NCBI GenBank assembly: GCA_965222115.1
Contig: CBDCTJ010000001.1
Location: 576,001-640,000 of the forward strand
From: Planctomycetota bacterium
GTDB taxonomy: Bacteria > Planctomycetota > PLA2 > JAEUHO01
Direction: 5' to 3'
Length of the DNA stretch: 64,000 nucleotides
The notes under the pieces were generated by a model. That model had not been told where the DNA came from and ran no database searches. It saw only the letters and a list, made by a program, of their open reading frames with translations. Each line of letters begins with the position of its first letter. Position 1 is the first letter of the stretch. Position numbers and translations under genes: made by a program. This document shows, in pieces, positions 1 to 64,000 of the stretch.

Positions 1-775
<775 letters not shown>

Positions 776-776
<1 letters not shown>

Positions 777-2350
777 TGGCGCCGGACGACGTTTTCGTAC
801 CCCATCCGGTTTCGACCCCCATGCCGGAACGCGACGCAGGCGCATCCGACGACGGACTTGCGTACACCGAGGGCGAACAGTTGCTCGCGCTCTTCAAAGA
901 CAACATTGAGGCCATTGCGATCGCCATCGTCATGGCACTCGTGATCAAGTTTTTTTGTGTGGAAGCCTTTCAGATTCCAACCGGATCGATGCAACCCACG
1001 CTCATGGGAGAACACGGAGGTCGCCCCGGTGATCGCATCTTGGTGGATAAGTGGGCCTATCTGTTACAAGACCCCGCCCGCTGGGACGTGCCGGTATTCC
1101 GCTACCCTCTCGATGAATCCAGGAATTTCATTAAGCGCTTGGTCGGGCTACCCGGCGAGGAGATTCGCATCGGCCCCTTTGGCGACATTTGGATTCGCAA
1201 CGCCGCCAAAGCACAAGAAGAGCGCACCGACTTTGAGATTGCCCGCAAGCATGCCCGCGCACGGAATCAACTGTTTAGTCCTGTGTATCCGCCCGCGGAA
1301 CTTCCGCGCGCCAATCGGAGCTTGCGGGAAGACCATCGCGTGGGCAACCCCGACAGCCGATTGGGCCCGGAACACTACTGGCGACGCCTGAACGACGAAC
1401 GCCACGCGTGGTCATTTCCCGCGCTGGGACGGTTTGAATTCGGCGGTGGCGAGCAAGCCGGATTCGAAAACATCTACACCATCACGAAACACACCTCTCC
1501 CTCATCGTGGTACCAGGTTGGTGCCAGCGCACAGGCCGTACGCGACATACGCGTCATGGGAACGATCACGTGGCTCGCTCCGCCGAAGGGCTCGCCGACA
1601 CCCGTTCAGGACTCTTCATTTCGCCTGTCGTGGCGTCCGGATGATCACTTTGAAGCCGATTTCGTCATATCGAACGACCCCAAACATTCCACGGTCCACA
1701 TTCGGCGGGATGACGTCTTGGTTGCCCGCAAGGCCATCAACCTGCGCGGGGGGCCGGGAGCGTCATACGCATTTTCATTCGAGTATGTCGATGGCGATGC
1801 CCGCTTGACGATCGACGAGACCGAGATTGCCGTCGTCCCTGACGGACGGGCCGTGGACGACGCGATCGATCAAAACAAGCAAAGCCTATCGGTCTTCGCC
1901 GAGGGCAGTGCGCTCGTGCTCTCCAACGTCCGTATCCACAAGGACTTGGTGTATGGCCGCGACGGCGCACACGCGGAAGAGATCCGCAGCGGGATGGTGA
2001 TTCCAGACGACAGCTACTTTATGTTGGGCGACAACACCGACCACAGCAAGGACAGCCGTCGTTGGGACATTACCTGGAGACGACTCAAGGACGGCGCCGT
2101 CATTGAATACGACGACAGTGAGAGGAATTTCGAGCGCAAGGTGGATCGCAACGACCCCTCCATCTACTGGAACGTGGTTACGGACCGCAAGGGGGTCGAA
2201 CGCCGATGGCAATCCGACGAGGAAGAACCTGGCGGTCGAGGCGAGCGATACGCACCCTTCGTGCGACGGGAACACATTGTGGGGCGGGCGTTTTTGAAGT
2301 TCTGGCCTCTCACGCCCAACTTTCCCAATCGACTTGGGTTTATTCACTAA
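776..2350 (+). CDS. lepB: Signal peptidase I with a large insertion
   Basis: IPTGSMQPTL (catalytic Ser), FIKRLVGLPGE (catalytic Lys), YFMLGDNTDHSKDSR; lepA-lepB synteny. Confidence 0.93.
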
Positions 2351-3102
2351 TGTCATTGTTGGAAGCCCGCGAACTGCTGAAGGCCTACCGAAAGCGCGTT
2401 GTCGTAAACCGCGTGTCGTTGCATGTAGAACCCGCAGAGATCGTCGGTCTCTTGGGTCCCAACGGCGCAGGGAAGACAACCACGTTCCGCATGGTGCTTG
2501 GCATGGTGCGACCCGACCGCGGCGAAGTTTTGTTTCAGAGCCGCCCGCTGACCAAACTGCCTATCTACAAGCGCGCGCGACGCGGTATTGCCTACCTTCC
2601 TCAGGAACCCAGTGTGTTTCGGCGCATGACCGTTGAAGGCAATCTCATGGCGATCCTCGAAGCCATGCCCCTACGTCGTGCCGCACGCAAGGAACGCGCA
2701 AGCAAGCTCATCGACGACCTCGAACTCGGTCACGTACGCACGTCGCGCGCCGAGGTGCTATCCGGCGGTGAACGGCGACGCCTGGAACTTGCCCGTGCCT
2801 TGGTTCACGATCCCACATTGCTTTTGCTCGACGAACCGTTTGCCGGCGTGGACCCCATCACCGTTCAGGAGATCCAAGGCATCCTGCGACGGCTGCGCGA
2901 CGAAAAAGGCATCGCCATCCTGCTCACCGACCACAATGTGCGCGAAACGCTCGCCATTACGAATCGCTCCTACATCATCGCAAGTGGGTCGATCTTGCGC
3001 CACGGCACGCCGGCAGAACTCGTACGCGACGAAGTGGTACGGCGAACCTACCTCGGCGAGGGCTTCTCGATGCCCGAACTCGCTGACCCCTCCCCGGGCT
3101 AA
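2350..3102 (+). CDS. lptB: LPS export ABC transporter ATP-binding protein
   Basis: GPNGAGKTT, YLPQEPSVFR, LSGGERRRLE, LLDEPFAGVDP, TDHNVRETL; ATG at 2350 overlaps the lepB stop (TAATG). Confidence 0.93.
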   Translation: MSLLEARELLKAYRKRVVVNRVSLHVEPAEIVGLLGPNGAGKTTTFRMVLGMVRPDRGEVLFQSRPLTKLPIYKRARRGIAYLPQEPSVFRRMTVEGNLMAILEAMPLRRAARKERASKLIDDLELGHVRTSRAEVLSGGERRRLELARALVHDPTLLLLDEPFAGVDPITVQEIQGILRRLRDEKGIAILLTDHNVRETLAITNRSYIIASGSILRHGTPAELVRDEVVRRTYLGEGFSMPELADPSPG

Positions 3103-3183
3103 AACTGATCGACCCGATGTTCACTGGGGCCGCGGCGCTTCGGCCGTACACTCCTCTCCCCGACTGAGTTCCCGGAGGCTTCC

Positions 3184-3933
3184 ATGCACATCGTGGTCTG
3201 TATCAAACGCGTCGTGGACACCGAAACGCGCGTCAAGATTGACGACACCGGCAAAGCCATTGCGCTGGACGGCGTTCAATTCATCATGGCGCCCTACGAC
3301 GAAATGGCGGTGGAAAAGGCCATCCAATTGCGTGACGCCGCAGGCGAGGGCAAGGTCACCGTGGTCACGATGGGACCGGCCGGTGCTACCAAGGAGCTTC
3401 GCACCGCGCTTGCTATGGGCGCCGATGAAGCCATTCACAAAGTAACGGAGTCAAGCGCGGGGCCCCTTGCCACCGCGAAGGTACTGCGTGATGCCGTAAA
3501 GGACCTGGGGGCCGATGTAATTCTCTGCGGCAAGCAAGCGACCGACGTAGACGACGCCGCCGTCGGACCGATGTTGGCGGCGTTGCTCAATCTTCCCTGT
3601 GTGGCGTTCGTGGATGCGCTCACGGTTGAGGGCGGCAAAGCGAACGTTGAACGTGAGATCGACGGGCTTCGTGAGTCTCTCACAGTCACGTTGCCCGCTG
3701 TATTCACGGCGCAAAAGGGGCTGGCCGAAGCGCGCTATCCCGGTCTCAAGGGAATCATGGCTGCGAAGAAGAAGCCTCTCATGGCGGAAGACGTGACCCC
3801 CGAGTCGGGCAAGAGTTCCTTGCGTTCGTTGACGCTACCTCCCTCACGCGGCGCCATGGTCACCATTGAACCGACCGCCGATGGCATGAACGACCTGTTG
3901 CAGAAACTTCGTAACGACAAGAAGGTGATCTGA
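3184..3933 (+). CDS. etfB: Electron transfer flavoprotein beta subunit
   Basis: MHIVVCIKRV, ALAMGAD, GKQATDVD, RYPGLKGIMAAKKK. Confidence 0.96.
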   Translation: MHIVVCIKRVVDTETRVKIDDTGKAIALDGVQFIMAPYDEMAVEKAIQLRDAAGEGKVTVVTMGPAGATKELRTALAMGADEAIHKVTESSAGPLATAKVLRDAVKDLGADVILCGKQATDVDDAAVGPMLAALLNLPCVAFVDALTVEGGKANVEREIDGLRESLTVTLPAVFTAQKGLAEARYPGLKGIMAAKKKPLMAEDVTPESGKSSLRSLTLPPSRGAMVTIEPTADGMNDLLQKLRNDKKVI

Positions 3934-3934
3934 G

Positions 3935-4903
3935 ATGGACGTATTGATTTATGCCGAGTGCAGTCAGGGCGATTCGGGTCTCGCGATCAAGCGTTCCGCG
4001 TTTGAACTGGCCACGGTTGCGCGCAATCTTGCGGCGGGCGGTACCGTCTCCGCGTTGGTGGTCGGCGGGCCAGAGGATAGCGCCACCACGCTGGGCGAGT
4101 ACGGCGTAACGCAGGTACTCAATGTAGGGGGCGATTCGTTCCCTCGCTATGGACTGGAGAGCTACGCGGCCGCCCTGATCGCGGCCATTGAGAAGACGTC
4201 CGCAGGCGCCGTTCTTCTGGCGGCGACGGTAGCGGGCAAGGAACTTGGCGCGTATGTAGCGGCGCGAATGGATCGCGGACTATTGGCTGACGTGGTTTCG
4301 GCAACGGTTGATGGCGATAACGTCATCGGCAACAAACCGCGTTTCGCCGGTAAGGCCTACGCGGAGATTGAAGTGCCTACGCCCTGTGTCGTAACGGTGC
4401 GCCCCAATGCTGTGGCGCCCGAAGCTGCACCGACATCCGCAAGCGCAACATCACTTGACGTGTCCGTTGGTGAGCAACGCATTCAACTCGGTGAACTCAC
4501 GGGCGCAGGTGAGAAGCAACTCGAACTCACAGAAGCCGATATTGTTGTCTCGGGCGGTCGCGGCATGGGCGGTCCCGACAACTGGGATTTGATTTTGAAC
4601 TTGGCCGAGGCCTTTGGTGCGGCGCACGGCGCATCGCGAGCCGTATGCGATGCCGGCTGGCGTCCACACGCCGAACAAGTCGGTCAAACCGGCAAGACCG
4701 TATCGCCCAAGCTCTACATTGCGTGTGCGATTAGCGGAGCGATTCAACACGTGGCGGGCATGAGCAGCAGTAAGGTGATCGTCGCCATCAACAAAGATGC
4801 CGAAGCACCTATTTTCAAGATCGCCGACTACGGCATCGTGGCCGACGTGAACGACGTGCTCCCCCTGCTCACGACGGCCGCTAAAGCGTTCTTGGACAAG
4901 TAG
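3935..4903 (+). CDS. etfA: Electron transfer flavoprotein alpha subunit
   Basis: IVVSGGRG, GASRAVCDAGW, QVGQTGKTVSPKLYIACAISGAIQH. Confidence 0.97.
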   Translation: MDVLIYAECSQGDSGLAIKRSAFELATVARNLAAGGTVSALVVGGPEDSATTLGEYGVTQVLNVGGDSFPRYGLESYAAALIAAIEKTSAGAVLLAATVAGKELGAYVAARMDRGLLADVVSATVDGDNVIGNKPRFAGKAYAEIEVPTPCVVTVRPNAVAPEAAPTSASATSLDVSVGEQRIQLGELTGAGEKQLELTEADIVVSGGRGMGGPDNWDLILNLAEAFGAAHGASRAVCDAGWRPHAEQVGQTGKTVSPKLYIACAISGAIQHVAGMSSSKVIVAINKDAEAPIFKIADYGIVADVNDVLPLLTTAAKAFLDK

Positions 4904-4977
4904 CCCACGAGGCGATGTAGGATTGCTGGTACGTCGCGTCCGACCCACGCACGTCAACATCCAGTAGTTAAAAAACC

Positions 4978-5523
4978 ATGCCAACCGCCGACTCGCCCGG
5001 GCCGCTCCCTGTTGAGAGCGCACCGTCCGCTCCCCTTGAACGCGCTCCGACAGATTCGCGGGAGGGGATCGACGCCGCTGCACCCCCACCGCCTAGCCGT
5101 GCGCCCCAGCATCAAACACCCGCGTTCACGCCGCCGCCCAAACGCCAATTTCCCGATCCGATTCCCGGTCGGGGTCGATTTCGGTCGTTCGTGCTCGATC
5201 GACTGCGAGCCAGTCCACTGCTCCAGGGCTGCATGGTTCTCGCGTTTCTCTGTTACGGCGCCATGCCGGTCATGCTGTTTTGGCACGCCGATAGCCCAGC
5301 GATCCGGTTCTGGTTCGCGATGATGATCGTGATGAGCTTGGCGTCGTGGACGCTGCTCTTCCATTGGTATCCCGTGCTGGAAGAGACGCAGAAGGCGCTT
5401 GGAAACAACGAGAAGGGTCGCATGATAGGTGGTGTTCTTGAGTCGCTCGCGATCGGATGCGTCGTCGTCGTCCATGTCCTTATGGCGATTTCCATCCTTC
5501 GCCAAGCAGGGATAGGGTTATGA
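4978..5523 (+). CDS. Hypothetical membrane protein (Pro-rich N-terminus, ~3 TM)
   Basis: Three hydrophobic stretches; ATGA overlap with the next gene. Confidence 0.65.
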   Translation: MPTADSPGPLPVESAPSAPLERAPTDSREGIDAAAPPPPSRAPQHQTPAFTPPPKRQFPDPIPGRGRFRSFVLDRLRASPLLQGCMVLAFLCYGAMPVMLFWHADSPAIRFWFAMMIVMSLASWTLLFHWYPVLEETQKALGNNEKGRMIGGVLESLAIGCVVVVHVLMAISILRQAGIGL

Positions 5524-6875
5524 CACGTCACCGACACACCCCCATCAACTGGCACACCCCCACCAACTCGGCCCACTTCGTTCAACGTCTTACGTTTCTC
5601 GTTTTCGTGATGGCCGCGGGGTGTTGGACGACCGACGCGTTTGCCGATGAACCACCGCCCACATGGGGCACGCCTGCACCACCGTCAAGTGCAACGCCTA
5701 CCCCGACGTCCCGTGCTTTGCCTCCACCCACTGTGCGCAAGAAGCGAGAAGGCGTTCCATTCAAACTCAAGCCCGTCGTCGCGCCCCCCAATCATCCGGG
5801 CACCACCGCGATGCCATCCGGCACAACAGCAACGCCGCCAACGAATTTCGCAACACCATCCCCAGGAACGGCAACTGGCGGTACGTGGGAAGTTGTGGAC
5901 CCCAATCGAGTCCAACCTCGAGCGACTCCACAATGGCCCGAGACTTCGTCCACCAACAAACCTCACGAGGCGCCGGGTACAAATCAACCGCCCGCAGAAG
6001 CAATGAGCGAAGGTCGCTGGTCCATGCCAGCAACGGGCGACGGTGAACCTTACGTACCGCCCGCAACGCCAGAGGCGGATTCTTGGAGCGAACCCTCTGA
6101 GGGTTCCGAAACCGCACCGGATGAGATTTGGAAACCCGCATCGCGCACATCGCCCCGTGTCCCGTCGAATGAGCAAGCGCCATCCGGCACAACGGGGCGC
6201 AACACGACGGAGAGCAATGCAACCGGGTCGAGTCGAATCGTCGAACTAACCAAGCGTCACAACCAGACATCGCCAAGTGGCGAACCTGCACTCGTACTGC
6301 ATGGCGTCTTTGAGGCGGTGGCGGAACGCGGCAATGATCTCCATGTCGCCGCGTGGTTTATTGATCGCGAAACGAACAATCGTCTGCGTTCCTTACGCAC
6401 GCCCTATGCCGATCAGTCGGGCCACCTCACGGCACAGAGCCGCGCGGTCCAGGTCACCGACGGGCTTGCGCGATACGAGTTCAACTTGCACGTGGCCTAC
6501 GCGGCCTTTCCCAGCAGCACGCGAGGCGCCAGTTACGACGTGGATGCGTGGGTACAGCTCTATCGACACGAGTCCGACCGCGAAGTTCGCGTGCTTGCCG
6601 AACGAAAGACGTCGTTCCGCGTATTCGCATCGGCCACACCTGCGCCTGCAGACGGCGATAACGATGCGAAGAGAGCACGACAAGACGAAGCAGGTCCCAA
6701 CTACCCCGTACCTGAAGACTCCCCTTCACCTGAAGACATTCGGTGGAGTTCGCCCCAGGAACGCGAGGCGCCGGTTGCTGCGTCGCCGAGTCGTCCTCTA
6801 CGCACCGCACGCCCTAAGGCGCCGCGCGATCCATCTACGTTGCCCGCTCCGAAAGTTCGTCGCGTAACGAAATAA
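5520..6875 (+). CDS. Hypothetical exported Pro/Thr-rich protein with one beta-rich domain
   Basis: Signal-like segment ending AFA-DE, low-complexity linker, globular ~130-aa region. Confidence 0.6.
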   Translation: MTRHRHTPINWHTPTNSAHFVQRLTFLVFVMAAGCWTTDAFADEPPPTWGTPAPPSSATPTPTSRALPPPTVRKKREGVPFKLKPVVAPPNHPGTTAMPSGTTATPPTNFATPSPGTATGGTWEVVDPNRVQPRATPQWPETSSTNKPHEAPGTNQPPAEAMSEGRWSMPATGDGEPYVPPATPEADSWSEPSEGSETAPDEIWKPASRTSPRVPSNEQAPSGTTGRNTTESNATGSSRIVELTKRHNQTSPSGEPALVLHGVFEAVAERGNDLHVAAWFIDRETNNRLRSLRTPYADQSGHLTAQSRAVQVTDGLARYEFNLHVAYAAFPSSTRGASYDVDAWVQLYRHESDREVRVLAERKTSFRVFASATPAPADGDNDAKRARQDEAGPNYPVPEDSPSPEDIRWSSPQEREAPVAASPSRPLRTARPKAPRDPSTLPAPKVRRVTK

Positions 6876-7133
6876 GCGCGTGCCGGTCTAGCCCGGACTA
6901 TTCATGAAGCGCGCGTCGAGAAGTCCGCAAGCACGCGTCCAACTGCCGTTCGCTCACAAATTTTAGTGCCGCTTGGCAACTACAGATTGTTCTCGCGAAG
7001 GATTCGGATTCAAGGTCGAAGCGGTGGTTCTGAGGCGATGCCAAAAGCATCGTCGAACGGTTTTCCGCAAAGAGATTGGAGTCGAAGACCAGCGAGAACC
7101 GCGCGATTTGCGCCAGTTCATGAATAGTCCGGG

Positions 7134-7817
7134 CTATGCCTTGAACTTGTACCCACTGCCGCGCACGGTCTGAATCCAACGCGGGTCGGTGGGATCGTCA
7201 TCAAGTTTTTGGCGAAGCTTGTTGATGAAGTTGTCAATGGTGCGCGGCGTGCCGTCGTAGTCGTAACCCCACACCTTGTTGAGTATCTGATCGCGCGAGA
7301 GTACCCGCCCACGGTTTTGAATCAAGTGGCGAAGCAATTTGAATTCGCGCGTAGATAGCTCTTTGAGGGTTCCGCGCACGTTGAGCATTTGACCGGCAAA
7401 GTCAATGTAGAGCCCTTCCTCTTCGAAGATCTCGACGTCACCTTCAATCGCACGACTGCGACGCAGCGCCGCCTTGATACGGGCGGTCAACTCGCGAACG
7501 GAGAACGGCTTTGTAATGTAGTCGTCGGCGCCCAGTTCCAAACCGAGTACTTTGTCGCCCTCGTCGGACTTGGCCGAAAGAATAAGGATGGGAATCGTGG
7601 TGTCGTACTTGCGGACCGTCTTGCACACTTCAAACCCGTTCACGCGCGGCAACATAATGTCGAGCACGATCAGATCGGGCTTCTTGTCGAACGCGCGCTG
7701 GATGGCCTCTTCTCCGTCGGTGGCAAGTTCCACCGAGAAGCCTTCGAACTCAAGGCTACGCTGCAAGCCGAGACGAATGGCGGGGTCGTCTTCGACGATC
7801 AGAATGCGTGCGTTCAT
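7134..7817 (-). CDS. OmpR/PhoB-family response regulator
   Basis: ILIVEDD, LDIMLP, GADDYITKPF, C-terminal wHTH IQTVRGSGYKF. Confidence 0.96.
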   Translation of the reverse strand: MNARILIVEDDPAIRLGLQRSLEFEGFSVELATDGEEAIQRAFDKKPDLIVLDIMLPRVNGFEVCKTVRKYDTTIPILILSAKSDEGDKVLGLELGADDYITKPFSVRELTARIKAALRRSRAIEGDVEIFEEEGLYIDFAGQMLNVRGTLKELSTREFKLLRHLIQNRGRVLSRDQILNKVWGYDYDGTPRTIDNFINKLRQKLDDDPTDPRWIQTVRGSGYKFKA

Positions 7818-7949
7818 TGTGGACGATGCTCCGTAGCCAGGGATCTTGACGCTCGTCGCCTGGCCTACATGCGGACACAGGTTCGTAGCGTCACGAGGCA
7901 AGCCCCGGCAGGGCTCGCACCGTACGCACTCGGGGCGACAGCGACGCGG

Positions 7950-10049
7950 TCAGGAAACTGACTCGCTCTTGGCAATCTTCCTCGTTTGCGGGGGCACATT
8001 GTGTACGGGATCGAGGGTCGCCTGGGGAGGAGAGGGGCCCTCTGCAGACGTACGCGTGACACGCGGAAAGCGCAGCCGAAAGCGGGTTCCTTGTCCCTGC
8101 CGGCCCGTTTCAATGTCGATCGTGCCCCCGTGCGCACGAACGATCGTTCGGACCAATGCGAGGCCAAGTCCGGTACCGGAGACCGGTTGCGTCAGCAGTT
8201 GTTCGGCGCGATAAAACATCTCAAACACACGCCGCCGCTCCCCCTTTGGAATGCCGATGCCGTCGTCTTCCACGACGAGTTCGAGGCGACGCCCGCGCAC
8301 GGCCGTGGCGACGCGAATATGGGCCTCATCGCCGCGCCGATACTTCCACGCATTGGAAAGCAGATTGGTTACAACGTCGTTGATGGCGTCTTGGTCGAGA
8401 CGCATTAAGAGCGGGGAGGGGCCCAGCGAAATGTGAAGGTGGAGTCCGGACTCGGAAACGATGCGCCGAAAGCGGGTGGTGGCCTCGCGCACAGGCACAT
8501 TGAGATCGCCCGCAACGAGTTGTTTGCCCGGTTCAAAGCCTCCGGCGCGGCGAGCCACCTCAATCATGCGACCCACGATGCGCTGGAGGCGATCCGACTC
8601 GGCGGATATGACCGAATAGGCCTCTTCGCAATCTTCGGGCTTTTTGATTTTTCCGTCTTGAAGCATCTCAGCGAACAGTGAAATGCTCGTAATTGGCGTC
8701 TTCAACTCATGCGAAAGATTGCTGACGAAGTCGGCTTTGAGTTGTGCCAAACGCATTTCGCGCGTGAGCAGGCGCAGCAAGACATAGCCGCCAATGCCCA
8801 TCCCGGCGCCGGCCAACCCAATAATGCCCCAATAGAACCAGTTCGTGGAATCGTCTCGCGGGCGCGACGGGTCGCGCACCTGGAGCAAGGCAACGCGATA
8901 GGGAAGCTGCCAACCCGGAGGTGACGCCATGGACTCACTGCGCGCAATCACATTTTCGTCAGGCAGTCGCGCGCGATCGGGCACGAGCCGCACATCCATT
9001 CCCAACCCTTCAAATCCCATCTGTTTGGCACGTTGCGAAATGAACTCCGAAACGCGCTCGGGTCGCATGCGAAACACGACAATGCGACCGGCCTCACCCC
9101 GCGGCACGGCAGCCAACAATGTGTCGTCACTGGCCTCCACGACGGGCGCGTCTTCCACACCTAAACGCAACGGGGACAGTACGGAGTCGAGTCGCTGGTG
9201 AAACTCAGGTTCACGAAGTTGGTCACGGAGCTCTCGAAGCGAGGCGACTTCCCAGGCGGCGTACTCGGGCGCGGTCGTGGGTAGCGGCCCCAACATGATG
9301 TCGATTTCCTTTGACAACTCGGCGAGTGCGGCCTTCAAGTCACCGGGATTGATGTCACTGCGACCCAGATTGAGCGTTTCCACTTCGATGGCGCGACGCA
9401 GTGCCTTGCGGAGATCGGCCACATCCGGACCATCTCCCTTGCCTTGGTTGGCCGATCGCAGCATCTTCGTGGCGTACTTGACGGCAAGTGGGTAACGCTG
9501 TGGCTCACCGGGTTCCTGACTGGTCACGAGCGGCCACCATTCGGCAACCGACATCCACTTCTTGAGCGCCGCGTCAGGGCCCTGCGCACGTGCCGCTTCC
9601 GCTGCGGCGGCCTCTTCGCGCGCGGCCGACGTTTCATCTTCAGCATTGGCCGGTGCGGTCCATTCCGCGAATCGTTCGGGCGGAAGCCAGAGTCGAACAT
9701 CGCCGTCGATCCAGCGCACGGCACCGGTGCCGTCTACTTCAAACGCACCCAAGATCAACGAACCACCGGGACGTTCCACGATGCGCTTGAGCGCACCGCC
9801 GCTATCACACTCCCGGGCGTAGTTGGTGAGCTCCAGCGAAAGCGCTTCGCGCACCGACGAACGAAGCTCGCGCAGTTTCTTGCCGGCCTCTTGAAGGGCG
9901 TCGCTACGTGCCCGGGTCTCGGCTGCATCGCGGCTATTGGCCAATGCCCACAACCCAAACGCGGACACCGCCAACACGAGAAAGAACACCACCAGCACAA
10001 TCACGACGGCGGTCTTGGACCAGCGAGGCAGGCCGCGTAGTTCACTCAT
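7950..10049 (-). CDS. Membrane sensor histidine kinase
   Basis: Two TM segments, H-box SHELKTPITSI, NLLSNAWKY, DDGIGI, GTGLGL. Confidence 0.95.
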   Translation of the reverse strand: MSELRGLPRWSKTAVVIVLVVFFLVLAVSAFGLWALANSRDAAETRARSDALQEAGKKLRELRSSVREALSLELTNYARECDSGGALKRIVERPGGSLILGAFEVDGTGAVRWIDGDVRLWLPPERFAEWTAPANAEDETSAAREEAAAAEAARAQGPDAALKKWMSVAEWWPLVTSQEPGEPQRYPLAVKYATKMLRSANQGKGDGPDVADLRKALRRAIEVETLNLGRSDINPGDLKAALAELSKEIDIMLGPLPTTAPEYAAWEVASLRELRDQLREPEFHQRLDSVLSPLRLGVEDAPVVEASDDTLLAAVPRGEAGRIVVFRMRPERVSEFISQRAKQMGFEGLGMDVRLVPDRARLPDENVIARSESMASPPGWQLPYRVALLQVRDPSRPRDDSTNWFYWGIIGLAGAGMGIGGYVLLRLLTREMRLAQLKADFVSNLSHELKTPITSISLFAEMLQDGKIKKPEDCEEAYSVISAESDRLQRIVGRMIEVARRAGGFEPGKQLVAGDLNVPVREATTRFRRIVSESGLHLHISLGPSPLLMRLDQDAINDVVTNLLSNAWKYRRGDEAHIRVATAVRGRRLELVVEDDGIGIPKGERRRVFEMFYRAEQLLTQPVSGTGLGLALVRTIVRAHGGTIDIETGRQGQGTRFRLRFPRVTRTSAEGPSPPQATLDPVHNVPPQTRKIAKSESVS

Positions 10050-10141
10050 GGTGTGCGAGGTGTCCGGTTTGAAGGGCCGAAGACGCCTTCGACCAAACGG
10101 TCAAGGTAGCACACACGCGTTGCAACGGAGCCGGCCGAAGG

Positions 10142-10921
10142 TTACGAAAGCGGGCGTAGGTCGGTCGTAAGGTGTCCCGGACGCCATGTGGGCGAACCCT
10201 GCTCGTCGCGTATCAACAGCCCGCGCTCAAGGTCGAGATCAAGCAAGTCGCCTTCGATCGCCGTGCCCCCCACGTTGCATCGAATGCGCTCCCCCACAAA
10301 TGCCATGCGCTCTCGCCATGCCGTAGCCATCTGCGTGTGGCCTGCGGGCGCCAAGTCGATGGCGCGCTGGCGAATATCAAAGCGTCGCAACAATCGAATC
10401 AGAATCTCGTCGCGGGTTGGCGTTCTTCGCTCGCCGGTTTCGGTAGCAATCGACGTGGTTCGGGCGGCAACATTGGCATCCAATCCCTCAGGGACACCGT
10501 CTATGTTGATGCCGATACCAATCAGCACACACGCGTCGCGGCCGGATCGCTCTAAGAGAATGCCACCGACTTTCTTGCGCCCGATCAGCACGTCGTTGGG
10601 CCATTTGATGGCAACGCGCGATTGGCCCACGTCAATCAAAGCGTCACTTGCGGCCACGGCCGCCAACGCAACCGTGTCGGCGGTGCCGTTCATGCCGCGG
10701 GGTGCAACAAGCAACGTCGTATACAGGCCGCCCGGCGGTGAAACAAACGATCGCCCTGCGCGTCCCCGTCCGCCGCGCTGCGTATCGGCAACGACCGAAA
10801 GACGAAACGGCGCGCCTTCATCACGAAGACGCGCCGCCTCTAGTTGTGTGGATTCGAGCTCGTCGTAGTGCCGCACGGCCCAACCCGTCGCGCGTTGCAC
10901 GTGACCAAGCGTCAACGGCAT
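10142..10921 (-). CDS. birA: Biotin-protein ligase (no HTH)
   Basis: QRGGRGRAGRSF, IKWPNDVLI, KVGGILLE, GIGINI. Confidence 0.92.
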   Translation of the reverse strand: MPLTLGHVQRATGWAVRHYDELESTQLEAARLRDEGAPFRLSVVADTQRGGRGRAGRSFVSPPGGLYTTLLVAPRGMNGTADTVALAAVAASDALIDVGQSRVAIKWPNDVLIGRKKVGGILLERSGRDACVLIGIGINIDGVPEGLDANVAARTTSIATETGERRTPTRDEILIRLLRRFDIRQRAIDLAPAGHTQMATAWRERMAFVGERIRCNVGGTAIEGDLLDLDLERGLLIRDEQGSPTWRPGHLTTDLRPLS

Positions 10922-10966
10922 TCCGAGTCCGTAGGTGTGTGAACGATGCTTGAAGTGGGCGTGGCG

Positions 10967-11266
10967 TTAGCTGTCTACCCCTGCCTTCTCTTTCATGGCC
11001 GCAATGTTGGCTGCGACCATCGGCTTGACCGAAGTGAAGAATCCAAATGCAAACACAACCGACCCGATTGCGATCAGCAACCAGTTAAACTCGCCGGTAT
11101 CGCCAATATGGACTCCAAGCACGGCGAACAGCCACATGACCGCAGAGATTGCCGCGCCGACTAGCATCAATAGCGCTGACTGGGCTTTCCCCTTTTGCCA
11201 CATCCAGAAATTTAGCACTGCTAGAGCAGCCCACGCGAGCATGAGCAAAATAAGGTAGATCTTCAT
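10967..11266 (-). CDS. Small 3-TM membrane protein (99 aa)
   Basis: MKIYLILL start with GGAGA RBS; three hydrophobic helices. Confidence 0.7.
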   Translation of the reverse strand: MKIYLILLMLAWAALAVLNFWMWQKGKAQSALLMLVGAAISAVMWLFAVLGVHIGDTGEFNWLLIAIGSVVFAFGFFTSVKPMVAANIAAMKEKAGVDS

Positions 11267-11428
11267 GATGTCTCCGCGCCCCAAAATGCGCCGGAATCCA
11301 GCTGGGGCGTGGCGCCATGAAAGCCCGCTCAGAATCGGTGTCAAGGTTCCGTTAGCTAAATTCTCACATAAATCCAGGGGACGCGGACTCCGTCTGACAG
11401 GCGTGCGGATTTCGCGTTCAATAGGGCC

Positions 11429-13231
11429 ATGCGCGCGGTGCCGATCACCATTCCTGGACTGTTGTTGCCCGCGTTCGCGATGGGCGTTGTCGCTGTGGTG
11501 GCGTGCCTTGCAATGCCATGGGCCGTGGGAGCTGAGGACGAGGAACCCCAAGGCGTCCAGCTCGACTTCGAGTTCTATCGGCAACGCGTGGCCCCCGTCG
11601 TCCACCGCATCTGCGCTCCCTGCCATGCCAACCCGCGCAAGCGACTAGGAAAACACTTCCTACGACCGTCCGTGGGCCGCCGCGTGAAGGATCGCGATCA
11701 CAAGCGAAACTTCGAGACGATTTCTAAGTTCATTGAACCGGGGAATCCTGCGGCGTCGGTGTGGCTGCTCAAGCCCCTCGGTCCCCGTCAGGGCGGCGTT
11801 ACGCACGAGGGCGGACAACGCATCAACATGAACTCCGTTGAGTACGGGTTCATGGTGGACTTCATCAATGGTGCCAAGGTGCCGCCGCCCACCTTTCGAC
11901 CGCCCGAGACCACACCCGGACAACCCGATTTTCTCTACTACGTAGCCCACATTGCACCGCCACTCGCTGCCATTTGTGCCGAGTGTCATAAGGGCAAGGG
12001 CAAAGGGCGCATGAAACTCATTACGCACCCACCCCGCGCCGAGTTTCCGCTTGAAGACCACTTCAAGAACTATCAAACGGTGCTGAAACTCATCAAACCC
12101 GGTAAACCCGATACGTCGCGCTTTCTTCAAAAGCCGCTTGCCACAACCAGTGGCGGCCTGCGTCACAAAGGCGGCGACCACATACACCGCGACGATGAAC
12201 TCCATACCAAGTGGATCAAGTTCATTACGGGTGAACCGGGCCCCCCACTTGCGTCCAAGAACACCGATCTTGGGCACACGTTGCGGGCCACCGGATACAC
12301 GCTGGAAGCGGAGGCGTGTGCCATCGACGGCGATGCCGACATTGAAGAAGACAAGACAGCAAGCGGGTTCTTTACGGTGCGCGCAGGCACATCACAGGCA
12401 CACCTGCGCGCCGATTTGCGCGTCGAAGATGCAGGCAGCTACAAAATGATGCTCCGCGTTCGTCCATCGGACGCCAAATGGGGTTGGGGTCTTGAACCCG
12501 ACGGCCCTTCATCCACGTTCAAGGCCTCCGAAACCGCCGAGGTCGATGAAGCGGGGTTCATTTCCATCGGTCCCAATCACTTGACCGAGGGCAGCCAGCC
12601 CTTTGTGGATGCGCGCGGACCACTCACCTACGAAACGGTTTCAGAACAGAACAAGCCCGACCAGGTACGCATCACATTGGACGGACGTCAATCGGTCGCC
12701 GGGTGGCTCTCGCCCGTGGACGTCGAGCACACCGGTGCCGCATTGCATGTCACGCTCGCCGAAGAGGAATCGCGCGCCGACGACGCCGTATTGCTTTACC
12801 GCGCGCACGACCTCGACAACGGCGTGTTTCTGGCACTCACCGATGGCGGTCGTCGTCTAGTGATCGGCCTCTTGCGAAACGGTAAGCGGCAAGTGATCGA
12901 TTCTGCGAAGGCGGACGTGCCCACGCCGAAAGGCGAACCCACCGTCATCAGCCTCCAGTCGTATCAAGGCGTACTGGTGGGCAGCTTAAACGCGCGCCCC
13001 CGCGTGCGTATGCATCTCAAAAAGTCGCTTCGCGGAGGTCGCATTGGCGTACTCACGCGGGGTGTAGCCACCGTCCACAAACTCGCGGCGCTCGAAGAAT
13101 ACGAGGTCTATACCTCCTCGTGGGCACTCACGCCCACGATCTACTTGCCAGCCGGATTTCACGACCTACGCATTACCATTCCCCCGGGCGGCGTCATCGA
13201 TTCGATCACGTTTACGCCCGTACTCGACTGA
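11429..13231 (+). CDS. Exported di-heme c-type cytochrome with C-terminal beta-sandwich domains
   Basis: Signal peptide; two repeated domains with CAPCH and CAECH, each followed by KPL...HxGG. Confidence 0.8.
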   Translation: MRAVPITIPGLLLPAFAMGVVAVVACLAMPWAVGAEDEEPQGVQLDFEFYRQRVAPVVHRICAPCHANPRKRLGKHFLRPSVGRRVKDRDHKRNFETISKFIEPGNPAASVWLLKPLGPRQGGVTHEGGQRINMNSVEYGFMVDFINGAKVPPPTFRPPETTPGQPDFLYYVAHIAPPLAAICAECHKGKGKGRMKLITHPPRAEFPLEDHFKNYQTVLKLIKPGKPDTSRFLQKPLATTSGGLRHKGGDHIHRDDELHTKWIKFITGEPGPPLASKNTDLGHTLRATGYTLEAEACAIDGDADIEEDKTASGFFTVRAGTSQAHLRADLRVEDAGSYKMMLRVRPSDAKWGWGLEPDGPSSTFKASETAEVDEAGFISIGPNHLTEGSQPFVDARGPLTYETVSEQNKPDQVRITLDGRQSVAGWLSPVDVEHTGAALHVTLAEEESRADDAVLLYRAHDLDNGVFLALTDGGRRLVIGLLRNGKRQVIDSAKADVPTPKGEPTVISLQSYQGVLVGSLNARPRVRMHLKKSLRGGRIGVLTRGVATVHKLAALEEYEVYTSSWALTPTIYLPAGFHDLRITIPPGGVIDSITFTPVLD

Positions 13232-13323
13232 ATTCACCCATCGACGATACCCCGCCTCCGCGAATGGGTATCAGTCCTGGCACGCCACCCCGCCGCTGCT
13301 CGCCCCAGTTCAAAGGAGCCCCC

Positions 13324-14451
13324 ATGAACCACCGCCGAATCATCTTCATGTTGGCCGCTAGCATCGCGACTCTGGAATTCGCAGCACCCGGATTCTCGGT
13401 ATCCAGGGCGAGCGCCGAAGAAGGCGAATCGCTCCCGCCCACCACCGAGTTTTTTGAGACCCACGATCAGAATGCGGACGGCACCGTGACGCAAGACGAG
13501 TTTAGCGGATCGGGCGAAGTGTTTCGTCTGCTCGACAAAGACAAGGACGGCGCGATTACCGGACCGGACCTTGGCTTGCCTGTGGACTACAAGCCCGACC
13601 CGCGTGCTGTCGAACGCGCAAAGAAGCGCGCGCGAGGCATGGCGCCAGAGAACGGCACGGGTTCTGGAAGGCGCAACGCACCCAGTTCAATCCTGCAAGC
13701 CATTACAAAGATGGATGCCGATGGGGACGGCAAAGTCTCTAAAGATGAGTGGAAATTTCGACCGCAAGGCTTTGATCGATTAGATCGAAACCGCGATGGG
13801 TTTATCGACAAGCGCGAACTTAAGCGCGCTGGCGGAGCGGGTGCCGGCGGGGCGGCGCGGCGCATGGCCCAAGCCAAGAAACAATTTCAGCGCTTGGACG
13901 CAAACGGCGATGGCGGCATCGACGCCGAAGAGGCGCCCTATCCCGGTCTACTCAAACGCTTCGACACCGATGGCGATGGCAAAGTCACCATGGAAGAGTT
14001 TGCCAAGCGTCGCCAGCGAGGAAACAACCGCGGCAAGGCTCAAGGGAAGGCCAAGAACAACAGTGCAAAGCGAAAGGCCAAACGTCGCGGGCTCTCGCAG
14101 GGCATGCTGCGCCGTTTTGACTCCGATGCCGATGGCAAAGTCACGCTCGACGAATACCCCGCCAGCCCCGAGCGATTTGGAGAGCTCGACGCGGATGGTG
14201 ACGGATTCCTCACCGAGAAAGACATCGCAGCCGCCGCACCAAAGAAGGACGACGCCACAAAGGGTGCGCCGTCGTCCGACTTCGCCGCTCTGGACGGCGA
14301 CGGCGACGGACGTCTGCATCGCGGCGAGTTCAAAGGCACGGACAAGGAATGGACGGCCTTAGATGCGAATCAAGACGGTTGGCTTACGCCCGAAGAGTTG
14401 GCCAAGGGAGCGTCCACGCCTGACTCGCCGGCGCCGGCCCCAAGCAAATAG
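13324..14451 (+). CDS. Exported multi-EF-hand calcium-binding protein
   Basis: About 10 DxD/NxDGx(V/I/L)xxxE loops; AAGGAG RBS; signal peptide. Confidence 0.9.
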   Translation: MNHRRIIFMLAASIATLEFAAPGFSVSRASAEEGESLPPTTEFFETHDQNADGTVTQDEFSGSGEVFRLLDKDKDGAITGPDLGLPVDYKPDPRAVERAKKRARGMAPENGTGSGRRNAPSSILQAITKMDADGDGKVSKDEWKFRPQGFDRLDRNRDGFIDKRELKRAGGAGAGGAARRMAQAKKQFQRLDANGDGGIDAEEAPYPGLLKRFDTDGDGKVTMEEFAKRRQRGNNRGKAQGKAKNNSAKRKAKRRGLSQGMLRRFDSDADGKVTLDEYPASPERFGELDADGDGFLTEKDIAAAAPKKDDATKGAPSSDFAALDGDGDGRLHRGEFKGTDKEWTALDANQDGWLTPEELAKGASTPDSPAPAPSK

Positions 14452-14472
14452 AATCGACCGATCGTGCGCCCA

Positions 14473-15033
14473 CTATTCGAGTGACGGCAATCCGCTCTCG
14501 TCGCCACTGGGCGTGAGACTCCACGCCACAAGGCGATCGCGCTCGGCCTGCCATTTGTCACTGCAGCGCACCTGCAGAAACGTGTTGAAGCAGAGATCGA
14601 GGTCGGCAAGAAAGCGCTCCTGCGCATCCATAAAGAACTGCGCGCGATCTTCGATCGTCTCACCCTCCGGCGTGGGCAATCGCAGTGAAGACAAGCTCAA
14701 ATCTTCGCCCCGCAATGTGACGCGCACTTCCTCGTCGCCGCGCGCTACCAACAAGCGTGCAGCAGTTAGCAACTTTCCGGTGCGGAGCGCCGCGCGCGCT
14801 TCACGACTGGCACCGGGCATGCCCGCGCGAAGCGTCGTGCGTCGGGCGGCGCTGCGTTCGCCGCGGAACTCTAGGTGTTCGTCGAAGTGTACGAATACTT
14901 CCGTGCCATCTTCATGCACAAAGCGCGGTTCCACGTCGCCGCGAAACCAAAGCCACGTCAAAAACTCGGGGCCGAGGTACTCCATCCCCGCCGGCGTGGA
15001 GGCGGTCGCGTTCGCTTGGGGCGTGGCAATCAC
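14473..15033 (-). CDS. RdgC-like protein (second of pair)
   Basis: YLGPEFLTWLWF and EARAALRTGK motifs recalled from RdgC-like proteins. Confidence 0.6.
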   Translation of the reverse strand: MIATPQANATASTPAGMEYLGPEFLTWLWFRGDVEPRFVHEDGTEVFVHFDEHLEFRGERSAARRTTLRAGMPGASREARAALRTGKLLTAARLLVARGDEEVRVTLRGEDLSLSSLRLPTPEGETIEDRAQFFMDAQERFLADLDLCFNTFLQVRCSDKWQAERDRLVAWSLTPSGDESGLPSLE

Positions 15034-15740
15034 GAATGAAGCTCCTCACGCACGGTAGATACTGACGCGCTCGACGACGTGAGGCCGCGGGCAACAAACT
15101 CAGGCGGCGCGGCATGTTCGGTACTGTTTACGAAGTCGCTCCGCCGCAGGTCTTGAAATGACTCGCGGAGCGATGACGACGTGAGCAGTTCCTGACCCAG
15201 CGTCCACGGCGTGATGGGCTCAAGCTCGGCATCGAAGGTGTCTTGAAAGTGAAGACACGCGAGTTCATTGGCGGAGCGCGCCAGACTCAACACATGGGCA
15301 ACGCGCTTCTTCGTGTGAACGAGAATGGTGTAGGCATCGATGGTGGGATTGGTCAACCGCAACAGCTCTTTGTGGAGCCCCTCACGAAGCGAGCGCCGCT
15401 CTTCCCGAGGCAGGCGAAACTTCTTACCCGCGGCCTCCGCCTCCTTCCGGCGCCCGCGCAGTTCCAAATCCATCTGGGCGCGAAGGAGCCTTGCGTTGAC
15501 ACGCCGACGATCGATCCGCAGCGCGAGCGCGACGTACTCGCCGCACATTACGGGCCCCTCGTCGAATTCGGTGAGCAATAGATTCTCTGCACTCACCCAC
15601 CCATAGGCGCGCTCCTCGTTGGCTGTAAGCGCGCGAAACCGTCGCTCGTGAACCGCCTTTTGAAAGGCGTCACTATGAGGTGAGGGAACGGTGCCGTGAA
15701 TCCGGTACCGACGAAAGGACTGTGTGCGGAGCCTAAGCAT
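15030..15740 (-). CDS. RdgC-like recombination-associated protein (first of pair)
   Basis: FRAL...GWVS, ALRIDRRRV, RdgC-like N-terminal pattern; 4-nt overlap with partner. Confidence 0.6.
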   Translation of the reverse strand: MLRLRTQSFRRYRIHGTVPSPHSDAFQKAVHERRFRALTANEERAYGWVSAENLLLTEFDEGPVMCGEYVALALRIDRRRVNARLLRAQMDLELRGRRKEAEAAGKKFRLPREERRSLREGLHKELLRLTNPTIDAYTILVHTKKRVAHVLSLARSANELACLHFQDTFDAELEPITPWTLGQELLTSSSLRESFQDLRRSDFVNSTEHAAPPEFVARGLTSSSASVSTVREELHS

Positions 15741-15785
15741 GGGGGCAAGACCGTACGACCACCGGGTGACAACACGGAAGGCACC

Positions 15786-16586
15786 TTATTGCGAGCGGGA
15801 ACAGGTGTTTCGCAGTGCGTTCTCGTCGATCCAACGCTCCAATTCTCTGCTTTCCACCGGTTTTCCACAACGCGCTCGAAGGTAAGCGCGTGTCAAACGT
15901 CTCAATTCGAGAGGTCGAAGGGTTACGCGTAGATCCGTGGCGAGCGTTCTGATGTCAAAACGCTCATTCTTTCCGCGTAACCCCGATGACATGCCGCCCC
16001 TTCTACAATCGAGAAACCAAACGGCGCTTGCCGCGTCCCCCTCCTGCACGAGAATGTTGCGCGCGTGCAGATCGCGGTGGACAAATCCGAGTCTGTGCAT
16101 CGCGCCAACCGACGCGCCCAGTGCGCGCACCGTTTGCGCACGCTTCCACGACGACGTGAGCAGTGCGTCTTCCGGGTTCCTCGCACGCGCTGCGAGATCG
16201 GGTGCACCCTCGACCCATTCCGTCAGTAAGGCGTGAGCCACTAGCCTTCTGCTCGTGATCTTGGCCACGGCCATAATCGGACGCACGGCCTGAATGCCAT
16301 TCATTCGCAGCCAGTGGAGGTTGTCAAACTCGCGAATACAAGGCGCGGACCCATACAACGACCCGCGACCGATCAAACCGCGTGACGTTTTCCAACCGGG
16401 ATAGCGATAGCACTTCAAGTAGAAGCGCCTCGACGTTTGCTCGATGTCTAAATCAACCGTTGTCGTGTACGAACCGGGAGCGTCGTCATTCGCCAGTGCA
16501 AGAAACGACTCGGTATCGTGTATGCCGACACGCTTTAGCGCGCTCTGAAGCGCCACATCCACGCGCCACTGGGTAGTTCGACTCAT
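15786..16586 (-). CDS. Lipopolysaccharide kinase (Kdo/WaaP/InaA family)
   Basis: FYLKCY, REFDNL, HRDLHARNIL, WFLDC. Confidence 0.8.
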   Translation of the reverse strand: MSRTTQWRVDVALQSALKRVGIHDTESFLALANDDAPGSYTTTVDLDIEQTSRRFYLKCYRYPGWKTSRGLIGRGSLYGSAPCIREFDNLHWLRMNGIQAVRPIMAVAKITSRRLVAHALLTEWVEGAPDLAARARNPEDALLTSSWKRAQTVRALGASVGAMHRLGFVHRDLHARNILVQEGDAASAVWFLDCRRGGMSSGLRGKNERFDIRTLATDLRVTLRPLELRRLTRAYLRARCGKPVESRELERWIDENALRNTCSRSQ

Positions 16587-17420
16587 GTTGCGCACCGTTT
16601 TCTCCGAAATTGCGCTGCACACAACGTTGATTGCCCCTGAAACACGCATGAATCGCGGGTAAACGTTCAACTTGATACGATCGGCGCCGATCTGACGCAG
16701 AAATTCTCAATTTGAGAGTCACTTCGCGGTTCCTATACCCAAATCGAGTTCAATTCGCGTTGGGCATGAAAGTTGTATCGCGTGTACATGAAGTTGCGCG
16801 TTGTTTGGGCGTTCTCGTCCTGCGTGCGCAATGGTGCGAGCGTCGAGAACGCTTTCGTCATATCTGCAACATTCGTGGCATTTGTGATTCACGCGTTCCG
16901 CGCTGCTCGTCGCGCCCCAACGGGTCATGCGAGTGGTTGCAACGCTTCGCCGAACTTCACCCGTAGATGGTCGCACGTACCGCGACCCCCAGGATCGAGA
17001 GGTCGTGGGTCTGAGGGCAGAAGGCGTGGACGCGTGCCGACGGGCATGGTGCTGTGCCGGAGGGTTGGATTCAACCCGCGTCGCTCGGAGGGTGAACGGC
17101 GAATCGCGGCACCGCGGAAGTCGGGAAGGGCTTCCGGTTCGGATGACTCCCGTCCAGCGTTTCGAAGGCGAAGTCGTCTTGCAAAGGCGAAATTTGTCGA
17201 ACTTGCTGGGCCGGCGAGGGCAGCAACGGGCAGTTGGACATCGTCGCGAAGTGGTTGGCCACCGCGCGCACTGACTGCACGGGCGTCATCGTTATGACGC
17301 TCACACCTCGATTCGCTCGATGTGAATCGCCCCGTCCGATGCGATGGGGCCGTTCGGGGTTCGCCCTGTTCCGTGAGGTGCGTTCAATTCAAATTCTGGC
17401 TAGGTTTAGGAGACCGCCGT

Positions 17421-17801
17421 ATGGCTGCACGTAGAAAGAAGGGACGCCGCAAGAAGAAGGCGACCCGCAGAAAGAAGGCGACACGCCGCAAGAAGGCACG
17501 TCGTAAGAAGAAGGCAACGCGCAAGAAGAAGCGTCGTCGCAAGAAGAAGGCGACACGCCGCAAGAAGCGTCGCAAGAAGAAGGCGCGTCGCAAGAAGAAG
17601 CGCCGCAAGAAGAAGGCTCGTCGCAAGAAGAAGGCGACACGCCGCAAGAAGCGTCGCAAGAAGAAGGCGACACGCCGCAAGAAGAAGCGTCGTAAGAAGA
17701 AAGCACGTCGCAAGAAGAAGGCAACACGCCGTAAGAAGCGTCGTAAGAAGAAGGCTCGCCGTAAGAAGAAGGCCCGTCGCAAGACGACGCGCCGTAGGTA
17801 G
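17421..17801 (+). CDS. Histone H1/protamine-like basic protein (126 aa, ~80% K+R)
   Basis: AGGAG RBS, ATG at 17421, repeats of KKKA(T)RR, followed by a terminator. Confidence 0.8.
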   Translation: MAARRKKGRRKKKATRRKKATRRKKARRKKKATRKKKRRRKKKATRRKKRRKKKARRKKKRRKKKARRKKKATRRKKRRKKKATRRKKKRRKKKARRKKKATRRKKRRKKKARRKKKARRKTTRRR

Positions 17802-17853
17802 TGCCGCTTAGAGACGCTCGCGTTCAGCGAACGTGGGCGTTTCTCCTCTTCTC

Positions 17854-17887
17854 AAACCGCCCGGTACGTTACCGGGCGGTTTTTTTT
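17854..17887 (+). terminator. Rho-independent terminator
   Basis: AAACCGCCCGGTA-CGT-TACCGGGCGGTTT hairpin plus T-run. Confidence 0.85.
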
Positions 17888-18104
17888 ACTCATGAAGATG
17901 CCCAGAGCCTTCGTTTCTCACGTTTCGATTCACAAGGGCGCGCATCGCCAAGTACGGGAATAGCGCGATTCCCCCTACGGACACCATGCGGGGCCACATG
18001 GGGGGTTCGAAACGATCAAAGAGATTCGCCAGCAACACACAGGCGACCGTGAACAGGCCGCACGTCCCAACAAATATGCGTGTTCTATGGCCGTGGCTGG
18101 GCAT
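17886..18104 (-). CDS. Possible small 2-TM membrane protein
   Basis: 72-aa ORF with two hydrophobic segments downstream of the NtrC-type gene. Confidence 0.4.
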   Translation of the reverse strand: MPSHGHRTRIFVGTCGLFTVACVLLANLFDRFEPPMWPRMVSVGGIALFPYLAMRALVNRNVRNEGSGHLHE

Positions 18105-19620
18105 CGGTTGGCCCTTCACCTGACTCGCCAGGCTCTGCACCTTCTTCGGCGGCCTTACGCTCGGCCTCCTTGGCGGCGTCGGCCTCCATTTCGCGCAGGC
18201 GGCGATAGAGCGTGGCCTTTCCAATGCCAAGAATCGATGCAGCGGCTTCGCGGTTGCCGCCCACCGCCAACAAGGTCTGTCGAATCGCTTCACGTTCCAA
18301 CGTGCTGAGTCGTTGGCCTACGCGAAAAGGAATCACCTCGGGCGCTGGGACGTCTTCATTGCCGACGTAATCTTGAATGGCGCGAGGCAAATCGGCTGGC
18401 ACCAACACGTCGCCACGGGCAAGCACCACAGCGCGTTCGATCGCATTTTCCAACTCGCGCACATTCCCGGGCCAGTTATAGACCTGAATAGCGCGAATCA
18501 CTGACTCGTCCATGCTCTTGGGACCGTCGCGGCCCGTGGCTTCAAGCACTTTGGCGAGGTAATGGTCGGCAAGCAGAATCACATCGCCCGGGCGTTCGCG
18601 TAAGGGCGGCACGTGAATCGAAATCACATTGAGGCGCCAATAGAGGTCCTCGCGGAAGCGTCCTTCGCGTACTTCGGCTTCGAGGTCGCGATTGGTGGCT
18701 GCGATCACGCGCACGTCGGTGCGGATGGTTTCACTGCCTCCCACGCGTTCAAACTCGCCTTCTTGCAATACGCGCAAGAGCTTGACCTGGAGCGGCAAAC
18801 TGAGTTCGCCAATCTCATCCAGAAAGAGCGTGCCGCCGTGGGCGAGTTCAAATCGACCCTTGCGCTGTTCATGGGCCCCGGTGTAGGCCCCCTTCTCATT
18901 GCCAAAGAGCTCGGATTCGAGCACACCTTCGGCCAGCGCGGCACAAGCCACCTTAATCAGCGGCCCATTCGCGCGCTCGCTCTGGGCGTGAATCTCCTCG
19001 GTGAGTAACTCCTTACCGGTGCCGCTTTCACCAAGCAGCAGTACCGTGCTGGACACCGGCGCAACGCGTTCGATGACGTCGAGCACGGAACAAAACGAAG
19101 GGCTGGCGCCAATGAGCGGTTTGCGAGATGCACTAGGCGCTCCATGCCCGTTGGAACCACCGTTTTTGCCACCATTCGCTCCGTTGGCGTCATCGGCACC
19201 ACGATTGACGGAACGGGACGCGTCACTCGCGACCTTTGGCCGCTCCGAGATGGCGCGTTTTATCGCGCGACGCACATCGCGAAGTCGAATGGGCTTTTCT
19301 AGTACGTCACACACGCCGCGGCGGACGGCTTTTACGGCCGTGTCTACGCTCGCGAACGCCGAAATCAAAATTGCCGACACGTCGGGCTGCACAACGCGCA
19401 GGCCCTCCAAAAACCCCAGGCCATCCAAGCCCGGCATCTTGAGGTCGGTAAGCACCAAGTCGAGATCGTGGTCCTGCGCTAGCGTAAGTGCGGCATTGCC
19501 CGTCTCCGCCGTGAGAACGGTGTAGCCATCGCGTTGCAGCGCGCGTCCCAATGACTCACGCGTGTTGCGGTCATCGTCCACGATCAGAATCGTGCGGTCG
19601 GTGTCGAGTGTTCGAACCAA
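18085..19620 (-). CDS. Sigma54-dependent NtrC-family response regulator
   Basis: REC (ILIVDDD, TDLKMP), [31 protein letters not shown], Fis HTH. Confidence 0.96.
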
Positions 19621-19813
19621 GAGAATCCTCGCCGAAGAGTGTAACGTCCGGCGGCATTATGTGTGTGGGGTACCCCCGTGGTCACTTCCAATTAGCTCTT
19701 GGTCAGGTCCGCGGGACTGCGTGATAGCGAACTCGCGCGCTACGTAGCCGACCACTGCGCTGGCATCGAACCATCGAGGCCGAGCTGGAGATGCAAGTCG
19801 TTGACGTCAATCA

Positions 19814-20653
19814 TCACTTGCCCAGGGGGCGCTTAGTGTATCGGTGAATAGAAACTGGCAATATGTCGATGGACGACTCAAGAGAAATGTCGGAACTGAG
19901 CTTTTTCCGCCGGCCCAACCGAGGAAGCTGCTTGGGTGAAGGGCCATAAATCGGACGCTGGCTCAGATAGGTGCTTCCATTGAAGGCCGAGATCACATAG
20001 GTCAGAAATTGCGAAGGAAACACATCCTCAAGGGCGGGTTCCTCAATGCCCAATCGGCCAAAGTCGTCCTCGGTCACAAGTATGAGATTGGTATCCGTCG
20101 CCGTGACAAGTCGGTAGTTCCGTTCATGAGCCAACTCCACGAGGGCCCTCGCCGATGCACCAAACGGCCCGCGCCCCGCTTGCTGCACCATGGACACCGA
20201 CGGCGGAACGGTTGGGTTGAATTCAATCACCAAGCAGCGTGGGCGCAGCTCCTTTAGGTTGGCAAACAGATGGTAGTCATCGCCGTCGATGTCGATCGAC
20301 AGCAGATCGAGGTCCTTAGGAACACCGCGCGGTACAAGCAATGCGTCGAGTGCATGCTCGCCCGTTGGTGTTGCAAGCGCGTGAATAACTTGCACGGAAG
20401 GAAACTCGGCGGTGCTTTCGCGGAGTGCCTCACAACGATCCCTCTCGCATTCAATCAATGCCGCCGACCAGCCCTCGTTGTGCCAAAGCTGCCACACATT
20501 GCTAAGGTATTTTCCATCCCACGCACCTAACTCGACGCAGTATTTGTTTCGTATTCCCATACGGGAGAATACTTCTTTAAGAACTCCGTCTTCTCCCGAC
20601 TGGGACGTGACGGAACTACGACACTCATTGAACGGGGTGTTGAGGCTTTGCAT
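19814..20653 (-). CDS. FkbM-like SAM-dependent methyltransferase
   Basis: SQSGEDGVL, CVELGAWDG, DLLSIDIDGDDY, IEFNPT. Confidence 0.8.
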   Translation of the reverse strand: MQSLNTPFNECRSSVTSQSGEDGVLKEVFSRMGIRNKYCVELGAWDGKYLSNVWQLWHNEGWSAALIECERDRCEALRESTAEFPSVQVIHALATPTGEHALDALLVPRGVPKDLDLLSIDIDGDDYHLFANLKELRPRCLVIEFNPTVPPSVSMVQQAGRGPFGASARALVELAHERNYRLVTATDTNLILVTEDDFGRLGIEEPALEDVFPSQFLTYVISAFNGSTYLSQRPIYGPSPKQLPRLGRRKKLSSDISLESSIDILPVSIHRYTKRPLGK

Positions 20654-20870
20654 GTGGCGCCAAGATACCAAGCAAAGGCACGATCCTCACATTTGACGCG
20701 TTTCGTCGAGCGCGTGTCAAGTGTGTTGCGATGCATGGAACACGGCGGACGAGGGACAGCTTGTCCATCGTGACGCGAGATTGGGCATTATCTACAATCC
20801 AATACATGAAACGAGGCTCATTGGGATGTGCCATGATGCCCGGCGCTTTCGCATCCATACTCGGATGCCG

Positions 20871-22403
20871 TTAGTCCCGCGCAATGCCATCTGCGTCGTA
20901 GCGAATAAGAAGAAGGTCGTCGCGCTGAAATTCAGAGTCAAAGATCTGCTCGTTGGGCGTGCCCAAGTTCACCGTGAAACTCTCGTAAAACGTTCCGCCA
21001 ATCACAAAGCTGCCGTCGTCGAACGCCGCAATGTCGCCCCAGGGCGATGTGGAGCCAATGCCTCCGTCGCGGCGAGCCCAAATGAGCGCGCCGGACGCGT
21101 CGAACTTGGCAATGAGGTAGTCGTTGCGCTCAAATGCAGCAAGGTGCAACTCGTCATGGCTATCGGGGTTAATCGTCACGACACCGGGTCCCTCGCCCAG
21201 CACAATGAAGGAGCCATCGCCCAAGGCAGCGATGCCAAGTGAATTCAAGAACGTGTCGACACGATGCTCGAGGTATTTGGCCCAACGCACACCACCATCC
21301 ACGTCGAAACACGCGATAAATGAGTTTGCATCACTCTGACTGGTCAATGTCATTGCATCGGGTTGCCCGACGTTGAGCGTCATTGCGCCAGCGTTAAACG
21401 TCCCAAACACAGCCACCGCTCCATTGGCTAGCACCGTAGCCTCGCGTAAGAACTCTCGATTGGTGCCCGTCGCGTGGCGGGCCCAACGGACCGCCCCATT
21501 TGCATCCAATCGCGCAATGTACCCGTCATCAATTCCGTCCGGCACAAAGACCTGCTCGCGTGGCGTCCCACTGGCAAACGTCGTTTCCTCTGTAAACGTC
21601 CCGGTCACAATCAACTCGTTGCCCGGTAGGGCGGCGATGCCCATCGCCACGCCAAATCCCGATCCGATACCGGGCGTCGTGGCGTATATGAGGGAGCCGT
21701 CGGACGCATAGCGTGCCACGAAATTCGTTACCACGGCCGTCGCCACCGAAGAAAGTGTGGTTTCGCTCGCTTCGCCTTCCCCAAATGTGGCCTCGGGGTC
21801 AATGTATCCGCAGAAAGCCGCCGATCCGTCGGCGAGCGCGCATGCAGAGTTTATGCCGGCACGATATCCACGTATGACGCGCACCCACAGCAACTCACCG
21901 GTCGCGGAGAACTTGGCGGCGAACGTGCTTTCCGTTTCATCAAACACAAAGGCATTGGGCTGGAGCGGGGCGACCTCGGTGCGGCCGGAGGCCGTTCCCA
22001 TCACCATACAGGCACCATCGGGAAGCGAAACGACGGCGCTGAGCCGCGCGAAATCGTCGCTCTCAACCGTGCACACCCACCGAAGACGGCCGTCGGCTTC
22101 GTAGCGACAACAAAATCCGGTTCCCGTGCCGGCTCCCATGCGCGTCGTTTCACCGCTACGTCCCGGCGCAAACGTGTGCGTATTCTCGAAGGAGCCGCAG
22201 GTTGACATGGATCCATCACTGTGAATCGCAACATCGTCGGTGTAGTCAAATCCCGACCCGGTTTCGATGGAAATGAAGGACGAGGAGGCCAGTTCTAGGT
22301 CGGCGTCCTCGCCTCCACCACCGCCTCCGCCACAACCCACCATCAACAGACTGATGGCACAGATGCCTACAATGAGTCTCCGATCGCTGGTTTGCCTGGA
22401 CAT
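20871..22403 (-). CDS. Lipoprotein with beta-propeller-type repeats
   Basis: Lipobox MVGC plus poly-Gly; repeated (F/Y)IA(R/K)(Y/F)DxxGxLxW units. Confidence 0.8.
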   Translation of the reverse strand: MSRQTSDRRLIVGICAISLLMVGCGGGGGGGEDADLELASSSFISIETGSGFDYTDDVAIHSDGSMSTCGSFENTHTFAPGRSGETTRMGAGTGTGFCCRYEADGRLRWVCTVESDDFARLSAVVSLPDGACMVMGTASGRTEVAPLQPNAFVFDETESTFAAKFSATGELLWVRVIRGYRAGINSACALADGSAAFCGYIDPEATFGEGEASETTLSSVATAVVTNFVARYASDGSLIYATTPGIGSGFGVAMGIAALPGNELIVTGTFTEETTFASGTPREQVFVPDGIDDGYIARLDANGAVRWARHATGTNREFLREATVLANGAVAVFGTFNAGAMTLNVGQPDAMTLTSQSDANSFIACFDVDGGVRWAKYLEHRVDTFLNSLGIAALGDGSFIVLGEGPGVVTINPDSHDELHLAAFERNDYLIAKFDASGALIWARRDGGIGSTSPWGDIAAFDDGSFVIGGTFYESFTVNLGTPNEQIFDSEFQRDDLLLIRYDADGIARD

Positions 22404-22620
22404 CTACTACTCCTGAACTAGGTCTCGAAGTGCTAAGGCGTAGATGCCATGTCGGCTTGACCGCAAAATCTGGAATTTCCGAGCGATGGTGGCTTTGCCT
22501 ACCGACTTAGGGCTCCCCCAGGAGGCCATCAAGCAACGTGTGGACGCGCTTTGAGTCCCCGTGGAACCTCAATCGACGTCGAACGGCGTAGCTGTACATC
22601 TCCAGACGTCGCTAGAGGTT

Positions 22621-22917
22621 CTAATATTCCTCGACCCGAATGTCGTCTTGCGCTGCGCGTCGATAGGAGCGCTGCTTTAACGAGGCACCGGTAAAGAACA
22701 CGCACACGCCAAGCACCAACAACCCAAATGCGTATAACGCCAGGCTCCAGCCAAACCACCCAACCAGCGCCCCCACGATAGACACGCAACCCGCAGCGAT
22801 GGCCAGCATCGCCATGAGAATCCCAATGTAATAGAGGCAGTCGCCTAGAAACCACGTGCGCGCCGCGGGATGATTGCGCCGACGCAGTTCTTTATAGAAC
22901 GGCATGTCCATTGACAT
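22621..22917 (-). CDS. Small 2-TM membrane protein
   Basis: 98-aa ORF with two hydrophobic helices. Confidence 0.6.
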   Translation of the reverse strand: MSMDMPFYKELRRRNHPAARTWFLGDCLYYIGILMAMLAIAAGCVSIVGALVGWFGWSLALYAFGLLVLGVCVFFTGASLKQRSYRRAAQDDIRVEEY

Positions 22918-23049
22918 GGATGCATGATACAGCGTCTCGAGGCAGCAGATTCTACCGTTCGCGGATTCGCTTCCAAGTTGCCAGGCGAATCGCCATGCCG
23001 CTCACCATCGCTCGTGGTTGCCGGCAACTAAAGGGCGCCGCCCACCACC

Positions 23050-23115
23050 GACGACGTGCGAGTCGATGTTCAAGCTCGGCGAGACTCTCCACGAAATGCT
23101 CACCGGCCATCTACT
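23050..23115 (+). pseudogene. Possible Ser/Thr kinase fragment
   Basis: FKLGETLHEMLTGH resembles kinase subdomain IX (DVFSLGxxLYEMLTG). Confidence 0.3.
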
Positions 23116-23220
23116 GCTGGGCAGGGTGGGCGTTTCCAGCCGATACGCGAATTCTCTAGCGGCAATGAAATCGATAGCTTCGGTTTCCTACATAGCACGT
23201 GAACCCCTTGGAGAATCCCC

Positions 23221-23352
23221 ATGAAGGTCCTCGCGTTATTGCTGATTTCACTCTCGCTTACCGCGTGCGGTGGCGGTGGCGGCGGGTCTGAGCCAGCCAG
23301 CGTACCAAACCACTGGGATCAAATGGTGTGGGATCAAGGGTTATGGGAGTAG
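23221..23352 (+). CDS. 43-aa lipoprotein with a Trp-repeat C-terminus (not in the ORF track)
   Basis: GGAGA RBS; MKVLALLLISLSLTACGGGGGGSEPASVPNHWDQMVWDQGLWE*. Confidence 0.75.
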   Translation: MKVLALLLISLSLTACGGGGGGSEPASVPNHWDQMVWDQGLWE

Positions 23353-23407
23353 TTGGCAGCGGACCTGCGACTACGTCCTCGAACTCGACTCAAGTTGGAG
23401 AATCACG

Positions 23408-24034
23408 ATGCGACATTCGAAATATGTAGCGTGGAGCGCAATGCTCCTTCCGGTGGCACTGGTGTGCGCCGGTCTCGTCTATGCAAGTTCGGTCACTACG
23501 CCAAACACGTTCGTTGGGGGCACGGCAGTCGTTGCCGCAGAAGTAAACGCAAACTTCTCGGCGCATGCAGCCGCCATCAATGATAACGATGCGCGACTCA
23601 GCACGTTGGAATCAACCGCAATCACTCAGTTTCGGCGCCAACTTCACAGCTTTGATACGGAGTCCGCCGTATTTACCAATTCGCTAGGTGTTGCCCGACG
23701 GGCAAATCTGATGCGTGTCACTAAACATCATGATGACACGAAGTTTGAACTGGTATACGACGGCGAGTTCTCGCTTACAGAGAACAGCTCCGCCACGTTT
23801 TCTCTTGCGTTTGGACTGGATGACTTCAACCCCGGTAGCTTTCCGGCGCAGATCGAACGAATCTACGATGGTGCGCTGTTTGGAGAAGGCAACTTTCGCA
23901 CCATTTACGACGGGCTACCTGCTGGCGAGTACACCGTCACCGTATGGGGTAGGGCGCACGGAGGCACCGCCACTGGACTCACGCTCTCTCCTCGCAATTC
24001 AAGCGAAACGTTCTTTATCAAAGAGTATCGATAA
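23408..24034 (+). CDS. Exported protein with a fibre-like N-terminal motif
   Basis: GGAGA RBS, signal peptide, PNTFVGGTAVVAAEVNANF plus short coiled coil and beta-rich head. Confidence 0.7.
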   Translation: MRHSKYVAWSAMLLPVALVCAGLVYASSVTTPNTFVGGTAVVAAEVNANFSAHAAAINDNDARLSTLESTAITQFRRQLHSFDTESAVFTNSLGVARRANLMRVTKHHDDTKFELVYDGEFSLTENSSATFSLAFGLDDFNPGSFPAQIERIYDGALFGEGNFRTIYDGLPAGEYTVTVWGRAHGGTATGLTLSPRNSSETFFIKEYR

Positions 24035-24037
24035 CAC

Positions 24038-24087
24038 GGATGCCGAGCCAGATGAGCTACCGGCCTGTTCATCTCATTTTGGTATCT
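24038..24087. repeat. REP-like hairpin bounded by the RGATRCCRAG motif
   Basis: GGATGCCGAG pairs with TTTGGTATCT; inner AGATGAGC/GTTCATCT stem. Confidence 0.6.
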
Positions 24088-24145
24088 TCGGTTTCCAACA
24101 AAACCGCTTGACAGGGCTAACCGTTTAGAGATGACTCGGTATCTT

Positions 24146-24433
24146 CTATGGTGCTTTGCGAATTCCAGCCCTTTGTTCATAGGAACGAAGCTCGCGCTCT
24201 AGTGTATGGGCAGTTCCAAGCTCTATTACGGTACCGTCGCTCGCCATTACGAGCAGAGGCCCGAGACCCAAGATACCTTGCAATTCGTCGCCAGTTTCTA
24301 CAGCGACCTTGGAATTGAAGCAGAACACCCACCCGTAGCTTGTCGGGTGCACGTAGGTTAGTGCCAACGGTATTCTCGTGAGAGAACTCGCGTGCTCTTC
24401 GGCCAGACTCTGGGCTTTGATGCGTGAAATCAT
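24146..24433 (-). CDS. YrhB/Imm35-like immunity protein
   Basis: YGWVFCFNS...LGLGPLLVMASDG...LGTA pattern; follows a Tox-PL-like tip. Confidence 0.75.
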   Translation of the reverse strand: MISRIKAQSLAEEHASSLTRIPLALTYVHPTSYGWVFCFNSKVAVETGDELQGILGLGPLLVMASDGTVIELGTAHTLERELRSYEQRAGIRKAP

Positions 24434-24441
24434 AAATTCTC

Positions 24442-24522
24442 CTAATTCGTTCTAGCGTACGAAATCCTGGCGAAACCGCGAAGATCAGCGCCTTTGGGCG
24501 ATTGCCCGTCAAGGTAGCGCTG
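24442..24522 (-). pseudogene. C-terminal remnant of a papain-fold toxin (Tox-PL-like)
   Basis: QRYLDGQSPKGADLRGFARISYARTN* directly upstream of the YrhB-like gene. Confidence 0.6.
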
Positions 24523-24537
24523 ACTCGGTATCTCCGC

Positions 24538-24765
24538 CTACCGAGGGAGCCACGATGCCTTGAGTATGCGTTCGCTGGCGTCCTCGATTTCGATTCTAGC
24601 GTTCATTCCTCGCGCATTCGTATTCGTGTGGACTTCCCAGATGATCGGACCAAAGAACAGCCAACGTCGCCGTCGCTTCACACGTACGGGCTCCTTCCAT
24701 AACCAACCACGTCGTTCGATCTCAACCCTAGCAATCACTTCTGCACGAACTCGATCTATTGACAT
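24538..24765 (-). CDS. Hypothetical small protein (possible immunity)
   Basis: GAGGAG RBS, 75 aa, inside the cassette array. Confidence 0.55.
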   Translation of the reverse strand: MSIDRVRAEVIARVEIERRGWLWKEPVRVKRRRRWLFFGPIIWEVHTNTNARGMNARIEIEDASERILKASWLPR

Positions 24766-24776
24766 AGCCGTGCTCC

Positions 24777-24986
24777 TCACTCAGCCGAGACGGCGTATTT
24801 GACGTCACCCACGATGATCATCGCCCCAGTCGCCTCACCGACAACGCGCCTCAGCGACACGTACGAAGTCGGTCTTCTTAGCGGGAATCGTATCGCATCG
24901 GGAAGACCCTTGATGCCGCACGCCCGCGGTTGCGCATCCGCCTCTGCTAGGACCTCCTCGAGATAGCGATACAAGTGCGAGCGCTG
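24777..24986 (-). pseudogene. 5'-truncated gene fragment
   Basis: Open frame without a good start, cut at AGATATCAAG (24987-24996). Confidence 0.35.
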
Positions 24987-24991
24987 AGATA

Positions 24992-25147
24992 TCAAGAGAA
25001 TCGATCGCCTAGGTCGATGCCAATTGTCTCGATGATGCGTTTATGCATGCTGGTAGTTCCTCCTGGGCCGTAGAACCCGTTGTTTATTTGCAGCACGATT
25101 TACCGTGACAGCGTGACAGGGGAACTACCGGCCTTTTCACCCCATCT
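24992..25147 (-). mobile_element. IS110-family left end and first codons of the transposase
   Basis: AGGAGG RBS, MHKRIIETIGIDLGDRFS* (IS110 RuvC-like first Asp motif); leader hairpin GGTAGTTCC/GGAACTACC. Confidence 0.65.
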
Positions 25148-25155
25148 CGGTATCT

Positions 25156-25485
25156 TCATCTTGACTTCGAAATTTCGGCAGCCAACTTGTAGGCGAGGCT
25201 GTAGTACATTTCATAATATGGAGAGTCGTTTGGCACATATTCAATCGCTTCGAGACTAACGATCAATCCAGTAGAAGCTCGAAAATCCCTTATGGCCTTG
25301 GTAACCGCCTCCAAAACGCGCGCTGGTTCGACGCTAGACGAGTTATCCTCACGCACCCTAGCTAGCGGAATCAACCTCGGTGGCGAGTCGTTTTCACCCA
25401 ACGCGGGCACTAGGCCGAGGAGAACATGTCGCAACCCGCTGTCAAACATTGCGCGAAATGAGTTACCGCTACGATAAATCTTCAT
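25156..25485 (-). CDS. Hypothetical protein (possible orphan immunity)
   Basis: GGAGG RBS with TAATG overlap to a vestigial upstream stop; bounded by the motif on both sides. Confidence 0.6.
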   Translation of the reverse strand: MKIYRSGNSFRAMFDSGLRHVLLGLVPALGENDSPPRLIPLARVREDNSSSVEPARVLEAVTKAIRDFRASTGLIVSLEAIEYVPNDSPYYEMYYSLAYKLAAEISKSR

Positions 25486-25525
25486 TACTTGCCCTCCAGC
25501 GGATACCAAGCCGCGTATCCTTCAC

Positions 25526-26395
25526 GATACCAAGCCGCGTATTTTCCCACCAACTTCGTGACCTATGCCCCGCACCACATGATGCGGATCTAACAGCTTC
25601 AATGTCCGCGCAAATTGATCCTGCCGCTACGCGAAAGTCTTCTCTATGGCTATTGTCAAGAGTTCAGATGCGTGCAATGCGTAGTTCGAATGTTGCTCGA
25701 TGAGTTTGTGATGGAGTGCGCGAAGACGCCCGACTGTGCTTGTGCTCGCATCAGTCCATCTTGATGCAGCTGCGATTACGAAGCGAGATCGACCGAGCAT
25801 CCCATCGCGTCGATTTGGTCTGTTGAACCAGCGCGTGTATGCATTTCCAATGCGCATCATCGCATAGGACAGCGTTCCCTCGTCCGTACGCGCCATCAAG
25901 TGATAGTGAGAGCCAAGTAAACAGAACGCCTCTGGCCGAATCTCGTCACGACGCCGCGCACACGCGAGGAATGCTTGGAACTGACGACGATCTCGCGGTC
26001 CCGCGAACATCAAACGCTTGCTAATCCCTCGCATATAGATGTGATGACGAACACCCGGACCGTCGAATCGATTGCGCTTGCCCATATACGTAACTACGCG
26101 CAGCGCGCGAAATGGTCACACGTACGGGCGGTGTCAGGCTCTTGCGGTCAGCGCGGTGAGTCGAAAGTCACGAAGTTGGTGGGAAAAAACGCGGCTTCTA
26201 TGAAAAGGCCTTGCATGTCAAGTGCGAAGCCGCGTCGGCGAGCGCATTTTCCGCGTTGTATATGTGCACATCGGCCCCTTGAGTACGCAACTTACCCTTA
26301 TCGCCCTTGCCTTTTTGGCAGCGGATCGGAGCGAATCAAATTGCCAGCCATCGTCACTGGCGCCAGAAAACACGTCCCATTCAGGCTTGGTATCT
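25526..26395. mobile_element. Non-autonomous RAYT element, copy 1
   Basis: Terminal IR GATACCAAGCC/GGCTTGGTATC; 31-bp IR 25532-25562/26167-26197 (30/31) around the transposase. Confidence 0.75.
25627..26085 (-). pseudogene. REP-associated tyrosine transposase (Y1/HUH), internally deleted
   Basis: HHIYMRG, AFCLLGSHYHL (HUH), YTRWFN..RRDG; catalytic YxxxNP region absent. Confidence 0.8.
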
Positions 26396-26398
26396 GTT

Positions 26399-26713
26399 TC
26401 ATCCTGTGCGTAGGTGCCTCACTTGCCGCAGGCGACTAAGAGTATCGCGCAGAGCCGCTGCCCTTTGCGTCTCGTTCACATACAGGAGAAACTTTGCGTT
26501 CTGATGACTTGGCTCCGTCCACTCGTCCTCGAAGGAGTCGTAGTTTGGCTGGAGCACAAAGTGCTCTCCCCCAGATGTTCCTGCTCGATAATAGTCGCCG
26601 ACCCATGAACTTTCATGGAGACTCATCGCGAGTCCGAGCCCCTGCTCGACAATCACCCTAGCGTCCTCAAGAGTGGATGCAGTGATACCATAGAGTGAGT
26701 AGTTGGTGTTCAT
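26399..26713 (-). CDS. Putative immunity protein
   Basis: ATGA-coupled to the toxin tip; HESSWVGDYYR motif. Confidence 0.7.
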   Translation of the reverse strand: MNTNYSLYGITASTLEDARVIVEQGLGLAMSLHESSWVGDYYRAGTSGGEHFVLQPNYDSFEDEWTEPSHQNAKFLLYVNETQRAAALRDTLSRLRQVRHLRTG

Positions 26714-26984
26714 CGGACTCCAATGCTAGGTGATCGTGCCGCAGCCTGGGCCGCAACTCGGTAAACCATGAAATTTACGGGTCGGCCAGCCATCTTCTCG
26801 AGTGATCGCTGTAGACTACTCAGGCCAAGCGACTGAATTTCGACGGGGAGTAGCGGCCCAGTCCGCGTTCCCTTGGACCGTAGGCCAACCCCAAGCCTCG
26901 CGGCAGTGTCAAACAGCGACTCGCTCGCGAGGGCGATGTCGAAGTCGCTGACTCGGCCCACATCGAAGGGCTCGTGCGGAGGCC
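26710..26984 (-). pseudogene. Orphan polymorphic-toxin C-terminal fragment
   Basis: PFDVGRVSDFDIALAS...GLRSKGTRTGPL...GRPVNFMVY; begins at the RAYT element edge. Confidence 0.65.
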
Positions 26985-27086
26985 AGATACCAAGCCGCGT
27001 TTTTTCCCACCAACTTCGTGACCTATGTCCCGCACCACATGATGCGGATCTAACAGCCTCAATGTCCGCGCAAATTGATCCTGCCG

Positions 27087-27569
27087 CTACGCGAAAGTCT
27101 TCTCTATGGCTATTGTCAAGAGTTCGGATGCACGCAGTGCGAAGTTCGAATGTTGCTCGATGAGCTTGTGATGGAGTGCGCGAAGACGCCCGACGGTGCT
27201 TGTGCTCGCATCAGTCCATCTTGATGCCGCTGCGATTGAAAGCCCGGCATAGCTGCACAACATTCCGATTCGAAGTACTTGCCATGCATCGCGTCGATTT
27301 CGCCTGTTGAACCAGCGCGTGTATGCATTTCCAATGCGCATCATCGCATAGGACAACGTTCCCTCGTCCGTACGCGCCATCAAGTGATAGTGAGAGCCAA
27401 GTAAACAGAACGCCTCTGGCCGAATCTCGTCACGACGCCGCGCACACGCGAGGAATGCTCGGAACTGACGACGATCTCGCGGTCCCGCGGACATCAAACG
27501 CTTGCTAATCCCACGCATATAGATGTGATGACGAACACCCGGACCGTCGAATCGATTGCGCGTGCCCAT
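27087..27569 (-). pseudogene. REP-associated tyrosine transposase, internally deleted (different breakpoint)
   Basis: Near-identical N- and C-termini to copy 1 with a different middle. Confidence 0.8.
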
Positions 27570-27675
27570 ATACGTGACTACGCGCAGCGCCCGATATGGT
27601 CACACGTACGAGGCGGTGTCAGACTCTTGCGGCTGGCGCGGTGAGTCGAAAATCACGAAGTTGGTGGGAAAAAAC

Positions 27676-27916
27676 GGCTCTACTGCTCTTTGTGTGGGTC
27701 GTGATTTGGTGATTTCTTGTCCTGCCGCCCCTAAGAGGGCGCGGACGGCAGGAAAAGAAATGATGTTGGTGAGATTGGGCTGTCACAAACTTGTGGGGCC
27801 GTGCGAACCCAGCTACTGAGCCGTTCAAAGGCGCAATTTTTCATGTTGTTGGCGTGTAGTGGCCGCCTCGGATCCAATACGATGCTTCCGTGACCCACAT
27901 GAAGAGCAGGAGACTC
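27676..27916. mobile_element. MITE-like insertion, probably ISL3-derived
   Basis: Imperfect TIR GGCTCTACTGCTCTTTGTGTGGGTC / GACCCACATGAAGAGCAGGAGACTC; 8-bp duplication GAAAAAAC; absent from copy 1. Confidence 0.6.
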
Positions 27917-28137
27917 GAAAAAACGCGGCTTCTATGAAAAGGCCTAGCATGTCAAGTGCGAAGCCGCGCCGGCGAGCGCATTTTCCGCGTTGTATATGTG
28001 CACATCGGCCCCTTGAGTACGCAACTTACCCTTATCGCCCTTGCCTTTTTGGCAGCGGATCGGAGCGAATCAGATTGCCAGCCATCGTCACTGGCGCCAG
28101 AGAACACGTCCCATTCAGGCTTGGTATCTCGGTATCT

Positions 28138-28335
28138 CCGGTAGTACGTGTTGGGCGTCACGCCCAGCTGCTTGCAAATCAACCCTACTTTCGTGCCTTT
28201 TAGCTCAATCTTTGCCTGTCTCAGCATCCCAATAATCTGCTCCGTCGAGTACCGCTTCCTTGCCATCTGTTTGCTCCTGATCGAAAAGGTGTATCCGAAC
28301 AAGTGGCACGCTCTGAGGGGGGGGGGGGCAGGTCA
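28138..28335 (-). mobile_element. IS3-family remnant (left IR plus start of orfA)
   Basis: TGACCTGCCCC end; MARKRYSTEQIIGMLRQA...ICKQLGVTPNTYYR truncated at AGATACCGAG. Confidence 0.75.
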
Positions 28336-28360
28336 CGCGTTAAGAGATGAATCGATATCT

Positions 28361-28786
28361 TTACTCCTGCCACGAGGAGACATCACACAACTCCAAATTG
28401 AAATTCTCTAAAATTCTTAACAGCCGCTGAGACACTATCAGCTCATGCGAAGAATCGACGCCAGCGTCATCATGCCCGGACTCTCCAGTGATAAACAACC
28501 TTCTAAATTTCGGAACTACCAAATCAGGATCGAACTCAGATTGATCTCTATGGACTGTTGTTTTCATGGATCCTATAGAATACCCAGTCAAGTTCGCGTC
28601 CTTAAGTGCGTCGCTCAATCGCGGTGTAACCGCATAACAAGGAAAGCACTCCACCAAATCGTCGCCAGACCAGTTAGAGATTTCCAGATGAAATGCACTC
28701 ACGTCTGGAGGATGAATCGATGTGTCAAGTTGCGACATCACTCCCAATTCACCTGGCACGTCTGGCGTAAGACGGAAGAAATTCAT
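28361..28786 (-). CDS. Putative cognate immunity protein
   Basis: 4 nt after the toxin stop; PDVPGELG...DTSIHPP...WSGDDLVECFPCYAVT pattern recalled from immunity genes beside nuclease toxins. Confidence 0.7.
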   Translation of the reverse strand: MNFFRLTPDVPGELGVMSQLDTSIHPPDVSAFHLEISNWSGDDLVECFPCYAVTPRLSDALKDANLTGYSIGSMKTTVHRDQSEFDPDLVVPKFRRLFITGESGHDDAGVDSSHELIVSQRLLRILENFNLELCDVSSWQE

Positions 28787-28790
28787 AGGA

Positions 28791-31700
28791 CTACCTCACC
28801 GGTGGCACGAACAAATGTCCGTATCGATTGTCAATTGTAGTAGCAAAGTCCAATAGATCCTGCTTTGAAGGACGAGGATTCGCCTTGTACCAGCGATTCC
28901 ATTCCTTTCGAATCGCACTCAAGTGTAGCTTGGAATTGAGCTTCTTCGGGATGCCCCGAAGATTCTCAAGAGAGTGCAGTTCATTGCCTGATAGCTTGAG
29001 GTGCGGGTAACGCCTTTGCACGCTCTGCTCTACCGCATGATGAACCACGACCTTGCCGCGAAGCTCAGGATTCGCCTCAAAGAATGTCTTGCGATAGTCA
29101 ACACGCGTCGCATTGCCAAATTTTGCTCCCGCCTCAGAAGTGGTTGAACGCCTTACCTTCCTCTTTCGAGTAGCCTTCATCCTCTTTACCTTGACTTGCT
29201 TTTTCGAATCGGGTCCTCGATCTGGCTTGTCCGGCTTCTTCGGAGGCTTACTCGGCGGTGGTGCCGAACTACCCGGCTGCGGGACGCCCTCTGGCTGCTT
29301 GGCTTCGGGGGCCTTACGTCGTCTTGTCTTATTGTTATTCGGAGTGCCTATTGGACGAGGCTTTGAGCGCCTTCTTCTAGCCGTCGGCACCGGCGTAGAC
29401 TTAGGACTGCCAGGAGGTCGCTTTATGACCTTCGTCTTCTTTGCGACCGGTGCACTAGATGCTATGGCCTTTGCAATATCAGATTGTTTCAACTTTCCCA
29501 GCTTGCTGGCAACGGCTTTGCCAAGTTTCCCGACAGGGATGAGATCACCAAACGCCGAGATAATCAAAGAGTTCGGCACCGGCTCATGCTTGAGCATTTT
29601 CGCGCCGATCTTTGCAATATCGCTACCGCTCACTTCACCGACAACCTCAAGTACCTCAGCTACGTCCGCGGACTTCTGCTTGGCGAACGTCTGAACGCTC
29701 TTTGGTAGGAGCGACCGAGCCGCTTTTGCGACATCACGTATCGCCTTGGGGCCATACGTGCCTGGAGGACGCGACACACAATCCAGTTTGGCATTCGCCG
29801 GAATGCGAATCACCTGTTCGTGCTTACCAGCCTTGTACTGTAGGTGTTTTTCGTAGTAATTCTTGGCATCGGTGCCGCGCATGGCAAACACAGCGCCGGC
29901 CAAAAGGAAGTAGACGACGTAATCTCCTCCCTCATCAGTCCCCCCACTCAAGTAGTACATCGTTATCTTCTGCCTATCGCGCACTTCTCCAACTGTTGTA
30001 CCCTTCTCGCAAGCCTTCTTGGCAAACTCAACTTGCTCGTGAGGAAACGTCATCCCGGACTCTCCCGAGGGGGCCCTGGGAGGTTTGATGGGAGGCGGAG
30101 GTTTCTTGGTGGGAGGAGGAGGTGGTGGCGGCGAATCAACTCCACCGTACCCATGCCCCGCTCCGGGAGGAGATACGCGGTTGCGGTGCCCGCCCGCATC
30201 GCTTTTACCGTCGTTCTCATCGCTCGATTCAGGAGGAACAACCGGAGGCTTAAGAGGAACAGCGATTGATGTCGTAGGGCCTTTTGCACCGCCGCCTGCT
30301 CCCGCCCCAGGCGCCTTCTCCTTGGCTTTAGGCGGCTCATCCGGATCACTCGTACACTCGCACTTTCCGGGAGGCGGGCAGGTTTCTATACACTTTTTCT
30401 TGGCCTCCTGGAGCTCCTTATCGCACTTCTTCTTGAACTCTTCTTCGCGCTTCTTTTTGCGCTTTTCGAGATCGTCTTTCTCTTGTCCTTCATTTCCCTC
30501 AAGAGGCTTGTCATATCCATTTAGCTCATCGAGGCGGGCCTCTTCATCCGCGGTTTGCTCTGCACGTAGTTCAGATAGTTCCTGCTCAGCGGCCTTCTTC
30601 TCGTCCTTGCTAGCCTCGGGATCGTCCTTGACCTTCTGAAGCGCGTCCATCCTATTATCGCGACGGGTGCGCTCCTTCTTTCTCAACTCATAGCGCCTGT
30701 CTTTTCGATCGCGACGCTGCTTAGCACGCCTTTTGAGCTCGTCGAGTTCCCTCTGTCGTTCACGCTCAGATAGTTCGAGTTCCTTCTTCCTGCTCTTCTG
30801 CTTTGGGCTCAACTTGATCCCAAGATCTTCAGACGATCCAAGAGACTCTTTCTCCAAGTTCTCACGGTCGAGTTGATACTCACGAAAATCGTCACGCACT
30901 GCTTCGCGCGAATCGATATCTCGCTCGCGTCTCATGCGCGCATCACCCGTTCGGCTTCGATTGTTACGAATACGTTCGCGCGCCGTGGATCGCGCACTAC
31001 GTGCGACGTTAGAGGCCTCTCTCCTCCTCTTGCGCAGATTTCTACTTCTTGTGGCACTATTAGGCGGGCGACGTGCTTCTTTCTCAAGGTGCCTAAGCTC
31101 GGCTTCCATAGCACGAGAAGCTGCTTCGTACTCTCGACGTGCCTGTTGGGATAATTCGTTCTTGCCGGTAGTTGCCGACTTCATGGCTTCGAGACTGTCG
31201 CGAACATCATTCTTGGCAGATTCTAAATCCGATCTTGACAGATCCATCTTGTTCCTGAGCATATTCAAATGCGAATTGACCTTCAGTCGTGTTTCTTCAA
31301 GATCCGAGAAGTCATTCCCTGTCTGTTCGTGATCTTCTCGTCGAGCACCTTCGACTGACGACTTCGCCTGACTCTCTCGAAACCGGTCTTCTTTTCGCTT
31401 GACTAGATCGCTCAGCTTGTCTCTTGCAAGCTCAAAAGCCGCTCTAGCTCTGTGATAGTTCCACATGACGAATGTCCGTTTCGCAACCGCCCGACCAAGT
31501 TCGACCCCCGGACTGCTCCCTCCTCCACCTCCGCCACTTGGAGTAGAGGCAACCAGCCCCCCTGGAGCGCGAGATTTGTAGTTTCCCGCTACATATCGAT
31601 CCTCTGCAAGAGGAGCTGGCATCTGAACATTGCTCGGAGGCAGAACTCCGCCCTTAGTTCCAGGCTGGAGCGCAACACGTCCACCCAAGTAGTCTCCAGG

Positions 31701-33788
31701 CATACGTGCAAGACTCTTACTTGCAGTAGTATTGTGTTGGCGGCGCGGCGAATTCCGAACGAGTCGCCCAATGCCAGAGGAAGCGGTGGTAGGTTTGCCT
31801 GGATGCGAAGAAGGGGCGAGTGCTTGAGCTCTCGCGAATCGTGGCGTAGATGGTGCAAGCGGACGCGGTGCTCCATATCGCGCTACGCGAACTTCGGCCT
31901 TGGATGGTATTGGCGCACGCGTTGAACGCGAGATCGTGGGACCTCCGAACGAACTAGCAAGATCGTATGGTCCCTTCTGACGAATTGGCTTTGCTGATTT
32001 GTTGTATGCATTGAGTGCTCGAGCTTTCGCGAATCGTGGCGCAGATGGCACAATCGGACTCGGTGTCCCATATCGTGCTGCGCTAACTTCGGTCTTGGAA
32101 AGTTCTGACGCATGCGTTGAACGCGAGATTGTGAGACCGCCGAAAGAACCAGTACTCTCGTATGGTTCTTCCTGACGCGCTGACTTTCCTGATTTATTGA
32201 ATGTCGCGTTCGCTAGGTGCCGCGAGTTACCCAACTGGCGAGAAGACCGAGTGCCACTCGGGTTAGCTGAGTAGTACTCAAGACTTGATGAATCAAAGTC
32301 ATAAATCTCGGAATGAAGCTTGAACAGCGGATGCAGCTCGATCGGCTCTTTCACTATTCCAGCCTGCTGCCCGGGGGGCTTCTCTATTCGCTGAAGACTC
32401 GGAGAAGGACCTGAGGGGCTCGAACTACTATTGCCTAAGCGACTCTCTTCTAATCGAGTGGACTTGTAATTTGACGGAGATTCGACAGGCGTTTTCTCTT
32501 GGCGCTCTAGGAGCGGGTTACGCCCACGACCGCCACCGCCTCCTCCTCCGCCGCCACCTCCGCCGGCGCCGCCGCCACCTCCACCTTGATCATCGTCATC
32601 ATCGTCGCCCGACTCCGGTTCATCGGGTACATTCGGATCAAGGCGCGCATCAAAATCATAAATTTCCCAATCGCGAGTAATCCACTCAAGAAACGGACCA
32701 ACCATGGGCCACCCAAGGCCTAGGGGCGCAAAGGCAGGTCCAAGTAGAGGCAAAAATTCCAAGCCGCGGCGGTTATCAATCTCGATTGCTCCGCTACCAG
32801 CGTCCTCGGTTCGAGAGAGATAACGATGAGCTTCGGCTATCTGATCCCCCGAGAGACTTCGATTACCTTCTAGCAGTCGCTGCTCGAACCCTAGAGAACT
32901 AGTCACTTGCGCAGTAGAGTCCACACGAGTGAGCGTGTGTAAATCTTCGATTGCGCCAAGTCCACCGTCAATCTCAAGTGGCGCGGGAATGAGTGCTCGT
33001 GGCTGCTGCAGAAAATTTTCGGGAACTGAAATGGTGACGCCAGCGTCAATTGGATTCGTCCCGGTCGAAGTAGCTATGAACTCGAACGGCTCCTCAGGAA
33101 GAGGTAAGGGTTTAGGGACGGGCATGACGGGAAATACATCTTGCGGAAACACACCCATCGGAAACATATCTAGGAGAGATACGGCCTCTTCGGGTTCGCG
33201 GATGCACTTGCACTCAATGTTGCACTGACGCTCGGCTTCTTCAGCGGGCTTCTTGTCCCCGTCTTCACCTCCACCACCCCCCTTCCCACGATCCTGAATC
33301 TCAAGACCGCGAGACTTGAACTCCCCAGAGGCAGCAGGAACTTCAGGATCCGCCTTCTTTCCAACGACGCGCCGCCGCGGGCGCTCATTAGCACCCGATG
33401 ACCCATGATAATTACTCGAAGCAACATCTGACGGCGATTCGACCTCAGCGCTACCCGAGCTACTCCCCATTGCTGCATCCGAGGTGTGCGCGCGAGGCGT
33501 TTGCTGCAACAACTCTTGCAACATGGTTGGGCTGGATTGCCCAGGCAGCATGACGCCGCGCGTTTCCGAGGAGAACTGCCCCTCAATGACGTCGGTTCCA
33601 CGCGGGCCCAAATCATCTGGGCTAGGAACGACGCGTGAATAGGCCGCACGAACCCCCGCCCTTCGTTTGGAAGGGCGGAGGGTTGCTACGGTACCGTCGG
33701 GAAGTTCACATTTTTCGCTACGTCCAGCGTATCGAGTGTCTTTACTACCGAGACAGGACTTACATCCACATGCACTACTAAGATCCAC
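28791..33788 (-). CDS. 1665-aa putative polymorphic toxin with a C-terminal HNH/EndoVII-like nuclease tip
   Basis: Tip VVVHHAVEQ...LHSLENLRGIP...LHLSAIRKEWN; charged coiled coil, low-complexity linkers, Cys clusters; immunity gene downstream. Confidence 0.75.
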   Translation of the reverse strand: MDLSSACGCKSCLGSKDTRYAGRSEKCELPDGTVATLRPSKRRAGVRAAYSRVVPSPDDLGPRGTDVIEGQFSSETRGVMLPGQSSPTMLQELLQQTPRAHTSDAAMGSSSGSAEVESPSDVASSNYHGSSGANERPRRRVVGKKADPEVPAASGEFKSRGLEIQDRGKGGGGGEDGDKKPAEEAERQCNIECKCIREPEEAVSLLDMFPMGVFPQDVFPVMPVPKPLPLPEEPFEFIATSTGTNPIDAGVTISVPENFLQQPRALIPAPLEIDGGLGAIEDLHTLTRVDSTAQVTSSLGFEQRLLEGNRSLSGDQIAEAHRYLSRTEDAGSGAIEIDNRRGLEFLPLLGPAFAPLGLGWPMVGPFLEWITRDWEIYDFDARLDPNVPDEPESGDDDDDDQGGGGGGAGGGGGGGGGGGGRGRNPLLERQEKTPVESPSNYKSTRLEESRLGNSSSSPSGPSPSLQRIEKPPGQQAGIVKEPIELHPLFKLHSEIYDFDSSSLEYYSANPSGTRSSRQLGNSRHLANATFNKSGKSARQEEPYESTGSFGGLTISRSTHASELSKTEVSAARYGTPSPIVPSAPRFAKARALNAYNKSAKPIRQKGPYDLASSFGGPTISRSTRAPIPSKAEVRVARYGAPRPLAPSTPRFARAQALAPSSHPGKPTTASSGIGRLVRNSPRRQHNTTASKSLARMPGDYLGGRVALQPGTKGGVLPPSNVQMPAPLAEDRYVAGNYKSRAPGGLVASTPSGGGGGGSSPGVELGRAVAKRTFVMWNYHRARAAFELARDKLSDLVKRKEDRFRESQAKSSVEGARREDHEQTGNDFSDLEETRLKVNSHLNMLRNKMDLSRSDLESAKNDVRDSLEAMKSATTGKNELSQQARREYEAASRAMEAELRHLEKEARRPPNSATRSRNLRKRRREASNVARSARSTARERIRNNRSRTGDARMRRERDIDSREAVRDDFREYQLDRENLEKESLGSSEDLGIKLSPKQKSRKKELELSERERQRELDELKRRAKQRRDRKDRRYELRKKERTRRDNRMDALQKVKDDPEASKDEKKAAEQELSELRAEQTADEEARLDELNGYDKPLEGNEGQEKDDLEKRKKKREEEFKKKCDKELQEAKKKCIETCPPPGKCECTSDPDEPPKAKEKAPGAGAGGGAKGPTTSIAVPLKPPVVPPESSDENDGKSDAGGHRNRVSPPGAGHGYGGVDSPPPPPPPTKKPPPPIKPPRAPSGESGMTFPHEQVEFAKKACEKGTTVGEVRDRQKITMYYLSGGTDEGGDYVVYFLLAGAVFAMRGTDAKNYYEKHLQYKAGKHEQVIRIPANAKLDCVSRPPGTYGPKAIRDVAKAARSLLPKSVQTFAKQKSADVAEVLEVVGEVSGSDIAKIGAKMLKHEPVPNSLIISAFGDLIPVGKLGKAVASKLGKLKQSDIAKAIASSAPVAKKTKVIKRPPGSPKSTPVPTARRRRSKPRPIGTPNNNKTRRRKAPEAKQPEGVPQPGSSAPPPSKPPKKPDKPDRGPDSKKQVKVKRMKATRKRKVRRSTTSEAGAKFGNATRVDYRKTFFEANPELRGKVVVHHAVEQSVQRRYPHLKLSGNELHSLENLRGIPKKLNSKLHLSAIRKEWNRWYKANPRPSKQDLLDFATTIDNRYGHLFVPPVR
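31818..32207 (-). repeat. Tandem 195-bp (65-aa) intragenic duplication
   Basis: SFGGxTISRST...ARYGxP...PRFAxAxAL twice. Confidence 0.85.
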
Positions 33789-33797
33789 GGCTAATCC

Positions 33798-34157
33798 TTA
33801 CGGTTGGCGATTAATGAAAAAACCCTGCAACCAACAGGTCACTCCTGGACTCGTACCGTTCAGGATGACGGCCACACGAAACCATCTCTTGGATAGTTGA
33901 AAATCAATTGGCTCTTCTCTGTCTTCTAGCGGTTCAACCTGCGAAGTCCCCGCGACCATTTGCCAGTCGCCGCGATCCGTAGACTCCAACACCTCAACCT
34001 TAAACGTTGTCCCTGTGCCAACCAGAGGACCGCGCCATAGGTAGAGCTTTGCCTCTTCATAAGCGGAAACATCGATAGGTAATGTTTCGTACCGCAACGC
34101 GCCAGCAAACGCAGTAAACCGAGGAATAAGAACTGCAGGGGTAACAATCTTTGTCAT
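33798..34157 (-). CDS. 119-aa beta-rich protein, paralog B
   Basis: GGAGG RBS; LIPRFTAFAG, WRG, ESTD..W, KRWFR, CW..GF shared with paralog A. Confidence 0.85.
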   Translation of the reverse strand: MTKIVTPAVLIPRFTAFAGALRYETLPIDVSAYEEAKLYLWRGPLVGTGTTFKVEVLESTDRGDWQMVAGTSQVEPLEDREEPIDFQLSKRWFRVAVILNGTSPGVTCWLQGFFINRQP

Positions 34158-34174
34158 TGCGAGGCCTCCAATGG

Positions 34175-34199
34175 GCGCGCCCCGGTACGCGGGGCGCGC
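34175..34199. promoter_or_regulatory. Intercistronic GC hairpin
   Basis: GCGCGCCCCG-GTACG-CGGGGCGCGC, no U tail. Confidence 0.55.
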
Positions 34200-34223
34200 A
34201 ATGATTGAGTGCGTACGCCGCGA

Positions 34224-34583
34224 CTACGTCTGCCGCAACTCGAGGAAGCCAATTGCCCAACATGAAGCACCTTGCGACGTGCCCGTGAGCGTGACTTTGG
34301 CGCGGAACCAACGCTTCTTGAGTTCTGGCGTGTACTGAGCTTCTGTTTCGGAACCGGGATCGGCAGATGTACTTCCCGTACAGGTTGTCCAACTGTCTTG
34401 GTCCGTTGACTCTTCAAACGCAATTGAGAAGCTTCCTGCATTGTCCAGCAACTTGCCTCGCCAAGTATTGACGATGGCCTTGGAATACTCTGTAACGTCC
34501 ATTGCAATGGTCGTAAACGTCGAGTCGCCTGCATACGTCGTGTATCGCGGAATCAGAACGAGTGGAATGAGTTCTCCAGCCAT
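34224..34583 (-). CDS. 119-aa beta-rich protein, paralog A
   Basis: AAGGA RBS; LIPRYTTYAG, WRG, ESTD..W, KRWFR, CW..GF. Confidence 0.85.
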   Translation of the reverse strand: MAGELIPLVLIPRYTTYAGDSTFTTIAMDVTEYSKAIVNTWRGKLLDNAGSFSIAFEESTDQDSWTTCTGSTSADPGSETEAQYTPELKKRWFRAKVTLTGTSQGASCWAIGFLELRQT

Positions 34584-34691
34584 AGTGATTATCCTTTCGC
34601 CGTCGGTGTCAAATGAACACAGCCACCATCACCCGACGGTCGGCACGAGAATCGACGCTACCGACGCTTCAAAAAACGCCGACTCCACTAG

Positions 34692-35228
34692 TTAATGACG
34701 CGCCATGCCCCTAAAAATTGAATTGGACGAATTCGAGCGCCTCAACGCGCGAGCAGCTCTGTCAATGCACCTACGAAATGCACTTGGATGTATTCCAAGT
34801 AGCCGAGCAGCACCGTCAATGGATTCGGACGCCATGTAAGCATCGAGCGCTTCCCGTTGACGACCCGTAAGTTGCTCACCACGGGAACGTACAACATCAC
34901 GCAGACTTACCATGCCCCTTGATTGCCGCATCGGCATCGACTCACTTGCCGCGATGGAGTCGTGTGCATTTCGACTTAGTACCCGCACCTGCTCCCTCGC
35001 AACATTCCGCGCCACCATTCGCAACCATCCGTCCGACTCAAGCTTCTCCGAATCGTCCTCCGCACTCACATAGCGCTCCCACACTCGAACACACGTCTCC
35101 TGCAGCACATCTTGTTGATCGTGAGGCTGAAGGCGATAACGCCTCGCCTCTTGATCACAGAGCTGCGCAAGTCTCGGGAGCCTCTGCTCGAACTCCCTAG
35201 CTCTCACCCGAAGACTTCCATTCTTCAT
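34692..35228 (-). CDS. ECF-type sigma-70 factor (start uncertain; ORF extends to 35330)
   Basis: DQQDVLQETCVRVW, WLRMVARN (region 2); LTGRQREAL...AARLLGI (region 4). Confidence 0.75.
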   Translation of the reverse strand: MKNGSLRVRAREFEQRLPRLAQLCDQEARRYRLQPHDQQDVLQETCVRVWERYVSAEDDSEKLESDGWLRMVARNVAREQVRVLSRNAHDSIAASESMPMRQSRGMVSLRDVVRSRGEQLTGRQREALDAYMASESIDGAARLLGIHPSAFRRCIDRAARALRRSNSSNSIFRGMARH

Positions 35229-35470
35229 TATCAACACCAATCTGTAATCATGAGAAGCACCGATAGACACACCGCTCCCCCACGCGAGCTCAAATCGCGT
35301 TCTTTCATGAGCGGCGATAACTTCAACCAACGCGCACTACAACGACGGCGCGCAAAGACGCGACCGACTGAGATCACCTACGAGGTGCGACCCTCAATAA
35401 TCACAAAACCGGATCCCAGCCGGTCGCACAAGTTACTGTTGCAAGCACACGATCAGGTTTGATCGAAGCG

Positions 35471-36433
35471 CTACGCGTCACCCCCATGGGCCTCGTCACG
35501 TGGCGACGCATTCGACGCAGACTCCTGCGCGCGCCGGCGAAGCGCTGCTAACCGATTCGAAAATCGCAGGCGATCGTTCTTCACTTCACGTAGCCATGCA
35601 CTCGCTTCCGCTCGATGAGGCTCGGGCAGCGAGAGAACAACACGTCGAGCTTCGTCAGCAAGGCCACTCGCAGATAACAAGCCAACTCCTCGCTCACGCG
35701 CGTACTGGAACGCGTCGAAGTCCAGGTCGATTGTGGCTGGCAAGTTGTGGCGATTCTTGGCGTCCCATGCGTTGCTTCGCTCGGTGTGGAGCACACGCCG
35801 GCACGGCTCGTTCTCGCTTCCGGACTTCGCGTCGGACAATCCACACGAAATGTAGTTCGCAAAGAGAAGCATGTCGCACCAGTCCTTGATCAAACCGTAG
35901 CACTTGGGATGGAGCCGTCCTTCGTAGCGCGCGTAGTCGTCGCCGAGTGGATTGGCGAAGTTCTTGGTTCCCACATGGGCAATCGAGATGATCTCAATGC
36001 CGTTGAGGGTGCGCAGTGCATCGAGCATTCGCAGCAAACGGCGCCACTCGGAAAGGGCGGCAATGTACCCCTTACCGTAACCAGGGGTTTCAATCGACTC
36101 CCACCCATAGAGTTCGCACAGGTGATCCCAAATCAGACACTCGACCCAGTCGAGCGAATCAAGAACCAGCGTCTTGTAGTCGGATTCGGCAACGGCGGCC
36201 ACGGCATCCAACACGTCGCTAAAGGTCTTGGCTTCGGGGAAGCGAGGCACATCGAGGTAGCGCAGGCCATCCTCGGATGAAATAAACACAGGACTGGGGA
36301 ACTTGCTAGCAAACGTCGATTTGCCCACACCCTCTACACCCTGCAATACGATGCGATCGGCACCAGGCCGTATGCCACGCGTGACACGCGTGAGCGTCAT
36401 CCTTTTCCGCGGACTGACAACACTGTTCATCAT
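35471..36433 (-). CDS. Phage-type AAA ATPase (Sak4/AAA_24-like)
   Basis: GVEGVGKSTFAS, TLVLDSLDW, GYGKGY, EIISIAH, AKNRHNLP. Confidence 0.85.
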   Translation of the reverse strand: MMNSVVSPRKRMTLTRVTRGIRPGADRIVLQGVEGVGKSTFASKFPSPVFISSEDGLRYLDVPRFPEAKTFSDVLDAVAAVAESDYKTLVLDSLDWVECLIWDHLCELYGWESIETPGYGKGYIAALSEWRRLLRMLDALRTLNGIEIISIAHVGTKNFANPLGDDYARYEGRLHPKCYGLIKDWCDMLLFANYISCGLSDAKSGSENEPCRRVLHTERSNAWDAKNRHNLPATIDLDFDAFQYARERGVGLLSASGLADEARRVVLSLPEPHRAEASAWLREVKNDRLRFSNRLAALRRRAQESASNASPRDEAHGGDA

Positions 36434-36512
36434 GTTTTGATCTCCATCTCGATTGGGTCATACGTCGTTAAAGTGAAAGCGCGCAATACCACTGCGCGCG
36501 AAAGACATGGGG

Positions 36513-36914
36513 TCATGGGTCGCACTCGTTTTCGATGTGATGCAGCACGGCTCCTTCAAACCACTTGCGGCGCCCGCTCTGACTGGCGGAATCGACCTTG
36601 ACGAGTCGGCATCCGACTTGTAGCGACTCAAACCGCTTCCAATAGCGGTACCAATGCTGCCGAGTCATGCCGAGCTGCGCCGCGCACCAGGTGGCATCGC
36701 GCAACGGAAGCGTGCAATAGTCAGGTAGTTCAGTAGCGCGCGCGTTTGGCTCGACGTCATGCGTTGATCGCCCACTTCCAACAGCGACCTGATTCATCGC
36801 ATCGGCATCGACGCCTGTTCGATCACATGGTGTTCGGTCACGTGGCGTTCGATCTCCCGGATCCGGAAGCCCGGCGGACAGCTCGTGTGGCAGATGGGGT
36901 TGTTCAGCGTACAT
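36513..36914 (-). CDS. Hypothetical protein with a possible excisionase/Cro-like HTH
   Basis: DATWCAAQLGMTRQHWYRYW; divergent from the XRE gene. Confidence 0.5.
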   Translation of the reverse strand: MYAEQPHLPHELSAGLPDPGDRTPRDRTPCDRTGVDADAMNQVAVGSGRSTHDVEPNARATELPDYCTLPLRDATWCAAQLGMTRQHWYRYWKRFESLQVGCRLVKVDSASQSGRRKWFEGAVLHHIENECDP

Positions 36915-36919
36915 ATCAA

Positions 36920-37035
36920 CACACTAACGTATTTTTGCCTCACTGTCGAGCATATTTACCTTTTTTATGTATTTAGATACGGTAAATTAGTCCTAATCGG
37001 TTGACATCTCGCGCCCCTGCCCTTGGAGTCTCTTC
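36920..37035. promoter_or_regulatory. AT-rich divergent promoter/operator region
   Basis: ATTTACC(20 nt)GGTAAAT inverted repeat at 36954-36987; TTGACA at 37001. Confidence 0.5.
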
Positions 37036-37419
37036 GTGAGTACAACGAAAGAATGGCCCTGGCACGCCAAGATTCAGGCCGAGCGCGGGCGCCGGGGCTG
37101 GACCTATGCCCACGTAGCGCGACGGGTAAAGGAGGAGTCGAGCCTCACTCGTCGCTGGCTGCGGGGAGAGACGCGACCTCGTGGTGACGTCATTCCGAAG
37201 TTTGCAAAGCTCATGGGCTGGCCCATTGCCTATTTGATGGATGAGAACAAACCGTATCCGCCGGAGATGGACGACGACTGGCGAGAAGCGGTCCTGGATG
37301 GCCTTGATGAGCATCGTACGCGCCTCATGAATGCGATGGCGGATGATCAGGCCGTGGCGTATCTGGTGAAGGCGCTTGATCAGTTTGAGGATCTTCGCGA
37401 GTCGTTGGGCGAGGATTAG
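37036..37419 (+). CDS. XRE-family HTH regulator (phage repressor-like)
   Basis: RGWTYAHVARRV...TRRWLRGETRPR...KFAKLMGWPIAYL. Confidence 0.75.
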   Translation: MSTTKEWPWHAKIQAERGRRGWTYAHVARRVKEESSLTRRWLRGETRPRGDVIPKFAKLMGWPIAYLMDENKPYPPEMDDDWREAVLDGLDEHRTRLMNAMADDQAVAYLVKALDQFEDLRESLGED

Positions 37420-37933
37420 GTGTGTAGCAGCGACTTGCCTTGAAGGCTTCACGCGGCGCCGCGACAATGGCGACCCATTGACGAATTACATACTGTCGGA
37501 TGGCAATCTGGCGCGCCCGATCTTCAGGCGTTGAGCCCGCGCTCAATGAGGCTCCGTGCGCTACGAGCCGATCCTTGGAGTCTATGAGGCTGGCGGAATC
37601 TTCGCGTGCATGTTTACCGTAATCAGGATCTCGCCGCCGGTCCGATTGCTTACCAACGCTGTTTTCCTTGGATTCGTTGGATTCATTAGAATCACTACCG
37701 CCGCTCTCTCGTCCGCGTTTGTTTGACACATGTGCTTCGTTTCCGGCCGCTTTCCCTCTCACCTAAGAGGGCCGAGAGGTTCCCAATGGCTCTCTGCGGA
37801 GGAACCATCTTAGGCATGGGGGCGACACTAACAAAATACTAATCAAGTGTTTGACCAATTTACTCAATATATTGTGGGCAATGGACTTATGTCTACTACT
37901 CAGAGTGCCTGATCTCTCCAGGAGAACCTCAGA

Positions 37934-38725
37934 CTACTCGCCTCGTAGGCGCTCAACCTCCCGCTCCAGGTCGGCAACCCGAGCGGCGATCGAGGGGTGA
38001 CCGTCCATGAGTTGATGTGCCCGGAACGCAGTCTCAAGCGTCGAGATCTTGGCGTACACCTTGTCCAGATCACGCTCCGCTTCGGGCCGACCGTAGTCCT
38101 CGTTTTCTACGTCCTTCAACCGTGCGGCTAAGGCCCCGAGCTCTCGTAGGGCATCGGATCGAGTGAAGCGATTCCCGCCAATGTCGGCGAGTGTTTCTTC
38201 CGCGTGATTCAAGCGAGTTCGCAACTCACGCATCGGACCATTCGTAACGCGTTTCTCAACATTATCGATGGCTTGACTGAGCAGCTCTTTGGTTGCAGCA
38301 AGTTGCATCTTGTGATTTCGCTCCCACCCCGCGGTGCGGACTTCAAGCTGACGAAACGCTTCGTCTTCGCGACCGTCTTCCCGAGCACGCACGAGGTCGG
38401 CCGCATGGCTGACCTGAAGGGAAGACTCGTGACGTGCAAGCGTATCGATATAGCCTGTGGCTCCGAGCCGCACAATCGCCGTGGTAACGGACATGACAAG
38501 ACCTGCCGCGCCAATGATCCAACCCCAGTTGATGGGACGACGCGAATGCTCCGCGAGTTCTTTGAGCTCGCGAGCAAGCTTTTCAAAGTTGCGCTCCAAG
38601 TTTCCGAGTCCTGCTTGAACCTCGGCTTTGAACGACTCGAGATCGGTCTTGAGGCTGCCTATGCTGGTGTTCTTCGATGTTGTGCTAGTTGCCATAGTGT
38701 TCATCCCCCACGGGTGCCTCTGCAC
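37934..38725 (-). CDS. Coiled-coil membrane protein (phage-like)
   Basis: Heptad repeats with one TM segment (WGWIIGAAGLVM). Confidence 0.65.
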   Translation of the reverse strand: MQRHPWGMNTMATSTTSKNTSIGSLKTDLESFKAEVQAGLGNLERNFEKLARELKELAEHSRRPINWGWIIGAAGLVMSVTTAIVRLGATGYIDTLARHESSLQVSHAADLVRAREDGREDEAFRQLEVRTAGWERNHKMQLAATKELLSQAIDNVEKRVTNGPMRELRTRLNHAEETLADIGGNRFTRSDALRELGALAARLKDVENEDYGRPEAERDLDKVYAKISTLETAFRAHQLMDGHPSIAARVADLEREVERLRGE

Positions 38726-39023
38726 GAGATGACGCTACGTGTGCCTCGCGCACCGCTTGATCGATGGCCTCTTCTGCACGCCAGACACGAACGCTTGGCT
38801 TCGTGCGATGGTCGTAGAGCAGCTTGAGCCAAACGCCGAGGAGTGATCCCAACCCCGCCGACCACTTGATCCATGGCAACTCAGGCCAGAAATGAGCGGC
38901 GACGAGCGCAAAGAAGCCGAGCGTGGCGATACACGCGGGCGGAAATCCACTACGCATCCATAGTGACGATGGCTTGGGTCTACATGCATGGCTTACAGGC
39001 TCGTGGTTCATTTTCGTTTCCAT
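38685..39023 (-). CDS. Small 2-TM protein (holin-like size)
   Basis: Two hydrophobic segments; overlaps both neighbours. Confidence 0.5.
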   Translation of the reverse strand: METKMNHEPVSHACRPKPSSLWMRSGFPPACIATLGFFALVAAHFWPELPWIKWSAGLGSLLGVWLKLLYDHRTKPSVRVWRAEEAIDQAVREAHVASSRAEAPVGDEHYGN

Positions 39024-39475
39024 AATCCGTATCCAAGTACCTGGCCGTTCTCTGACGTCATGCGCAGCGTCCGCTTATCGCCAGCGCTTCCGGAAACCGG
39101 CCACCATGAATGGGTCGTGGTCCCATCGCGCTGAAGAGTTACGTCGTTCTCCGGTCTTCCGATTGACTCGCGAAACGCATCTACCGTTTCTGCGCGCGCG
39201 GCGGCCCGCACGCGATCGTAGGGAATCGCGTCATTTGGAAGTGGTCCGCTCTCTTGATCGGGAGGTGGAACTACTTCCGGTATCGGTATCAAGTCGGGCT
39301 CAAAGATCACGTCGGGATTGGGTGTCGGGGGAGAGACATCGGGCGCGGGTTCGATGTGGGGTTCAACCGGTGGATCGACGACCACAATCTCGGGTTGCGT
39401 AGTGCACGCAAACGTCGCGAATGCGAACACCAGCACTACGCTTCGCTTGATCAGACTTGCTGACTCGTATGTCAT
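39008..39475 (-). CDS. Pro-rich lipoprotein
   Basis: Lipobox TFAC, Pro-rich linker, small alpha/beta C-terminal domain. Confidence 0.7.
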   Translation of the reverse strand: MTYESASLIKRSVVLVFAFATFACTTQPEIVVVDPPVEPHIEPAPDVSPPTPNPDVIFEPDLIPIPEVVPPPDQESGPLPNDAIPYDRVRAAARAETVDAFRESIGRPENDVTLQRDGTTTHSWWPVSGSAGDKRTLRMTSENGQVLGYGLWKRK

Positions 39476-39476
39476 C

Positions 39477-40313
39477 TCAAACCTCCACCGACAGGGGCTT
39501 CAACGGCGCCCACGATTCCCAAACGAATTCGTTCTCCCAAACATCGAACGGAATCCATGCGAAACACGGCGGCAGATCGTCGCCCATCACGGGGTGCGAG
39601 ATCCCCCACCCATTCCAAGAGTTCATTTCTAGAAACGCGCCGCGTCGTCGTGCACTTGTCGCTACGTATTCGCGGTCGTACCCCACGATCTGCGTGCAAT
39701 GACCGCCAAGCATGGCACCCCGAGCACCTTCATGCACACCCGTACGTCCCACACGCTCGGTATTGGCATAGACACCGCGCCCAATCACCACCGGACGTGC
39801 GGGAAGTCCATCGAGTCCGGCGAGTGCGGCGGCAACTTGCGTTGCACGTCGAAGATAGGACCAACCCACACGATGAAGCGGGCGCTCCAACGTTGCAGCC
39901 TCCGGCGGCAAATCGGTTGTGACGCGACTGGGGTCGTAGGGCCATGCGGCTTCGCTACACGTTCCGTACTCGCCGATCCAGCGCGCGACATGATGCAGAT
40001 AGGCACCGCGATCGCGCTTGTGAGCGTTCCCACCCTCCAATAAACGACCGCCGTAGTAGACATCCATTCGCGACACATCAACCGATGCACCGGTTTGCTG
40101 CTTGGTAAAGGTCTCAAGTGCGCCGCCGAATCCATGCGCGGTACACGAACCAGCATGTTCTTGAAACTGTGCGCGCCACAGTGGCAGTAATACGCGCATA
40201 GGCAGCGAACTCATGCGAGTCGAGCGCGCTAGCCTGCGCGTGCGAGGAAGAGACGTCTTCGGTGTGGGCCCTTTGACGCCGCCAATCGGAAGCATCGATA
40301 CGTCGATAGCCAT
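39477..40313 (-). CDS. Papain-like C1 cysteine peptidase
   Basis: QEHAGSCTAHG (Gln/Cys), GGHCTQIVGYD (His), MNSWNGWG (Asn). Confidence 0.88.
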   Translation of the reverse strand: MAIDVSMLPIGGVKGPTPKTSLPRTRRLARSTRMSSLPMRVLLPLWRAQFQEHAGSCTAHGFGGALETFTKQQTGASVDVSRMDVYYGGRLLEGGNAHKRDRGAYLHHVARWIGEYGTCSEAAWPYDPSRVTTDLPPEAATLERPLHRVGWSYLRRATQVAAALAGLDGLPARPVVIGRGVYANTERVGRTGVHEGARGAMLGGHCTQIVGYDREYVATSARRRGAFLEMNSWNGWGISHPVMGDDLPPCFAWIPFDVWENEFVWESWAPLKPLSVEV

Positions 40314-40323
40314 GCGATCACGC

Positions 40324-40839
40324 CTACTTCATGAACGCATGCGGATCGTCCGCAGACGTCGTGCATGTCGGACACAAGTTTCCCGCAGCAGTTCGCTCCG
40401 CAGAAGGCGCTGGTGATTCGACCGCAGGCGCAATGGCTTGGACGAGGCCCAATGAAATAGTCTCATCGGACATGGAGTAGCTCATTGGCAGAGGCGCGCA
40501 TGGATCCGTTGGGGCACGCGCGGGGGGTGCCGCAGGCAACGAATAGGGAGCAGCCGGATAGGACACAACACGCTGCACAGCTCGCGTCTGAGCGAACGAT
40601 GCGCGTTCAACCATGGGACGTGCATCCGTACACGTACCGCCAATGCAGAACTTGCATCCAAACACAGGATCTCGAACACACAGACCATTGATCGTCTCGC
40701 CGACAACGGTCTGAACGTCAAGTGCTGTAGCGCGCTGGGTTGCGGGCGGCGCACTCTGCATCGTCGTACAGGCCGTGGCCATAGACAATGCGAAACCAAC
40801 CAGTATCAATCGAACAAAGAACATAATCATCCTCCGCAA
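40324..40839 (-). CDS. Cys-rich lipoprotein
   Basis: Lipobox ATAC; CKFC and CPTC motifs. Confidence 0.6.
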   Translation of the reverse strand: MRRMIMFFVRLILVGFALSMATACTTMQSAPPATQRATALDVQTVVGETINGLCVRDPVFGCKFCIGGTCTDARPMVERASFAQTRAVQRVVSYPAAPYSLPAAPPARAPTDPCAPLPMSYSMSDETISLGLVQAIAPAVESPAPSAERTAAGNLCPTCTTSADDPHAFMK

Positions 40840-41014
40840 TCGGAGGGTCGCACGGTTCTTATACGCGCTTGGTCAGAGAGAGGTTCCCCTCTTTTACTGT
40901 TCTCTCATAGCGACCGCGTAAGGGGAAGTATCTCGAAAGCTCATTAGATGATTCATCTGCACTCGAACGCAAGGGTCGATCTCGCTAAAGCGCTGCAATG
41001 TGCTGCACGAAAGG

Positions 41015-41103
41015 GGACCGTAGAGCCCGCCTTTTTCGCAGCACGGTTTTCCGTGACTGATCTATAGAGGAGCTACCGGCCTTTTCGTTCCATCTCGGTA
41101 TCC
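41015..41103 (-). repeat. Second IS110-like left-end remnant abutting the motif
   Basis: ~90-bp similarity to 25064-25155, ending in CATCTCGGTATCC. Confidence 0.6.
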
Positions 41104-41145
41104 AGTACCCGGCATCCATCTCGATATCCTCGTATCCGTTGGTGA

Positions 41146-41640
41146 TTAACGGCTGGTGACGAATCCCCAAGAACTGCTTCGTTGCGGCTCCCATGAGATC
41201 TTCCCATCTGCATCACGACGAACCATTGTGACCAATCCGCCACCGCCATCAACCGCTCGAACTCGAATCTCAAACTCACCGTCGTACTCATTTATGCCAC
41301 TCGGAATCACCGCCCACACCTCTAGAACTCCTTCATCAGCGCTGTCCGTAGCCCCAATCCATTTAAGAGATAGAGGATCACTTGGATCCAACGCAAGTGC
41401 TTGGACAGCTTCGATCACCCAACGAGATGTCGAGTGGTCACTTAATATCTTACGACGCTGCGTAATCGTTCTAACCTCCACTTCCAGTACTTTCTTGCGC
41501 AAGCACGCTGTCTCATAGTTGGGCTGAGGCTCCCTATACTTGGACGACGTGTCAGTAAGGCATCGTGTGCATGCGCCGCCCTTACAACCTGAAAGTACCA
41601 GAGGCAGCAAGACAAGCAGGAAGTTTCCGACGATTCTCAT
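41146..41640 (-). CDS. Hypothetical lipoprotein
   Basis: Lipobox LSGC. Confidence 0.65.
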   Translation of the reverse strand: MRIVGNFLLVLLPLVLSGCKGGACTRCLTDTSSKYREPQPNYETACLRKKVLEVEVRTITQRRKILSDHSTSRWVIEAVQALALDPSDPLSLKWIGATDSADEGVLEVWAVIPSGINEYDGEFEIRVRAVDGGGGLVTMVRRDADGKISWEPQRSSSWGFVTSR

Positions 41641-41876
41641 TTAGCTATCCATGTCGCGTTGGTGGACTCTGAGTTGAAGGGGGCGGGGTTGGGCGGTCAT
41701 CGACCTAGCGATCAACGTCGTATTTCGAACGTCATTGAGTTGGTGAGATTAAACGCGACTTTGCATCCACAAATTGCCTTGGCCGCAGGACTGACTAGCG
41801 AGCGGCCTTTCATCCCATCTCGGCATCTACATCGAGCGGTGAACTCCGGGCCATACCACTTAGAATCGGTCACCCT

Positions 41877-42785
41877 ATGGAATCACGCCCTCCCACCGGA
41901 CCTAATCACCCGTCGAACGCCCAACTTCGGAGTCGAATCGAGACGCTCTTCGATGGTCCTGTTCAGTTTGAGGATCGATCCCGGACGTTCGGGCGCGCCC
42001 ATGTGGTGTGGCGGGTGTCCACGCACAGCGGCGAGGCGTTCTTTGCCAAGCAGCACGAATCTCCGCTCCACTTTGGGCGCGCATTGATGGCCCATGAACG
42101 ATGGTTTCCTGAGCTCAAGCACATTGACAGCCTTGCTCTCCCCCATGCCGTCGCCGTCGACTACGACCTGCATCTCATCGTTGTGAAGGAGATCGAAGGG
42201 CAGATCGTTGACAACGTATCGCCGCACGATCAGTTGATCGCAATGCGATTGGCCGGACGAATTTTGCGCGCGGTTCACGATGTCGATGACCGTCTGAATC
42301 AAGGGGATTCAGAAGCGGCGCACCGCGCGATGGCCGTCAAGTATACTGGGATACTCCCGGGAGAAGTGTCTGCGGAAGAAGAGGCATGGATACGTTCAAT
42401 CGCCTCGGACACGTCCATCTTTCGTCATGCACGAGCGGTCCCTACTCACGGTGATTTTTCGCCACGCAACTGGATACTTCAGAGTGCAGAGTGTGGGCCA
42501 GTACTCGGCGTGATCGACTGGGAGCGCGCTCGTCACCATGCTTGGATTCACGACATCGTTCGCATGATGCACGACTACTGGGCGCGGGAGCCTGCAGGGC
42601 GTGACGCATTCTTTGCTGGGTATGGTCGCACGCCCAGCGACGCCGAAGAGCGACAGATCCTCTGGAGCAGTGCGCTAATGGCGGGAGCGAGCGTTGCTTG
42701 GGCACGCACATTTGGTGACCGCCACTATGAACAACTTAATCGCGACTTGCTAGCGCGCCTGATGGCAAGACACCCTCGAATTTGA
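41877..42785 (+). CDS. Aminoglycoside phosphotransferase (APH/ChoK)-family kinase
   Basis: HGDFSPRNW, VIDWE, FFAGYG. Confidence 0.85.
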   Translation: MESRPPTGPNHPSNAQLRSRIETLFDGPVQFEDRSRTFGRAHVVWRVSTHSGEAFFAKQHESPLHFGRALMAHERWFPELKHIDSLALPHAVAVDYDLHLIVVKEIEGQIVDNVSPHDQLIAMRLAGRILRAVHDVDDRLNQGDSEAAHRAMAVKYTGILPGEVSAEEEAWIRSIASDTSIFRHARAVPTHGDFSPRNWILQSAECGPVLGVIDWERARHHAWIHDIVRMMHDYWAREPAGRDAFFAGYGRTPSDAEERQILWSSALMAGASVAWARTFGDRHYEQLNRDLLARLMARHPRI

Positions 42786-42804
42786 GAAAGATACTGAGTC
42801 ATCT

Positions 42805-44361
42805 CTACTTCGCACCCTTCGACGCCGGCTTGGCACGCATCTTCGGATGGGGCACAACGGCGGGCCAACGGATGGAAACCGACGTACCGCGACCGGGTGT
42901 ACTCGATAGCGTCATAGCGCCGCCGGAAGCATGTACGATTTCGCGGACGAGATAGAGTCCGAGTCCCGAGCCACCGGGTTTGTCGGTGAAGAAGGGCTCG
43001 AACACTTTGGCTTGAACGTCTTCGGGAATGCCAGGTCCACTATCGCGAATGGTGACCTTGACGCTGCGCCGCATACGGCGTACTTGCAGGGTGATGGTGC
43101 CGCGTCGTGCTGCTGCGCTTGGTTCGGGTTCCGTGCCTTTTCCATTGGTTGGGACGTGAGCCGCGGCGGGCATCACGGTTTCGTGTGTGCCACGAATGGC
43201 GTCGAGTGCGTTCTCAACCACGTTGAGCAATACACGTCGAACTTGATTGGGATCCACGGAGATCTCGTGGTTGCCGTCATCGCGGCGCACGCGCATGGTT
43301 ACGCCCACGTCCGCCGCACGCGATTCGAGCTCTTCGGTAAACGATGCCACGGTGTCGCCGAGATCGAGGACTTTGGGTTCCGCGCCGCCGATCTTAGAGA
43401 GCGCGAGGTAGTGCGTAATGATCTGATTGAGACGCTCAATCTCTTCGCGAATGGCCTGCAGGGTGGGTGCGATGGCGCGGCGTGTGGCGTCGTCAGCCTC
43501 CAGCTCGTCTTCCAAGAGATCCGTTGATATGAATAACGAGTTGAGCGGATTACGAAACTCGTGTGCCACGCTACCGGCGATTTTTGCCATCGCGGAGAGC
43601 TTCTCCGTTTCGATGAGACGCTCTTTGATGTGTTGCACTTCGGTCAAGTCATGAAACACAAATAGGTAGCGCTCCCGGTCGGGATCTTTCTTTGACGCGC
43701 GATTGTTGTTTGGTGAATTGTTTCCTTTGGATGTGTCTTTCTTGGATACGTCTTTGGATTGGCTTGAACTGCCCACCTCACCACTGTCGGGCAGGCGCGA
43801 TGCAAACATGCGTACCGGCACCGACTCGCCACCGGAGCGACGCAACATGAGCTCACGCCCCCGTATCGCTCCGCGCTGGTCAAGATCGCTAAGAATCGTT
43901 CGGTATGTCTCGCCGTTCTCGAAGATCGAACGCAGCCCACGACGCCCGACTTCCCAGCGCTTGCGACCGGTCAAGCGCGCCGCGGCAGCACTCCAGCGGG
44001 CAAGCCGACCCGATGCGCGCACCGTCACAACGGCATCGGGCGTTGCACGCAACAAATGGTCCCAATGCAGCTCCCCGGGTGCTGGCAACGGCGCACCTTC
44101 CGACTTACGACGTCGCGACGATTTTCGCTTCTTCTTACGATCGCTGGCCTTGCGGTCATTCGCTTTGCGTTCGCCGGCCTTTCGATCACTTGCCTTGCGG
44201 TTCGCCCGTTTCTGATCGGGCGCGCGTCGAGCTGCGGTCTTCTGATCCTTCTTCTTGTCCCTCTTCTTGTCCTCGTTCGGCGCCTTCCGCTCGGCCACGT
44301 TTCCCTCAGTGGACTTGCGCTCCCCTGCCTTGTTCGAACTCTTGGATCGGGCAGATGCCAT
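42805..44361 (-). CDS. NtrB-like PAS histidine kinase with a basic N-terminal extension
   Basis: PAS, EKLSAMAKIAGSVAHEFRNPL, NVVENALDA, DSGPGI, FEPFFT, GSGLGL. Confidence 0.92.
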   Translation of the reverse strand: MASARSKSSNKAGERKSTEGNVAERKAPNEDKKRDKKKDQKTAARRAPDQKRANRKASDRKAGERKANDRKASDRKKKRKSSRRRKSEGAPLPAPGELHWDHLLRATPDAVVTVRASGRLARWSAAAARLTGRKRWEVGRRGLRSIFENGETYRTILSDLDQRGAIRGRELMLRRSGGESVPVRMFASRLPDSGEVGSSSQSKDVSKKDTSKGNNSPNNNRASKKDPDRERYLFVFHDLTEVQHIKERLIETEKLSAMAKIAGSVAHEFRNPLNSLFISTDLLEDELEADDATRRAIAPTLQAIREEIERLNQIITHYLALSKIGGAEPKVLDLGDTVASFTEELESRAADVGVTMRVRRDDGNHEISVDPNQVRRVLLNVVENALDAIRGTHETVMPAAAHVPTNGKGTEPEPSAAARRGTITLQVRRMRRSVKVTIRDSGPGIPEDVQAKVFEPFFTDKPGGSGLGLYLVREIVHASGGAMTLSSTPGRGTSVSIRWPAVVPHPKMRAKPASKGAK

Positions 44362-44488
44362 AGATAGGAACGCTCCGATGTGTTGCGTTTTAGAAACACA
44401 CAGCGAACGCCAGCGCGCAAGCCTACGACCGAGGATACACGGGACGAGCCGCAAGCGGTATCCTCGACTCGTTCATTTGGAGCCCTGT

Positions 44489-46345
44489 ATGTTGACCAAC
44501 ACGTCCCGCGCAGAAGGACATCGGCAATGCCTAAGGGCGCTGCCACTTGGCATCCTGCTCATGCTATTGACGTATTCAAGCGTCGAAGCACGGGAAGGCG
44601 ACGGCTTTGCATCACTTCGGGGAGCACTTCACCGTGGACAGCCCGTTGCGCTGGGAAGCGCCATTGCAAGGAGCAGCCAACCGGAGGACCTCCTCACGCT
44701 GGCGCGCATCGCGTTTCGGGCGTCATCAAGCGATGCCCTCAATGCCCTTCGAGTCAAGCTTGAAGCGCTGGAAGAAGAAGGCCATGCCAGCAGTGCGGCC
44801 GACGTCGCGGTGGGGTTTACGAGTTTGGGGTTGGCCAAGGTGCAAATGGCCGATGAGACGCAGCAGGGATCTGACTTAAGTCTACTGCTCGCAGACGCTG
44901 TTACCCGCGCCAAGCGGGTCATAGAAAAAGAGAGCGATCCCCGCCATGCACTGCATCAACTCGCCGTGTTGTTGCTGGCCGAAGTGCGCCTCGCGGAGGG
45001 GTCGTTGTCGGGGCTCGACGTTGTTGAATCGCATGCGAAGGCATTCAAGGAGAATGAGTCCCAGCGTATCCCTGAGTTGGATGCTTACGAAGCCCGCGTG
45101 CTTTACGCGCGCGCAGTTGGGCGACCGCTTGTGAAACGCGCGCTCAGTCCGGTGGCTGCTAAAGAGTATTCACGTGCGGCTTCCCTTGCCCGTCGCACGC
45201 TCGATGCCATGTCGTCTCCCAACGTGTTGAGTACGCCAACAATGCGCGAGGCACTCGGCCTTCGGGAAGCGTGGTCGCATCATCGCCTTTACGCGTTTGA
45301 AGCTGCGGAACGCGCATACCGCGCGGTGTGGGCCACCGGCGAGAAGCCAACCGATCGCGCGCGCACGTTCGCCATTCGCGGGCTCACACGTCTTTATGGG
45401 AATCGCCCCAAGCAACTCGATGCAGCCCTCTCCAAGCTCGTTACCGCTGAGGGCACCGTGGCATCCGATGCGGCACGTGCGTTGGTCAAGGCGCGCATAG
45501 CACGGGGTGCGTTGGGCGGCGCCTTGCGTGCCGCGCAGTCATTCGCGTCTGAGCAACCGGGACCGGAAGCAACGCTACTTACCGGCAATGTGTTTCAGGC
45601 CATGAAGCAATGGCATGAAGCACGGGCACACTATGAACGCGCCTACAAGCAGGACCCTTCGTCGAAAGATGCCCTACATGCCTTGGAGCTGTTGGCGCGC
45701 GCCATGGTCCCCAGTGCTCCCGAACGCGCTGTCGAGATTTACGAAAGTCTGCTTGCGCGACGCCCAAACGACATTTACTTGCGCAACAATCTGGGGTTCA
45801 TCCTACGCGACTTGGTAACACCGCACACACGCATGGCCAAGGGCAACCGACAGGTATTGCGTTCGGATGCACCCAAGAAAGCCCATGACCATCTCAAACG
45901 CTGCGTGGAGGTGTACAGCGAGGCCGTTGATCTGATTGATCCCGCGCTGGATGGTGAACGCGAACTTGAGGTTGACTGGGACTATGCGGGCATCATTAAC
46001 GACTTGGCGTTGATCCTGCATTACTTCGTGGACGTGGAGGCGCCCCTTGAAGCCGAAGCGCTCTACCACCGCGCCTTGCGCATGACCGAGTTTGGCTTCA
46101 AAGACACCTACAGCCCGAATCTGCAACGGCTCTACCGCTTCGTGCTGAAAGACCGCACCTACGTGTGGTGGAAGACCGCGAAGGTGGCCAAGGAATCGAT
46201 TCTCATGGAGCAGCGTGATGCACGCGGCACACTGGAGTTGGTCCCCGACGAACGCAAACGCGCGGCGGCCACGCGCGACGAGGCAGCACTTCGGAAGATT
46301 CTGCTTGACGAACTCACGGGTGCGAACGACGGGGACGACCGTTAG
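44489..46345 (+). CDS. Exported TPR-repeat protein
   Basis: Signal-like segment; TPR helices (EARAHYERAY, NNLGFIL). Confidence 0.75.
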   Translation: MLTNTSRAEGHRQCLRALPLGILLMLLTYSSVEAREGDGFASLRGALHRGQPVALGSAIARSSQPEDLLTLARIAFRASSSDALNALRVKLEALEEEGHASSAADVAVGFTSLGLAKVQMADETQQGSDLSLLLADAVTRAKRVIEKESDPRHALHQLAVLLLAEVRLAEGSLSGLDVVESHAKAFKENESQRIPELDAYEARVLYARAVGRPLVKRALSPVAAKEYSRAASLARRTLDAMSSPNVLSTPTMREALGLREAWSHHRLYAFEAAERAYRAVWATGEKPTDRARTFAIRGLTRLYGNRPKQLDAALSKLVTAEGTVASDAARALVKARIARGALGGALRAAQSFASEQPGPEATLLTGNVFQAMKQWHEARAHYERAYKQDPSSKDALHALELLARAMVPSAPERAVEIYESLLARRPNDIYLRNNLGFILRDLVTPHTRMAKGNRQVLRSDAPKKAHDHLKRCVEVYSEAVDLIDPALDGERELEVDWDYAGIINDLALILHYFVDVEAPLEAEALYHRALRMTEFGFKDTYSPNLQRLYRFVLKDRTYVWWKTAKVAKESILMEQRDARGTLELVPDERKRAAATRDEAALRKILLDELTGANDGDDR

Positions 46346-46397
46346 GGGTTCGTGTACAGTCGCCGCTACCCAATTCAAGGGTCCAGGAGATCACCTC

Positions 46398-48143
46398 ATG
46401 AACACGTCAAACGATGCATCGCGCTCCGGCATCTGGGGCCTCAAGCTCGGCACTGTCCTCATTGCGCTCATGGTTTTGACGTCGCCGGCATGGGCGAAGA
46501 CGGTTGCCAAAGGGGAAAAGGCGCTTGCCGAAGGGAAGTGGGCCGAAGCCGCCGAGGCCTTCGCTGCTGTCGCCGAAAAGGATGCCACCGACAAGCAAGC
46601 GGTGTTGGGACTCGCCAAGGCGGCGCGTGAAGGGAAGCTGGCAGATCACCTCGTCACGGCCACCGAGCTCCTCGTTGGGCTTCGGGAATCGGCTCCCAAG
46701 GACTTAGAGCTCGCGATTGCAACCGGCGAAACATTCTTGGCCCGAGGACTTGCGGCAGGTGCAAGTGATCCGGAGGCACTTCGTTACGCCTTGGCCGATG
46801 CAAAGAGCGCCTTCGAGGATGCGATTGCTATTGATCCGGATAGTGAGGCGGGTCATGTAGGCGCTGCGCAGGTTGCATTTCAGGGCGCCGAGTTTGATCA
46901 GGCACTCAAGATCTTGGATGGTTTCTTGAATAAGAATCCCGATAAGCCGGGTCGTGCGCTTTACTGGCAGGGCAAGGTGTACTACTTGCGTGCTGGCGAT
47001 GCCCACCGCGCAGCGGGGTCCAAGTTCCCCTTGGCGGAGAACGTCCGCAAACTCTACGTGAAGGCGAAGGCGGCCTTTGATGCCAGCGTATTGAAAGATC
47101 CCAACAACTTCGACGCGCAGATGCAGTTGGCCTATGCGTCGCAGATCTTGGGCGACCAACCCACGGCGGCAACCGCTTACGAGAAGGCACTTGCACTCGA
47201 TCCCAAGAGCCAACTTCCGCTCAAGGGCTTTAGTGCACTTTACACTCATAAGCCCGAAAAGTACGTTGAGACGCTCACGCGGCTTAGCAAGGCCTATCCC
47301 AAGAACGCCGTTGTGTTTTATCACCTCGGCTATCACCACGTGCGCGGCAAGCGCTGGAGCGACGCAGTCCCCCACTTTTCTAAGTCGATTGACTTGGCCA
47401 GCAACGATCTATTCAAGGCCGAAGCCAATTTCTATCTCGGGTGGTGCTACGACCAGTTGAATCAGAAAGAGAAGGCGATCAAAGCCTTTGAGTCCACCCT
47501 CAAAGCCAACCCCAACCACGCCTACGCACCGGTGCGACTTGAAAAGTTTATCATGGCCGACGTGGCGCCTTCCGGCGGCAAGGCATTGGATCTCGATGGC
47601 GGCAAGCGCGCACTCAAGGCCTACGAACGACTCACGGAGATGGCGCCCAAGAACGTGGACATTCGCAACAACATCGGACTCATGCTGCGCGACGCCTATG
47701 AGCAAAATGGCCAATCCAGCAAGTACGAGGGCCTATTGAAGGCCTCCACAAAGTTCTATACGGAGGCAAGTGACCTCATTGGCGAGTGGAACCCCGATAT
47801 GGAAGAGCAGGTGCCGTTCGCCACGCGTTACGGTCATGCACAGGTCATTAGCGACACCGGCCTGATGTATCAGTTCTATAAGCCAACGCGCGACTACGCG
47901 AAGGCCGAGGCGTACTACTCACGCGCGCTTGAGTTCAGTTCCGACGGCTACTACGACGCGTTCAACAACCTCTCAAAGATCTACACCGAGCAGAAGAAAT
48001 GGGACGAACTCTACGACCTATGTGCTGCTTGCGAAGAAACGCTCGTTGCCAACGGAAAGGGGGCACCCCACAACGTCGGCCGCGCCCAAGCCAAATCCAT
48101 CATGAAACGCTTGGTCTCGGAGGGTAAGGTCGAAGGCGAATAG
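46398..48143 (+). CDS. Exported TPR-repeat protein
   Basis: AGGAG RBS, signal peptide ending AWA, multiple TPRs. Confidence 0.85.
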   Translation: MNTSNDASRSGIWGLKLGTVLIALMVLTSPAWAKTVAKGEKALAEGKWAEAAEAFAAVAEKDATDKQAVLGLAKAAREGKLADHLVTATELLVGLRESAPKDLELAIATGETFLARGLAAGASDPEALRYALADAKSAFEDAIAIDPDSEAGHVGAAQVAFQGAEFDQALKILDGFLNKNPDKPGRALYWQGKVYYLRAGDAHRAAGSKFPLAENVRKLYVKAKAAFDASVLKDPNNFDAQMQLAYASQILGDQPTAATAYEKALALDPKSQLPLKGFSALYTHKPEKYVETLTRLSKAYPKNAVVFYHLGYHHVRGKRWSDAVPHFSKSIDLASNDLFKAEANFYLGWCYDQLNQKEKAIKAFESTLKANPNHAYAPVRLEKFIMADVAPSGGKALDLDGGKRALKAYERLTEMAPKNVDIRNNIGLMLRDAYEQNGQSSKYEGLLKASTKFYTEASDLIGEWNPDMEEQVPFATRYGHAQVISDTGLMYQFYKPTRDYAKAEAYYSRALEFSSDGYYDAFNNLSKIYTEQKKWDELYDLCAACEETLVANGKGAPHNVGRAQAKSIMKRLVSEGKVEGE

Positions 48144-48182
48144 CCTTCGCCAATTGGACACGAGAGAACGCGAAACGCCCGA

Positions 48183-49112
48183 TTACCTACCCGCTGCGGC
48201 TCCGAGGTCCCTTTCGCCGCGATCGCCATTGCCCAACGGTCGCACGGTGCGGTCTTCTTGGGAGTTGGCGCTCGCTCTACGCGCGGCAATACGGCCGAGC
48301 GCAGAGAACGAACTAATCGTTTCCGTGCCTGGCATCTGCGGCCAATTGGCACCACCGGAGAGCCAAAGCTCAGCACCCGCTTCTTGGGCCAGCCTTGAGA
48401 CGCTACCGAGGCGCACGGCCAACCCCGCAGCATCCGCGGTGACGTCCGACACGAGCACCACCACGTGTGGCTGCTGCCCTTCAATCATCTGCTCGATGTT
48501 CTCGGGCTCGGTGGCGACGCCCATTTCAAGCACCGTGTAACCACGCTCGCGCAACACGGTCTCCGCGAGACAAAGAAGAACACTTCCAATCTCGCCGCCG
48601 GGGCTCGCAAGCAACGCGACAGGAGCGCCCATGCGCGGACGAAGTCGTCCCGCAGCACGCAAGCAGGCGCGCACAAAACTACTCTGAAGCGCACGCCAGG
48701 TGCCTTCCTTCAATCGGCCCTCGTGGTGGCGACGTCGCAGTCCGTGGAGAAACTCGGCAAGTACGGCGTCGGCCGCTTGTCCCCAATCCGACGCATTTGC
48801 ACGTAGCGCGAGGAGAGCGGCTTCCATGCGATCCGGATCCACCAATGTGTTCGCGCGATCGAGCCACTCGCGCGGCGCGCCCAACCGTAGACTCAAGTGC
48901 CCCGTGGAACGGCCCATGCCAGCACGCGGATCAACCAGCGCACGAAAGTCCATAATGACGCTGCGAAGGAAGCGTCGGTGGCCGCCGGGTGTGCGCGTGT
49001 GGGGAATTCGTCCTTGATCACTCCAGCGCTTGAGCGTTGTGGGGCCGACGCCCAAAAGCCGCGCAGCTTCGGGAAGGGTGATCACGTCGGACGGGCTAGG
49101 GTCATTTGCCAT
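48183..49112 (-). CDS. MerR/excisionase-type HTH plus B12-binding-like domain regulator (CarH-like)
   Basis: EAARLLGVGPTTLKRWSDQGRI..RTPGGHRRF; C-terminal Rossmann-like domain. Confidence 0.75.
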   Translation of the reverse strand: MANDPSPSDVITLPEAARLLGVGPTTLKRWSDQGRIPHTRTPGGHRRFLRSVIMDFRALVDPRAGMGRSTGHLSLRLGAPREWLDRANTLVDPDRMEAALLALRANASDWGQAADAVLAEFLHGLRRRHHEGRLKEGTWRALQSSFVRACLRAAGRLRPRMGAPVALLASPGGEIGSVLLCLAETVLRERGYTVLEMGVATEPENIEQMIEGQQPHVVVLVSDVTADAAGLAVRLGSVSRLAQEAGAELWLSGGANWPQMPGTETISSFSALGRIAARRASANSQEDRTVRPLGNGDRGERDLGAAAGR

Positions 49113-49554
49113 TTCTGCTACCTCGCGGCTTGCTACCTATTCGTGGTCGCATCTTCACGTCTAAAGTCCCTCGCAATCAAAGGGCCCAAATCCACCGAAT
49201 CCTTCAAAACTTCTCTCATAATTGGATTATCGGCCTCGTGAGGCGATTTTCTGCAGCAATTCATACCGTCTCACACGAACTCAAGATGAGGAATTGACTA
49301 ACGAAACTCGCTTGCACAATCTCATTTGTACCATTAGCGCACCACAAATTGCTCGTTGATTGGGAATATGAACTCGGAACACATAATTCAGTATGAAACG
49401 GCGCTGAGCGGCGCCCCTCATGGGCGATTCAGTAATGGACTCGCGTCGGACGTTTTTTGCTCGACCGAAGATTGGCGCGAATCCACTGTCTAGCCTGGAC
49501 TGTTCATGACTAGTCCGGGTTAGGAACGGCATCGGTTGCGTGCGGAGGGACGGC

Positions 49555-50694
49555 ATGGACAAGGACATGACGAGAGGCGCAACGGACGGCGCCAACCTCC
49601 GTACAACCTCGCGAGCCGTAAATCGCGGCCTGCTCTTTTTCGCGCTCACGGGCATCGCGGTGTGGGCATTTGGCCTGCTGGTGTGGCCGTTTATCAAACC
49701 CATCGCATGGGCACTTTGCTTGGCGGCCATCTCACTCAAACCCTACTACTGGCTGGCGAAGACCTGGCGTAAACCTCGCCTCGCAGCATTCGTGATGACG
49801 GTCGTGACGGCGCTGATGGTAGTCGGTCCCATTGCGTTTGTGTCGTACCTCGTGCTGGATGAAGCCCAGAGCATTGATCTGACATCGAGCATCAAGGATC
49901 TAGAAGATGCCCAGGGCGAGTGGACCACCAAAATCGACACCGTTCTGAAGAAGGTTGGCCTGCCCGGCCTCGATGACATTACCAAAGAGGTTGAAAAGGA
50001 CCTCCCTGCAATGGTCATGCGCGTGATCACGGGACCTGTTCGAGACACGGCATTTTCCGTCATCATGAGCCCCTTCGTGTTTCTTTTAAGCTTCGCGGTC
50101 ATGCTCGCAACCCAGTACTTCATTTATCTGGAGTCGAGTAGGCTCCGCCGCATGGCGCACGACCTGTCGCCCCTGGCAAATGACGATACCGATCTGATTC
50201 TGGCCAACCTCCGCGAGACAACCGCCAGTGCAATTATCGGAACTGTATTGGTGGCTGCCATTCAAGGGGCGCTGGGTGGCATTGGGTTTGCCATTGCCGG
50301 CATTCAGTCGCCGGTGATGTGGTCGGTGGTCATGGCCGCCGCATCGCTTATTCCATTCGTTGGATGTGCGGTGGTTTGGGTCCCCGCCGTGATCTACCTC
50401 TTTGCCACGGGCGACACGAGCATGGCGTGGTTCTTGTTGGGCTGGTCAGCCATTGTCGTTGGCAGTGCGGACAACTTCTTGCGGCCCTGGATTATGACGA
50501 AAACGGGCGCCAAAGACATTCATCCCATGCTCTTGTTCTTTGCCATCCTCAGTGGGATCGGCCTTTTTGGCATTAGCGGCATCGTCTTTGGTCCACTGTT
50601 GCTCGCGCTCTTGCTCACGCTCGTTCTCATTTACCGCGAACACCTATCGGAAGTGCCCGCGTTGACGTTCGCGAAGAATGCGCCCGAATCATGA
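49555..50694 (+). CDS. AI-2E family transporter
   Basis: Multi-TM; IPFVG, DNFLRP, IHPMLL, FGISGIVFGP. Confidence 0.92.
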   Translation: MDKDMTRGATDGANLRTTSRAVNRGLLFFALTGIAVWAFGLLVWPFIKPIAWALCLAAISLKPYYWLAKTWRKPRLAAFVMTVVTALMVVGPIAFVSYLVLDEAQSIDLTSSIKDLEDAQGEWTTKIDTVLKKVGLPGLDDITKEVEKDLPAMVMRVITGPVRDTAFSVIMSPFVFLLSFAVMLATQYFIYLESSRLRRMAHDLSPLANDDTDLILANLRETTASAIIGTVLVAAIQGALGGIGFAIAGIQSPVMWSVVMAAASLIPFVGCAVVWVPAVIYLFATGDTSMAWFLLGWSAIVVGSADNFLRPWIMTKTGAKDIHPMLLFFAILSGIGLFGISGIVFGPLLLALLLTLVLIYREHLSEVPALTFAKNAPES

Positions 50695-50705
50695 ACGCAG
50701 CCACG

Positions 50706-51227
50706 TCATGATCGCAGCGCAAGCGTAACGCCCTCAAGTTCAAGCAGCGCCCGTTTGGTATCGACGCCGCCGGGCGCCGAAAAGCCACAGAGTTTTCGAT
50801 TCGCTGCTACCACGCGATGGCACGGCACATAGAGCGGTAGCGGATTGCGCGAACAGGCCCCCCCAACAACGCGCGCGGCACGGGGCTTTCGAATGGCCTT
50901 TGCAACGGCACCGTAGGTGCGCACTTGCCCGCGGGGGATCTTTCGCAGTTGTTTCCAGATGCGCGTATCGGTGCCGTTGTCAGGAAGGACGACGGGGAAG
51001 GCCAGTTCGCGTTTGGATCCCTCGAAGTAGCGCTCGATGGCACGTCCCGCGCCAGTGGTCATGGCACTGGCACGCTTGAAGGCGGCTTCGGGGTACTGCT
51101 TCTTCACCGCCGCCTGCAAACGATCCACGTCGCCGCCGATTTGAATGCGAATCACGCCACTGGACGTACCCGCAATGAGGACGGGGCCAATGGGCGTCTT
51201 GCGAACGCGCGTCATGTGAACGTGCAT
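50706..51227 (-). CDS. ogt: Methylated-DNA-protein-cysteine methyltransferase
   Basis: IPRGQVRTYG, RVVGGAC, NPLPLYVPCHRVV. Confidence 0.93.
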   Translation of the reverse strand: MHVHMTRVRKTPIGPVLIAGTSSGVIRIQIGGDVDRLQAAVKKQYPEAAFKRASAMTTGAGRAIERYFEGSKRELAFPVVLPDNGTDTRIWKQLRKIPRGQVRTYGAVAKAIRKPRAARVVGGACSRNPLPLYVPCHRVVAANRKLCGFSAPGGVDTKRALLELEGVTLALRS

Positions 51228-51263
51228 GCGTCCCTCTTTCTATGATCGATTTGCAGAGCGCGC

Positions 51264-53114
51264 CTAGCGACGCCCACCCAAGACAACGCGAAGTCTCACC
51301 GTTTGATCTTCACGAAGCACCGCGAGTTCAACGTCTTTGCCCGGTCGGAGCCTAGCAAGAAGTCGCGAGAGGTCTTGCAGGGTACGCACGGTCTGGCCCG
51401 CGAGTGACACGACGATGTCGCCTGGCTGGACTCCGGCGCGCTGGGCTGGGCCTTTGGGACTCACCGCCGAGACCAAAATGCCACGCGGGTCGGGTTCGCG
51501 AGACGGCACAACGCCGATAAACGCTGGGCGCCGCGGACGGGGCGGCATGGTGAACTCAAGCGCAGCGTTGCGGTTTGCCGTCGTGGTGCACGTGTCACGC
51601 ACGAGTTCGGTGATGCGGTGCATGGCGTCGAAGTCCAGCGTATCTACATCGTCTGTGGGGCGATGGTAATCCTTGTGAAGCATGGTGAAGAAGAAGAGTA
51701 CCGGAATGCGTTTTCGAAAAAACGAGGTGCTGTCGGTAGGTGCAGTGCCGCCCGGGTCACATGTGATGTTGAGCTTGTGATCCTTGTTGGCCGTGGCGAC
51801 AACATCCCTGAGCCCTTTTGCCGTACCCACACCACCAACGTGCAACTTGTTGTCGCGGCAACGACCCACCATATCCATATTGATCATGAGGCGTATGTCG
51901 GCCAACGGCACGGTGGGCTTATTCACGAAGTGACGCGACCCAAGGAGGCCTCGCTCCTCACCGGTGAATGCGATGAAGAGTATGGAGCGGCGTGGCCGAT
52001 GCGCTTCGTTCCCAAACCATGCTGCCAGTTCAAGCAAGCTCGACGTTCCCGATGCGTTGTCGTCGGCACCGTTGTGAATCTTGCCGGACGCACTGGGTCC
52101 GCCAGCGCTTCCAAAGAGACCCAGGCCCACGTGGTCGTAGTGTGCCCCCACCACAATGACTTCATGCGCCAACTCGGGATCACGACCGCGGAGCAAGCCC
52201 ACCACATTTCGCGCATTCTTGCCTTTGGACTGCGTGAGTTTCGTCGTGAGGGCCACATGAACGTTCTTGGGCGCAAAGCTCTTGGGGCCGTCGGCGCGAA
52301 GTGACGTCTCCCAGTCCTGCAGCGTTGTTCCCTGAACATCGAGAATCGACTGTGCCATGGCCTGCGAGATAAACGCGTAGGGAATCGCACCACTGCCCGC
52401 AGGCGCGCCAAGTGACGCACTCCAATGGCCGATGCGATCGCCACCTCCTTTGGTGGTCGCGGGGTCATTGCAGAGCAGAAGCGCCACCGCACCTCGCTTG
52501 GCGGCCTGACCGAGCTTGTTGACAAACGACGCGTGTTTGACGTTCTTCCAACCCGGGTCCTTGCGCATCACGAGCACGACTTTGCCCTTGACGTCAACAT
52601 CCGTGTAGTCGTCCCATGAGCGCTCCGGCGCCGAAATGCCGTAGCCACAGCACACGACTTCGCCGGAGATCGATCCAACCGCCGACACCGAAAAGGGGTT
52701 CCAGTCCTTTTCCACGGCGTACGACGTAGATGTGCCACCGATCGCGATGGAACACACATTGCCCTTCTGCAAAACCGGCTCGCGAATGGTGAAGGGTTGA
52801 AACCATGTGCCGTCCGTTCCGTGGGGCTCCACGCCCGCGGCCTCCAAGTGCTTTGCGATGTAGTTCGATGCAACGGTCGCTTCTTTGCTGGTGGAATCTC
52901 GACCGCGCATGGCGTCGGACGCGAGATGTTCCACATGGCGCCGCAACGATTCCTTATCAATGACAGGATCGGGCGCAACGACGTCGGACGCGTGACGCTC
53001 TCTAGCACTCGCAGCGTGTGGCTCGACTCCGAGCACAGCAACCCACAGAACCAGGACAATTCGACAAGAACGCATCGTTTCCCCCAACATCGAACCGCGC
53101 GCATGTGCACTCAT
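51264..53114 (-). CDS. M28 peptidase with PA and PDZ domains
   Basis: GAHYDH, GADDNASG, GEERGLLGS, NMDMVG, YHRPTD, C-terminal PDZ. Confidence 0.93.
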   Translation of the reverse strand: MSAHARGSMLGETMRSCRIVLVLWVAVLGVEPHAASARERHASDVVAPDPVIDKESLRRHVEHLASDAMRGRDSTSKEATVASNYIAKHLEAAGVEPHGTDGTWFQPFTIREPVLQKGNVCSIAIGGTSTSYAVEKDWNPFSVSAVGSISGEVVCCGYGISAPERSWDDYTDVDVKGKVVLVMRKDPGWKNVKHASFVNKLGQAAKRGAVALLLCNDPATTKGGGDRIGHWSASLGAPAGSGAIPYAFISQAMAQSILDVQGTTLQDWETSLRADGPKSFAPKNVHVALTTKLTQSKGKNARNVVGLLRGRDPELAHEVIVVGAHYDHVGLGLFGSAGGPSASGKIHNGADDNASGTSSLLELAAWFGNEAHRPRRSILFIAFTGEERGLLGSRHFVNKPTVPLADIRLMINMDMVGRCRDNKLHVGGVGTAKGLRDVVATANKDHKLNITCDPGGTAPTDSTSFFRKRIPVLFFFTMLHKDYHRPTDDVDTLDFDAMHRITELVRDTCTTTANRNAALEFTMPPRPRRPAFIGVVPSREPDPRGILVSAVSPKGPAQRAGVQPGDIVVSLAGQTVRTLQDLSRLLARLRPGKDVELAVLREDQTVRLRVVLGGRR

Positions 53115-53134
53115 GAAGGCTCCCTACCGTTGCT

Positions 53135-54064
53135 TCACGACTCGGTGGCAAGCAGTGCTCGCAGTGCGTGATCGACCTCTTCCCACTCGGGATGCGCTTC
53201 ATGGGCTTCTTTGAGCAACCGTGCGGCCTCTAGCAGTCGTTCTGCGTTATTTCGCAAAAACAGCCCGTAGTTGCCCTTCGCACGCGATGGATTGCGTGCC
53301 GCACGCACGGCATTCTTGAATCCCTGTTCCGCACGATCGGGCACACCGAGGTGTTGATGGGCAACGGCAAACACCGTCCACGCGCGCTCATTCTTTTTCC
53401 GACGCTTGAGTGAGGCCGTCGCGACTTGTGCCGCCTCTTGCCAGCGCTCACAAAGCATGAGCGCGCCCGCCAAGTCGTCGAGGTACGGACCCCAATCGGG
53501 TTGCAACACGGTGGCTTTGCGAAAGTAGGTGGCCGCGGCTTCCGGATCACCGGTTTCAATCTTGGCGTACCCCAATGCGGCGAATACGGGAGCCTCTTTC
53601 TTGTGGTGCTTCTTGTGTGCCTCAAGCACCTTGGCCGCTTCCTTCGAACGCCCCTGGACACGCAGTGCACGTGTCAACCGAATCAACGGTTCCACATCGT
53701 TGGGGGCCATGCGCAGCGCATCGCGAAACGACGACGTGGCGTCTTCCCAACGTCGTTGCAATTCGTAGGCGCACCCGAAGGCAAACTGAACGCCCGCCGA
53801 TCGCTTTACGTCCGACCGCGTGCTTTCTGCAAACGCGTCTATGGCTCGCCAGTCTTTGTAGCGCGTGTAAAACTCAAGCGTGCGAACAGCCAACCGGCTC
53901 GAGTCGCTGAAGGCTGTACGCGCTTGTTCTAGGAGTTTTCGCGCGACGGCGGAGGAGCCTTCGCTCTCGTTCGCGTCGACAAGTCGCAATAATGCCTTTT
54001 CGTCGCCCGCTGCAATGGCGGCATCGAACTCGCGCTGCACGTCTTCCGGTAGGACCGACTCCAT
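53135..54064 (-). CDS. TPR-repeat protein
   Basis: Repeated TPR helices. Confidence 0.8.
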   Translation of the reverse strand: MESVLPEDVQREFDAAIAAGDEKALLRLVDANESEGSSAVARKLLEQARTAFSDSSRLAVRTLEFYTRYKDWRAIDAFAESTRSDVKRSAGVQFAFGCAYELQRRWEDATSSFRDALRMAPNDVEPLIRLTRALRVQGRSKEAAKVLEAHKKHHKKEAPVFAALGYAKIETGDPEAAATYFRKATVLQPDWGPYLDDLAGALMLCERWQEAAQVATASLKRRKKNERAWTVFAVAHQHLGVPDRAEQGFKNAVRAARNPSRAKGNYGLFLRNNAERLLEAARLLKEAHEAHPEWEEVDHALRALLATES

Positions 54065-54190
54065 AGCGACAAGGTAGCAGCCTGCGAGGCGAAATCCTGT
54101 GTGGCCCGCGCGCACTCCCCGGAGGCGAGACGGCCAGTAGCAAGGCGCATCGAAGCGCGCCCCGAACGCGCGCTTCGTGCAACATCCGGG

Positions 54191-55570
54191 CTAGCGAGCC
54201 ACTGCGGCGCGGAATTTCGCCCAGGGGAAGTTCTTGCCGGGGCAGGCCGTATTGCAGCAGTCGCAGTGCCCAATGATGTCTCGGGGCGATATGCCGTAGC
54301 GCTTCGCAAGCCACTTACAGAGCGACACCATCGCGGCGAACTGCTTGGAGGTGGGCTCGGCATCCCCCTCGTCGAAGTCGCCTACGAGGCAGATGCCGAC
54401 GCCGTACTCGTTGTACCGATTTCCAGGCACCTTTGCATGGGCACCCTGAATCTGGCGCACCCAGCGCGGGCCAACTTCGACTTCGCCGTCACCACTGAGG
54501 CTTCCGTTTCCAATGACGAAGTGATAGCCAAGCCCGTTTTCCCATCCATTGTCCTCGAGGTGAGTCTTGTGATACTTGGCGGCGTTGCCGCTGGTGTCAT
54601 CGGAGTGATGGAGCACAATCCATCGCCACTTACGCTCTTTGACGCTCGACGGAGGCGCCCAAGTGCTTGAGGAGACCGGGGCGCACTCGAACGGGCAGGA
54701 ACCACGCTTCGACGGTGAACAAAACATGCCATCGGAACTGCCCAACAGTTCATCGATGGAGCGTAACTTACGTTTACCACTCTTGCGGGCCGGCTTGGCC
54801 GCCACGCTACGCTTGTTTGAAGACGCGCGCCGAGCCACATCAACCTTGGAACTCATGGGTAGTGAGGCACCGGACGACGGAAGAGAACGAGTAACAACAC
54901 CATTCGCAGGCATGACCGTGCCACCCAAACTCGTCGTTGAACCACCGGGCGTTGCCGGATAGACGAAGATGCGCGAACCCTGTTGCACGATGCGCGCGCC
55001 GGCGGGCCAACCTTGGTTGCCAACTCCGTGGCCAGCAGTTCCGTGCCCGGCAGCACCGTGGCCATGGGCGGGCATATAGGGATTGCTCCTCCCCATGAGG
55101 GCGCGGTACGGACGATGGGGTGTGGCGCTGGTTGACTGAGGCGAATAGGTTGGCTGAGGCGAAGGTGTATAGGTAGAGCGCGCAGACAGCGAATGCGCGT
55201 CAACCTCATGCGATAGGAACGTGACGACTCGGCTGGGAAGCACCCACGTATTGCCCGACTTCGAAACAATGTCCTTGAGCACGTAGCGCTTGCCGTTAAC
55301 CGTTGCATCGGAACGATTTTGGTAGAGGCGCACGCGCACGGCGCCTTGCATCAATAGATAGCTACCGGCGTCTTGAACCGTGAGACCCTTGGACCGGGCA
55401 AATTGGCGCGCCGTCATGGATGCATCGGCAGCTTGTGCCGCCGTATGGTGAATCGCCGCAAACCCGGTCACGAGCAACGCGAAGAAGAGGCCGCGCTTCC
55501 AGTAGGTACGCGATTCCGAGGCGCCTGTCTGTTCCGACGCGTACGTCTGTATCTTCCCTGAACTGCTCAT
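54191..55570 (-). CDS. N-acetylmuramoyl-L-alanine amidase (Amidase_2/PGRP-like)
   Basis: IVLHHS, GLGYHFVIGNG, GAHA, GICLVGDF, IIGH..TACPG. Confidence 0.9.
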   Translation of the reverse strand: MSSSGKIQTYASEQTGASESRTYWKRGLFFALLVTGFAAIHHTAAQAADASMTARQFARSKGLTVQDAGSYLLMQGAVRVRLYQNRSDATVNGKRYVLKDIVSKSGNTWVLPSRVVTFLSHEVDAHSLSARSTYTPSPQPTYSPQSTSATPHRPYRALMGRSNPYMPAHGHGAAGHGTAGHGVGNQGWPAGARIVQQGSRIFVYPATPGGSTTSLGGTVMPANGVVTRSLPSSGASLPMSSKVDVARRASSNKRSVAAKPARKSGKRKLRSIDELLGSSDGMFCSPSKRGSCPFECAPVSSSTWAPPSSVKERKWRWIVLHHSDDTSGNAAKYHKTHLEDNGWENGLGYHFVIGNGSLSGDGEVEVGPRWVRQIQGAHAKVPGNRYNEYGVGICLVGDFDEGDAEPTSKQFAAMVSLCKWLAKRYGISPRDIIGHCDCCNTACPGKNFPWAKFRAAVAR

Positions 55571-55867
55571 CGGAAGCTCCCTCGTAGGCCATGCGCGACC
55601 GCTCGCCGGTGGACCCTACCGCCACCAAGCGACAAAAAATGGCGGCCCGCTGAGCGCAGGCCGCCCCTCCATGGGTAATCGGCTTGAATTCATCGGCCCC
55701 GCAGCCCGCTGGCGCGCGGTTTTGCAGGCGTCCAGCCCTTGGAAACCATCCATCCGTCTCACCTTTAGACAATCGGGCCACTCCGTAGAATCTTCGTGGC
55801 CGATTTCGCGGCGGAATTCCCATCGATCGCCCGGCGACCGCGCCCCATGAACTAGGAGCTGAGTGGC

Positions 55868-58800
55868 ATGACACAGGTCCCCAAAGGACCCAACGAACGG
55901 CCTCAGGGCTCGACGAGGGCGCGATGGCGCGGACCCGTCCTTTGGATCTGGATGGGGATCGTGCTGTTGATGCTGCCCCGCGTAGCCGCGGCCGCCGATG
56001 GGCTCGCTCCACCCAAGGCGCTGACCCTTGAACCGATCCCCTTTGCCGACGCACCGTCCATCGACGGCGACCTGGGCGAGTGGCGCAGTGAAGCAAGCAA
56101 AGCAACCCTGCTTCTAGAGCGGTCGGAACAAGTACACCCCACACGACGCGCTGCATGGGACGGTCCGCGCGACTTGAGTATGCGCGGGTGGGTTGGCCAG
56201 CACGACAACACGTTGTACATGGCGTTGCGCATTCAAGACGATGACCGGTTCCATGACCCAACGGAAGCGTGGTGGCATGGCGATAGCGTAGAACTGTTTA
56301 TCAATAGTGACTATGGCACGCCGTCGTCAACCACCGGATACACGGACGGTTGTTGGCAGTTGTTTCTTATGCCCGTCAACGAAGAAATGCGATGGGGCGT
56401 GGTGTGGCGCGGTAAGCGCATGTTGTTTAGTGATGGCAATCTTCGCGGCGTACGCATGGCCCATCGTCTGCGGGGAAGTGAAGGGCTTGACATTGAGCTC
56501 GCCTTGCCGCTCGAAAACTTTGGCATCGACCCGCGCCGCGGTGCGCGCACCATTGGATTCGCGCTGGCGCTCAACGATGCCGATACGGCTCCGTCTCGGC
56601 CCGGTACCTACATGTCGTGGAATGCGGGATTCGATCTCTTCCAACGACCTGAGCATTTCGGCGCCATGACGCTGGGGCCGACCGCCCCGAAGCAGGATGC
56701 CGCCGCCGCGCCCACACATTCGCCACCAAGCTGGATATGGAGCGCATTGGCGCTCGCCTTCGCAGCGGGCCTTGCGTTGCTGCTCGCAGGCCCCGGAAGC
56801 CATTTTCTTGCGCGTTGGAGCCTACGCGCCAAATGCACCTCACTCGCCTGCATCGGGCTCCTGGCCCTGCTCATTCAACTGGTTGCGGGCAGTCCCGTTG
56901 AGGCCGCTCGCGCGCGCGAGACGCAAGCCATCGCCGAAGCAGCCAAGGCCATGGATCCGATTGCACGCGAAGCTGACCACGCCGGTGTCTTTGTCGATTC
57001 GAGTCCAGCGTCGAGGGCCGATCGACTTCGGCGTCTTATGTTGGGTGACGCCGTGCCGTGCATGCCCCCGGTAGCGGCTGCGCGCATGGTTCCGATTCAT
57101 GAGAACGGATCGTTCGTCGGAGACGTCCCGCCGCGATACGACTTCGACCTTTCCGTCGCCCGTCAGTTCGATCTCCCCGAACCAGTACACGCGCGTGCCC
57201 TGAAGTTGGATGTTCGCATACCTGCAACGGACCGAACGCGTCGTGGCTCCCCCACCCTTGGCACATTGCGCGTATCAAGCAAAGACAAGCGACAGTTTGA
57301 TGTTCCGGTCCCCATGCCACGCACGGAGCCGGGCTCGGCAAGCGCTACGTTGACGTTGACGTTGCCGCAGGCACTGACGTTGCACCGGATGGATTGGATA
57401 CCGAACGACGGCGGCAACCGCGCGACGCTTATGCGTGTGTCGGCGCAATCCCCGGGTAACGACACAAGCAAGCCGTTATTGCTGAGCCGCCGCATGCAAG
57501 CGGGGATTCCTGTCTTAGCGGGACCCGGCACGCACGGTGGTGTGCGCGTATTGACGCCAGGCCAGTCGATGGAAACCGCATTGCCCGCGTTGGATGTCCC
57601 GGCCAATCGACTGTGGGTCTTGCTTGAGAGCGACGTGGCGTTCCCCGACCTCCTGGGTGACCCGGTGTTGGCTCGCTTGGCCGTGCACTACGACCGCGGC
57701 GAGCCACAGATCGTGGCGCTGCGCAACGGGATACACGTGGTGGCCAGTCGCCGCGCGCTGGGTCATGGAAATCCGCCACCCCTTGCCAGTCGAACCGCCT
57801 ATGCATGGCGAGATTCTCAAGGATTTCGTCGGGAGCAACCCGCCCTGCCCGTGGGCCTGGACCCAACCCGCCGTCCCGTGCGCCTAACGCTTGAGAATCT
57901 CAAGCCCGGGGGACCCCTCACGTTGGTGGCTGCCACGTTGGTGGCCCACCGTGCGGAGGCCGGTGGCGCACACCTGCGGGTGACGTACAACGACGAGGGA
58001 CCGCACGACACGGTGCATCGCCGCGATGCCAAGCACCCCGACTTTCACAACATCTTGTCTCGCGACGGCGCCACGCACCGAGACACGCATGGGGACGTGC
58101 GCGTTCATGCGACTCACACATTCGAGACTGAGGCTGGCGACGCATCACTTGAGTTTGAACGCGCCATTCCCGCCGCTGCAACGGACGCCGCCGCGCGCAA
58201 GCGCACGCTACTACTCGGATGTCTCGTCGCCGCATTGGCGCTTTTGGTGCTCATTGCTGTAGATGTCGCGAGTCGTTTTCGACAACTCACGTGGCGGTTG
58301 GGCTTTGGCGTCATCGTTGCGGCGCTTGTTCCGCTGGTTATCTCGCTTTTGCTCGTCGATCAACACGCACGGCGCGACATGGAGCAAGATCAACGGCGCA
58401 TGACGGCCGCGGGAGTTGACGCATTGCGTTTACGGCTTAACGACACGCGGCGACAGATTCAATCAGCGGCCGAAGCACTCGTTGAACATGTCGAGTCACA
58501 CGACTCCACGTCGGAGCGGCTCACACTAAAGCGACGCGTTGCGCTCGTGAGCCGCGCCACGCTGCCCTCCATGCGACGCGCGTCGGTGTGGATCCACGGT
58601 GCGCAAATTCCACCGACGGTTGTGGATGTCGGCGATGTTGCCCAACCATTGCAATGCGCGCGATTTCTTCACGATGCCGCGGGCGACTCCGGACTTCACA
58701 TTTCGCCCTGGGACGGATTGTTGGCCGTGGGATCGGCACGTCGCGGAAGTGATGATCGCTGGGTCCAAGTGATCGTGGGAATACCGATTGACGATGACTA

Positions 58801-61315
58801 CTTGACGTCATTGGTCAAGGAGTCGTTGCCGACACGTCGTGCCCAAGCGCACGTGGTCGCTGCCGATGGACGCCAACTCGCCCACGCAGATAGTGCCCAC
58901 GCAGGCAGTGTGGATGAGCGCGGTAACAAGGAGGTAGCGAATCAAGCGCCGATGTTTGGCCGCGCCGCATCCATGACGCTCCCCACAAGCCCCTCAGCCA
59001 CGCTTTCGCCGGTGCGCCTTGCCCTGGAACTCGACGCATCTGATGCCGAGGAGCGGCTCTCACGCTCCCGAATGCCGCTGCTTTGGCTGGGTCTCTTTGG
59101 ACTCGTGCTTCTGGCGGGCGCCATCGGGTTGGTGGCACGTCGCATTGCCGATCCCATCCGCGATCTTGTCGACGTCACCAACGCAGTACGCAGCGGAAGT
59201 TTCGATGTGCCGGCACCCGAAGCGGGCAGTGACGAGATCGGTCAACTGTCGATTGCATTCGATCAAATGCGACTGGACTTGCGCCAACAAGTGCGCGACC
59301 TCGCGCGGCTTCGAAATGCTCAGGAGCGGCTGTCAACCACCCTTGACTACGGACTGCGCGCCGACATGGCCGCAACGCTCTTTCGTGAACACTGCCACGC
59401 CGATCATGCCATCGTCTTAGGAGCGCGCAGCCCTGCGGGCCCCATTCGCGTGCTTGCCGCACAGTTGGACGACGATGAGAATCGATTCTCTAGCGAACCG
59501 ATGCCGCTGTCGAAGAACAGTTGGCTTGCGCATGCGTTGGCCACGCACGGTCCCCTGATTCGTAGCGCCGACGGCGATGGAGACGTGGCAGCCACGGGCA
59601 TTGAGGCGCGCCTGCTTCGCCATGCACCGGCCTGGATGGCCGTTCCCCTACGCGCAGGACAAGCACTGGAAGGCGCAGCACTGCTGGGTTGGCGCGATAG
59701 CACGGACGCAACCGAACAGGGGGGCGACACGCCCCGTGTGCTGGGGTTGGCATCGATCGTTTCTAACTCTCTGCACAATGCCCATCTGTACCGCATGGCC
59801 GCATTGGATGAACAAACAGGCCTGCAAAGTGCTTCCGCGTTTCGCGCGGGGCTGCAGGCTGAAGTCGATGACGTCTTGGCGCACGGCGATTCTGTTACGG
59901 TCTTGCTGGTGGGACTCGATCAGAGTGAACACATTGCACGGCGCCGCGGCTCCGCCTTGGCACGCGCCGTTCGCCATCAATGTGCCGGTCGTCTCCGCGG
60001 GATCGTCACCGATGACATGCGATTAGGCGCCATTTCGAACCACGACATGGCGGTGCGGATGCGGGGCATCAACCGGCAGGCCCTAGACGAGTTGACGGCG
60101 CGCATTCGGACAAGTCTCGGTTCTATCGAAGTGGTACAAGAAGACGACGACGTACCCGCCACGACGTCGGTATCGATTGGTGTGGCGCGTGTACCGGAAG
60201 ACGCGGCCAGTGTGGAATTCGCCATGGATGCAGCGGAGCGTGCATTGCGTGCAGCGCAGCGAGAGGGCGGAAGCGCCGTCGTTGATGCCGGTCGTTTGGA
60301 GTCGGCTGCGGTGACCATGCCACCCTTCGAGGACGGCGCGGTGTTCCGCTCGCGCAATATGATTGATGTCGTTGAACGCGCGCGCCGGGCTGCCGCGTCG
60401 GATGCCTCGGTCCTTGTGACGGGCGAAACGGGAACTGGCAAGGAAGTCATCGCCTCGCTCGTTCACAAGCGCAGCGCACGCGCTTCACGACCACTGGTAA
60501 GCGTCAACTGCGCCGCATTTCCCGATTCGCTGCTTGAAAGCGAGCTCTTTGGACACGAACGCGGTGCCTTTACGGGTGCGGAACGACGCCGTGAAGGACG
60601 CTTTGAACTCGCCGACGGCGGCACCCTCTTTCTCGATGAGGTGGGTGAAATGTCGGCCGGCGCACAGGCCAAGTTGCTGCGCGTGTTACAGGAACGCCAG
60701 TTCACGCGGCTAGGTGGCTCCCGGCCCATCGATGTCGATGTGCGCTTGATCGCCGCCACGAACGCGGATCTCGAAGAGTCGATTCGACGCGGCACGTTCC
60801 GTCAGGACCTCTATTACCGCCTCAACGTGATTCGCCTCGAGATTCCGCCACTGCGCGAACGGCGCCCGGAAATTCCGCCACTGGTGGAGCACTTCCTGCG
60901 TGAGGCGCGCAACCGTGCGGGTCGCGGTCCCCGTGGCATGACCGCGGGAGCCATGGATGTGCTCTACCGTCACCCGTGGCCGGGCAATGTGCGTGAGTTG
61001 AAGAACGTCGTCGAGCGCTGTGCCGTGTTTTGTGAAGGTGAACTCGTTCAATCGGCGGATTTGCAAATCGACACGCCGATGGCCGACGAAGGCGCCGCAC
61101 TTTCTCCGCGCAGTGCCCCCACCGACGATCTCAATCCGAGACAGCGCAAGCTCTTGGAACACTTGTCACGCGTGGGCCGGTGTACGAACCGCGAGTACTA
61201 CGAGATGACAGGAACGTCGCCGCGCACCGGACTGCGCGACCTGCAGAACTTGATGGAACGTGGGCTGCTCGTGCGTGAAGGCAAACGACGTGGCGCGGTG
61301 TACCGACTCCCGTAA
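55868..61315 (+). CDS. 1815-aa membrane sigma54 activator (CBM9-like, TMs, HAMP, GAF, degenerate GGDEF, AAA+, wHTH)
   Basis: IDGDLGEW and DSVELFI (CBM9/DOMON-like), SDEIGQLSIAFDQM (HAMP), DEQTGL and VSIGVA (GGDEF fold), [22 protein letters not shown]. Confidence 0.88.
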   Translation: MTQVPKGPNERPQGSTRARWRGPVLWIWMGIVLLMLPRVAAAADGLAPPKALTLEPIPFADAPSIDGDLGEWRSEASKATLLLERSEQVHPTRRAAWDGPRDLSMRGWVGQHDNTLYMALRIQDDDRFHDPTEAWWHGDSVELFINSDYGTPSSTTGYTDGCWQLFLMPVNEEMRWGVVWRGKRMLFSDGNLRGVRMAHRLRGSEGLDIELALPLENFGIDPRRGARTIGFALALNDADTAPSRPGTYMSWNAGFDLFQRPEHFGAMTLGPTAPKQDAAAAPTHSPPSWIWSALALAFAAGLALLLAGPGSHFLARWSLRAKCTSLACIGLLALLIQLVAGSPVEAARARETQAIAEAAKAMDPIAREADHAGVFVDSSPASRADRLRRLMLGDAVPCMPPVAAARMVPIHENGSFVGDVPPRYDFDLSVARQFDLPEPVHARALKLDVRIPATDRTRRGSPTLGTLRVSSKDKRQFDVPVPMPRTEPGSASATLTLTLPQALTLHRMDWIPNDGGNRATLMRVSAQSPGNDTSKPLLLSRRMQAGIPVLAGPGTHGGVRVLTPGQSMETALPALDVPANRLWVLLESDVAFPDLLGDPVLARLAVHYDRGEPQIVALRNGIHVVASRRALGHGNPPPLASRTAYAWRDSQGFRREQPALPVGLDPTRRPVRLTLENLKPGGPLTLVAATLVAHRAEAGGAHLRVTYNDEGPHDTVHRRDAKHPDFHNILSRDGATHRDTHGDVRVHATHTFETEAGDASLEFERAIPAAATDAAARKRTLLLGCLVAALALLVLIAVDVASRFRQLTWRLGFGVIVAALVPLVISLLLVDQHARRDMEQDQRRMTAAGVDALRLRLNDTRRQIQSAAEALVEHVESHDSTSERLTLKRRVALVSRATLPSMRRASVWIHGAQIPPTVVDVGDVAQPLQCARFLHDAAGDSGLHISPWDGLLAVGSARRGSDDRWVQVIVGIPIDDDYLTSLVKESLPTRRAQAHVVAADGRQLAHADSAHAGSVDERGNKEVANQAPMFGRAASMTLPTSPSATLSPVRLALELDASDAEERLSRSRMPLLWLGLFGLVLLAGAIGLVARRIADPIRDLVDVTNAVRSGSFDVPAPEAGSDEIGQLSIAFDQMRLDLRQQVRDLARLRNAQERLSTTLDYGLRADMAATLFREHCHADHAIVLGARSPAGPIRVLAAQLDDDENRFSSEPMPLSKNSWLAHALATHGPLIRSADGDGDVAATGIEARLLRHAPAWMAVPLRAGQALEGAALLGWRDSTDATEQGGDTPRVLGLASIVSNSLHNAHLYRMAALDEQTGLQSASAFRAGLQAEVDDVLAHGDSVTVLLVGLDQSEHIARRRGSALARAVRHQCAGRLRGIVTDDMRLGAISNHDMAVRMRGINRQALDELTARIRTSLGSIEVVQEDDDVPATTSVSIGVARVPEDAASVEFAMDAAERALRAAQREGGSAVVDAGRLESAAVTMPPFEDGAVFRSRNMIDVVERARRAAASDASVLVTGETGTGKEVIASLVHKRSARASRPLVSVNCAAFPDSLLESELFGHERGAFTGAERRREGRFELADGGTLFLDEVGEMSAGAQAKLLRVLQERQFTRLGGSRPIDVDVRLIAATNADLEESIRRGTFRQDLYYRLNVIRLEIPPLRERRPEIPPLVEHFLREARNRAGRGPRGMTAGAMDVLYRHPWPGNVRELKNVVERCAVFCEGELVQSADLQIDTPMADEGAALSPRSAPTDDLNPRQRKLLEHLSRVGRCTNREYYEMTGTSPRTGLRDLQNLMERGLLVREGKRRGAVYRLP

Positions 61316-61326
61316 ACAACGGGACT

Positions 61327-62565
61327 CTACTTGGGAGCCTTTTCGCTCTCTTTCTCTCTGTCCTTGGCGTCACCGTTACCCGATTCGCCGTCCTTTGAGT
61401 CATCGTCTTTGGATTCACCGTCTTCAGATTCACCATCGTTGGGCTTATCGTCTTTCTCGGGTTCCTTCTTCTTCAACAGGAGATCGAGGGGATCCAGACG
61501 AAACTCATTCACACCATGGTTGCCTCGAACAACAAAGACGTAGTCCTTGCCGTCACAACGCACGTAGCGATGTCCCTTGGTGGAACCATCGGGCGTCTCG
61601 TCGCTGCCTTCGTCTTTGACGCTCTTACCTACGTATAGCGTGCGCACATGAATACGCTTATCTACACGCTGCTTGAGCGTGATCACGAGTTCGGGCGCAT
61701 CGAGGCCAAACGACTTTAGGTCTTCGTCGCTGGCACTGCCCGCGGCGATGTTCTCAATCAAGAGCCCAGAAAGCGTTTGGGCTAAGTTGTTGACGCGGTT
61801 GGTGTCTACGTCGCCTTCGGCAGGCGACGCCATCCAATACACTTTGCTGGTATCGGCTTCATCTTTCTCGGGCGCATCGACTTCTACATCCACCGGGCTC
61901 TCACCACGCCGAACAATGGTGACAACGCGCTTATCCAGCCGCTGATCGATGTCGAGGCGGATCGTCTCGGCCTTTTCGGTGGGCTCCCACACGCTACGCG
62001 AGATCCAGTCGGCCACGTCTAAGGTCACGACGTGCCTCGGCACACCGCGGGTGCGCACAATTTGCTCGGCACCGTCGACCTCCATGCGCAGGAACGCATC
62101 CGGGTAGCGATCGTCACGGCCGAGTGAGAAGTCGGTGATCACATCGCCGCCACTCTTCATGGCGCGTACGTGCGTCCATCCACTTGTGCTCGCGTACTTG
62201 GCAAACGTCTCCTTGTTGGTGGTGACGAGGCCTCGGTTGCGCGCGCCGACCAGCGCATCCAACACGCCTTGCACCTGTGCCTTCAATGCGGGGTAGCGAA
62301 ACGCGCTTTCCACGATCCACGAACCATCCGACTCGCGCTGCAACACAACACGCTTCTCTTTGTCGGGCGACGAACCGTCCACTGCTTGCTCGGACAGTTC
62401 GATGCGACTGATGTCGGCGTCGGAAACGTTTGGTGCAATGCGCGGAAAGTTCTCTTTGGCCACCGAACTTTGCTTCGAGGGACGCGCTAGCATGTAGGCC
62501 GCAAGGCCCACGGCAAGCAGGCCGAGAACGATGTTTCTGCGCTGGAGCGTCTGAACACGGCTCAT
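61327..62565 (-). CDS. DUF4340-family protein
   Basis: N-terminal TM, FGLDAP motif, downstream of the GldG-like gene. Confidence 0.75.
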   Translation of the reverse strand: MSRVQTLQRRNIVLGLLAVGLAAYMLARPSKQSSVAKENFPRIAPNVSDADISRIELSEQAVDGSSPDKEKRVVLQRESDGSWIVESAFRYPALKAQVQGVLDALVGARNRGLVTTNKETFAKYASTSGWTHVRAMKSGGDVITDFSLGRDDRYPDAFLRMEVDGAEQIVRTRGVPRHVVTLDVADWISRSVWEPTEKAETIRLDIDQRLDKRVVTIVRRGESPVDVEVDAPEKDEADTSKVYWMASPAEGDVDTNRVNNLAQTLSGLLIENIAAGSASDEDLKSFGLDAPELVITLKQRVDKRIHVRTLYVGKSVKDEGSDETPDGSTKGHRYVRCDGKDYVFVVRGNHGVNEFRLDPLDLLLKKKEPEKDDKPNDGESEDGESKDDDSKDGESGNGDAKDREKESEKAPK

Positions 62566-62584
62566 AGGAGTCGTCCTCCGTGAA

Positions 62585-64000
62585 CTAGTTACGGCGTAGG
62601 AAAAACACGACCAACCCACAGAGGGCCAGTAACAACGGAATGCCAAAGAGACTTGCGTACTTAATGGTCTTTTGCGTACTCACTTCAGTCTTGTCGAGCT
62701 TTCGCAACTTGGGTTGACGGGTGCGAAGTTCCATGAGGTCGTCGCCACCGGCCATCCACAACATGGTGCTCACGATGGCCTCAACGCCGCCCTCGCCATT
62801 GATCTGCGCCAGACCCGATCGCGCGTCGCTCGTAAATTGATCCTGGGCAAACTCGGCATCGGACATGACAAGGAGTTGAACGCGCCCTTCATTGACCTGT
62901 GGTGGCCCGTCAAACATCTGCTGCGGGGCGCTTTCCTCTTCACTCGGCTTCTCGCCTTCGTCCGGCTTGGCGTCTTCATCGGGCTTGGCTGCATCTTCGC
63001 CCGAGGAATTGTCGCCCTTGTTGTCGGGGTCGTCGCCATCGCTATCGCCATCGCCCTTGTTGCCCCCCTCGCCTTCGCCGCCCTCATCGTCGCCACCAGG
63101 GAAGGCGGGAATACCTTCTTTGTCGTCCTCGCCGGACTCGGCACCGTCGTCCTTCGGCTCTTCCTTCTTGAACTTGCCCTTCCAGAACGACGTTGCGGGT
63201 CCATCGATGTACACCGCGAGGGGAATGGCCTCACGACTTGCCCCCTCAAAGTCCAGCGACGGCGCGAGTAGTCCTGTAATGCTCTTTCGACGCACACCCT
63301 CGGATGACGTGGAGAGCCACACCGTCGCATGACGACCGGCCTTCTGCTGCACATCCTCATCCAAGGCAATGGCCGAAGGCCAAAATACAGGAAAGCCCTT
63401 CAAGCCCTGGAGCGCTGTTGCTTCGGGGCTAATGCCGGATTCCAAGATGCGCAACCAAAACGGATGCTCACGAAGTTCAATGCCCATGCGTTGCCGAAGG
63501 GGTAGACGGCACACCGCGCCGTTGGCCGTGTCGGCAACAACGCCGCGCTCCACCGTAACGCCCAAGTGTTCGAGCCACGACTCAAAGCCACTCTCTCGTA
63601 TGGTTCCTTGTGAGCGACCCAACACGGCTTGCGCGTGAACGGGGTCGAGCAGCAAGATGACCCGGCCACCGTTCAAGAGGAACTGTTCGACGTGATACAC
63701 CTCTTGATCGCTCAGGTTGTCGGGAGCGAGTACAAGCAACACATCAACGGCCTGCGGCACCGGTCGCTTCAAGTCGATGTTGTCTCTTACGTGGGAAGAT
63801 GGCGCGAATCGATTGCTGGTGCCGCCGCTTGGATCCGCGATTTGCGACAAGTAGCGCGTAATGCGGCCATACCCAAGCTGTGTCGCGGTGGCCCGCTCCT
63901 GCATGGCGCCTCGACGGATGTAAACGCCAAATACGGGTGAGTCTTCGCGCGTGCGCCGAACAATCTCGGCCATGAGATCGTACTCCAGCGTATCCACTTG
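62585..64000 (-). CDS. GldG-like / ABC-type uncharacterized transport auxiliary protein, 5' truncated
   Basis: LEYDL, QFLLNGGRVILLLDP, C-terminal TM GIPLLLALCGLVVFF. Confidence 0.82.
   Translation of the reverse strand, partial: QVDTLEYDLMAEIVRRTREDSPVFGVYIRRGAMQERATATQLGYGRITRYLSQIADPSGGTSNRFAPSSHVRDNIDLKRPVPQAVDVLLVLAPDNLSDQEVYHVEQFLLNGGRVILLLDPVHAQAVLGRSQGTIRESGFESWLEHLGVTVERGVVADTANGAVCRLPLRQRMGIELREHPFWLRILESGISPEATALQGLKGFPVFWPSAIALDEDVQQKAGRHATVWLSTSSEGVRRKSITGLLAPSLDFEGASREAIPLAVYIDGPATSFWKGKFKKEEPKDDGAESGEDDKEGIPAFPGGDDEGGEGEGGNKGDGDSDGDDPDNKGDNSSGEDAAKPDEDAKPDEGEKPSEEESAPQQMFDGPPQVNEGRVQLLVMSDAEFAQDQFTSDARSGLAQINGEGGVEAIVSTMLWMAGGDDLMELRTRQPKLRKLDKTEVSTQKTIKYASLFGIPLLLALCGLVVFFLRRN

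Follow-up and report, generated by a model that had tools for sequence, protein, structure and literature searches.

Heads of REP-like repeats punctuate a putative toxin–immunity island in a Planctomycetota bacterium

Introduction

Enterobacterial REP sequences carry a GTAG head. Orphans at Rhs and CDI loci are separated by remnants of a conserved toxin core, and integrons and the recombinase-associated immunity arrays of Bacteroidales hold small same-strand genes, each closely trailed by one short sequence.

RAYT genes are described as typically single-copy (PMC5581495) and REPs as targets of insertion sequences (PMC1525189). Work on ISPpu9 describes a transposase module and a separately inserted RNA module (ssr9) in REPs, and work on IS1111 describes an NCR downstream of the transposase gene and a seekRNA logic.

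Here we analyse a 64-kb stretch of DNA, referred to as the window and numbered from its first letter, in which the decamer RGATACCRAG recurs. The original prediction held that inverted copies of the decamer bound integron-like cassettes, and that RAYT-mediated cutting and joining assembled an archive of immunity genes. We favour, with a probability of about 0.6, an island of orphan immunity genes into which REP/RAYT units and an insertion sequence (IS) that targets REPs have moved. As REP heads and IS pieces litter the island, its resemblance to an integron is more probably a by-product than the work of a cassette-building machine.

Results

The decamer is clustered in one island

The window contains 11 exact copies of RGATACCRAG, where 0.22 are expected and 100 shuffles gave at most 2 (window scan: 13395, 20663, 24135, 24524, 25146, 25501, 26386, 26985, 28120, 28128 and 41094). 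The relaxed form RGATRYYRAG occurs 21 times against 2.5 expected, with extra sites at 24038, 24987, 41819 and 42789, and degenerate copies are readable by inspection at 24078 and 25525. Genome-wide (4.55 Mb), 9 of the 52 exact matches fall in a single 20-kb bin, and nine exact copies inside 4 kb form the sole cluster of this kind. Just one other cluster holds at least three exact heads, the four copies of a tandem-headed REP. Counts of RGATACCGAG exceed those of its reversed control, at 36 v 9 in the source genome and at 24 v 5, 19 v 2, 17 v 3 and 12 v 1 in relatives. Tandem heads are common in the source genome and in the comparison genomes G001, G013 and G015.

20663..20700 (+): head and degenerate REP body of A-type, the genome's other REP family (family comparison by eye)
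28120..28137 (−): two overlapping heads, AGATACCGAGATACCAAG (exact-motif scan)

The decamer is the head of repeats that flank RAYT-like genes

The decamer had been equated with the terminal inverted repeat (IR) of RAYT elements, and this identification extends far beyond the source genome: it is the conserved 5′ head (outer tip) of REP-like inverted repeats flanking a clade of Y1/HUH (RAYT/IS200-kind) genes. The proteins of this clade are about 340–390 aa long (334–380 aa in 9 full-length homologues) and carry a C-terminal extension. Both window units show head-CCGCGT..TCCCACCAACTTCGTGAC in inverted orientation, with the motif as the outer IR end; in related genomes, 7 of 10 RAYT loci have flanking IRs that start with GATACCGAG, GATACGGAG, GTACGGAG, GATACCGTG or GTACCGAG, the rest of the repeat being variable. 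Among the 71 metagenome RAYT loci with enough flank, 65 have an IR of at least 16 nt, and in 44 a head caps the IR on the outside. An upstream copy of the core TAC[CG]G[AT]G is present on the gene strand in 61/74 metagenome loci, versus 15/74 on the opposite (control) strand; downstream copies on the other strand are present in 50/59, and copies on both sides in 43/57. At least two dispersed repeat families of the source genome are topped by the head GATACSGWG, with 21 A-type and 12 B-type copies (33 in total).

25501..25534 (+): duplicated head and start of REP body, left end of unit 1
25526..26191 (−): RAYT unit 1, REP arms and a 152-aa internally deleted Y1/HUH ORF (25627–26085)
26985..26994 (+): head topping the left REP arm of unit 2, where the NTase-fold ORF is truncated
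26995..27676 (−): RAYT unit 2, REP arms and a 160-aa internally deleted Y1/HUH ORF (27087–27569)
27677..27925 (no strand): MITE-like repeat of ~250 bp, inserted into the right-hand REP arm of RAYT unit 2, with ~10 partial genome matches elsewhere

By alignment, both window ORFs have lost about 200 aa internally, so that the N-terminal 103 aa are fused to the last ~50 aa, and the RYIDxNP helix with the catalytic tyrosine is missing from both; judged by sequence, the window RAYTs are probably disabled. The pair has a dN/dS of ~0.28 (15.7 synonymous and 15.3 non-synonymous differences), which suggests that these ORFs may be more than mere wrecks. The search for an intact RAYT returned no closer, cognate copy in the assembly and only apparently intact paralogues with repeat bodies that differ from those of the window: C7:1066473 (341 aa, tyrosine helix present) and the candidate C7:306665 (324-aa open frame), whose own repeats contain AGATACC.

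Genes of the island

24146..24433 (−): Imm35 immunity gene, 95 aa (Pfam PF15567, E 3.2e-7, 30.8 bits, cut-off 27.5)
24538..24986 (−): pair of small ORFs of 72 and 80 aa, no family matches
25156..25485 (−): 109–117-aa ORF, no assigned family, 50% identical homologue in genome G020
26399..26713 (−): 104-aa partner of the NTase-fold gene, kept beside it in G020
26710..26984 (−): NTase-fold gene remnant, N-terminal part including the G-S motif lost
28361..28786 (−): 141-aa ORF, starting 4 nt past the large ORF, no family match
28791..33788 (−): 1665-aa ORF, large toxin-like gene
41877..42810 (+): APH-family kinase gene, including head and extension (PF01636, E 2.8e-15)

The 1665-aa ORF has no match in Pfam or NCBIfam. 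Its last 126 aa have language-model look-alikes in the AHH, Tox-SHH, Tox-GHH2 and DUF2380 clusters (0.90–0.93; a lead only), and its sequence ends in ...VVVHHAVEQ...; these features make it a probable polymorphic toxin that ends in an HNH-type nuclease tip. The 141-aa ORF is, by position, a candidate for its cognate immunity gene, and the 104-aa gene is a candidate immunity or antitoxin gene. Over 90 aa the NTase-fold remnant shares 82% identity with a 156-aa frame in G020, and it resembles NTP_transf_2 at 0.92. We interpret the window as containing a toxin and immunity island composed of the large toxin-like gene, its neighbour and orphan small genes including Imm35.

Heads sit directly behind stop codons

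We scanned for heads with at most 2 mismatches lying 0–4 nt past same-strand ORF stops. Seven island genes have such a head, at (distance in nt) 24038 (3), 24135 (1), 24524 (4), 25146 (0), 26386 (3), 42789 (3) and 28351 (0). The first six had been proposed earlier; the last was not on that list and lies behind the 141-aa ORF beside the large toxin-like gene.

24038..24087 (no strand): near-palindrome of head, ~30 nt IS left-end tip and inverted head, 3 nt past the stop of a convergent 254-aa gene
24123..24144 (−): head and 12-nt extension, AGATACCGAG TCATCTCTAAAC, 1 nt past the Imm35 stop
24512..24533 (−): head and partial extension, 4 nt past the stop of the 80-aa ORF
25146..25155 (−): head directly past the stop of the 109–117-aa ORF, IS left end next
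26386..26395 (−): head, 3 nt past the stop of the 104-aa gene
28339..28360 (−): degenerate head and extension, AGATATCGAT TCATCTCTTAAC, directly past the stop of the 141-aa ORF
42789..42810 (+): head and extension, 3 nt past the stop of the APH-family kinase gene

Within the window 13/75 matches lie near stops, against 5.5% (174/3183) in the remaining genome, and the six further window matches are probably due to chance; the decamer marks junctions and gene ends more often than expected, as had been claimed. The stop-adjacent heads of five minus-strand genes are all in the same (direct) orientation. Outside the array, only 2/43 exact heads adjoin stops. Sitting behind stops is nonetheless a habit of the REP family elsewhere in the genome too: 5 of the 22 A-like copies beyond the window lie within 6 nt after a same-strand ORF of at least 70 codons (binomial p 0.0007–0.006 against a background of 3.4–5.5%).

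Heads in the island adjoin stops more closely and more regularly than heads elsewhere in the genome, which counts against the reading that we prefer. A private 12-nt extension, TCATCTCTWAAC, present on four heads and at no other place in the genome, is likewise counted against it.

An IS1111/IS110-type element docks at heads

The IS transposase has the domains DEDD_Tnp_IS110 (2.2e-18) and Transposase_20 (4.1e-22), and the element has subterminal inverted repeats, with an NCR of 386 nt downstream of its tnp gene. It inserts at the joint of head and repeat body: of its three full genomic copies, two lie between a head and an A-type body, and the third lies at a non-REP site. In G013, a genome of another genus, a related IS left end comes after AGATACCGAG.

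24987..24996 (+): head-like decamer at the inner break of the following fragment, equal to CAATACCAAG in the intact IS
24989..25145 (−): 157-bp IS left-end fragment, 87% identical to the full IS
26192..26388 (−): solo 194-bp NCR module, copy 1
27926..28122 (−): solo 194-bp 3′-NCR module, copy 2, between head and REP body
41015..41129 (−): ~80-bp IS left-end fragment behind a head, and a second head-like copy
41800..41828 (−): degenerate head and ~17 nt IS left-end tip

IS pieces follow at least six heads, with left-end fragments behind those at 25146, 41094, 41819 and 24078 and two solo 194-bp modules, each between AGATACCAAG and CCGCGTTTTTT. The solo module begins at an internal ...CATAGA-AG junction resembling the right end of the IS, and one genomic IS copy holds the module region in three tandem repeats. 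The 3′ module carries ACGCGGCTT, the bottom strand across the element's own insertion point, and the element is presumably RNA-guided; the NCR is only weakly complementary to the part of the target formed by the head, and its best matches are to the head AAG plus repeat body or to a non-REP site.

Truncations and cassette boundaries

28138..28331 (−): IS3-family left end with orfA fragment (HTH_Tnp_1), 91.5% identical to two full copies

The original prediction also placed the decamer at truncation points. The NTase-fold remnant is cut exactly at the head at 26985, where homology to G020 begins; IS3 orfA is truncated at 28138, beside the tandem heads, and the full IS3 shows no head-like site at the break position; and the IS110-family left-end fragment is cut at 24987–24996, in a head-like stretch native to the IS. 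The second proposed toxin tip (24777–24986), by contrast, has no toxin match. Breakage at the native head-like site hints at a site-directed rather than random event. Unit 2 adjoins the truncated remains of two different genes, the NTase-fold gene and IS3 orfA, so simple insertion is insufficient and a recombination joint lies at one head at least. In G001, the head of a RAYT unit truncates an RHS/YD-repeat ORF.

A module shared with G020 (~83–85% nucleotide identity), the sole cassette with a near homologue in another genome, has a head exactly at one boundary and 7–9 nt off at the other, and cross-genome comparison of this cassette found no head within 3.3 kb of the homologous module. In G020 the homologue of the 109–117-aa ORF sits in a row of tightly packed small genes with no heads in the intergenic gaps, the sole head (1017) lying inside an ORF. 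The G020 module and gene row suggest that the heads are secondary to the genes.

Discussion

Our analysis suggests a sequence of events, whose order we infer. Most island genes would have acquired a REP-like repeat behind the stop codon; the IS would then have repeatedly invaded the heads and decayed, leaving left-end tips, the 157-bp left-end piece and the two solo 194-bp 3′ modules; the two internally deleted RAYT units with their own repeat arms also lie within the array; and recombination among the repeated elements, most simply homologous, would have trimmed neighbour genes exactly at heads. On this reading, the cassettes would be stretches between outward heads and not products of a dedicated cassette recombinase. 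Inverted heads do surround each cassette, as had been described for several; these heads belong to neighbouring elements and face outward, with REP bodies or IS pieces outside the cassette, and the cassettes are therefore intervals between elements and not cargo.

It is unlikely that a RAYT from an intact paralogue, acting in trans, nicks ssDNA at heads and joins them head-to-head, thereby capturing, deleting and reordering immunity modules as an HUH-driven analogue of an integron. Such activity would fit the five minus-strand genes with direct heads 0–4 nt from their stops, the head-bounded G020-shared module, the three unrelated genes cut at heads together with the RHS ORF in G001, the tandem heads as a possible residue of repeated nick-and-join, and the two apparently intact paralogues. 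However, the local RAYTs lack the tyrosine, the paralogues' repeat bodies differ, the inverted heads point away from the cassettes, stop adjacency is also seen at ordinary REP copies, the IS remnants after most heads require no RAYT, and we found no head-bounded cassette in a second context. Weak evidence comes from contigs of four runs, in which heads had no alternative joints. Of the proposed archive, the presence of at least one immunity gene (Imm35) is supported; RAYT cutting and joining as its assembler is not supported, given the local RAYTs, the outward heads and the IS fragments.

Equally doubtful is that the IS recombinase itself, guided by RNA, made the joints by docking at a head, recombining with pseudo-sites, deleting or rearranging flanks and leaving head-plus-tip scars. 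The number of heads trailed by IS pieces, at least six versus three full copies genome-wide, speaks for it, as do the right-end mimicry of the solo module, the three tandem module repeats, the left-end fragment broken at a head-like site and the several kinds of circle reported for ISPpu9; yet IS3 is not broken at a head-like site, the heads belonging to the RAYT units require no IS, and the NCR pairs weakly with the head part of the target.

Retention of the head, with or without its extension, as a 3′-end element for mRNA stability, translation termination or transcription termination, with mobile-element use secondary, is very improbable: its fixed position 0–4 nt past stops on the coding strand, the same habit in other REP copies and a paper reportedly devoted to REP sequences regulating translation favour it, but heads and single REP arms form no stable hairpin (z 0.1–0.5), an Rfam search gave no match, and the extension is private to the island.

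Comparison with known systems

The island and its mobile elements share features with four described arrangements. Like integrons and Bacteroidales immunity arrays, the island has small same-strand genes, each with a copy of a short sequence close behind; unlike them, contig C1 has no tyrosine recombinase or integrase (the genome has 7 PF00589 matches elsewhere), folding analysis found no attC-like site at heads, and we saw no cassette with its site in a second context. As in orphan toxin/immunity arrays, a small gene comes after a large toxin-like gene and precedes a string of small genes that includes Imm35 and a truncated enzyme-domain remnant, whereas here REP heads, scraps of the IS and RAYT units lie between the orphans.

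As in REP/REPIN–RAYT systems, an HUH-domain gene lies between oppositely oriented copies of a short repeat with further copies dispersed in the genome, and the repeat has a short conserved head, resembling the enterobacterial arrangement, and a variable body. It differs in that the proteins of the clade are long with a C-terminal extension, the head is ~8–9 nt (TACSGWG core), single arms are not hairpins, and the gene is multi-copy and locally internally deleted. The IS resembles the REP-targeting IS110/IS1111 elements that use bridge RNA or seekRNA (ISPpu9, ISPpu10, IS621 and ISPa11) in its DEDD transposase with Transposase_20, its subterminal IRs, its NCR downstream of tnp and its orientation-specific insertion at one REP point, and its solo RNA-module copies parallel those reported for ssr9 of ISPpu9; new are the host lineage, the target, which is the head–body joint of the island's REP family, and the unusually large number of decayed fragments crowded in one island.

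Results

The head motif and its position behind genes

The 10-nt motif RGATACCRAG, which forms the outer tip of REP inverted repeats and is called the head here, occurs in 11 exact copies in the 64-kb window against 0.22 expected and a maximum of 2 in 100 shuffles; a relaxed head pattern gives 21 copies against 2.5 expected. The assembly (7 contigs, 4.55 Mb; the window is C1:576001-640000) holds 52 exact heads, 9 of them within one 20-kb bin, and the array is its only cluster of at least three heads besides one REP with tandem heads. The window counts and this clustering rule out a chance origin of the copies, and all head coordinates of the original prediction are present in our scans.

Heads lie 0-4 nt past the stop codon of a same-strand ORF at 24038, 24135, 24524, 25146, 26386 and 42789, and at 28351 there is an additional stop-adjacent head that the original prediction overlooked. 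When heads with up to two mismatches were scanned against same-strand ORFs of at least 70 codons, 13 of 75 hits in the window were stop-adjacent, compared with 174 of 3183 (5.5%) in the remaining genome; for exact heads the count is 6 of 52 genome-wide, 4 of them in the array, and the random-position rate is 3.4%, which marks the array out within this class. The predicted junction bias of the motif therefore holds, as stop adjacency exceeds the genome background. Outside the window, 5 of 22 copies resembling the dispersed A-type REP family lie at most 6 nt past a same-strand stop (binomial p 0.0007-0.006), behind ORFs that include one of 1516 codons and another of 336, and we conclude from these copies that REP repeats bearing the head tend to settle right behind stops. 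The array shows the same stop-adjacency habit as ordinary REP copies, at higher density.

Anatomy of the array

Order of elements along the array (read on the minus strand; a RAYT unit comprises REP arms and a Y1/HUH ORF)
1. 1665-aa ORF
2. 141-aa ORF, then a degenerate head with an extension
3. IS3 left end and orfA fragment
4. Two overlapping heads
5. 194-bp module, RAYT unit 2 (26995-27676, minus strand; a 250-bp repeat in one arm), inverted head
6. NTase-fold remnant and 104-aa gene, head
7. 194-bp module, RAYT unit 1 (25526-26191, minus strand), inverted heads
8. 117-aa ORF, head
9. 157-bp IS left end, inverted head-like site
10. 72-aa and 80-aa ORFs, head
11. Imm35, head
12. 48 nt, head, about 30 nt of IS tip, inverted head; abuts the stop of a convergent gene

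The inverted head pairs around the cassettes (the gene stretches between heads) point outward: each of these heads has its matching repeat body or IS piece on the far side from the cassette. The cassettes are thus gaps between elements and not cargo inside element ends. The gene-trailing heads stand in direct orientation, hence the integron-like look. RAYT unit 2 adjoins two different truncated genes, and one or both of its ends must therefore be recombination joints, for which homologous recombination between two inserted copies would suffice.

A private 12-nt extension, TCATCTCTWAAC, is attached to four heads, which follow the 141-aa ORF, Imm35, the 80-aa ORF and the APH gene. The rest of the genome lacks it, and public genomes contain it no more often than chance predicts; the 18-nt extended motif gave 108 hits in public genome contigs, spread over unrelated taxa and close to the estimated chance number. 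The extension was also considered as a scar of the IS left-end hairpin (3' arm TCATCT) and this was rejected, as only 6-7 nt agree. The repeat of about 250 bp in the REP arm at 27677-27925 has about 10 partial genome copies and an apparent short duplication, AAAAAACG; it could represent a MITE or the two ends of another IS joined together. Twelve consecutive G (C on the opposite strand) occupy 28317-28328 at the IS3 left end, possibly a slippage tract or an assembly weakness; the blast match to full IS3 copies ends at 28322, just before this run.

Contigs from four public runs of a single study, which may be the source of the assembly and would then not be independent, reproduce the head junctions, with 23200-25628, 26359-27021 and 28064-28400 free of differences. 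Their low-depth contigs hold no head-to-head alternative joint, and the joints listed fit other repeat copies, which is weak evidence and does not establish absence.

The head is the terminal motif of a RAYT clade

The two RAYT-like ORFs of the window (25627-26085 and 27087-27569, both minus strand) have inverted arms on each side, of the form head-CCGCGT(T)nCCCACCAACTTCGTGAC. The head is shared by two dispersed REP families, the A-type (21 genome copies of GATACGGTG-TACGGGCAAAATCCACAC) and the B-type seen in the window (12 genome copies), and tandem heads are common in the genome. Homologues of the window ORF in related genomes are frames of 340-400 aa, and at 7 of 10 such loci the flanking inverted repeats start with GATACCGAG, GATACGGAG, GTACGGAG, GATACCGTG or GTACCGAG; the repeats of the protein from the related genome G001, for instance, begin with GATACCGAG. 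Beyond the head, the remainder of the flanking repeat is unrelated among these loci.

A scan with a single RAYT ORF found nothing in metagenomes, and a family alignment retrieved 80 loci. An inverted repeat of at least 16 nt surrounds the gene at 65 of the 71 loci with enough flank, and at 44 of those loci the head stands at its outer end. The core TAC[CG]G[AT]G is found within 400 nt upstream at 61 of 74 loci on the gene strand, compared with 15 of 74 on the opposite one; downstream it stands on the other strand at 50 of 59 loci, and 43 of 57 have it on both sides. RGATACCGAG is also commoner than its reversed control in several relatives. Because the RAYT flanks of relatives and metagenomes carry the head, the identification of the motif as a RAYT terminal motif is borne out, and it extends to the whole clade; in the window and in relatives alike, the RAYT gene is flanked by inverted copies of a dispersed repeat.

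For single B-type arms the predicted fold does not exceed shuffled controls (z 0.13 and 0.31), and these arms are not the palindromic hairpins of classical REPs; the heads, too, fold no better than shuffles, and an Rfam scan of 19000-45000 with E up to 1 gave no match. A third RAYT paralogue in the source genome (C7:305850-307160) is flanked by true palindromic repeats, GCGCCACAGATACCTGGTATTTCTGGCGC, whose stem holds the head sequence and its complement.

The window RAYT ORFs carry an internal deletion

The window ORFs match NCBIfam REP_Tyr_transpos weakly (E 4e-4 to 9e-4, below cut-off) and have no Pfam hit at E up to 0.01; a PDB sequence search with the 152-aa ORF gave no match at E up to 10. 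Full-length homologues match Pfam Y1_Tnp (4.9e-8 for the genome's own paralogue, 3.7e-4 for the G001 protein), and the H-x-H motif of the Y1 HUH domain is invariant in the RAYT alignment. In the window proteins, the N-terminal 103 residues, H-x-H included, are fused to the last ~50 residues; about 200 residues are deleted internally in both, among them the tyrosine-bearing RYIDxNP helix that is present in the 9 full-length homologues aligned, and the catalytic tyrosine is thus missing. Judged by their sequences, the local RAYTs are disabled. The assembly holds no closer intact copy, its best other matches being 46% and 41% identical with different flanking repeats; it is 90% complete, and an intact copy may sit in the unassembled part. 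Between the two deleted ORFs we count 15.7 synonymous and 15.3 non-synonymous changes (dN/dS ~0.28), and some constraint on them may therefore persist. Both mini-RAYT ORFs carry the same in-frame deletion; instead of being dead, they may have been retained for DNA binding.

An IS1111/IS110-type element inserts at heads

A 1533-bp element, the IS, has three full genome copies, and its two ends are matched by the stretches 24989-25155, 26195-26388 and 27929-28122. Its 349-aa protein contains DEDD_Tnp_IS110 (PF01548, 2.2e-18) and Transposase_20 (PF02371, 4.1e-22); the gene occupies positions 98-1147 of 1533 and is followed by a non-coding region (NCR) of 386 nt, and subterminal inverted repeats, ATGAAAAGGCC, lie near both ends. 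Two full copies sit between a head and an A-type body, one preceded by AGATACCGAG and followed by GGCAAAATCCACAC, the other between AAATACGGAG and TACGGGAAAAATCCACAC; the third is at a non-REP site. In G013, which belongs to another genus, the insertion pattern is the same and a related IS left end follows AGATACCGAG. The flanks of the three full copies, two solo modules and fragments show site- and orientation-specific insertion lacking long target duplications.

The solo modules are the last 194 bp of the IS, which occur twice alone, between AGATACCAAG and CCGCGTTTTTT in the right arm of each RAYT unit; in the full IS, an internal ...CATAGA-AG joint mimicking the right end stands before the same 194 bp. 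Left-end pieces follow the heads at 25146 (157 bp), 41094 (~80 bp), 41819 (~17 nt) and 24078 (~30 nt), and in one of the left-end fragments the break falls on a head-like site that the IS itself carries. The possibility that the head is itself IS sequence is ruled out, because the left flanks of the three full copies differ.

Within the 194-bp module lies ACGCGGCTT, which is the bottom strand spanning the module's own insertion point, and in the NCR a 9-mer spans the REP-B site and a 10-mer and a 7-mer span the non-REP site, matches whose chance level is not negligible. These sequence matches are suggestive of, and not decisive for, RNA guidance of the IS through its NCR. On the minus strand of 25100-25165, a single-strand fold is predicted (-10.7 kcal/mol, z -2.4) in which TACCG of the head pairs with CGGTA ~45 nt into the IS left end; such pairing could matter for end recognition. 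One IS copy (C7:2359821-2361999) has its last 323-325 bp, part of the 3' NCR, in three tandem copies, which is odd for an IS and may be linked to modular circle formation.

Cassette homologues lack heads

G020, a genome of another genus, contains a homologue of the NTase-fold remnant and its 104-aa partner (82% identity over 90 aa; nucleotide identity of the module about 83-85%). The homology starts exactly at the inverted head 26985, so the window copy has lost the N-terminal part, including the G-S motif, and ends ~2 codons before the window stop, 7-9 nt from the head at 26386; the longer G020 frame resembles NTP_transf_2 (0.92, a lead only). No head lies within 3.3 kb of this G020 locus. 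The G020 homologue of the 117-aa ORF stands in a row of tightly packed small genes whose intergenic gaps contain no head; the one head in the row, at 1017, is inside an ORF. As the G020 homologues lack heads, we infer that heads are additions of the source genome's lineage and do not travel with the modules. The other cassettes have no close homologue among 40 genomes of the order and no second copy in the source genome, and a DNA search with the APH cassette in the order gave short weak matches only. On a 3.2-kb contig of G001 (C90; coordinates 196-1290 and 1255-2390), the head at one end of a full-length RAYT unit truncates an RHS/YD-repeat ORF, which terminates within that head, and the opposite end of the unit has tandem heads.

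Toxin and immunity genes

Imm35, a recognised immunity family (30.8 bits, cut-off 27.5), is the sole firm immunity assignment in the island. The 1665-aa ORF has no toxin-domain hit in Pfam or NCBIfam; language-model look-alikes of its C-terminal tip are AHH, Tox-SHH and GHH2 (0.90-0.93, leads only). The 69-aa frame at 24780-24986 had been called a toxin tip, a reading that finds no support, as longer relatives were found neither by protein search nor in the 40 genomes. G+C is 0.49-0.58 in the island and ~0.60 in its surroundings, and is low from ~23 to 44 kb; just upstream of the 1665-aa ORF, at 34692-36433, are two phage-like genes, one sigma-70-like and the other encoding an AAA_24 (phage-type) ATPase. 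The island may be a prophage or mobile-element remnant. Elsewhere in the assembly, contig C6 (48 kb) has a G+C of 0.397 against ~0.59 in the other six contigs and could be a plasmid or phage, or contamination introduced by binning.

Discussion

Our results are most likely explained by the combination of a REP-RAYT system, whose head is newly defined here, with an IS1111/IS110-type element targeting this head and an orphan immunity island; all three components are of known kinds, and precedents for REP-targeting IS elements exist in the literature. The short conserved head (TACSGWG core) is thereby defined for a clade of long RAYT-like HUH proteins that is widespread and little described, and a second mobile element, of the RNA-guided IS1111/IS110 kind, lands on the same head in at least two genera. 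A literature search, which was not exhaustive, found no description of this head or of such an array. The head also offers a concrete substrate for biochemical tests of RAYT function.

The original prediction held that RAYTs had cut and joined the array into being. It is supported in part: its motif identity and junction bias stand, whereas the assembly mechanism does not, with the disabled RAYTs, the outward-pointing heads, the lack of an integrase on C1 and the headless homologues in G020 speaking against it. A more elaborate version would make the head an attC-like site: a RAYT of the clade would nick bare heads and join head to head, capturing between-head modules behind a toxin gene, possibly as a heterodimer with the tyrosine-less mini-RAYTs binding DNA, and would thus be an integron analogue on single-strand HUH chemistry. 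Active capture of this kind is unlikely, and we keep it at perhaps one chance in ten because of the 12-nt extension, the break of the IS at its native head-like site and the RHS truncation in G001. If true, this would add a new route by which gene-cassette arrays are built. Under the REP-RAYT and IS account that we prefer, the array is a cautionary case, in which integron-like regularity can come from stop-adjacent repeats and repeated IS invasion.

The array differs from integrons in three respects: integrons have an IntI-type tyrosine recombinase beside the array, whereas none is encoded on C1 (7 PF00589 matches genome-wide); each integron cassette has a folded attC-type site, whereas here there is only a 10-nt head (22 nt in four cases) with no significant fold; and integron cassettes occur with their site in other contexts, whereas none was found in G020, the 40 genomes of the order or the source genome. 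It also departs from classical REP-RAYT systems, where the RAYT is a one-copy, housekeeping-like gene, in having two copies 1.5 kb apart and two paralogues. The IS, in turn, shares the layout given for the IS1111 type in PMC11187229, namely subterminal inverted repeats and a long NCR after the transposase gene, and it is similar to ISPpu9 of Pseudomonas putida, which sits in REPs and is made of a transposase module and a small-RNA module that is also found alone.

Follow-up and report, generated by a model that had tools for sequence, protein, structure and literature searches.

A putative polymorphic toxin-immunity module of Planctomycetota with tandem jelly-roll genes ahead of a giant toxin

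Introduction

How might a bacterium carry a toxin on a giant protein in which no known delivery domain can be recognised? The question is raised by five neighbouring genes (Table 1) in a 64,000-nt stretch of DNA from a Planctomycetota bacterium (GenBank assembly GCA_965222115.1, contig CBDCTJ010000001.1, positions 576,001 to 640,000), hereafter called the window. An initial annotation had proposed a polymorphic toxin locus here, and our computational analysis leads us to favour, with moderate confidence, the reading of a polymorphic toxin-immunity module whose accessory set is undescribed, since the tips vary among related loci, the small genes downstream change with the tips, and the tip domain is fused to toxin-delivery modules elsewhere. 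Modules of this kind have so far been found almost only in Planctomycetota, and their hallmark is an array of two to five tandem, strongly conserved 119-aa jelly-roll paralogs, remotely related to phage capsid cement proteins, ahead of the toxin, together with three short Cys clusters in the giant proteins. The arrangement of array and giant suggests a mode of toxin carriage in bacteria that has not been described.

Table 1 Features of the locus, in window coordinates (L001 is one of the 29 further loci, L001 to L029)
Feature	Position	Strand	Remarks
Divergent ECF-like sigma-70 family gene, 212 aa	34692..35330	-	Sigma70_r2 match
Jelly-roll protein b119_1, 119 aa	34224..34583	-	AF2 model; conserved class of the 119-aa family
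Jelly-roll protein b119_2, 119 aa	33798..34157	-	Paralog of b119_1; more variable class
Putative giant polymorphic toxin, 1665 aa	28791..33788	-	Single ORF
Cys cluster 1, SSACGCKSC	33699..33788	-	N-terminus; family pattern M-x-C-G-x-x-C-G-C-x-x-C
RGKGGG motif, then Cys cluster 2 (CNIECKC; C-x-C-x-C)	33201..33290	-	Kept across loci
Cys cluster 3, CDKELQEAKKKCIETCPPPGKCEC	30348..30425	-	End of charged region; family pattern C..C..C....C-x-C
Ordered-looking region ahead of tip, residues ~1246-1445	29454..30053	-	Common to the L001 giant
Lys/Arg-rich linker before tip	29139-29438	-	Composition
C-terminal toxin tip, residues ~1551-1665 (~115)	28794..29138	-	HNH/EndoVII-like candidate; H1583 H1584, N1609, H1622
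Candidate immunity gene, 141 aa	28361..28786	-	Imm11-like (distant); PHROG match, link to Imm11 via a relative

Results

The locus and its surroundings

As the initial annotation had described, the five ORFs are co-oriented, all on the minus strand, and closely spaced, with successive gaps of 108, 66, 9 and 4 nt, the first separating the sigma gene from b119_1. The orphan tip and immunity array that it had placed beyond the immunity gene proved instead to be two copies of a transposase-like repeat (25526-28129, blocks 96-98% identical) and an IS3-type HTH_Tnp_1 fragment (27952-28302). Each repeat copy encodes a protein of 152 or 160 aa, the pair being 88% identical, and these proteins weakly resemble REP-associated tyrosine transposases (E 4e-4, 20 bits, cut-off 80). 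Searching 22000-28360 with the C-terminal 500 residues of the giant and with their DNA gave no significant match, and there are no orphan cassettes within the window. The locus is adjoined by a Sak4-like gene, in a stretch of lower G+C; together with the PHROG matches of the sigma (phrog_1740, sigma factor, 3.1e-9) and of the immunity candidate (phrog_32682, E 3.3e-27), the Sak4-like gene gives the neighbourhood a phage flavour.

Recurrence and tip swapping

The 119-aa family has matches in 28 of the 401 Planctomycetota genomes sampled, as many as 11 in a single genome, a patchy and multi-copy distribution as for conflict systems. Tandem arrays of 2-5 such genes occur in 29 loci besides the window, and in most of them a copy of the b119_2 class follows one of the b119_1 class. 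Genes at these loci are our own crude ORF calls on GC-rich MAG contigs, and several of the giants there fall into 2-3 frames, either genuinely or through assembly error. In all 27 loci that have 2 kb or more of sequence downstream of the array, an open frame of 319 aa or longer begins no further than 500 nt from it; the longest same-strand frame reaches at least 900 aa in 22 of these loci, and the first 140 residues of the post-array gene hold the Cys motif (loose pattern) in 23, against 30 of 254 ORFs overall.

The expectation that the 119-aa genes would recur ahead of long proteins with variable tips was borne out, and the C-termini of homologous loci differ. The giants of L026 and L028 have N-regions that are 56-61% identical and do not share a tip; the L026 tip matches that of L003 (65%), and the L028 tip that of L021 (55%). 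Small downstream ORFs track the tips, being 62% identical between L003 and L026 and 45% identical between L021 and L028. The L001 tip is an Endonuclea_NS_2 domain (6.5e-13, EssD-like), the L028 tip matches CdiA_C (28.7 bits, cut-off 26.6) and the L021 tip does so slightly under the cut-off; 11 of the 14 other tips gave no recognised toxin domain.

Recurrence alongside ECF sigmas, which had also been expected, was limited. The window's sigma matches Pfam Sigma70_r2 (E 8.7e-7, 29.1 bits, cut-off 24), r4_2 weakly, and NCBIfam sigma70-ECF below threshold (32.9 bits, cut-off 42.9). A sigma-like gene stands beside the array only in the window and in 3 of the 29 other loci (L001-L003, from two MAGs), and these three show no sequence relation to the window's gene, and a dedicated ECF sigma as a general component is not supported. 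The sigma is not a conserved core part of the module; that of the window may be a local regulator of it. The 66 upstream ORFs across the loci share no family common to more than three and include no recurring secretion machinery.

The toxin tip and the candidate immunity gene

The His-rich tip noted in the initial annotation is present at the end of the giant (...VVVHHAVEQ...LHSLENLRGIP...LHLSAIRKEWN...) and is basic, with a pI of 10.5. Its domain recurs in 894 representative clusters at E<=0.001 and forms the very C-terminus in nearly all of the 150 matches listed, in proteins of 110-2559 aa. Among 70 full-length relatives scanned, RHS was found in 7, T7SS_signal in 5, WXG100_2 in 3, eCIS_core, PT-HINT, PAAR and prePAAR in 2 each, and Pyocin_S in 1. 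Judged by the proteins that carry it, the tip domain is a widespread toxin module, as yet unnamed. No Pfam model matched the tip, and none matched two or more of the 70 and 35 relatives scanned; the tip profile had no match among PDB sequences, and fold searches returned nothing significant (best Foldseek E 0.63, best VIA Z 4.3), HNH proteins appearing in non-significant rows only. The AF2 model (pLDDT 93.3) shows a strand-strand-helix arrangement around the conserved residues, that is, a beta-beta-alpha core with an HH…N…H pattern, and columns H39, N65-L-R-G, H78, W86 and Y90 are invariant in 35 sequences. The tip is most likely a metal-dependent nuclease of the HNH/EndoVII type.

The gene that follows 4 nt past the giant's stop codon is small and acidic (pI 4.53), as previously noted. 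It has no direct match to Pfam Imm11; among 14 relatives listed, including the window's own, one (37% identical, E 9.5e-20) matches Imm11 at 4.8e-6, and an Atlas lead from the candidate to Imm11 has a score of 0.82. In the portion of PMC3482391 available to us, Imm11 is listed alongside Tox-AHH, Tox-HNH and Tox-SHH. By this transitive link the acidic protein appears Imm11-like, and it probably neutralises the tip in the producer.

The body of the giant protein

From its Cys-cluster N-terminus, the giant continues through a G/P/S-rich low-complexity and charged middle, a small ordered-looking region and a basic linker to the tip. Where the initial annotation had described the N-terminal ~1500 aa as Cys clusters, disordered linkers and a charged coiled coil, we found the Cys clusters, low-complexity stretches and, at residues ~770-1130 (30399-31481), a region of strong charge. 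Its view that the protein has no known delivery domain agrees with our searches: Pfam matched no family in the whole protein or in six segments of it, the N-terminus matched no known secretion domain, and no TM-like segment, secretion signal or known trafficking domain was found. The ordered-looking region had no Pfam or PDB sequence match.

Residues 807-1440 are homologous to the L001 giant (26%, tblastn) and residues 5-98 to the L029 giant (39%), and the L001 and L029 giants are 27% identical (E 1e-17) over the stretch equivalent to the ordered-looking region. The giants are otherwise barely alignable, yet the three Cys clusters and RGKGGG are common to them: RGKGGG with cluster 2 is found across loci in the giants or their split N-terminal ORFs, and a mid-protein cluster comparable to cluster 3 in 15 of 15 giants examined.

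Discussion

The jelly-roll proteins and other explanations of the locus

The two proteins that the initial annotation called twin beta proteins are indeed paralogs (39% identity, E 3e-32), and the modelled copy, b119_1, is an all-beta single jelly roll (pLDDT 92.8). Their family comprises 195 relatives of similar length, none with a Pfam match, and the 120 relatives listed are 56-77% identical to b119_1. In the jelly-roll proteins, too, searches for a secretion signal, a transmembrane segment or a known trafficking domain were negative. The matches of b119_1 among solved structures include XepA (Z 11.6, 108 residues aligned), YomS (10.9), Ena2A and Ena1B (9.8-10.1, Ena2A at 10.1) and the BPP-1 cement protein (3j4u_H, VIA Z 8.7). 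Jelly-roll matches of Z 8-12 are common for the fold, and therefore no function can be assigned from them.

The alternative that survives best, itself unlikely, is a phage origin of the locus, as what remains of a structural module or as its cargo. The jelly rolls would then cement or decorate capsids, and the giant would sit inside the virion or be ejected from it; the tip would act during infection or superinfection, and its carrier would be a phage, or a particle resembling one, whose genes lie elsewhere. Toxins packaged in phage heads are a comparable case. Several lines of sequence and structure lead from the 119-aa family to phages, and we regard its members as remotely related to phage capsid cement proteins: phrog_5707 matches b119_1 (E 0.0014) and b119_2 (E 0.017) as well as Bbp16, the BPP-1 cement protein (5.4e-10); hhalign against a 10-sequence Bbp16 profile gave E 0.0016; the nearest Atlas clusters are viral (0.94-0.95), one with 13% Bbp16; and the top BFVD matches of b119_1 are small Caudovirales proteins of the same size (E 7.6e-7). 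BPP-1 also encodes a 2052-aa protein in the structural block that holds bbp16, and the Sak4-like gene and lower-G+C stretch would fit as well. However, IMG/VR contigs and 50,697 phage records yielded no relative of the family, the Pfam Bbp16 model matched nothing across the genome at E<=1, and the family profile matched nothing in BPP-1. The Sak4-like gene and the remaining window neighbours are missing at the 29 further loci; none of the families shared among the 66 ORFs compared, all of them upstream, is a capsid, portal or terminase family; and the exchange of tips and immunity genes follows the pattern of interbacterial toxins.

Cement-like jelly rolls could also serve inside the cell, sensing or binding assembling capsids and unleashing a tethered nuclease in abortive infection, with the acidic protein as antitoxin. 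We consider this rather improbable. The remote cement-protein kinship, the lack of detected export signals and the patchy, multi-copy, island-like distribution are in its favour, as are single loci with an integrase, resolvase, PIN domain or AbiEii-like ATPase upstream. The tip family, however, is found elsewhere on export modules (RHS, PAAR, T7SS, eCIS, pyocin), other tips are EssD-like and CdiA_C-like, and proteins of 1100-1900 aa that are mostly disordered and keep conserved Cys clusters have no obvious role as cytoplasmic sensors.

Colicins and S-type pyocins leave sacrificed producer cells. By analogy, XepA-like jelly-roll oligomers could perturb the membrane of the producer so that the giant leaves sacrificed cells with no carrier, which would explain the missing export signals; we give this the same low probability. 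XepA and YomS are the top solved-structure matches, one tip relative is fused to Pyocin_S, and the nearby sigma could limit expression to few cells. Pentamers, and cytotoxicity for XepA only, are reported as far as the available text of PMC6834076 goes. Against this reading, the likeness is one of fold only, with Z values that jelly rolls often reach; holin and endolysin genes do not recur among the 66 upstream ORFs; and the two to five distinct paralogs and the conserved Cys clusters would be left unaccounted for. That array and giant merely lie side by side and work separately, the latter being exported by a general or novel planctomycetal route, is very unlikely: gene neighbourhood is weak evidence of binding, but a long frame follows the array in 27 of 27 loci, with the Cys-motif start in 23 of them against 30 of 254 ORFs in the background, and the pairing persists where giants have diverged beyond alignment, with a gap of only 9 nt in the window.

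For the polymorphic toxin-immunity module that we prefer, we propose that the jelly-roll paralogs would assemble as a hetero-oligomeric carrier, in the form of a ring, a fibre or a small particle, onto which the giant would dock via its Cys-rich motifs, its long flexible middle serving as stalk or tether. The tip would be delivered to, or released near, competing cells, and kin would be protected by the immunity protein. Toxin delivery may rely on the 119-aa paralogs, a possibility suggested by gene order and conservation.

Comparison with known systems

The polymorphic toxin systems catalogued in the available text of PMC3482391 comprise Rhs/PAAR-T6SS, LXG/WXG-T7SS, CdiA-T5SS, eCIS and S-pyocins. 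The present module resembles them in its long protein, whose C-terminal toxin domain is interchangeable, the immunity gene directly downstream, the joint swapping of both, and a tip domain that itself occurs on RHS, PAAR, T7SS, eCIS and pyocin proteins. It differs in that the giant has no known trafficking, repeat or pre-toxin domain, that a fixed jelly-roll array lies upstream and three Cys clusters are set in a mostly disordered body, and that the window is free of orphan cassettes. Closest to the tip are Tox-AHH and Tox-SHH (HNH/EndoVII fold, Imm11), the motif of the former being given as "[AG]HH, N, H, H, Y" in the same part of PMC3482391: the tip likewise has an HH dipeptide at a strand end with later N, H and Y, and an Imm11-related gene downstream, but its motif is VHH, it has no Pfam match, and its fold searches were non-significant.

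The 119-aa proteins share a single jelly roll and similar size with Bbp16 of Bordetella phage BPP-1 and its epsilon15-group relatives (PF21190, phrog_5707, PDB 3j4u_H), and the sequence links are weak but convergent, in agreement with the fold match and the Atlas and BFVD neighbours. Unlike bbp16, their genes lie away from a major capsid gene, were not found in the phage collections searched, escape the Pfam model and form sets of 2-5 paralogs ahead of a toxin gene. XepA and YomS, encoded in prophage lysis cassettes of Bacillus subtilis (XepA in PBSX), are the best structural matches and, according to the text available of PMC6834076, oligomeric small beta domains of phage origin associated with cell killing or lysis. 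In sequence, the 119-aa proteins show no detected similarity to them, and their genes have no holin or endolysin context; XepA, as far as its published description goes, has two domains and is unpaired with a giant toxin, unlike these single jelly rolls.

The endospore appendages of Bacillus are built from Ena jelly-roll subunits with an L-BclA tip fibrillum (PMC11362473, as far as available). The 119-aa proteins differ from Ena in having no DUF3992 match and no Cys-bearing N-terminal connector; the carrier phylum is different and non-sporulating, and the giant bears a toxin rather than a collagen/C1q knob. Small jelly-roll subunits encoded beside a long protein are nonetheless common to both. 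In the same text, the N-terminal double-Cys motif of L-BclA is proposed to dock into the Ena subunit ring, which is the template for the docking of the giant onto the jelly rolls proposed here.

Gene organization of the locus

The five genes of the locus lie on the minus strand and are separated, in order, by only 108, 66, 9 and 4 nt, which bears out the initial annotation of a co-oriented, closely spaced cluster. The product of the first gene is probably a divergent ECF-like sigma factor: it matches Pfam Sigma70_r2 above the cut-off (E 8.7e-7), region 4_2 gives a weak match below the cut-off, and the NCBIfam sigma70-ECF score of 32.9 bits falls short of its cut-off (42.9). This sigma factor had been proposed to be dedicated to the cluster, and recurrence of the 119-aa genes next to ECF sigmas had been put forward as a test. 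A sigma-like gene is indeed present upstream in the window, but one adjoins the array of 119-aa genes in only three other loci (L001-L003); since planctomycete genomes each carry many ECF sigmas, this is near chance, and we rejected the sigma factor as a recurrent part of the module.

Features of the window and of other loci (L001-L029, loci with 119-aa arrays; L043, Bordetella phage BPP-1)
Locus	Feature	Positions	Strand	Product
Window	ECF-like sigma gene (predicted)	34692-35330	-	212 aa
Window	b119_1, first jelly-roll paralog	34224-34583	-	119 aa
Window	b119_2, second jelly-roll paralog	33798-34157	-	119 aa
Window	Giant toxin gene (putative)	28791-33788	-	1665 aa
Window	Tip family region	28794-29156		
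Window	Candidate immunity gene	28361-28786	-	141 aa
Window	IS3-type transposase HTH fragment	27952-28302		
Window	Repeat in two copies	25526-28129		152/160 aa
Window	31-nt inverted repeats	25532-25562, 26167-26197, 26992-27022		
Window	Phage-like stretch	35471-41640		
Window	ORF with weak papain-like match	37934-38725		263 aa
Window	Second very long ORF	55868-61315	+	1815 aa
L007	Divergent 119-aa copies	9491-9844	-	
L010	Divergent 119-aa copies	8728-9072	-	
L024	Divergent 119-aa copies	8148-8504	-	
L025	Divergent 119-aa copies	7988-8299	-	
L029	Small gene after giant	7967-8308		
L043	bbp10 and bbp16	6187-12345, 18228-18650		bbp10, 2052 aa

The module sits inside a lower-G+C stretch of the window (about 24-42 kb). 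Upstream of the sigma gene, this region holds a phage-like stretch that codes for a Sak4-like protein (AAA_24, E 5.5e-42; phrog_124) and, on the opposite strand, an HTH_31 protein; no integrase or tRNA was found in it. A 263-aa ORF in this stretch is without a convincing Pfam match and has a weak papain-like hit (E 0.005), and a second very long ORF occurs further along the window. Neither the Sak4-like gene nor the other window neighbours recur at the other loci.

Downstream of the immunity gene, an orphan array of tips and immunity genes had been suspected, but nothing in 22000-28360 resembles the C-terminal 500 residues of the giant protein or their DNA. Orphan cassettes were therefore rejected; the region holds transposase-like repeats and an IS3-type fragment. 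The two repeat copies are about 0.9-1.1 kb long with blocks 96-98% identical, and each codes for one of two ORFs that are 88% identical to each other, match REP-associated tyrosine transposases weakly (E 4e-4, 20 bits, cut-off 80) and have only two relatives elsewhere in the genome, both distant and in open frames of 324-373 aa. The IS3-type fragment (HTH_Tnp_1, E 1.8e-7) directly follows the immunity gene; a piece 67% identical to it sits at the end of L003, and it may mark where further cassettes were lost.

A mobile toxin tip with a candidate immunity protein

The giant protein does end in the His-containing sequence from which a toxin tip had been proposed. A search with this tip (residues 1545-1665) against 1.84 billion representative proteins returned 894 representatives at E<=0.001 and 181 at E<=1e-30, in clusters defined at 50% identity. 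The match reaches the protein C-terminus in nearly all of the best 150 of the 894; judged by eye, about 145 of the 150 listed end at most 10 residues from it, the exceptions being P0219, P0230, P0248, P0274 and P0285. The listed relatives (P0136-P0285) and the window protein share a start of the tip at a conserved A-x-F-G...Y-R-x-T-F-F junction, and the proteins that bear it range from 110 to 2559 aa. Among 70 full-length relatives, Pfam found RHS_repeat (7), T7SS_signal (5), WXG100_2 (3), DUF6531 (3), eCIS_core (2), PT-HINT (2), PAAR_motif (2), prePAAR (2), Pyocin_S (1) and PT-TG (1). On this evidence, the tip is a toxin cassette that moves between delivery systems and is shared with other scaffolds.

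No Pfam or NCBIfam model covers the tip, the 70 full-length relatives included, and Pfam at E<=5 on 35 relatives gave no toxin family. In 35 aligned tips, H39, N65-L-R-G, P70, H78, W86 and Y90 are invariant and H40 nearly so; in giant numbering, H1583/H1584, N1609 and H1622 are among them. The AF2 model of the tip (pLDDT 93.3) places the conserved residues on strands 36-40 and 66-70 and helix 71-92, and this predicted strand-strand-helix is the arrangement of a beta-beta-alpha metal finger. Foldseek listed HNH enzymes (the SspE C-terminal domain, McrA, Gme, the pyocin AP41 DNase and others) at a non-significant E of 0.6-5.5, and the best VIA Z of 4.3 was likewise non-significant. The tip profile matched no PDB sequence, and PDB sequence searches with the tip, the pre-tip region and residues 190-400 gave nothing below E 0.1. 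Because conserved residues and model agree, yet no family or fold match is significant, we infer with good motivation, rather than report as a result, that the tip is an HNH-like nuclease.

The gene that begins 4 nt past the giant's stop is small and acidic, as had been noted, with a product of pI 4.5 against 10.5 for the basic tip. A homology search with this 141-aa protein listed 14 proteins, headed by the window protein itself. One of the 14 listed, 37% identical to the window protein, matches Pfam Imm11 (PF07791, DUF1629; 4.8e-6); the window protein itself does not match that model at E<=1, and the Atlas lead to Imm11 is weak (0.82). As only one relative matches, the link to Imm11 is transitive. 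PMC3482391 lists Imm11 as the immunity family for Tox-AHH, Tox-HNH and Tox-SHH; these three toxins share the HNH/EndoVII fold, and the paper counts planctomycetes among their carriers. The 141-aa protein also matches phrog_32682 (E 3.3e-27), and despite this match tblastn found it in no phage record.

Tips are exchanged between loci. Toxin families were sought in 14 tips from other loci: the L001 tip is Endonuclea_NS_2 (E 6.5e-13), the L028 tip is CdiA_C (28.7 bits, cut-off 26.6), the L021 tip falls just below the CdiA_C cut-off, and the L019 tip matches DUF3238; the remaining tips gave no match or a spurious one. L026 and L028 come from one MAG, and their giants are alike in the N-regions (56-61% identity) and differ in the tips. 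Instead, the L026 tip resembles the tip of L003 (65% identity), a locus from another MAG whose giant has an unrelated body, and the L028 tip resembles the tip of L021 (55% identity). The small ORFs that follow these tips are similar in the same pairs, with 62% identity for L003/L026, where they start 2-5 nt past the stop, and 45% for L021/L028, where they start within a few hundred nt. At each of the 14 loci examined, there is an ORF of at least 50 aa whose start falls between -4 and +30 nt of the stop of the giant gene; some of these could be due to chance, given permissive start codons in GC-rich DNA. In L029, DUF6572 is matched by the small gene behind the giant (E 7.8e-12); from that position, the family may be an immunity family. 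A mobile tip, tip swaps and a co-varying small gene together make a strong sequence-based case that the locus is a polymorphic toxin-immunity system and that the 141-aa product is its candidate immunity protein.

Jelly-roll arrays next to giant proteins with Cys clusters

With one genome scanned per species, 29 loci were recovered. Nearly all lie in Planctomycetota MAGs, several genomes have two or three, and at these loci the 119-aa genes form tandem arrays of 2-5. The recurrence of these genes beside long proteins with variable tips, which had been put forward as a test, was confirmed: at all 27 of the 29 loci with at least 2 kb after the array, an open frame on the same strand, 319 aa or longer, starts at most 500 nt after it, and the tips vary among the loci in which they were compared. 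A C-x-C type motif lies in the first 140 residues of that frame in 23 of the 27, against a background of 30 among the 254 ORFs that reach 120 aa at the same loci, giants themselves included. In two of the four misses (L017, L024), a long same-strand ORF starts slightly further downstream, and that of L017 opens with a Cys motif. In 22 of the 27 loci, the longest frame on the strand of the array reaches 900 aa or more; several frames are cut by contig ends or split in 2-3. Among 66 ORFs upstream of the arrays, we found neither recurrent secretion machinery nor any phage structural family; these neighbours share nothing beyond the three sigma-like genes. An integrase, a resolvase, a PIN domain and an AbiEii-like ATPase occur in single loci.

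Even sampling of the phylum found matches in 28 of 401 genomes (17 of 243 when only high-quality genomes are counted); they are concentrated in a few families, with up to 11 in one genome. The genome of the window has a single locus, with no further copies elsewhere. In L007, L010, L024 and L025, additional divergent 119-aa copies point away from the main array; those of L025 are followed on the same strand by 326-aa and 1847-aa ORFs, a layout that suggests back-to-back modules. Contigs in Gemmatimonadota (L009, L029) and Thermoplasmatota (L027) bins also carry the family, which could be due to mis-binning or gene transfer. At its N-terminus, the giant of the window is most similar to that of L029 (39% over residues 5-98).

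The body of the giant had been described as Cys clusters, disordered linkers and a long charged coiled coil. This holds as far as Cys clusters (residues 7-12, 189-196 and 1122-1146), G/P/S-rich low-complexity stretches and a region at about 770-1130 with 40-70% charged residues are concerned. The claim that it has no known delivery domain also stands, as Pfam found no family, and so no secretion or trafficking domain, in the whole giant or in six segments of it; nor does the giant of the window have a TM-like segment. Across loci, the giants have no consistent TM-like segment and consist of 40-58% G/P/S/A/T and 18-33% charged residues. They barely align with each other, yet they have short motifs in common, namely an N-terminal M-x-C-G-x-x-C-G-C-x-x-C, an RGKGGG followed by C-x-C-x-C, and a mid-protein C..C..C....C-x-C cluster.

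Origin of the 119-aa proteins

The two paralogs are 39% identical (E 3e-32). The 195 relatives of b119_1 are alike in length, and none of them carries a Pfam domain; the best 120 of the 195 are 56-77% identical, and those with a named source are from Planctomycetota. The only fused or longer form is a 218-aa protein on an 836-nt contig, which was not informative. AF2 predicts b119_1 with confidence as an all-beta protein (pLDDT 92.8) with a single jelly roll. The solved structures best matched by VIA are XepA (Z 11.6), YomS (10.9), a GOLD domain (10.3), Ena2A (10.1), Ena1B (9.8), PirA (9.6) and the BPP-1 cement protein 3j4u_H (8.7), and values of about 8.7-11.6 are common for this fold.

Among the predicted viral structures of BFVD, b119_1 comes closest to uncharacterised Caudovirales proteins of its own size (E 7.6e-7, TM 0.76/0.70), and the nearest Atlas clusters are viral (0.94-0.95), one with the Bbp16 Pfam in 13% of its members. 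Sequence links to phage cement proteins are weak but convergent. phrog_5707, which matches Bbp16 in the BPP-1 genome at 5.4e-10, is matched by b119_1 (E 0.0014) and b119_2 (E 0.017). Direct hhalign of the family against Bbp16 gave E 0.052; with a ten-member profile of Bbp16 relatives, the epsilon15 homologue among them, E was 0.0016 (16% probability), and the same two strands aligned. Against a link speak that the Pfam Bbp16 model PF21190 had no match in the window's genome at E<=1, that the family profile found nothing in BPP-1, and that neither IMG/VR contigs nor phage records yielded a member of the family. We consider it likely that the 119-aa proteins descend remotely from phage cement or decoration proteins. 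In BPP-1 itself, the bbp16 cement gene shares a structural block with bbp10, so that a small jelly roll and a giant protein also occur in a real podophage, several genes apart.

Three rival readings of the module can be weighed. A link of the module to phage particles would be in keeping with the viral neighbours in structure space; the family has no member in the phage collections searched, no HK97-fold major capsid gene is among the upstream neighbours, the 119-aa genes are not in a phage today, and we regard this link as unlikely. An intracellular defence role, with cement-like proteins sensing capsids, would draw on the same resemblance and seems to us unlikely as well. Lysis-type release in the manner of XepA, the top structural match at a Z common for the fold, has a similarly slim chance.

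Discussion

We propose that the jelly-roll proteins may form a carrier on which the giant would dock via its Cys motifs. In a bolder version, which we hold as possible but less likely than not, the jelly-roll array and the Cys clusters form a new trafficking and presentation apparatus built from exapted phage cement proteins. The paralogs would assemble as a ring, fibre or particle, with the giant fixed by metal or, outside the cell, by disulfides; the toxin would then sit on a long flexible stalk, and known secretion systems would not be needed. A complex prediction of b119_1, b119_2 and residues 1-100 of the giant gave a control score as high as that of the complex and so speaks neither for nor against contact. 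The conserved Cys motifs in otherwise unalignable giants offer short candidate docking sites. We found no description of the module in the literature on polymorphic toxins, Planctomycetes, Bbp16 or jelly rolls; the supplementary toxin lists of PMC3482391 were outside this scope and may hold such planctomycete toxins.

The closest worked example of the proposed carrier is the Ena system, as an analogy and not as membership. According to PMC11362473, small jelly-roll subunits form a fibre there, and the long tip protein of a neighbouring gene is thought to plug into the terminal ring, with an N-terminal double-Cys motif thought to be used for plugging. The module differs in that it has no DUF3992 match and its 119-aa proteins are without a Cys-bearing connector (the family alignment shows no Cys up to residue 60), and the similarity is confined to the fold, at a Z of about 10.

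The analysis also draws attention to a toxin domain that is widespread (894 clusters at 50% identity) and yet without a Pfam model, and it offers a way into the poorly known field of competition between bacteria in Planctomycetota. Polymorphic toxins are classified by their mode of travel, such as T5SS, T6SS, T7SS, eCIS, phage heads and others. The set described here follows the logic of toxin and immunity but, in place of any known vehicle, carries a fixed and strongly conserved pair to quintet of small jelly rolls that are apparently phage-derived. What is new is that the toxin is in fixed partnership with a jelly-roll array and Cys clusters and that no known vehicle is present. If the jelly rolls prove to be the carrier, this would add a mode of trafficking to those of the known systems and a case of capsid-decoration proteins recruited for bacterial warfare.
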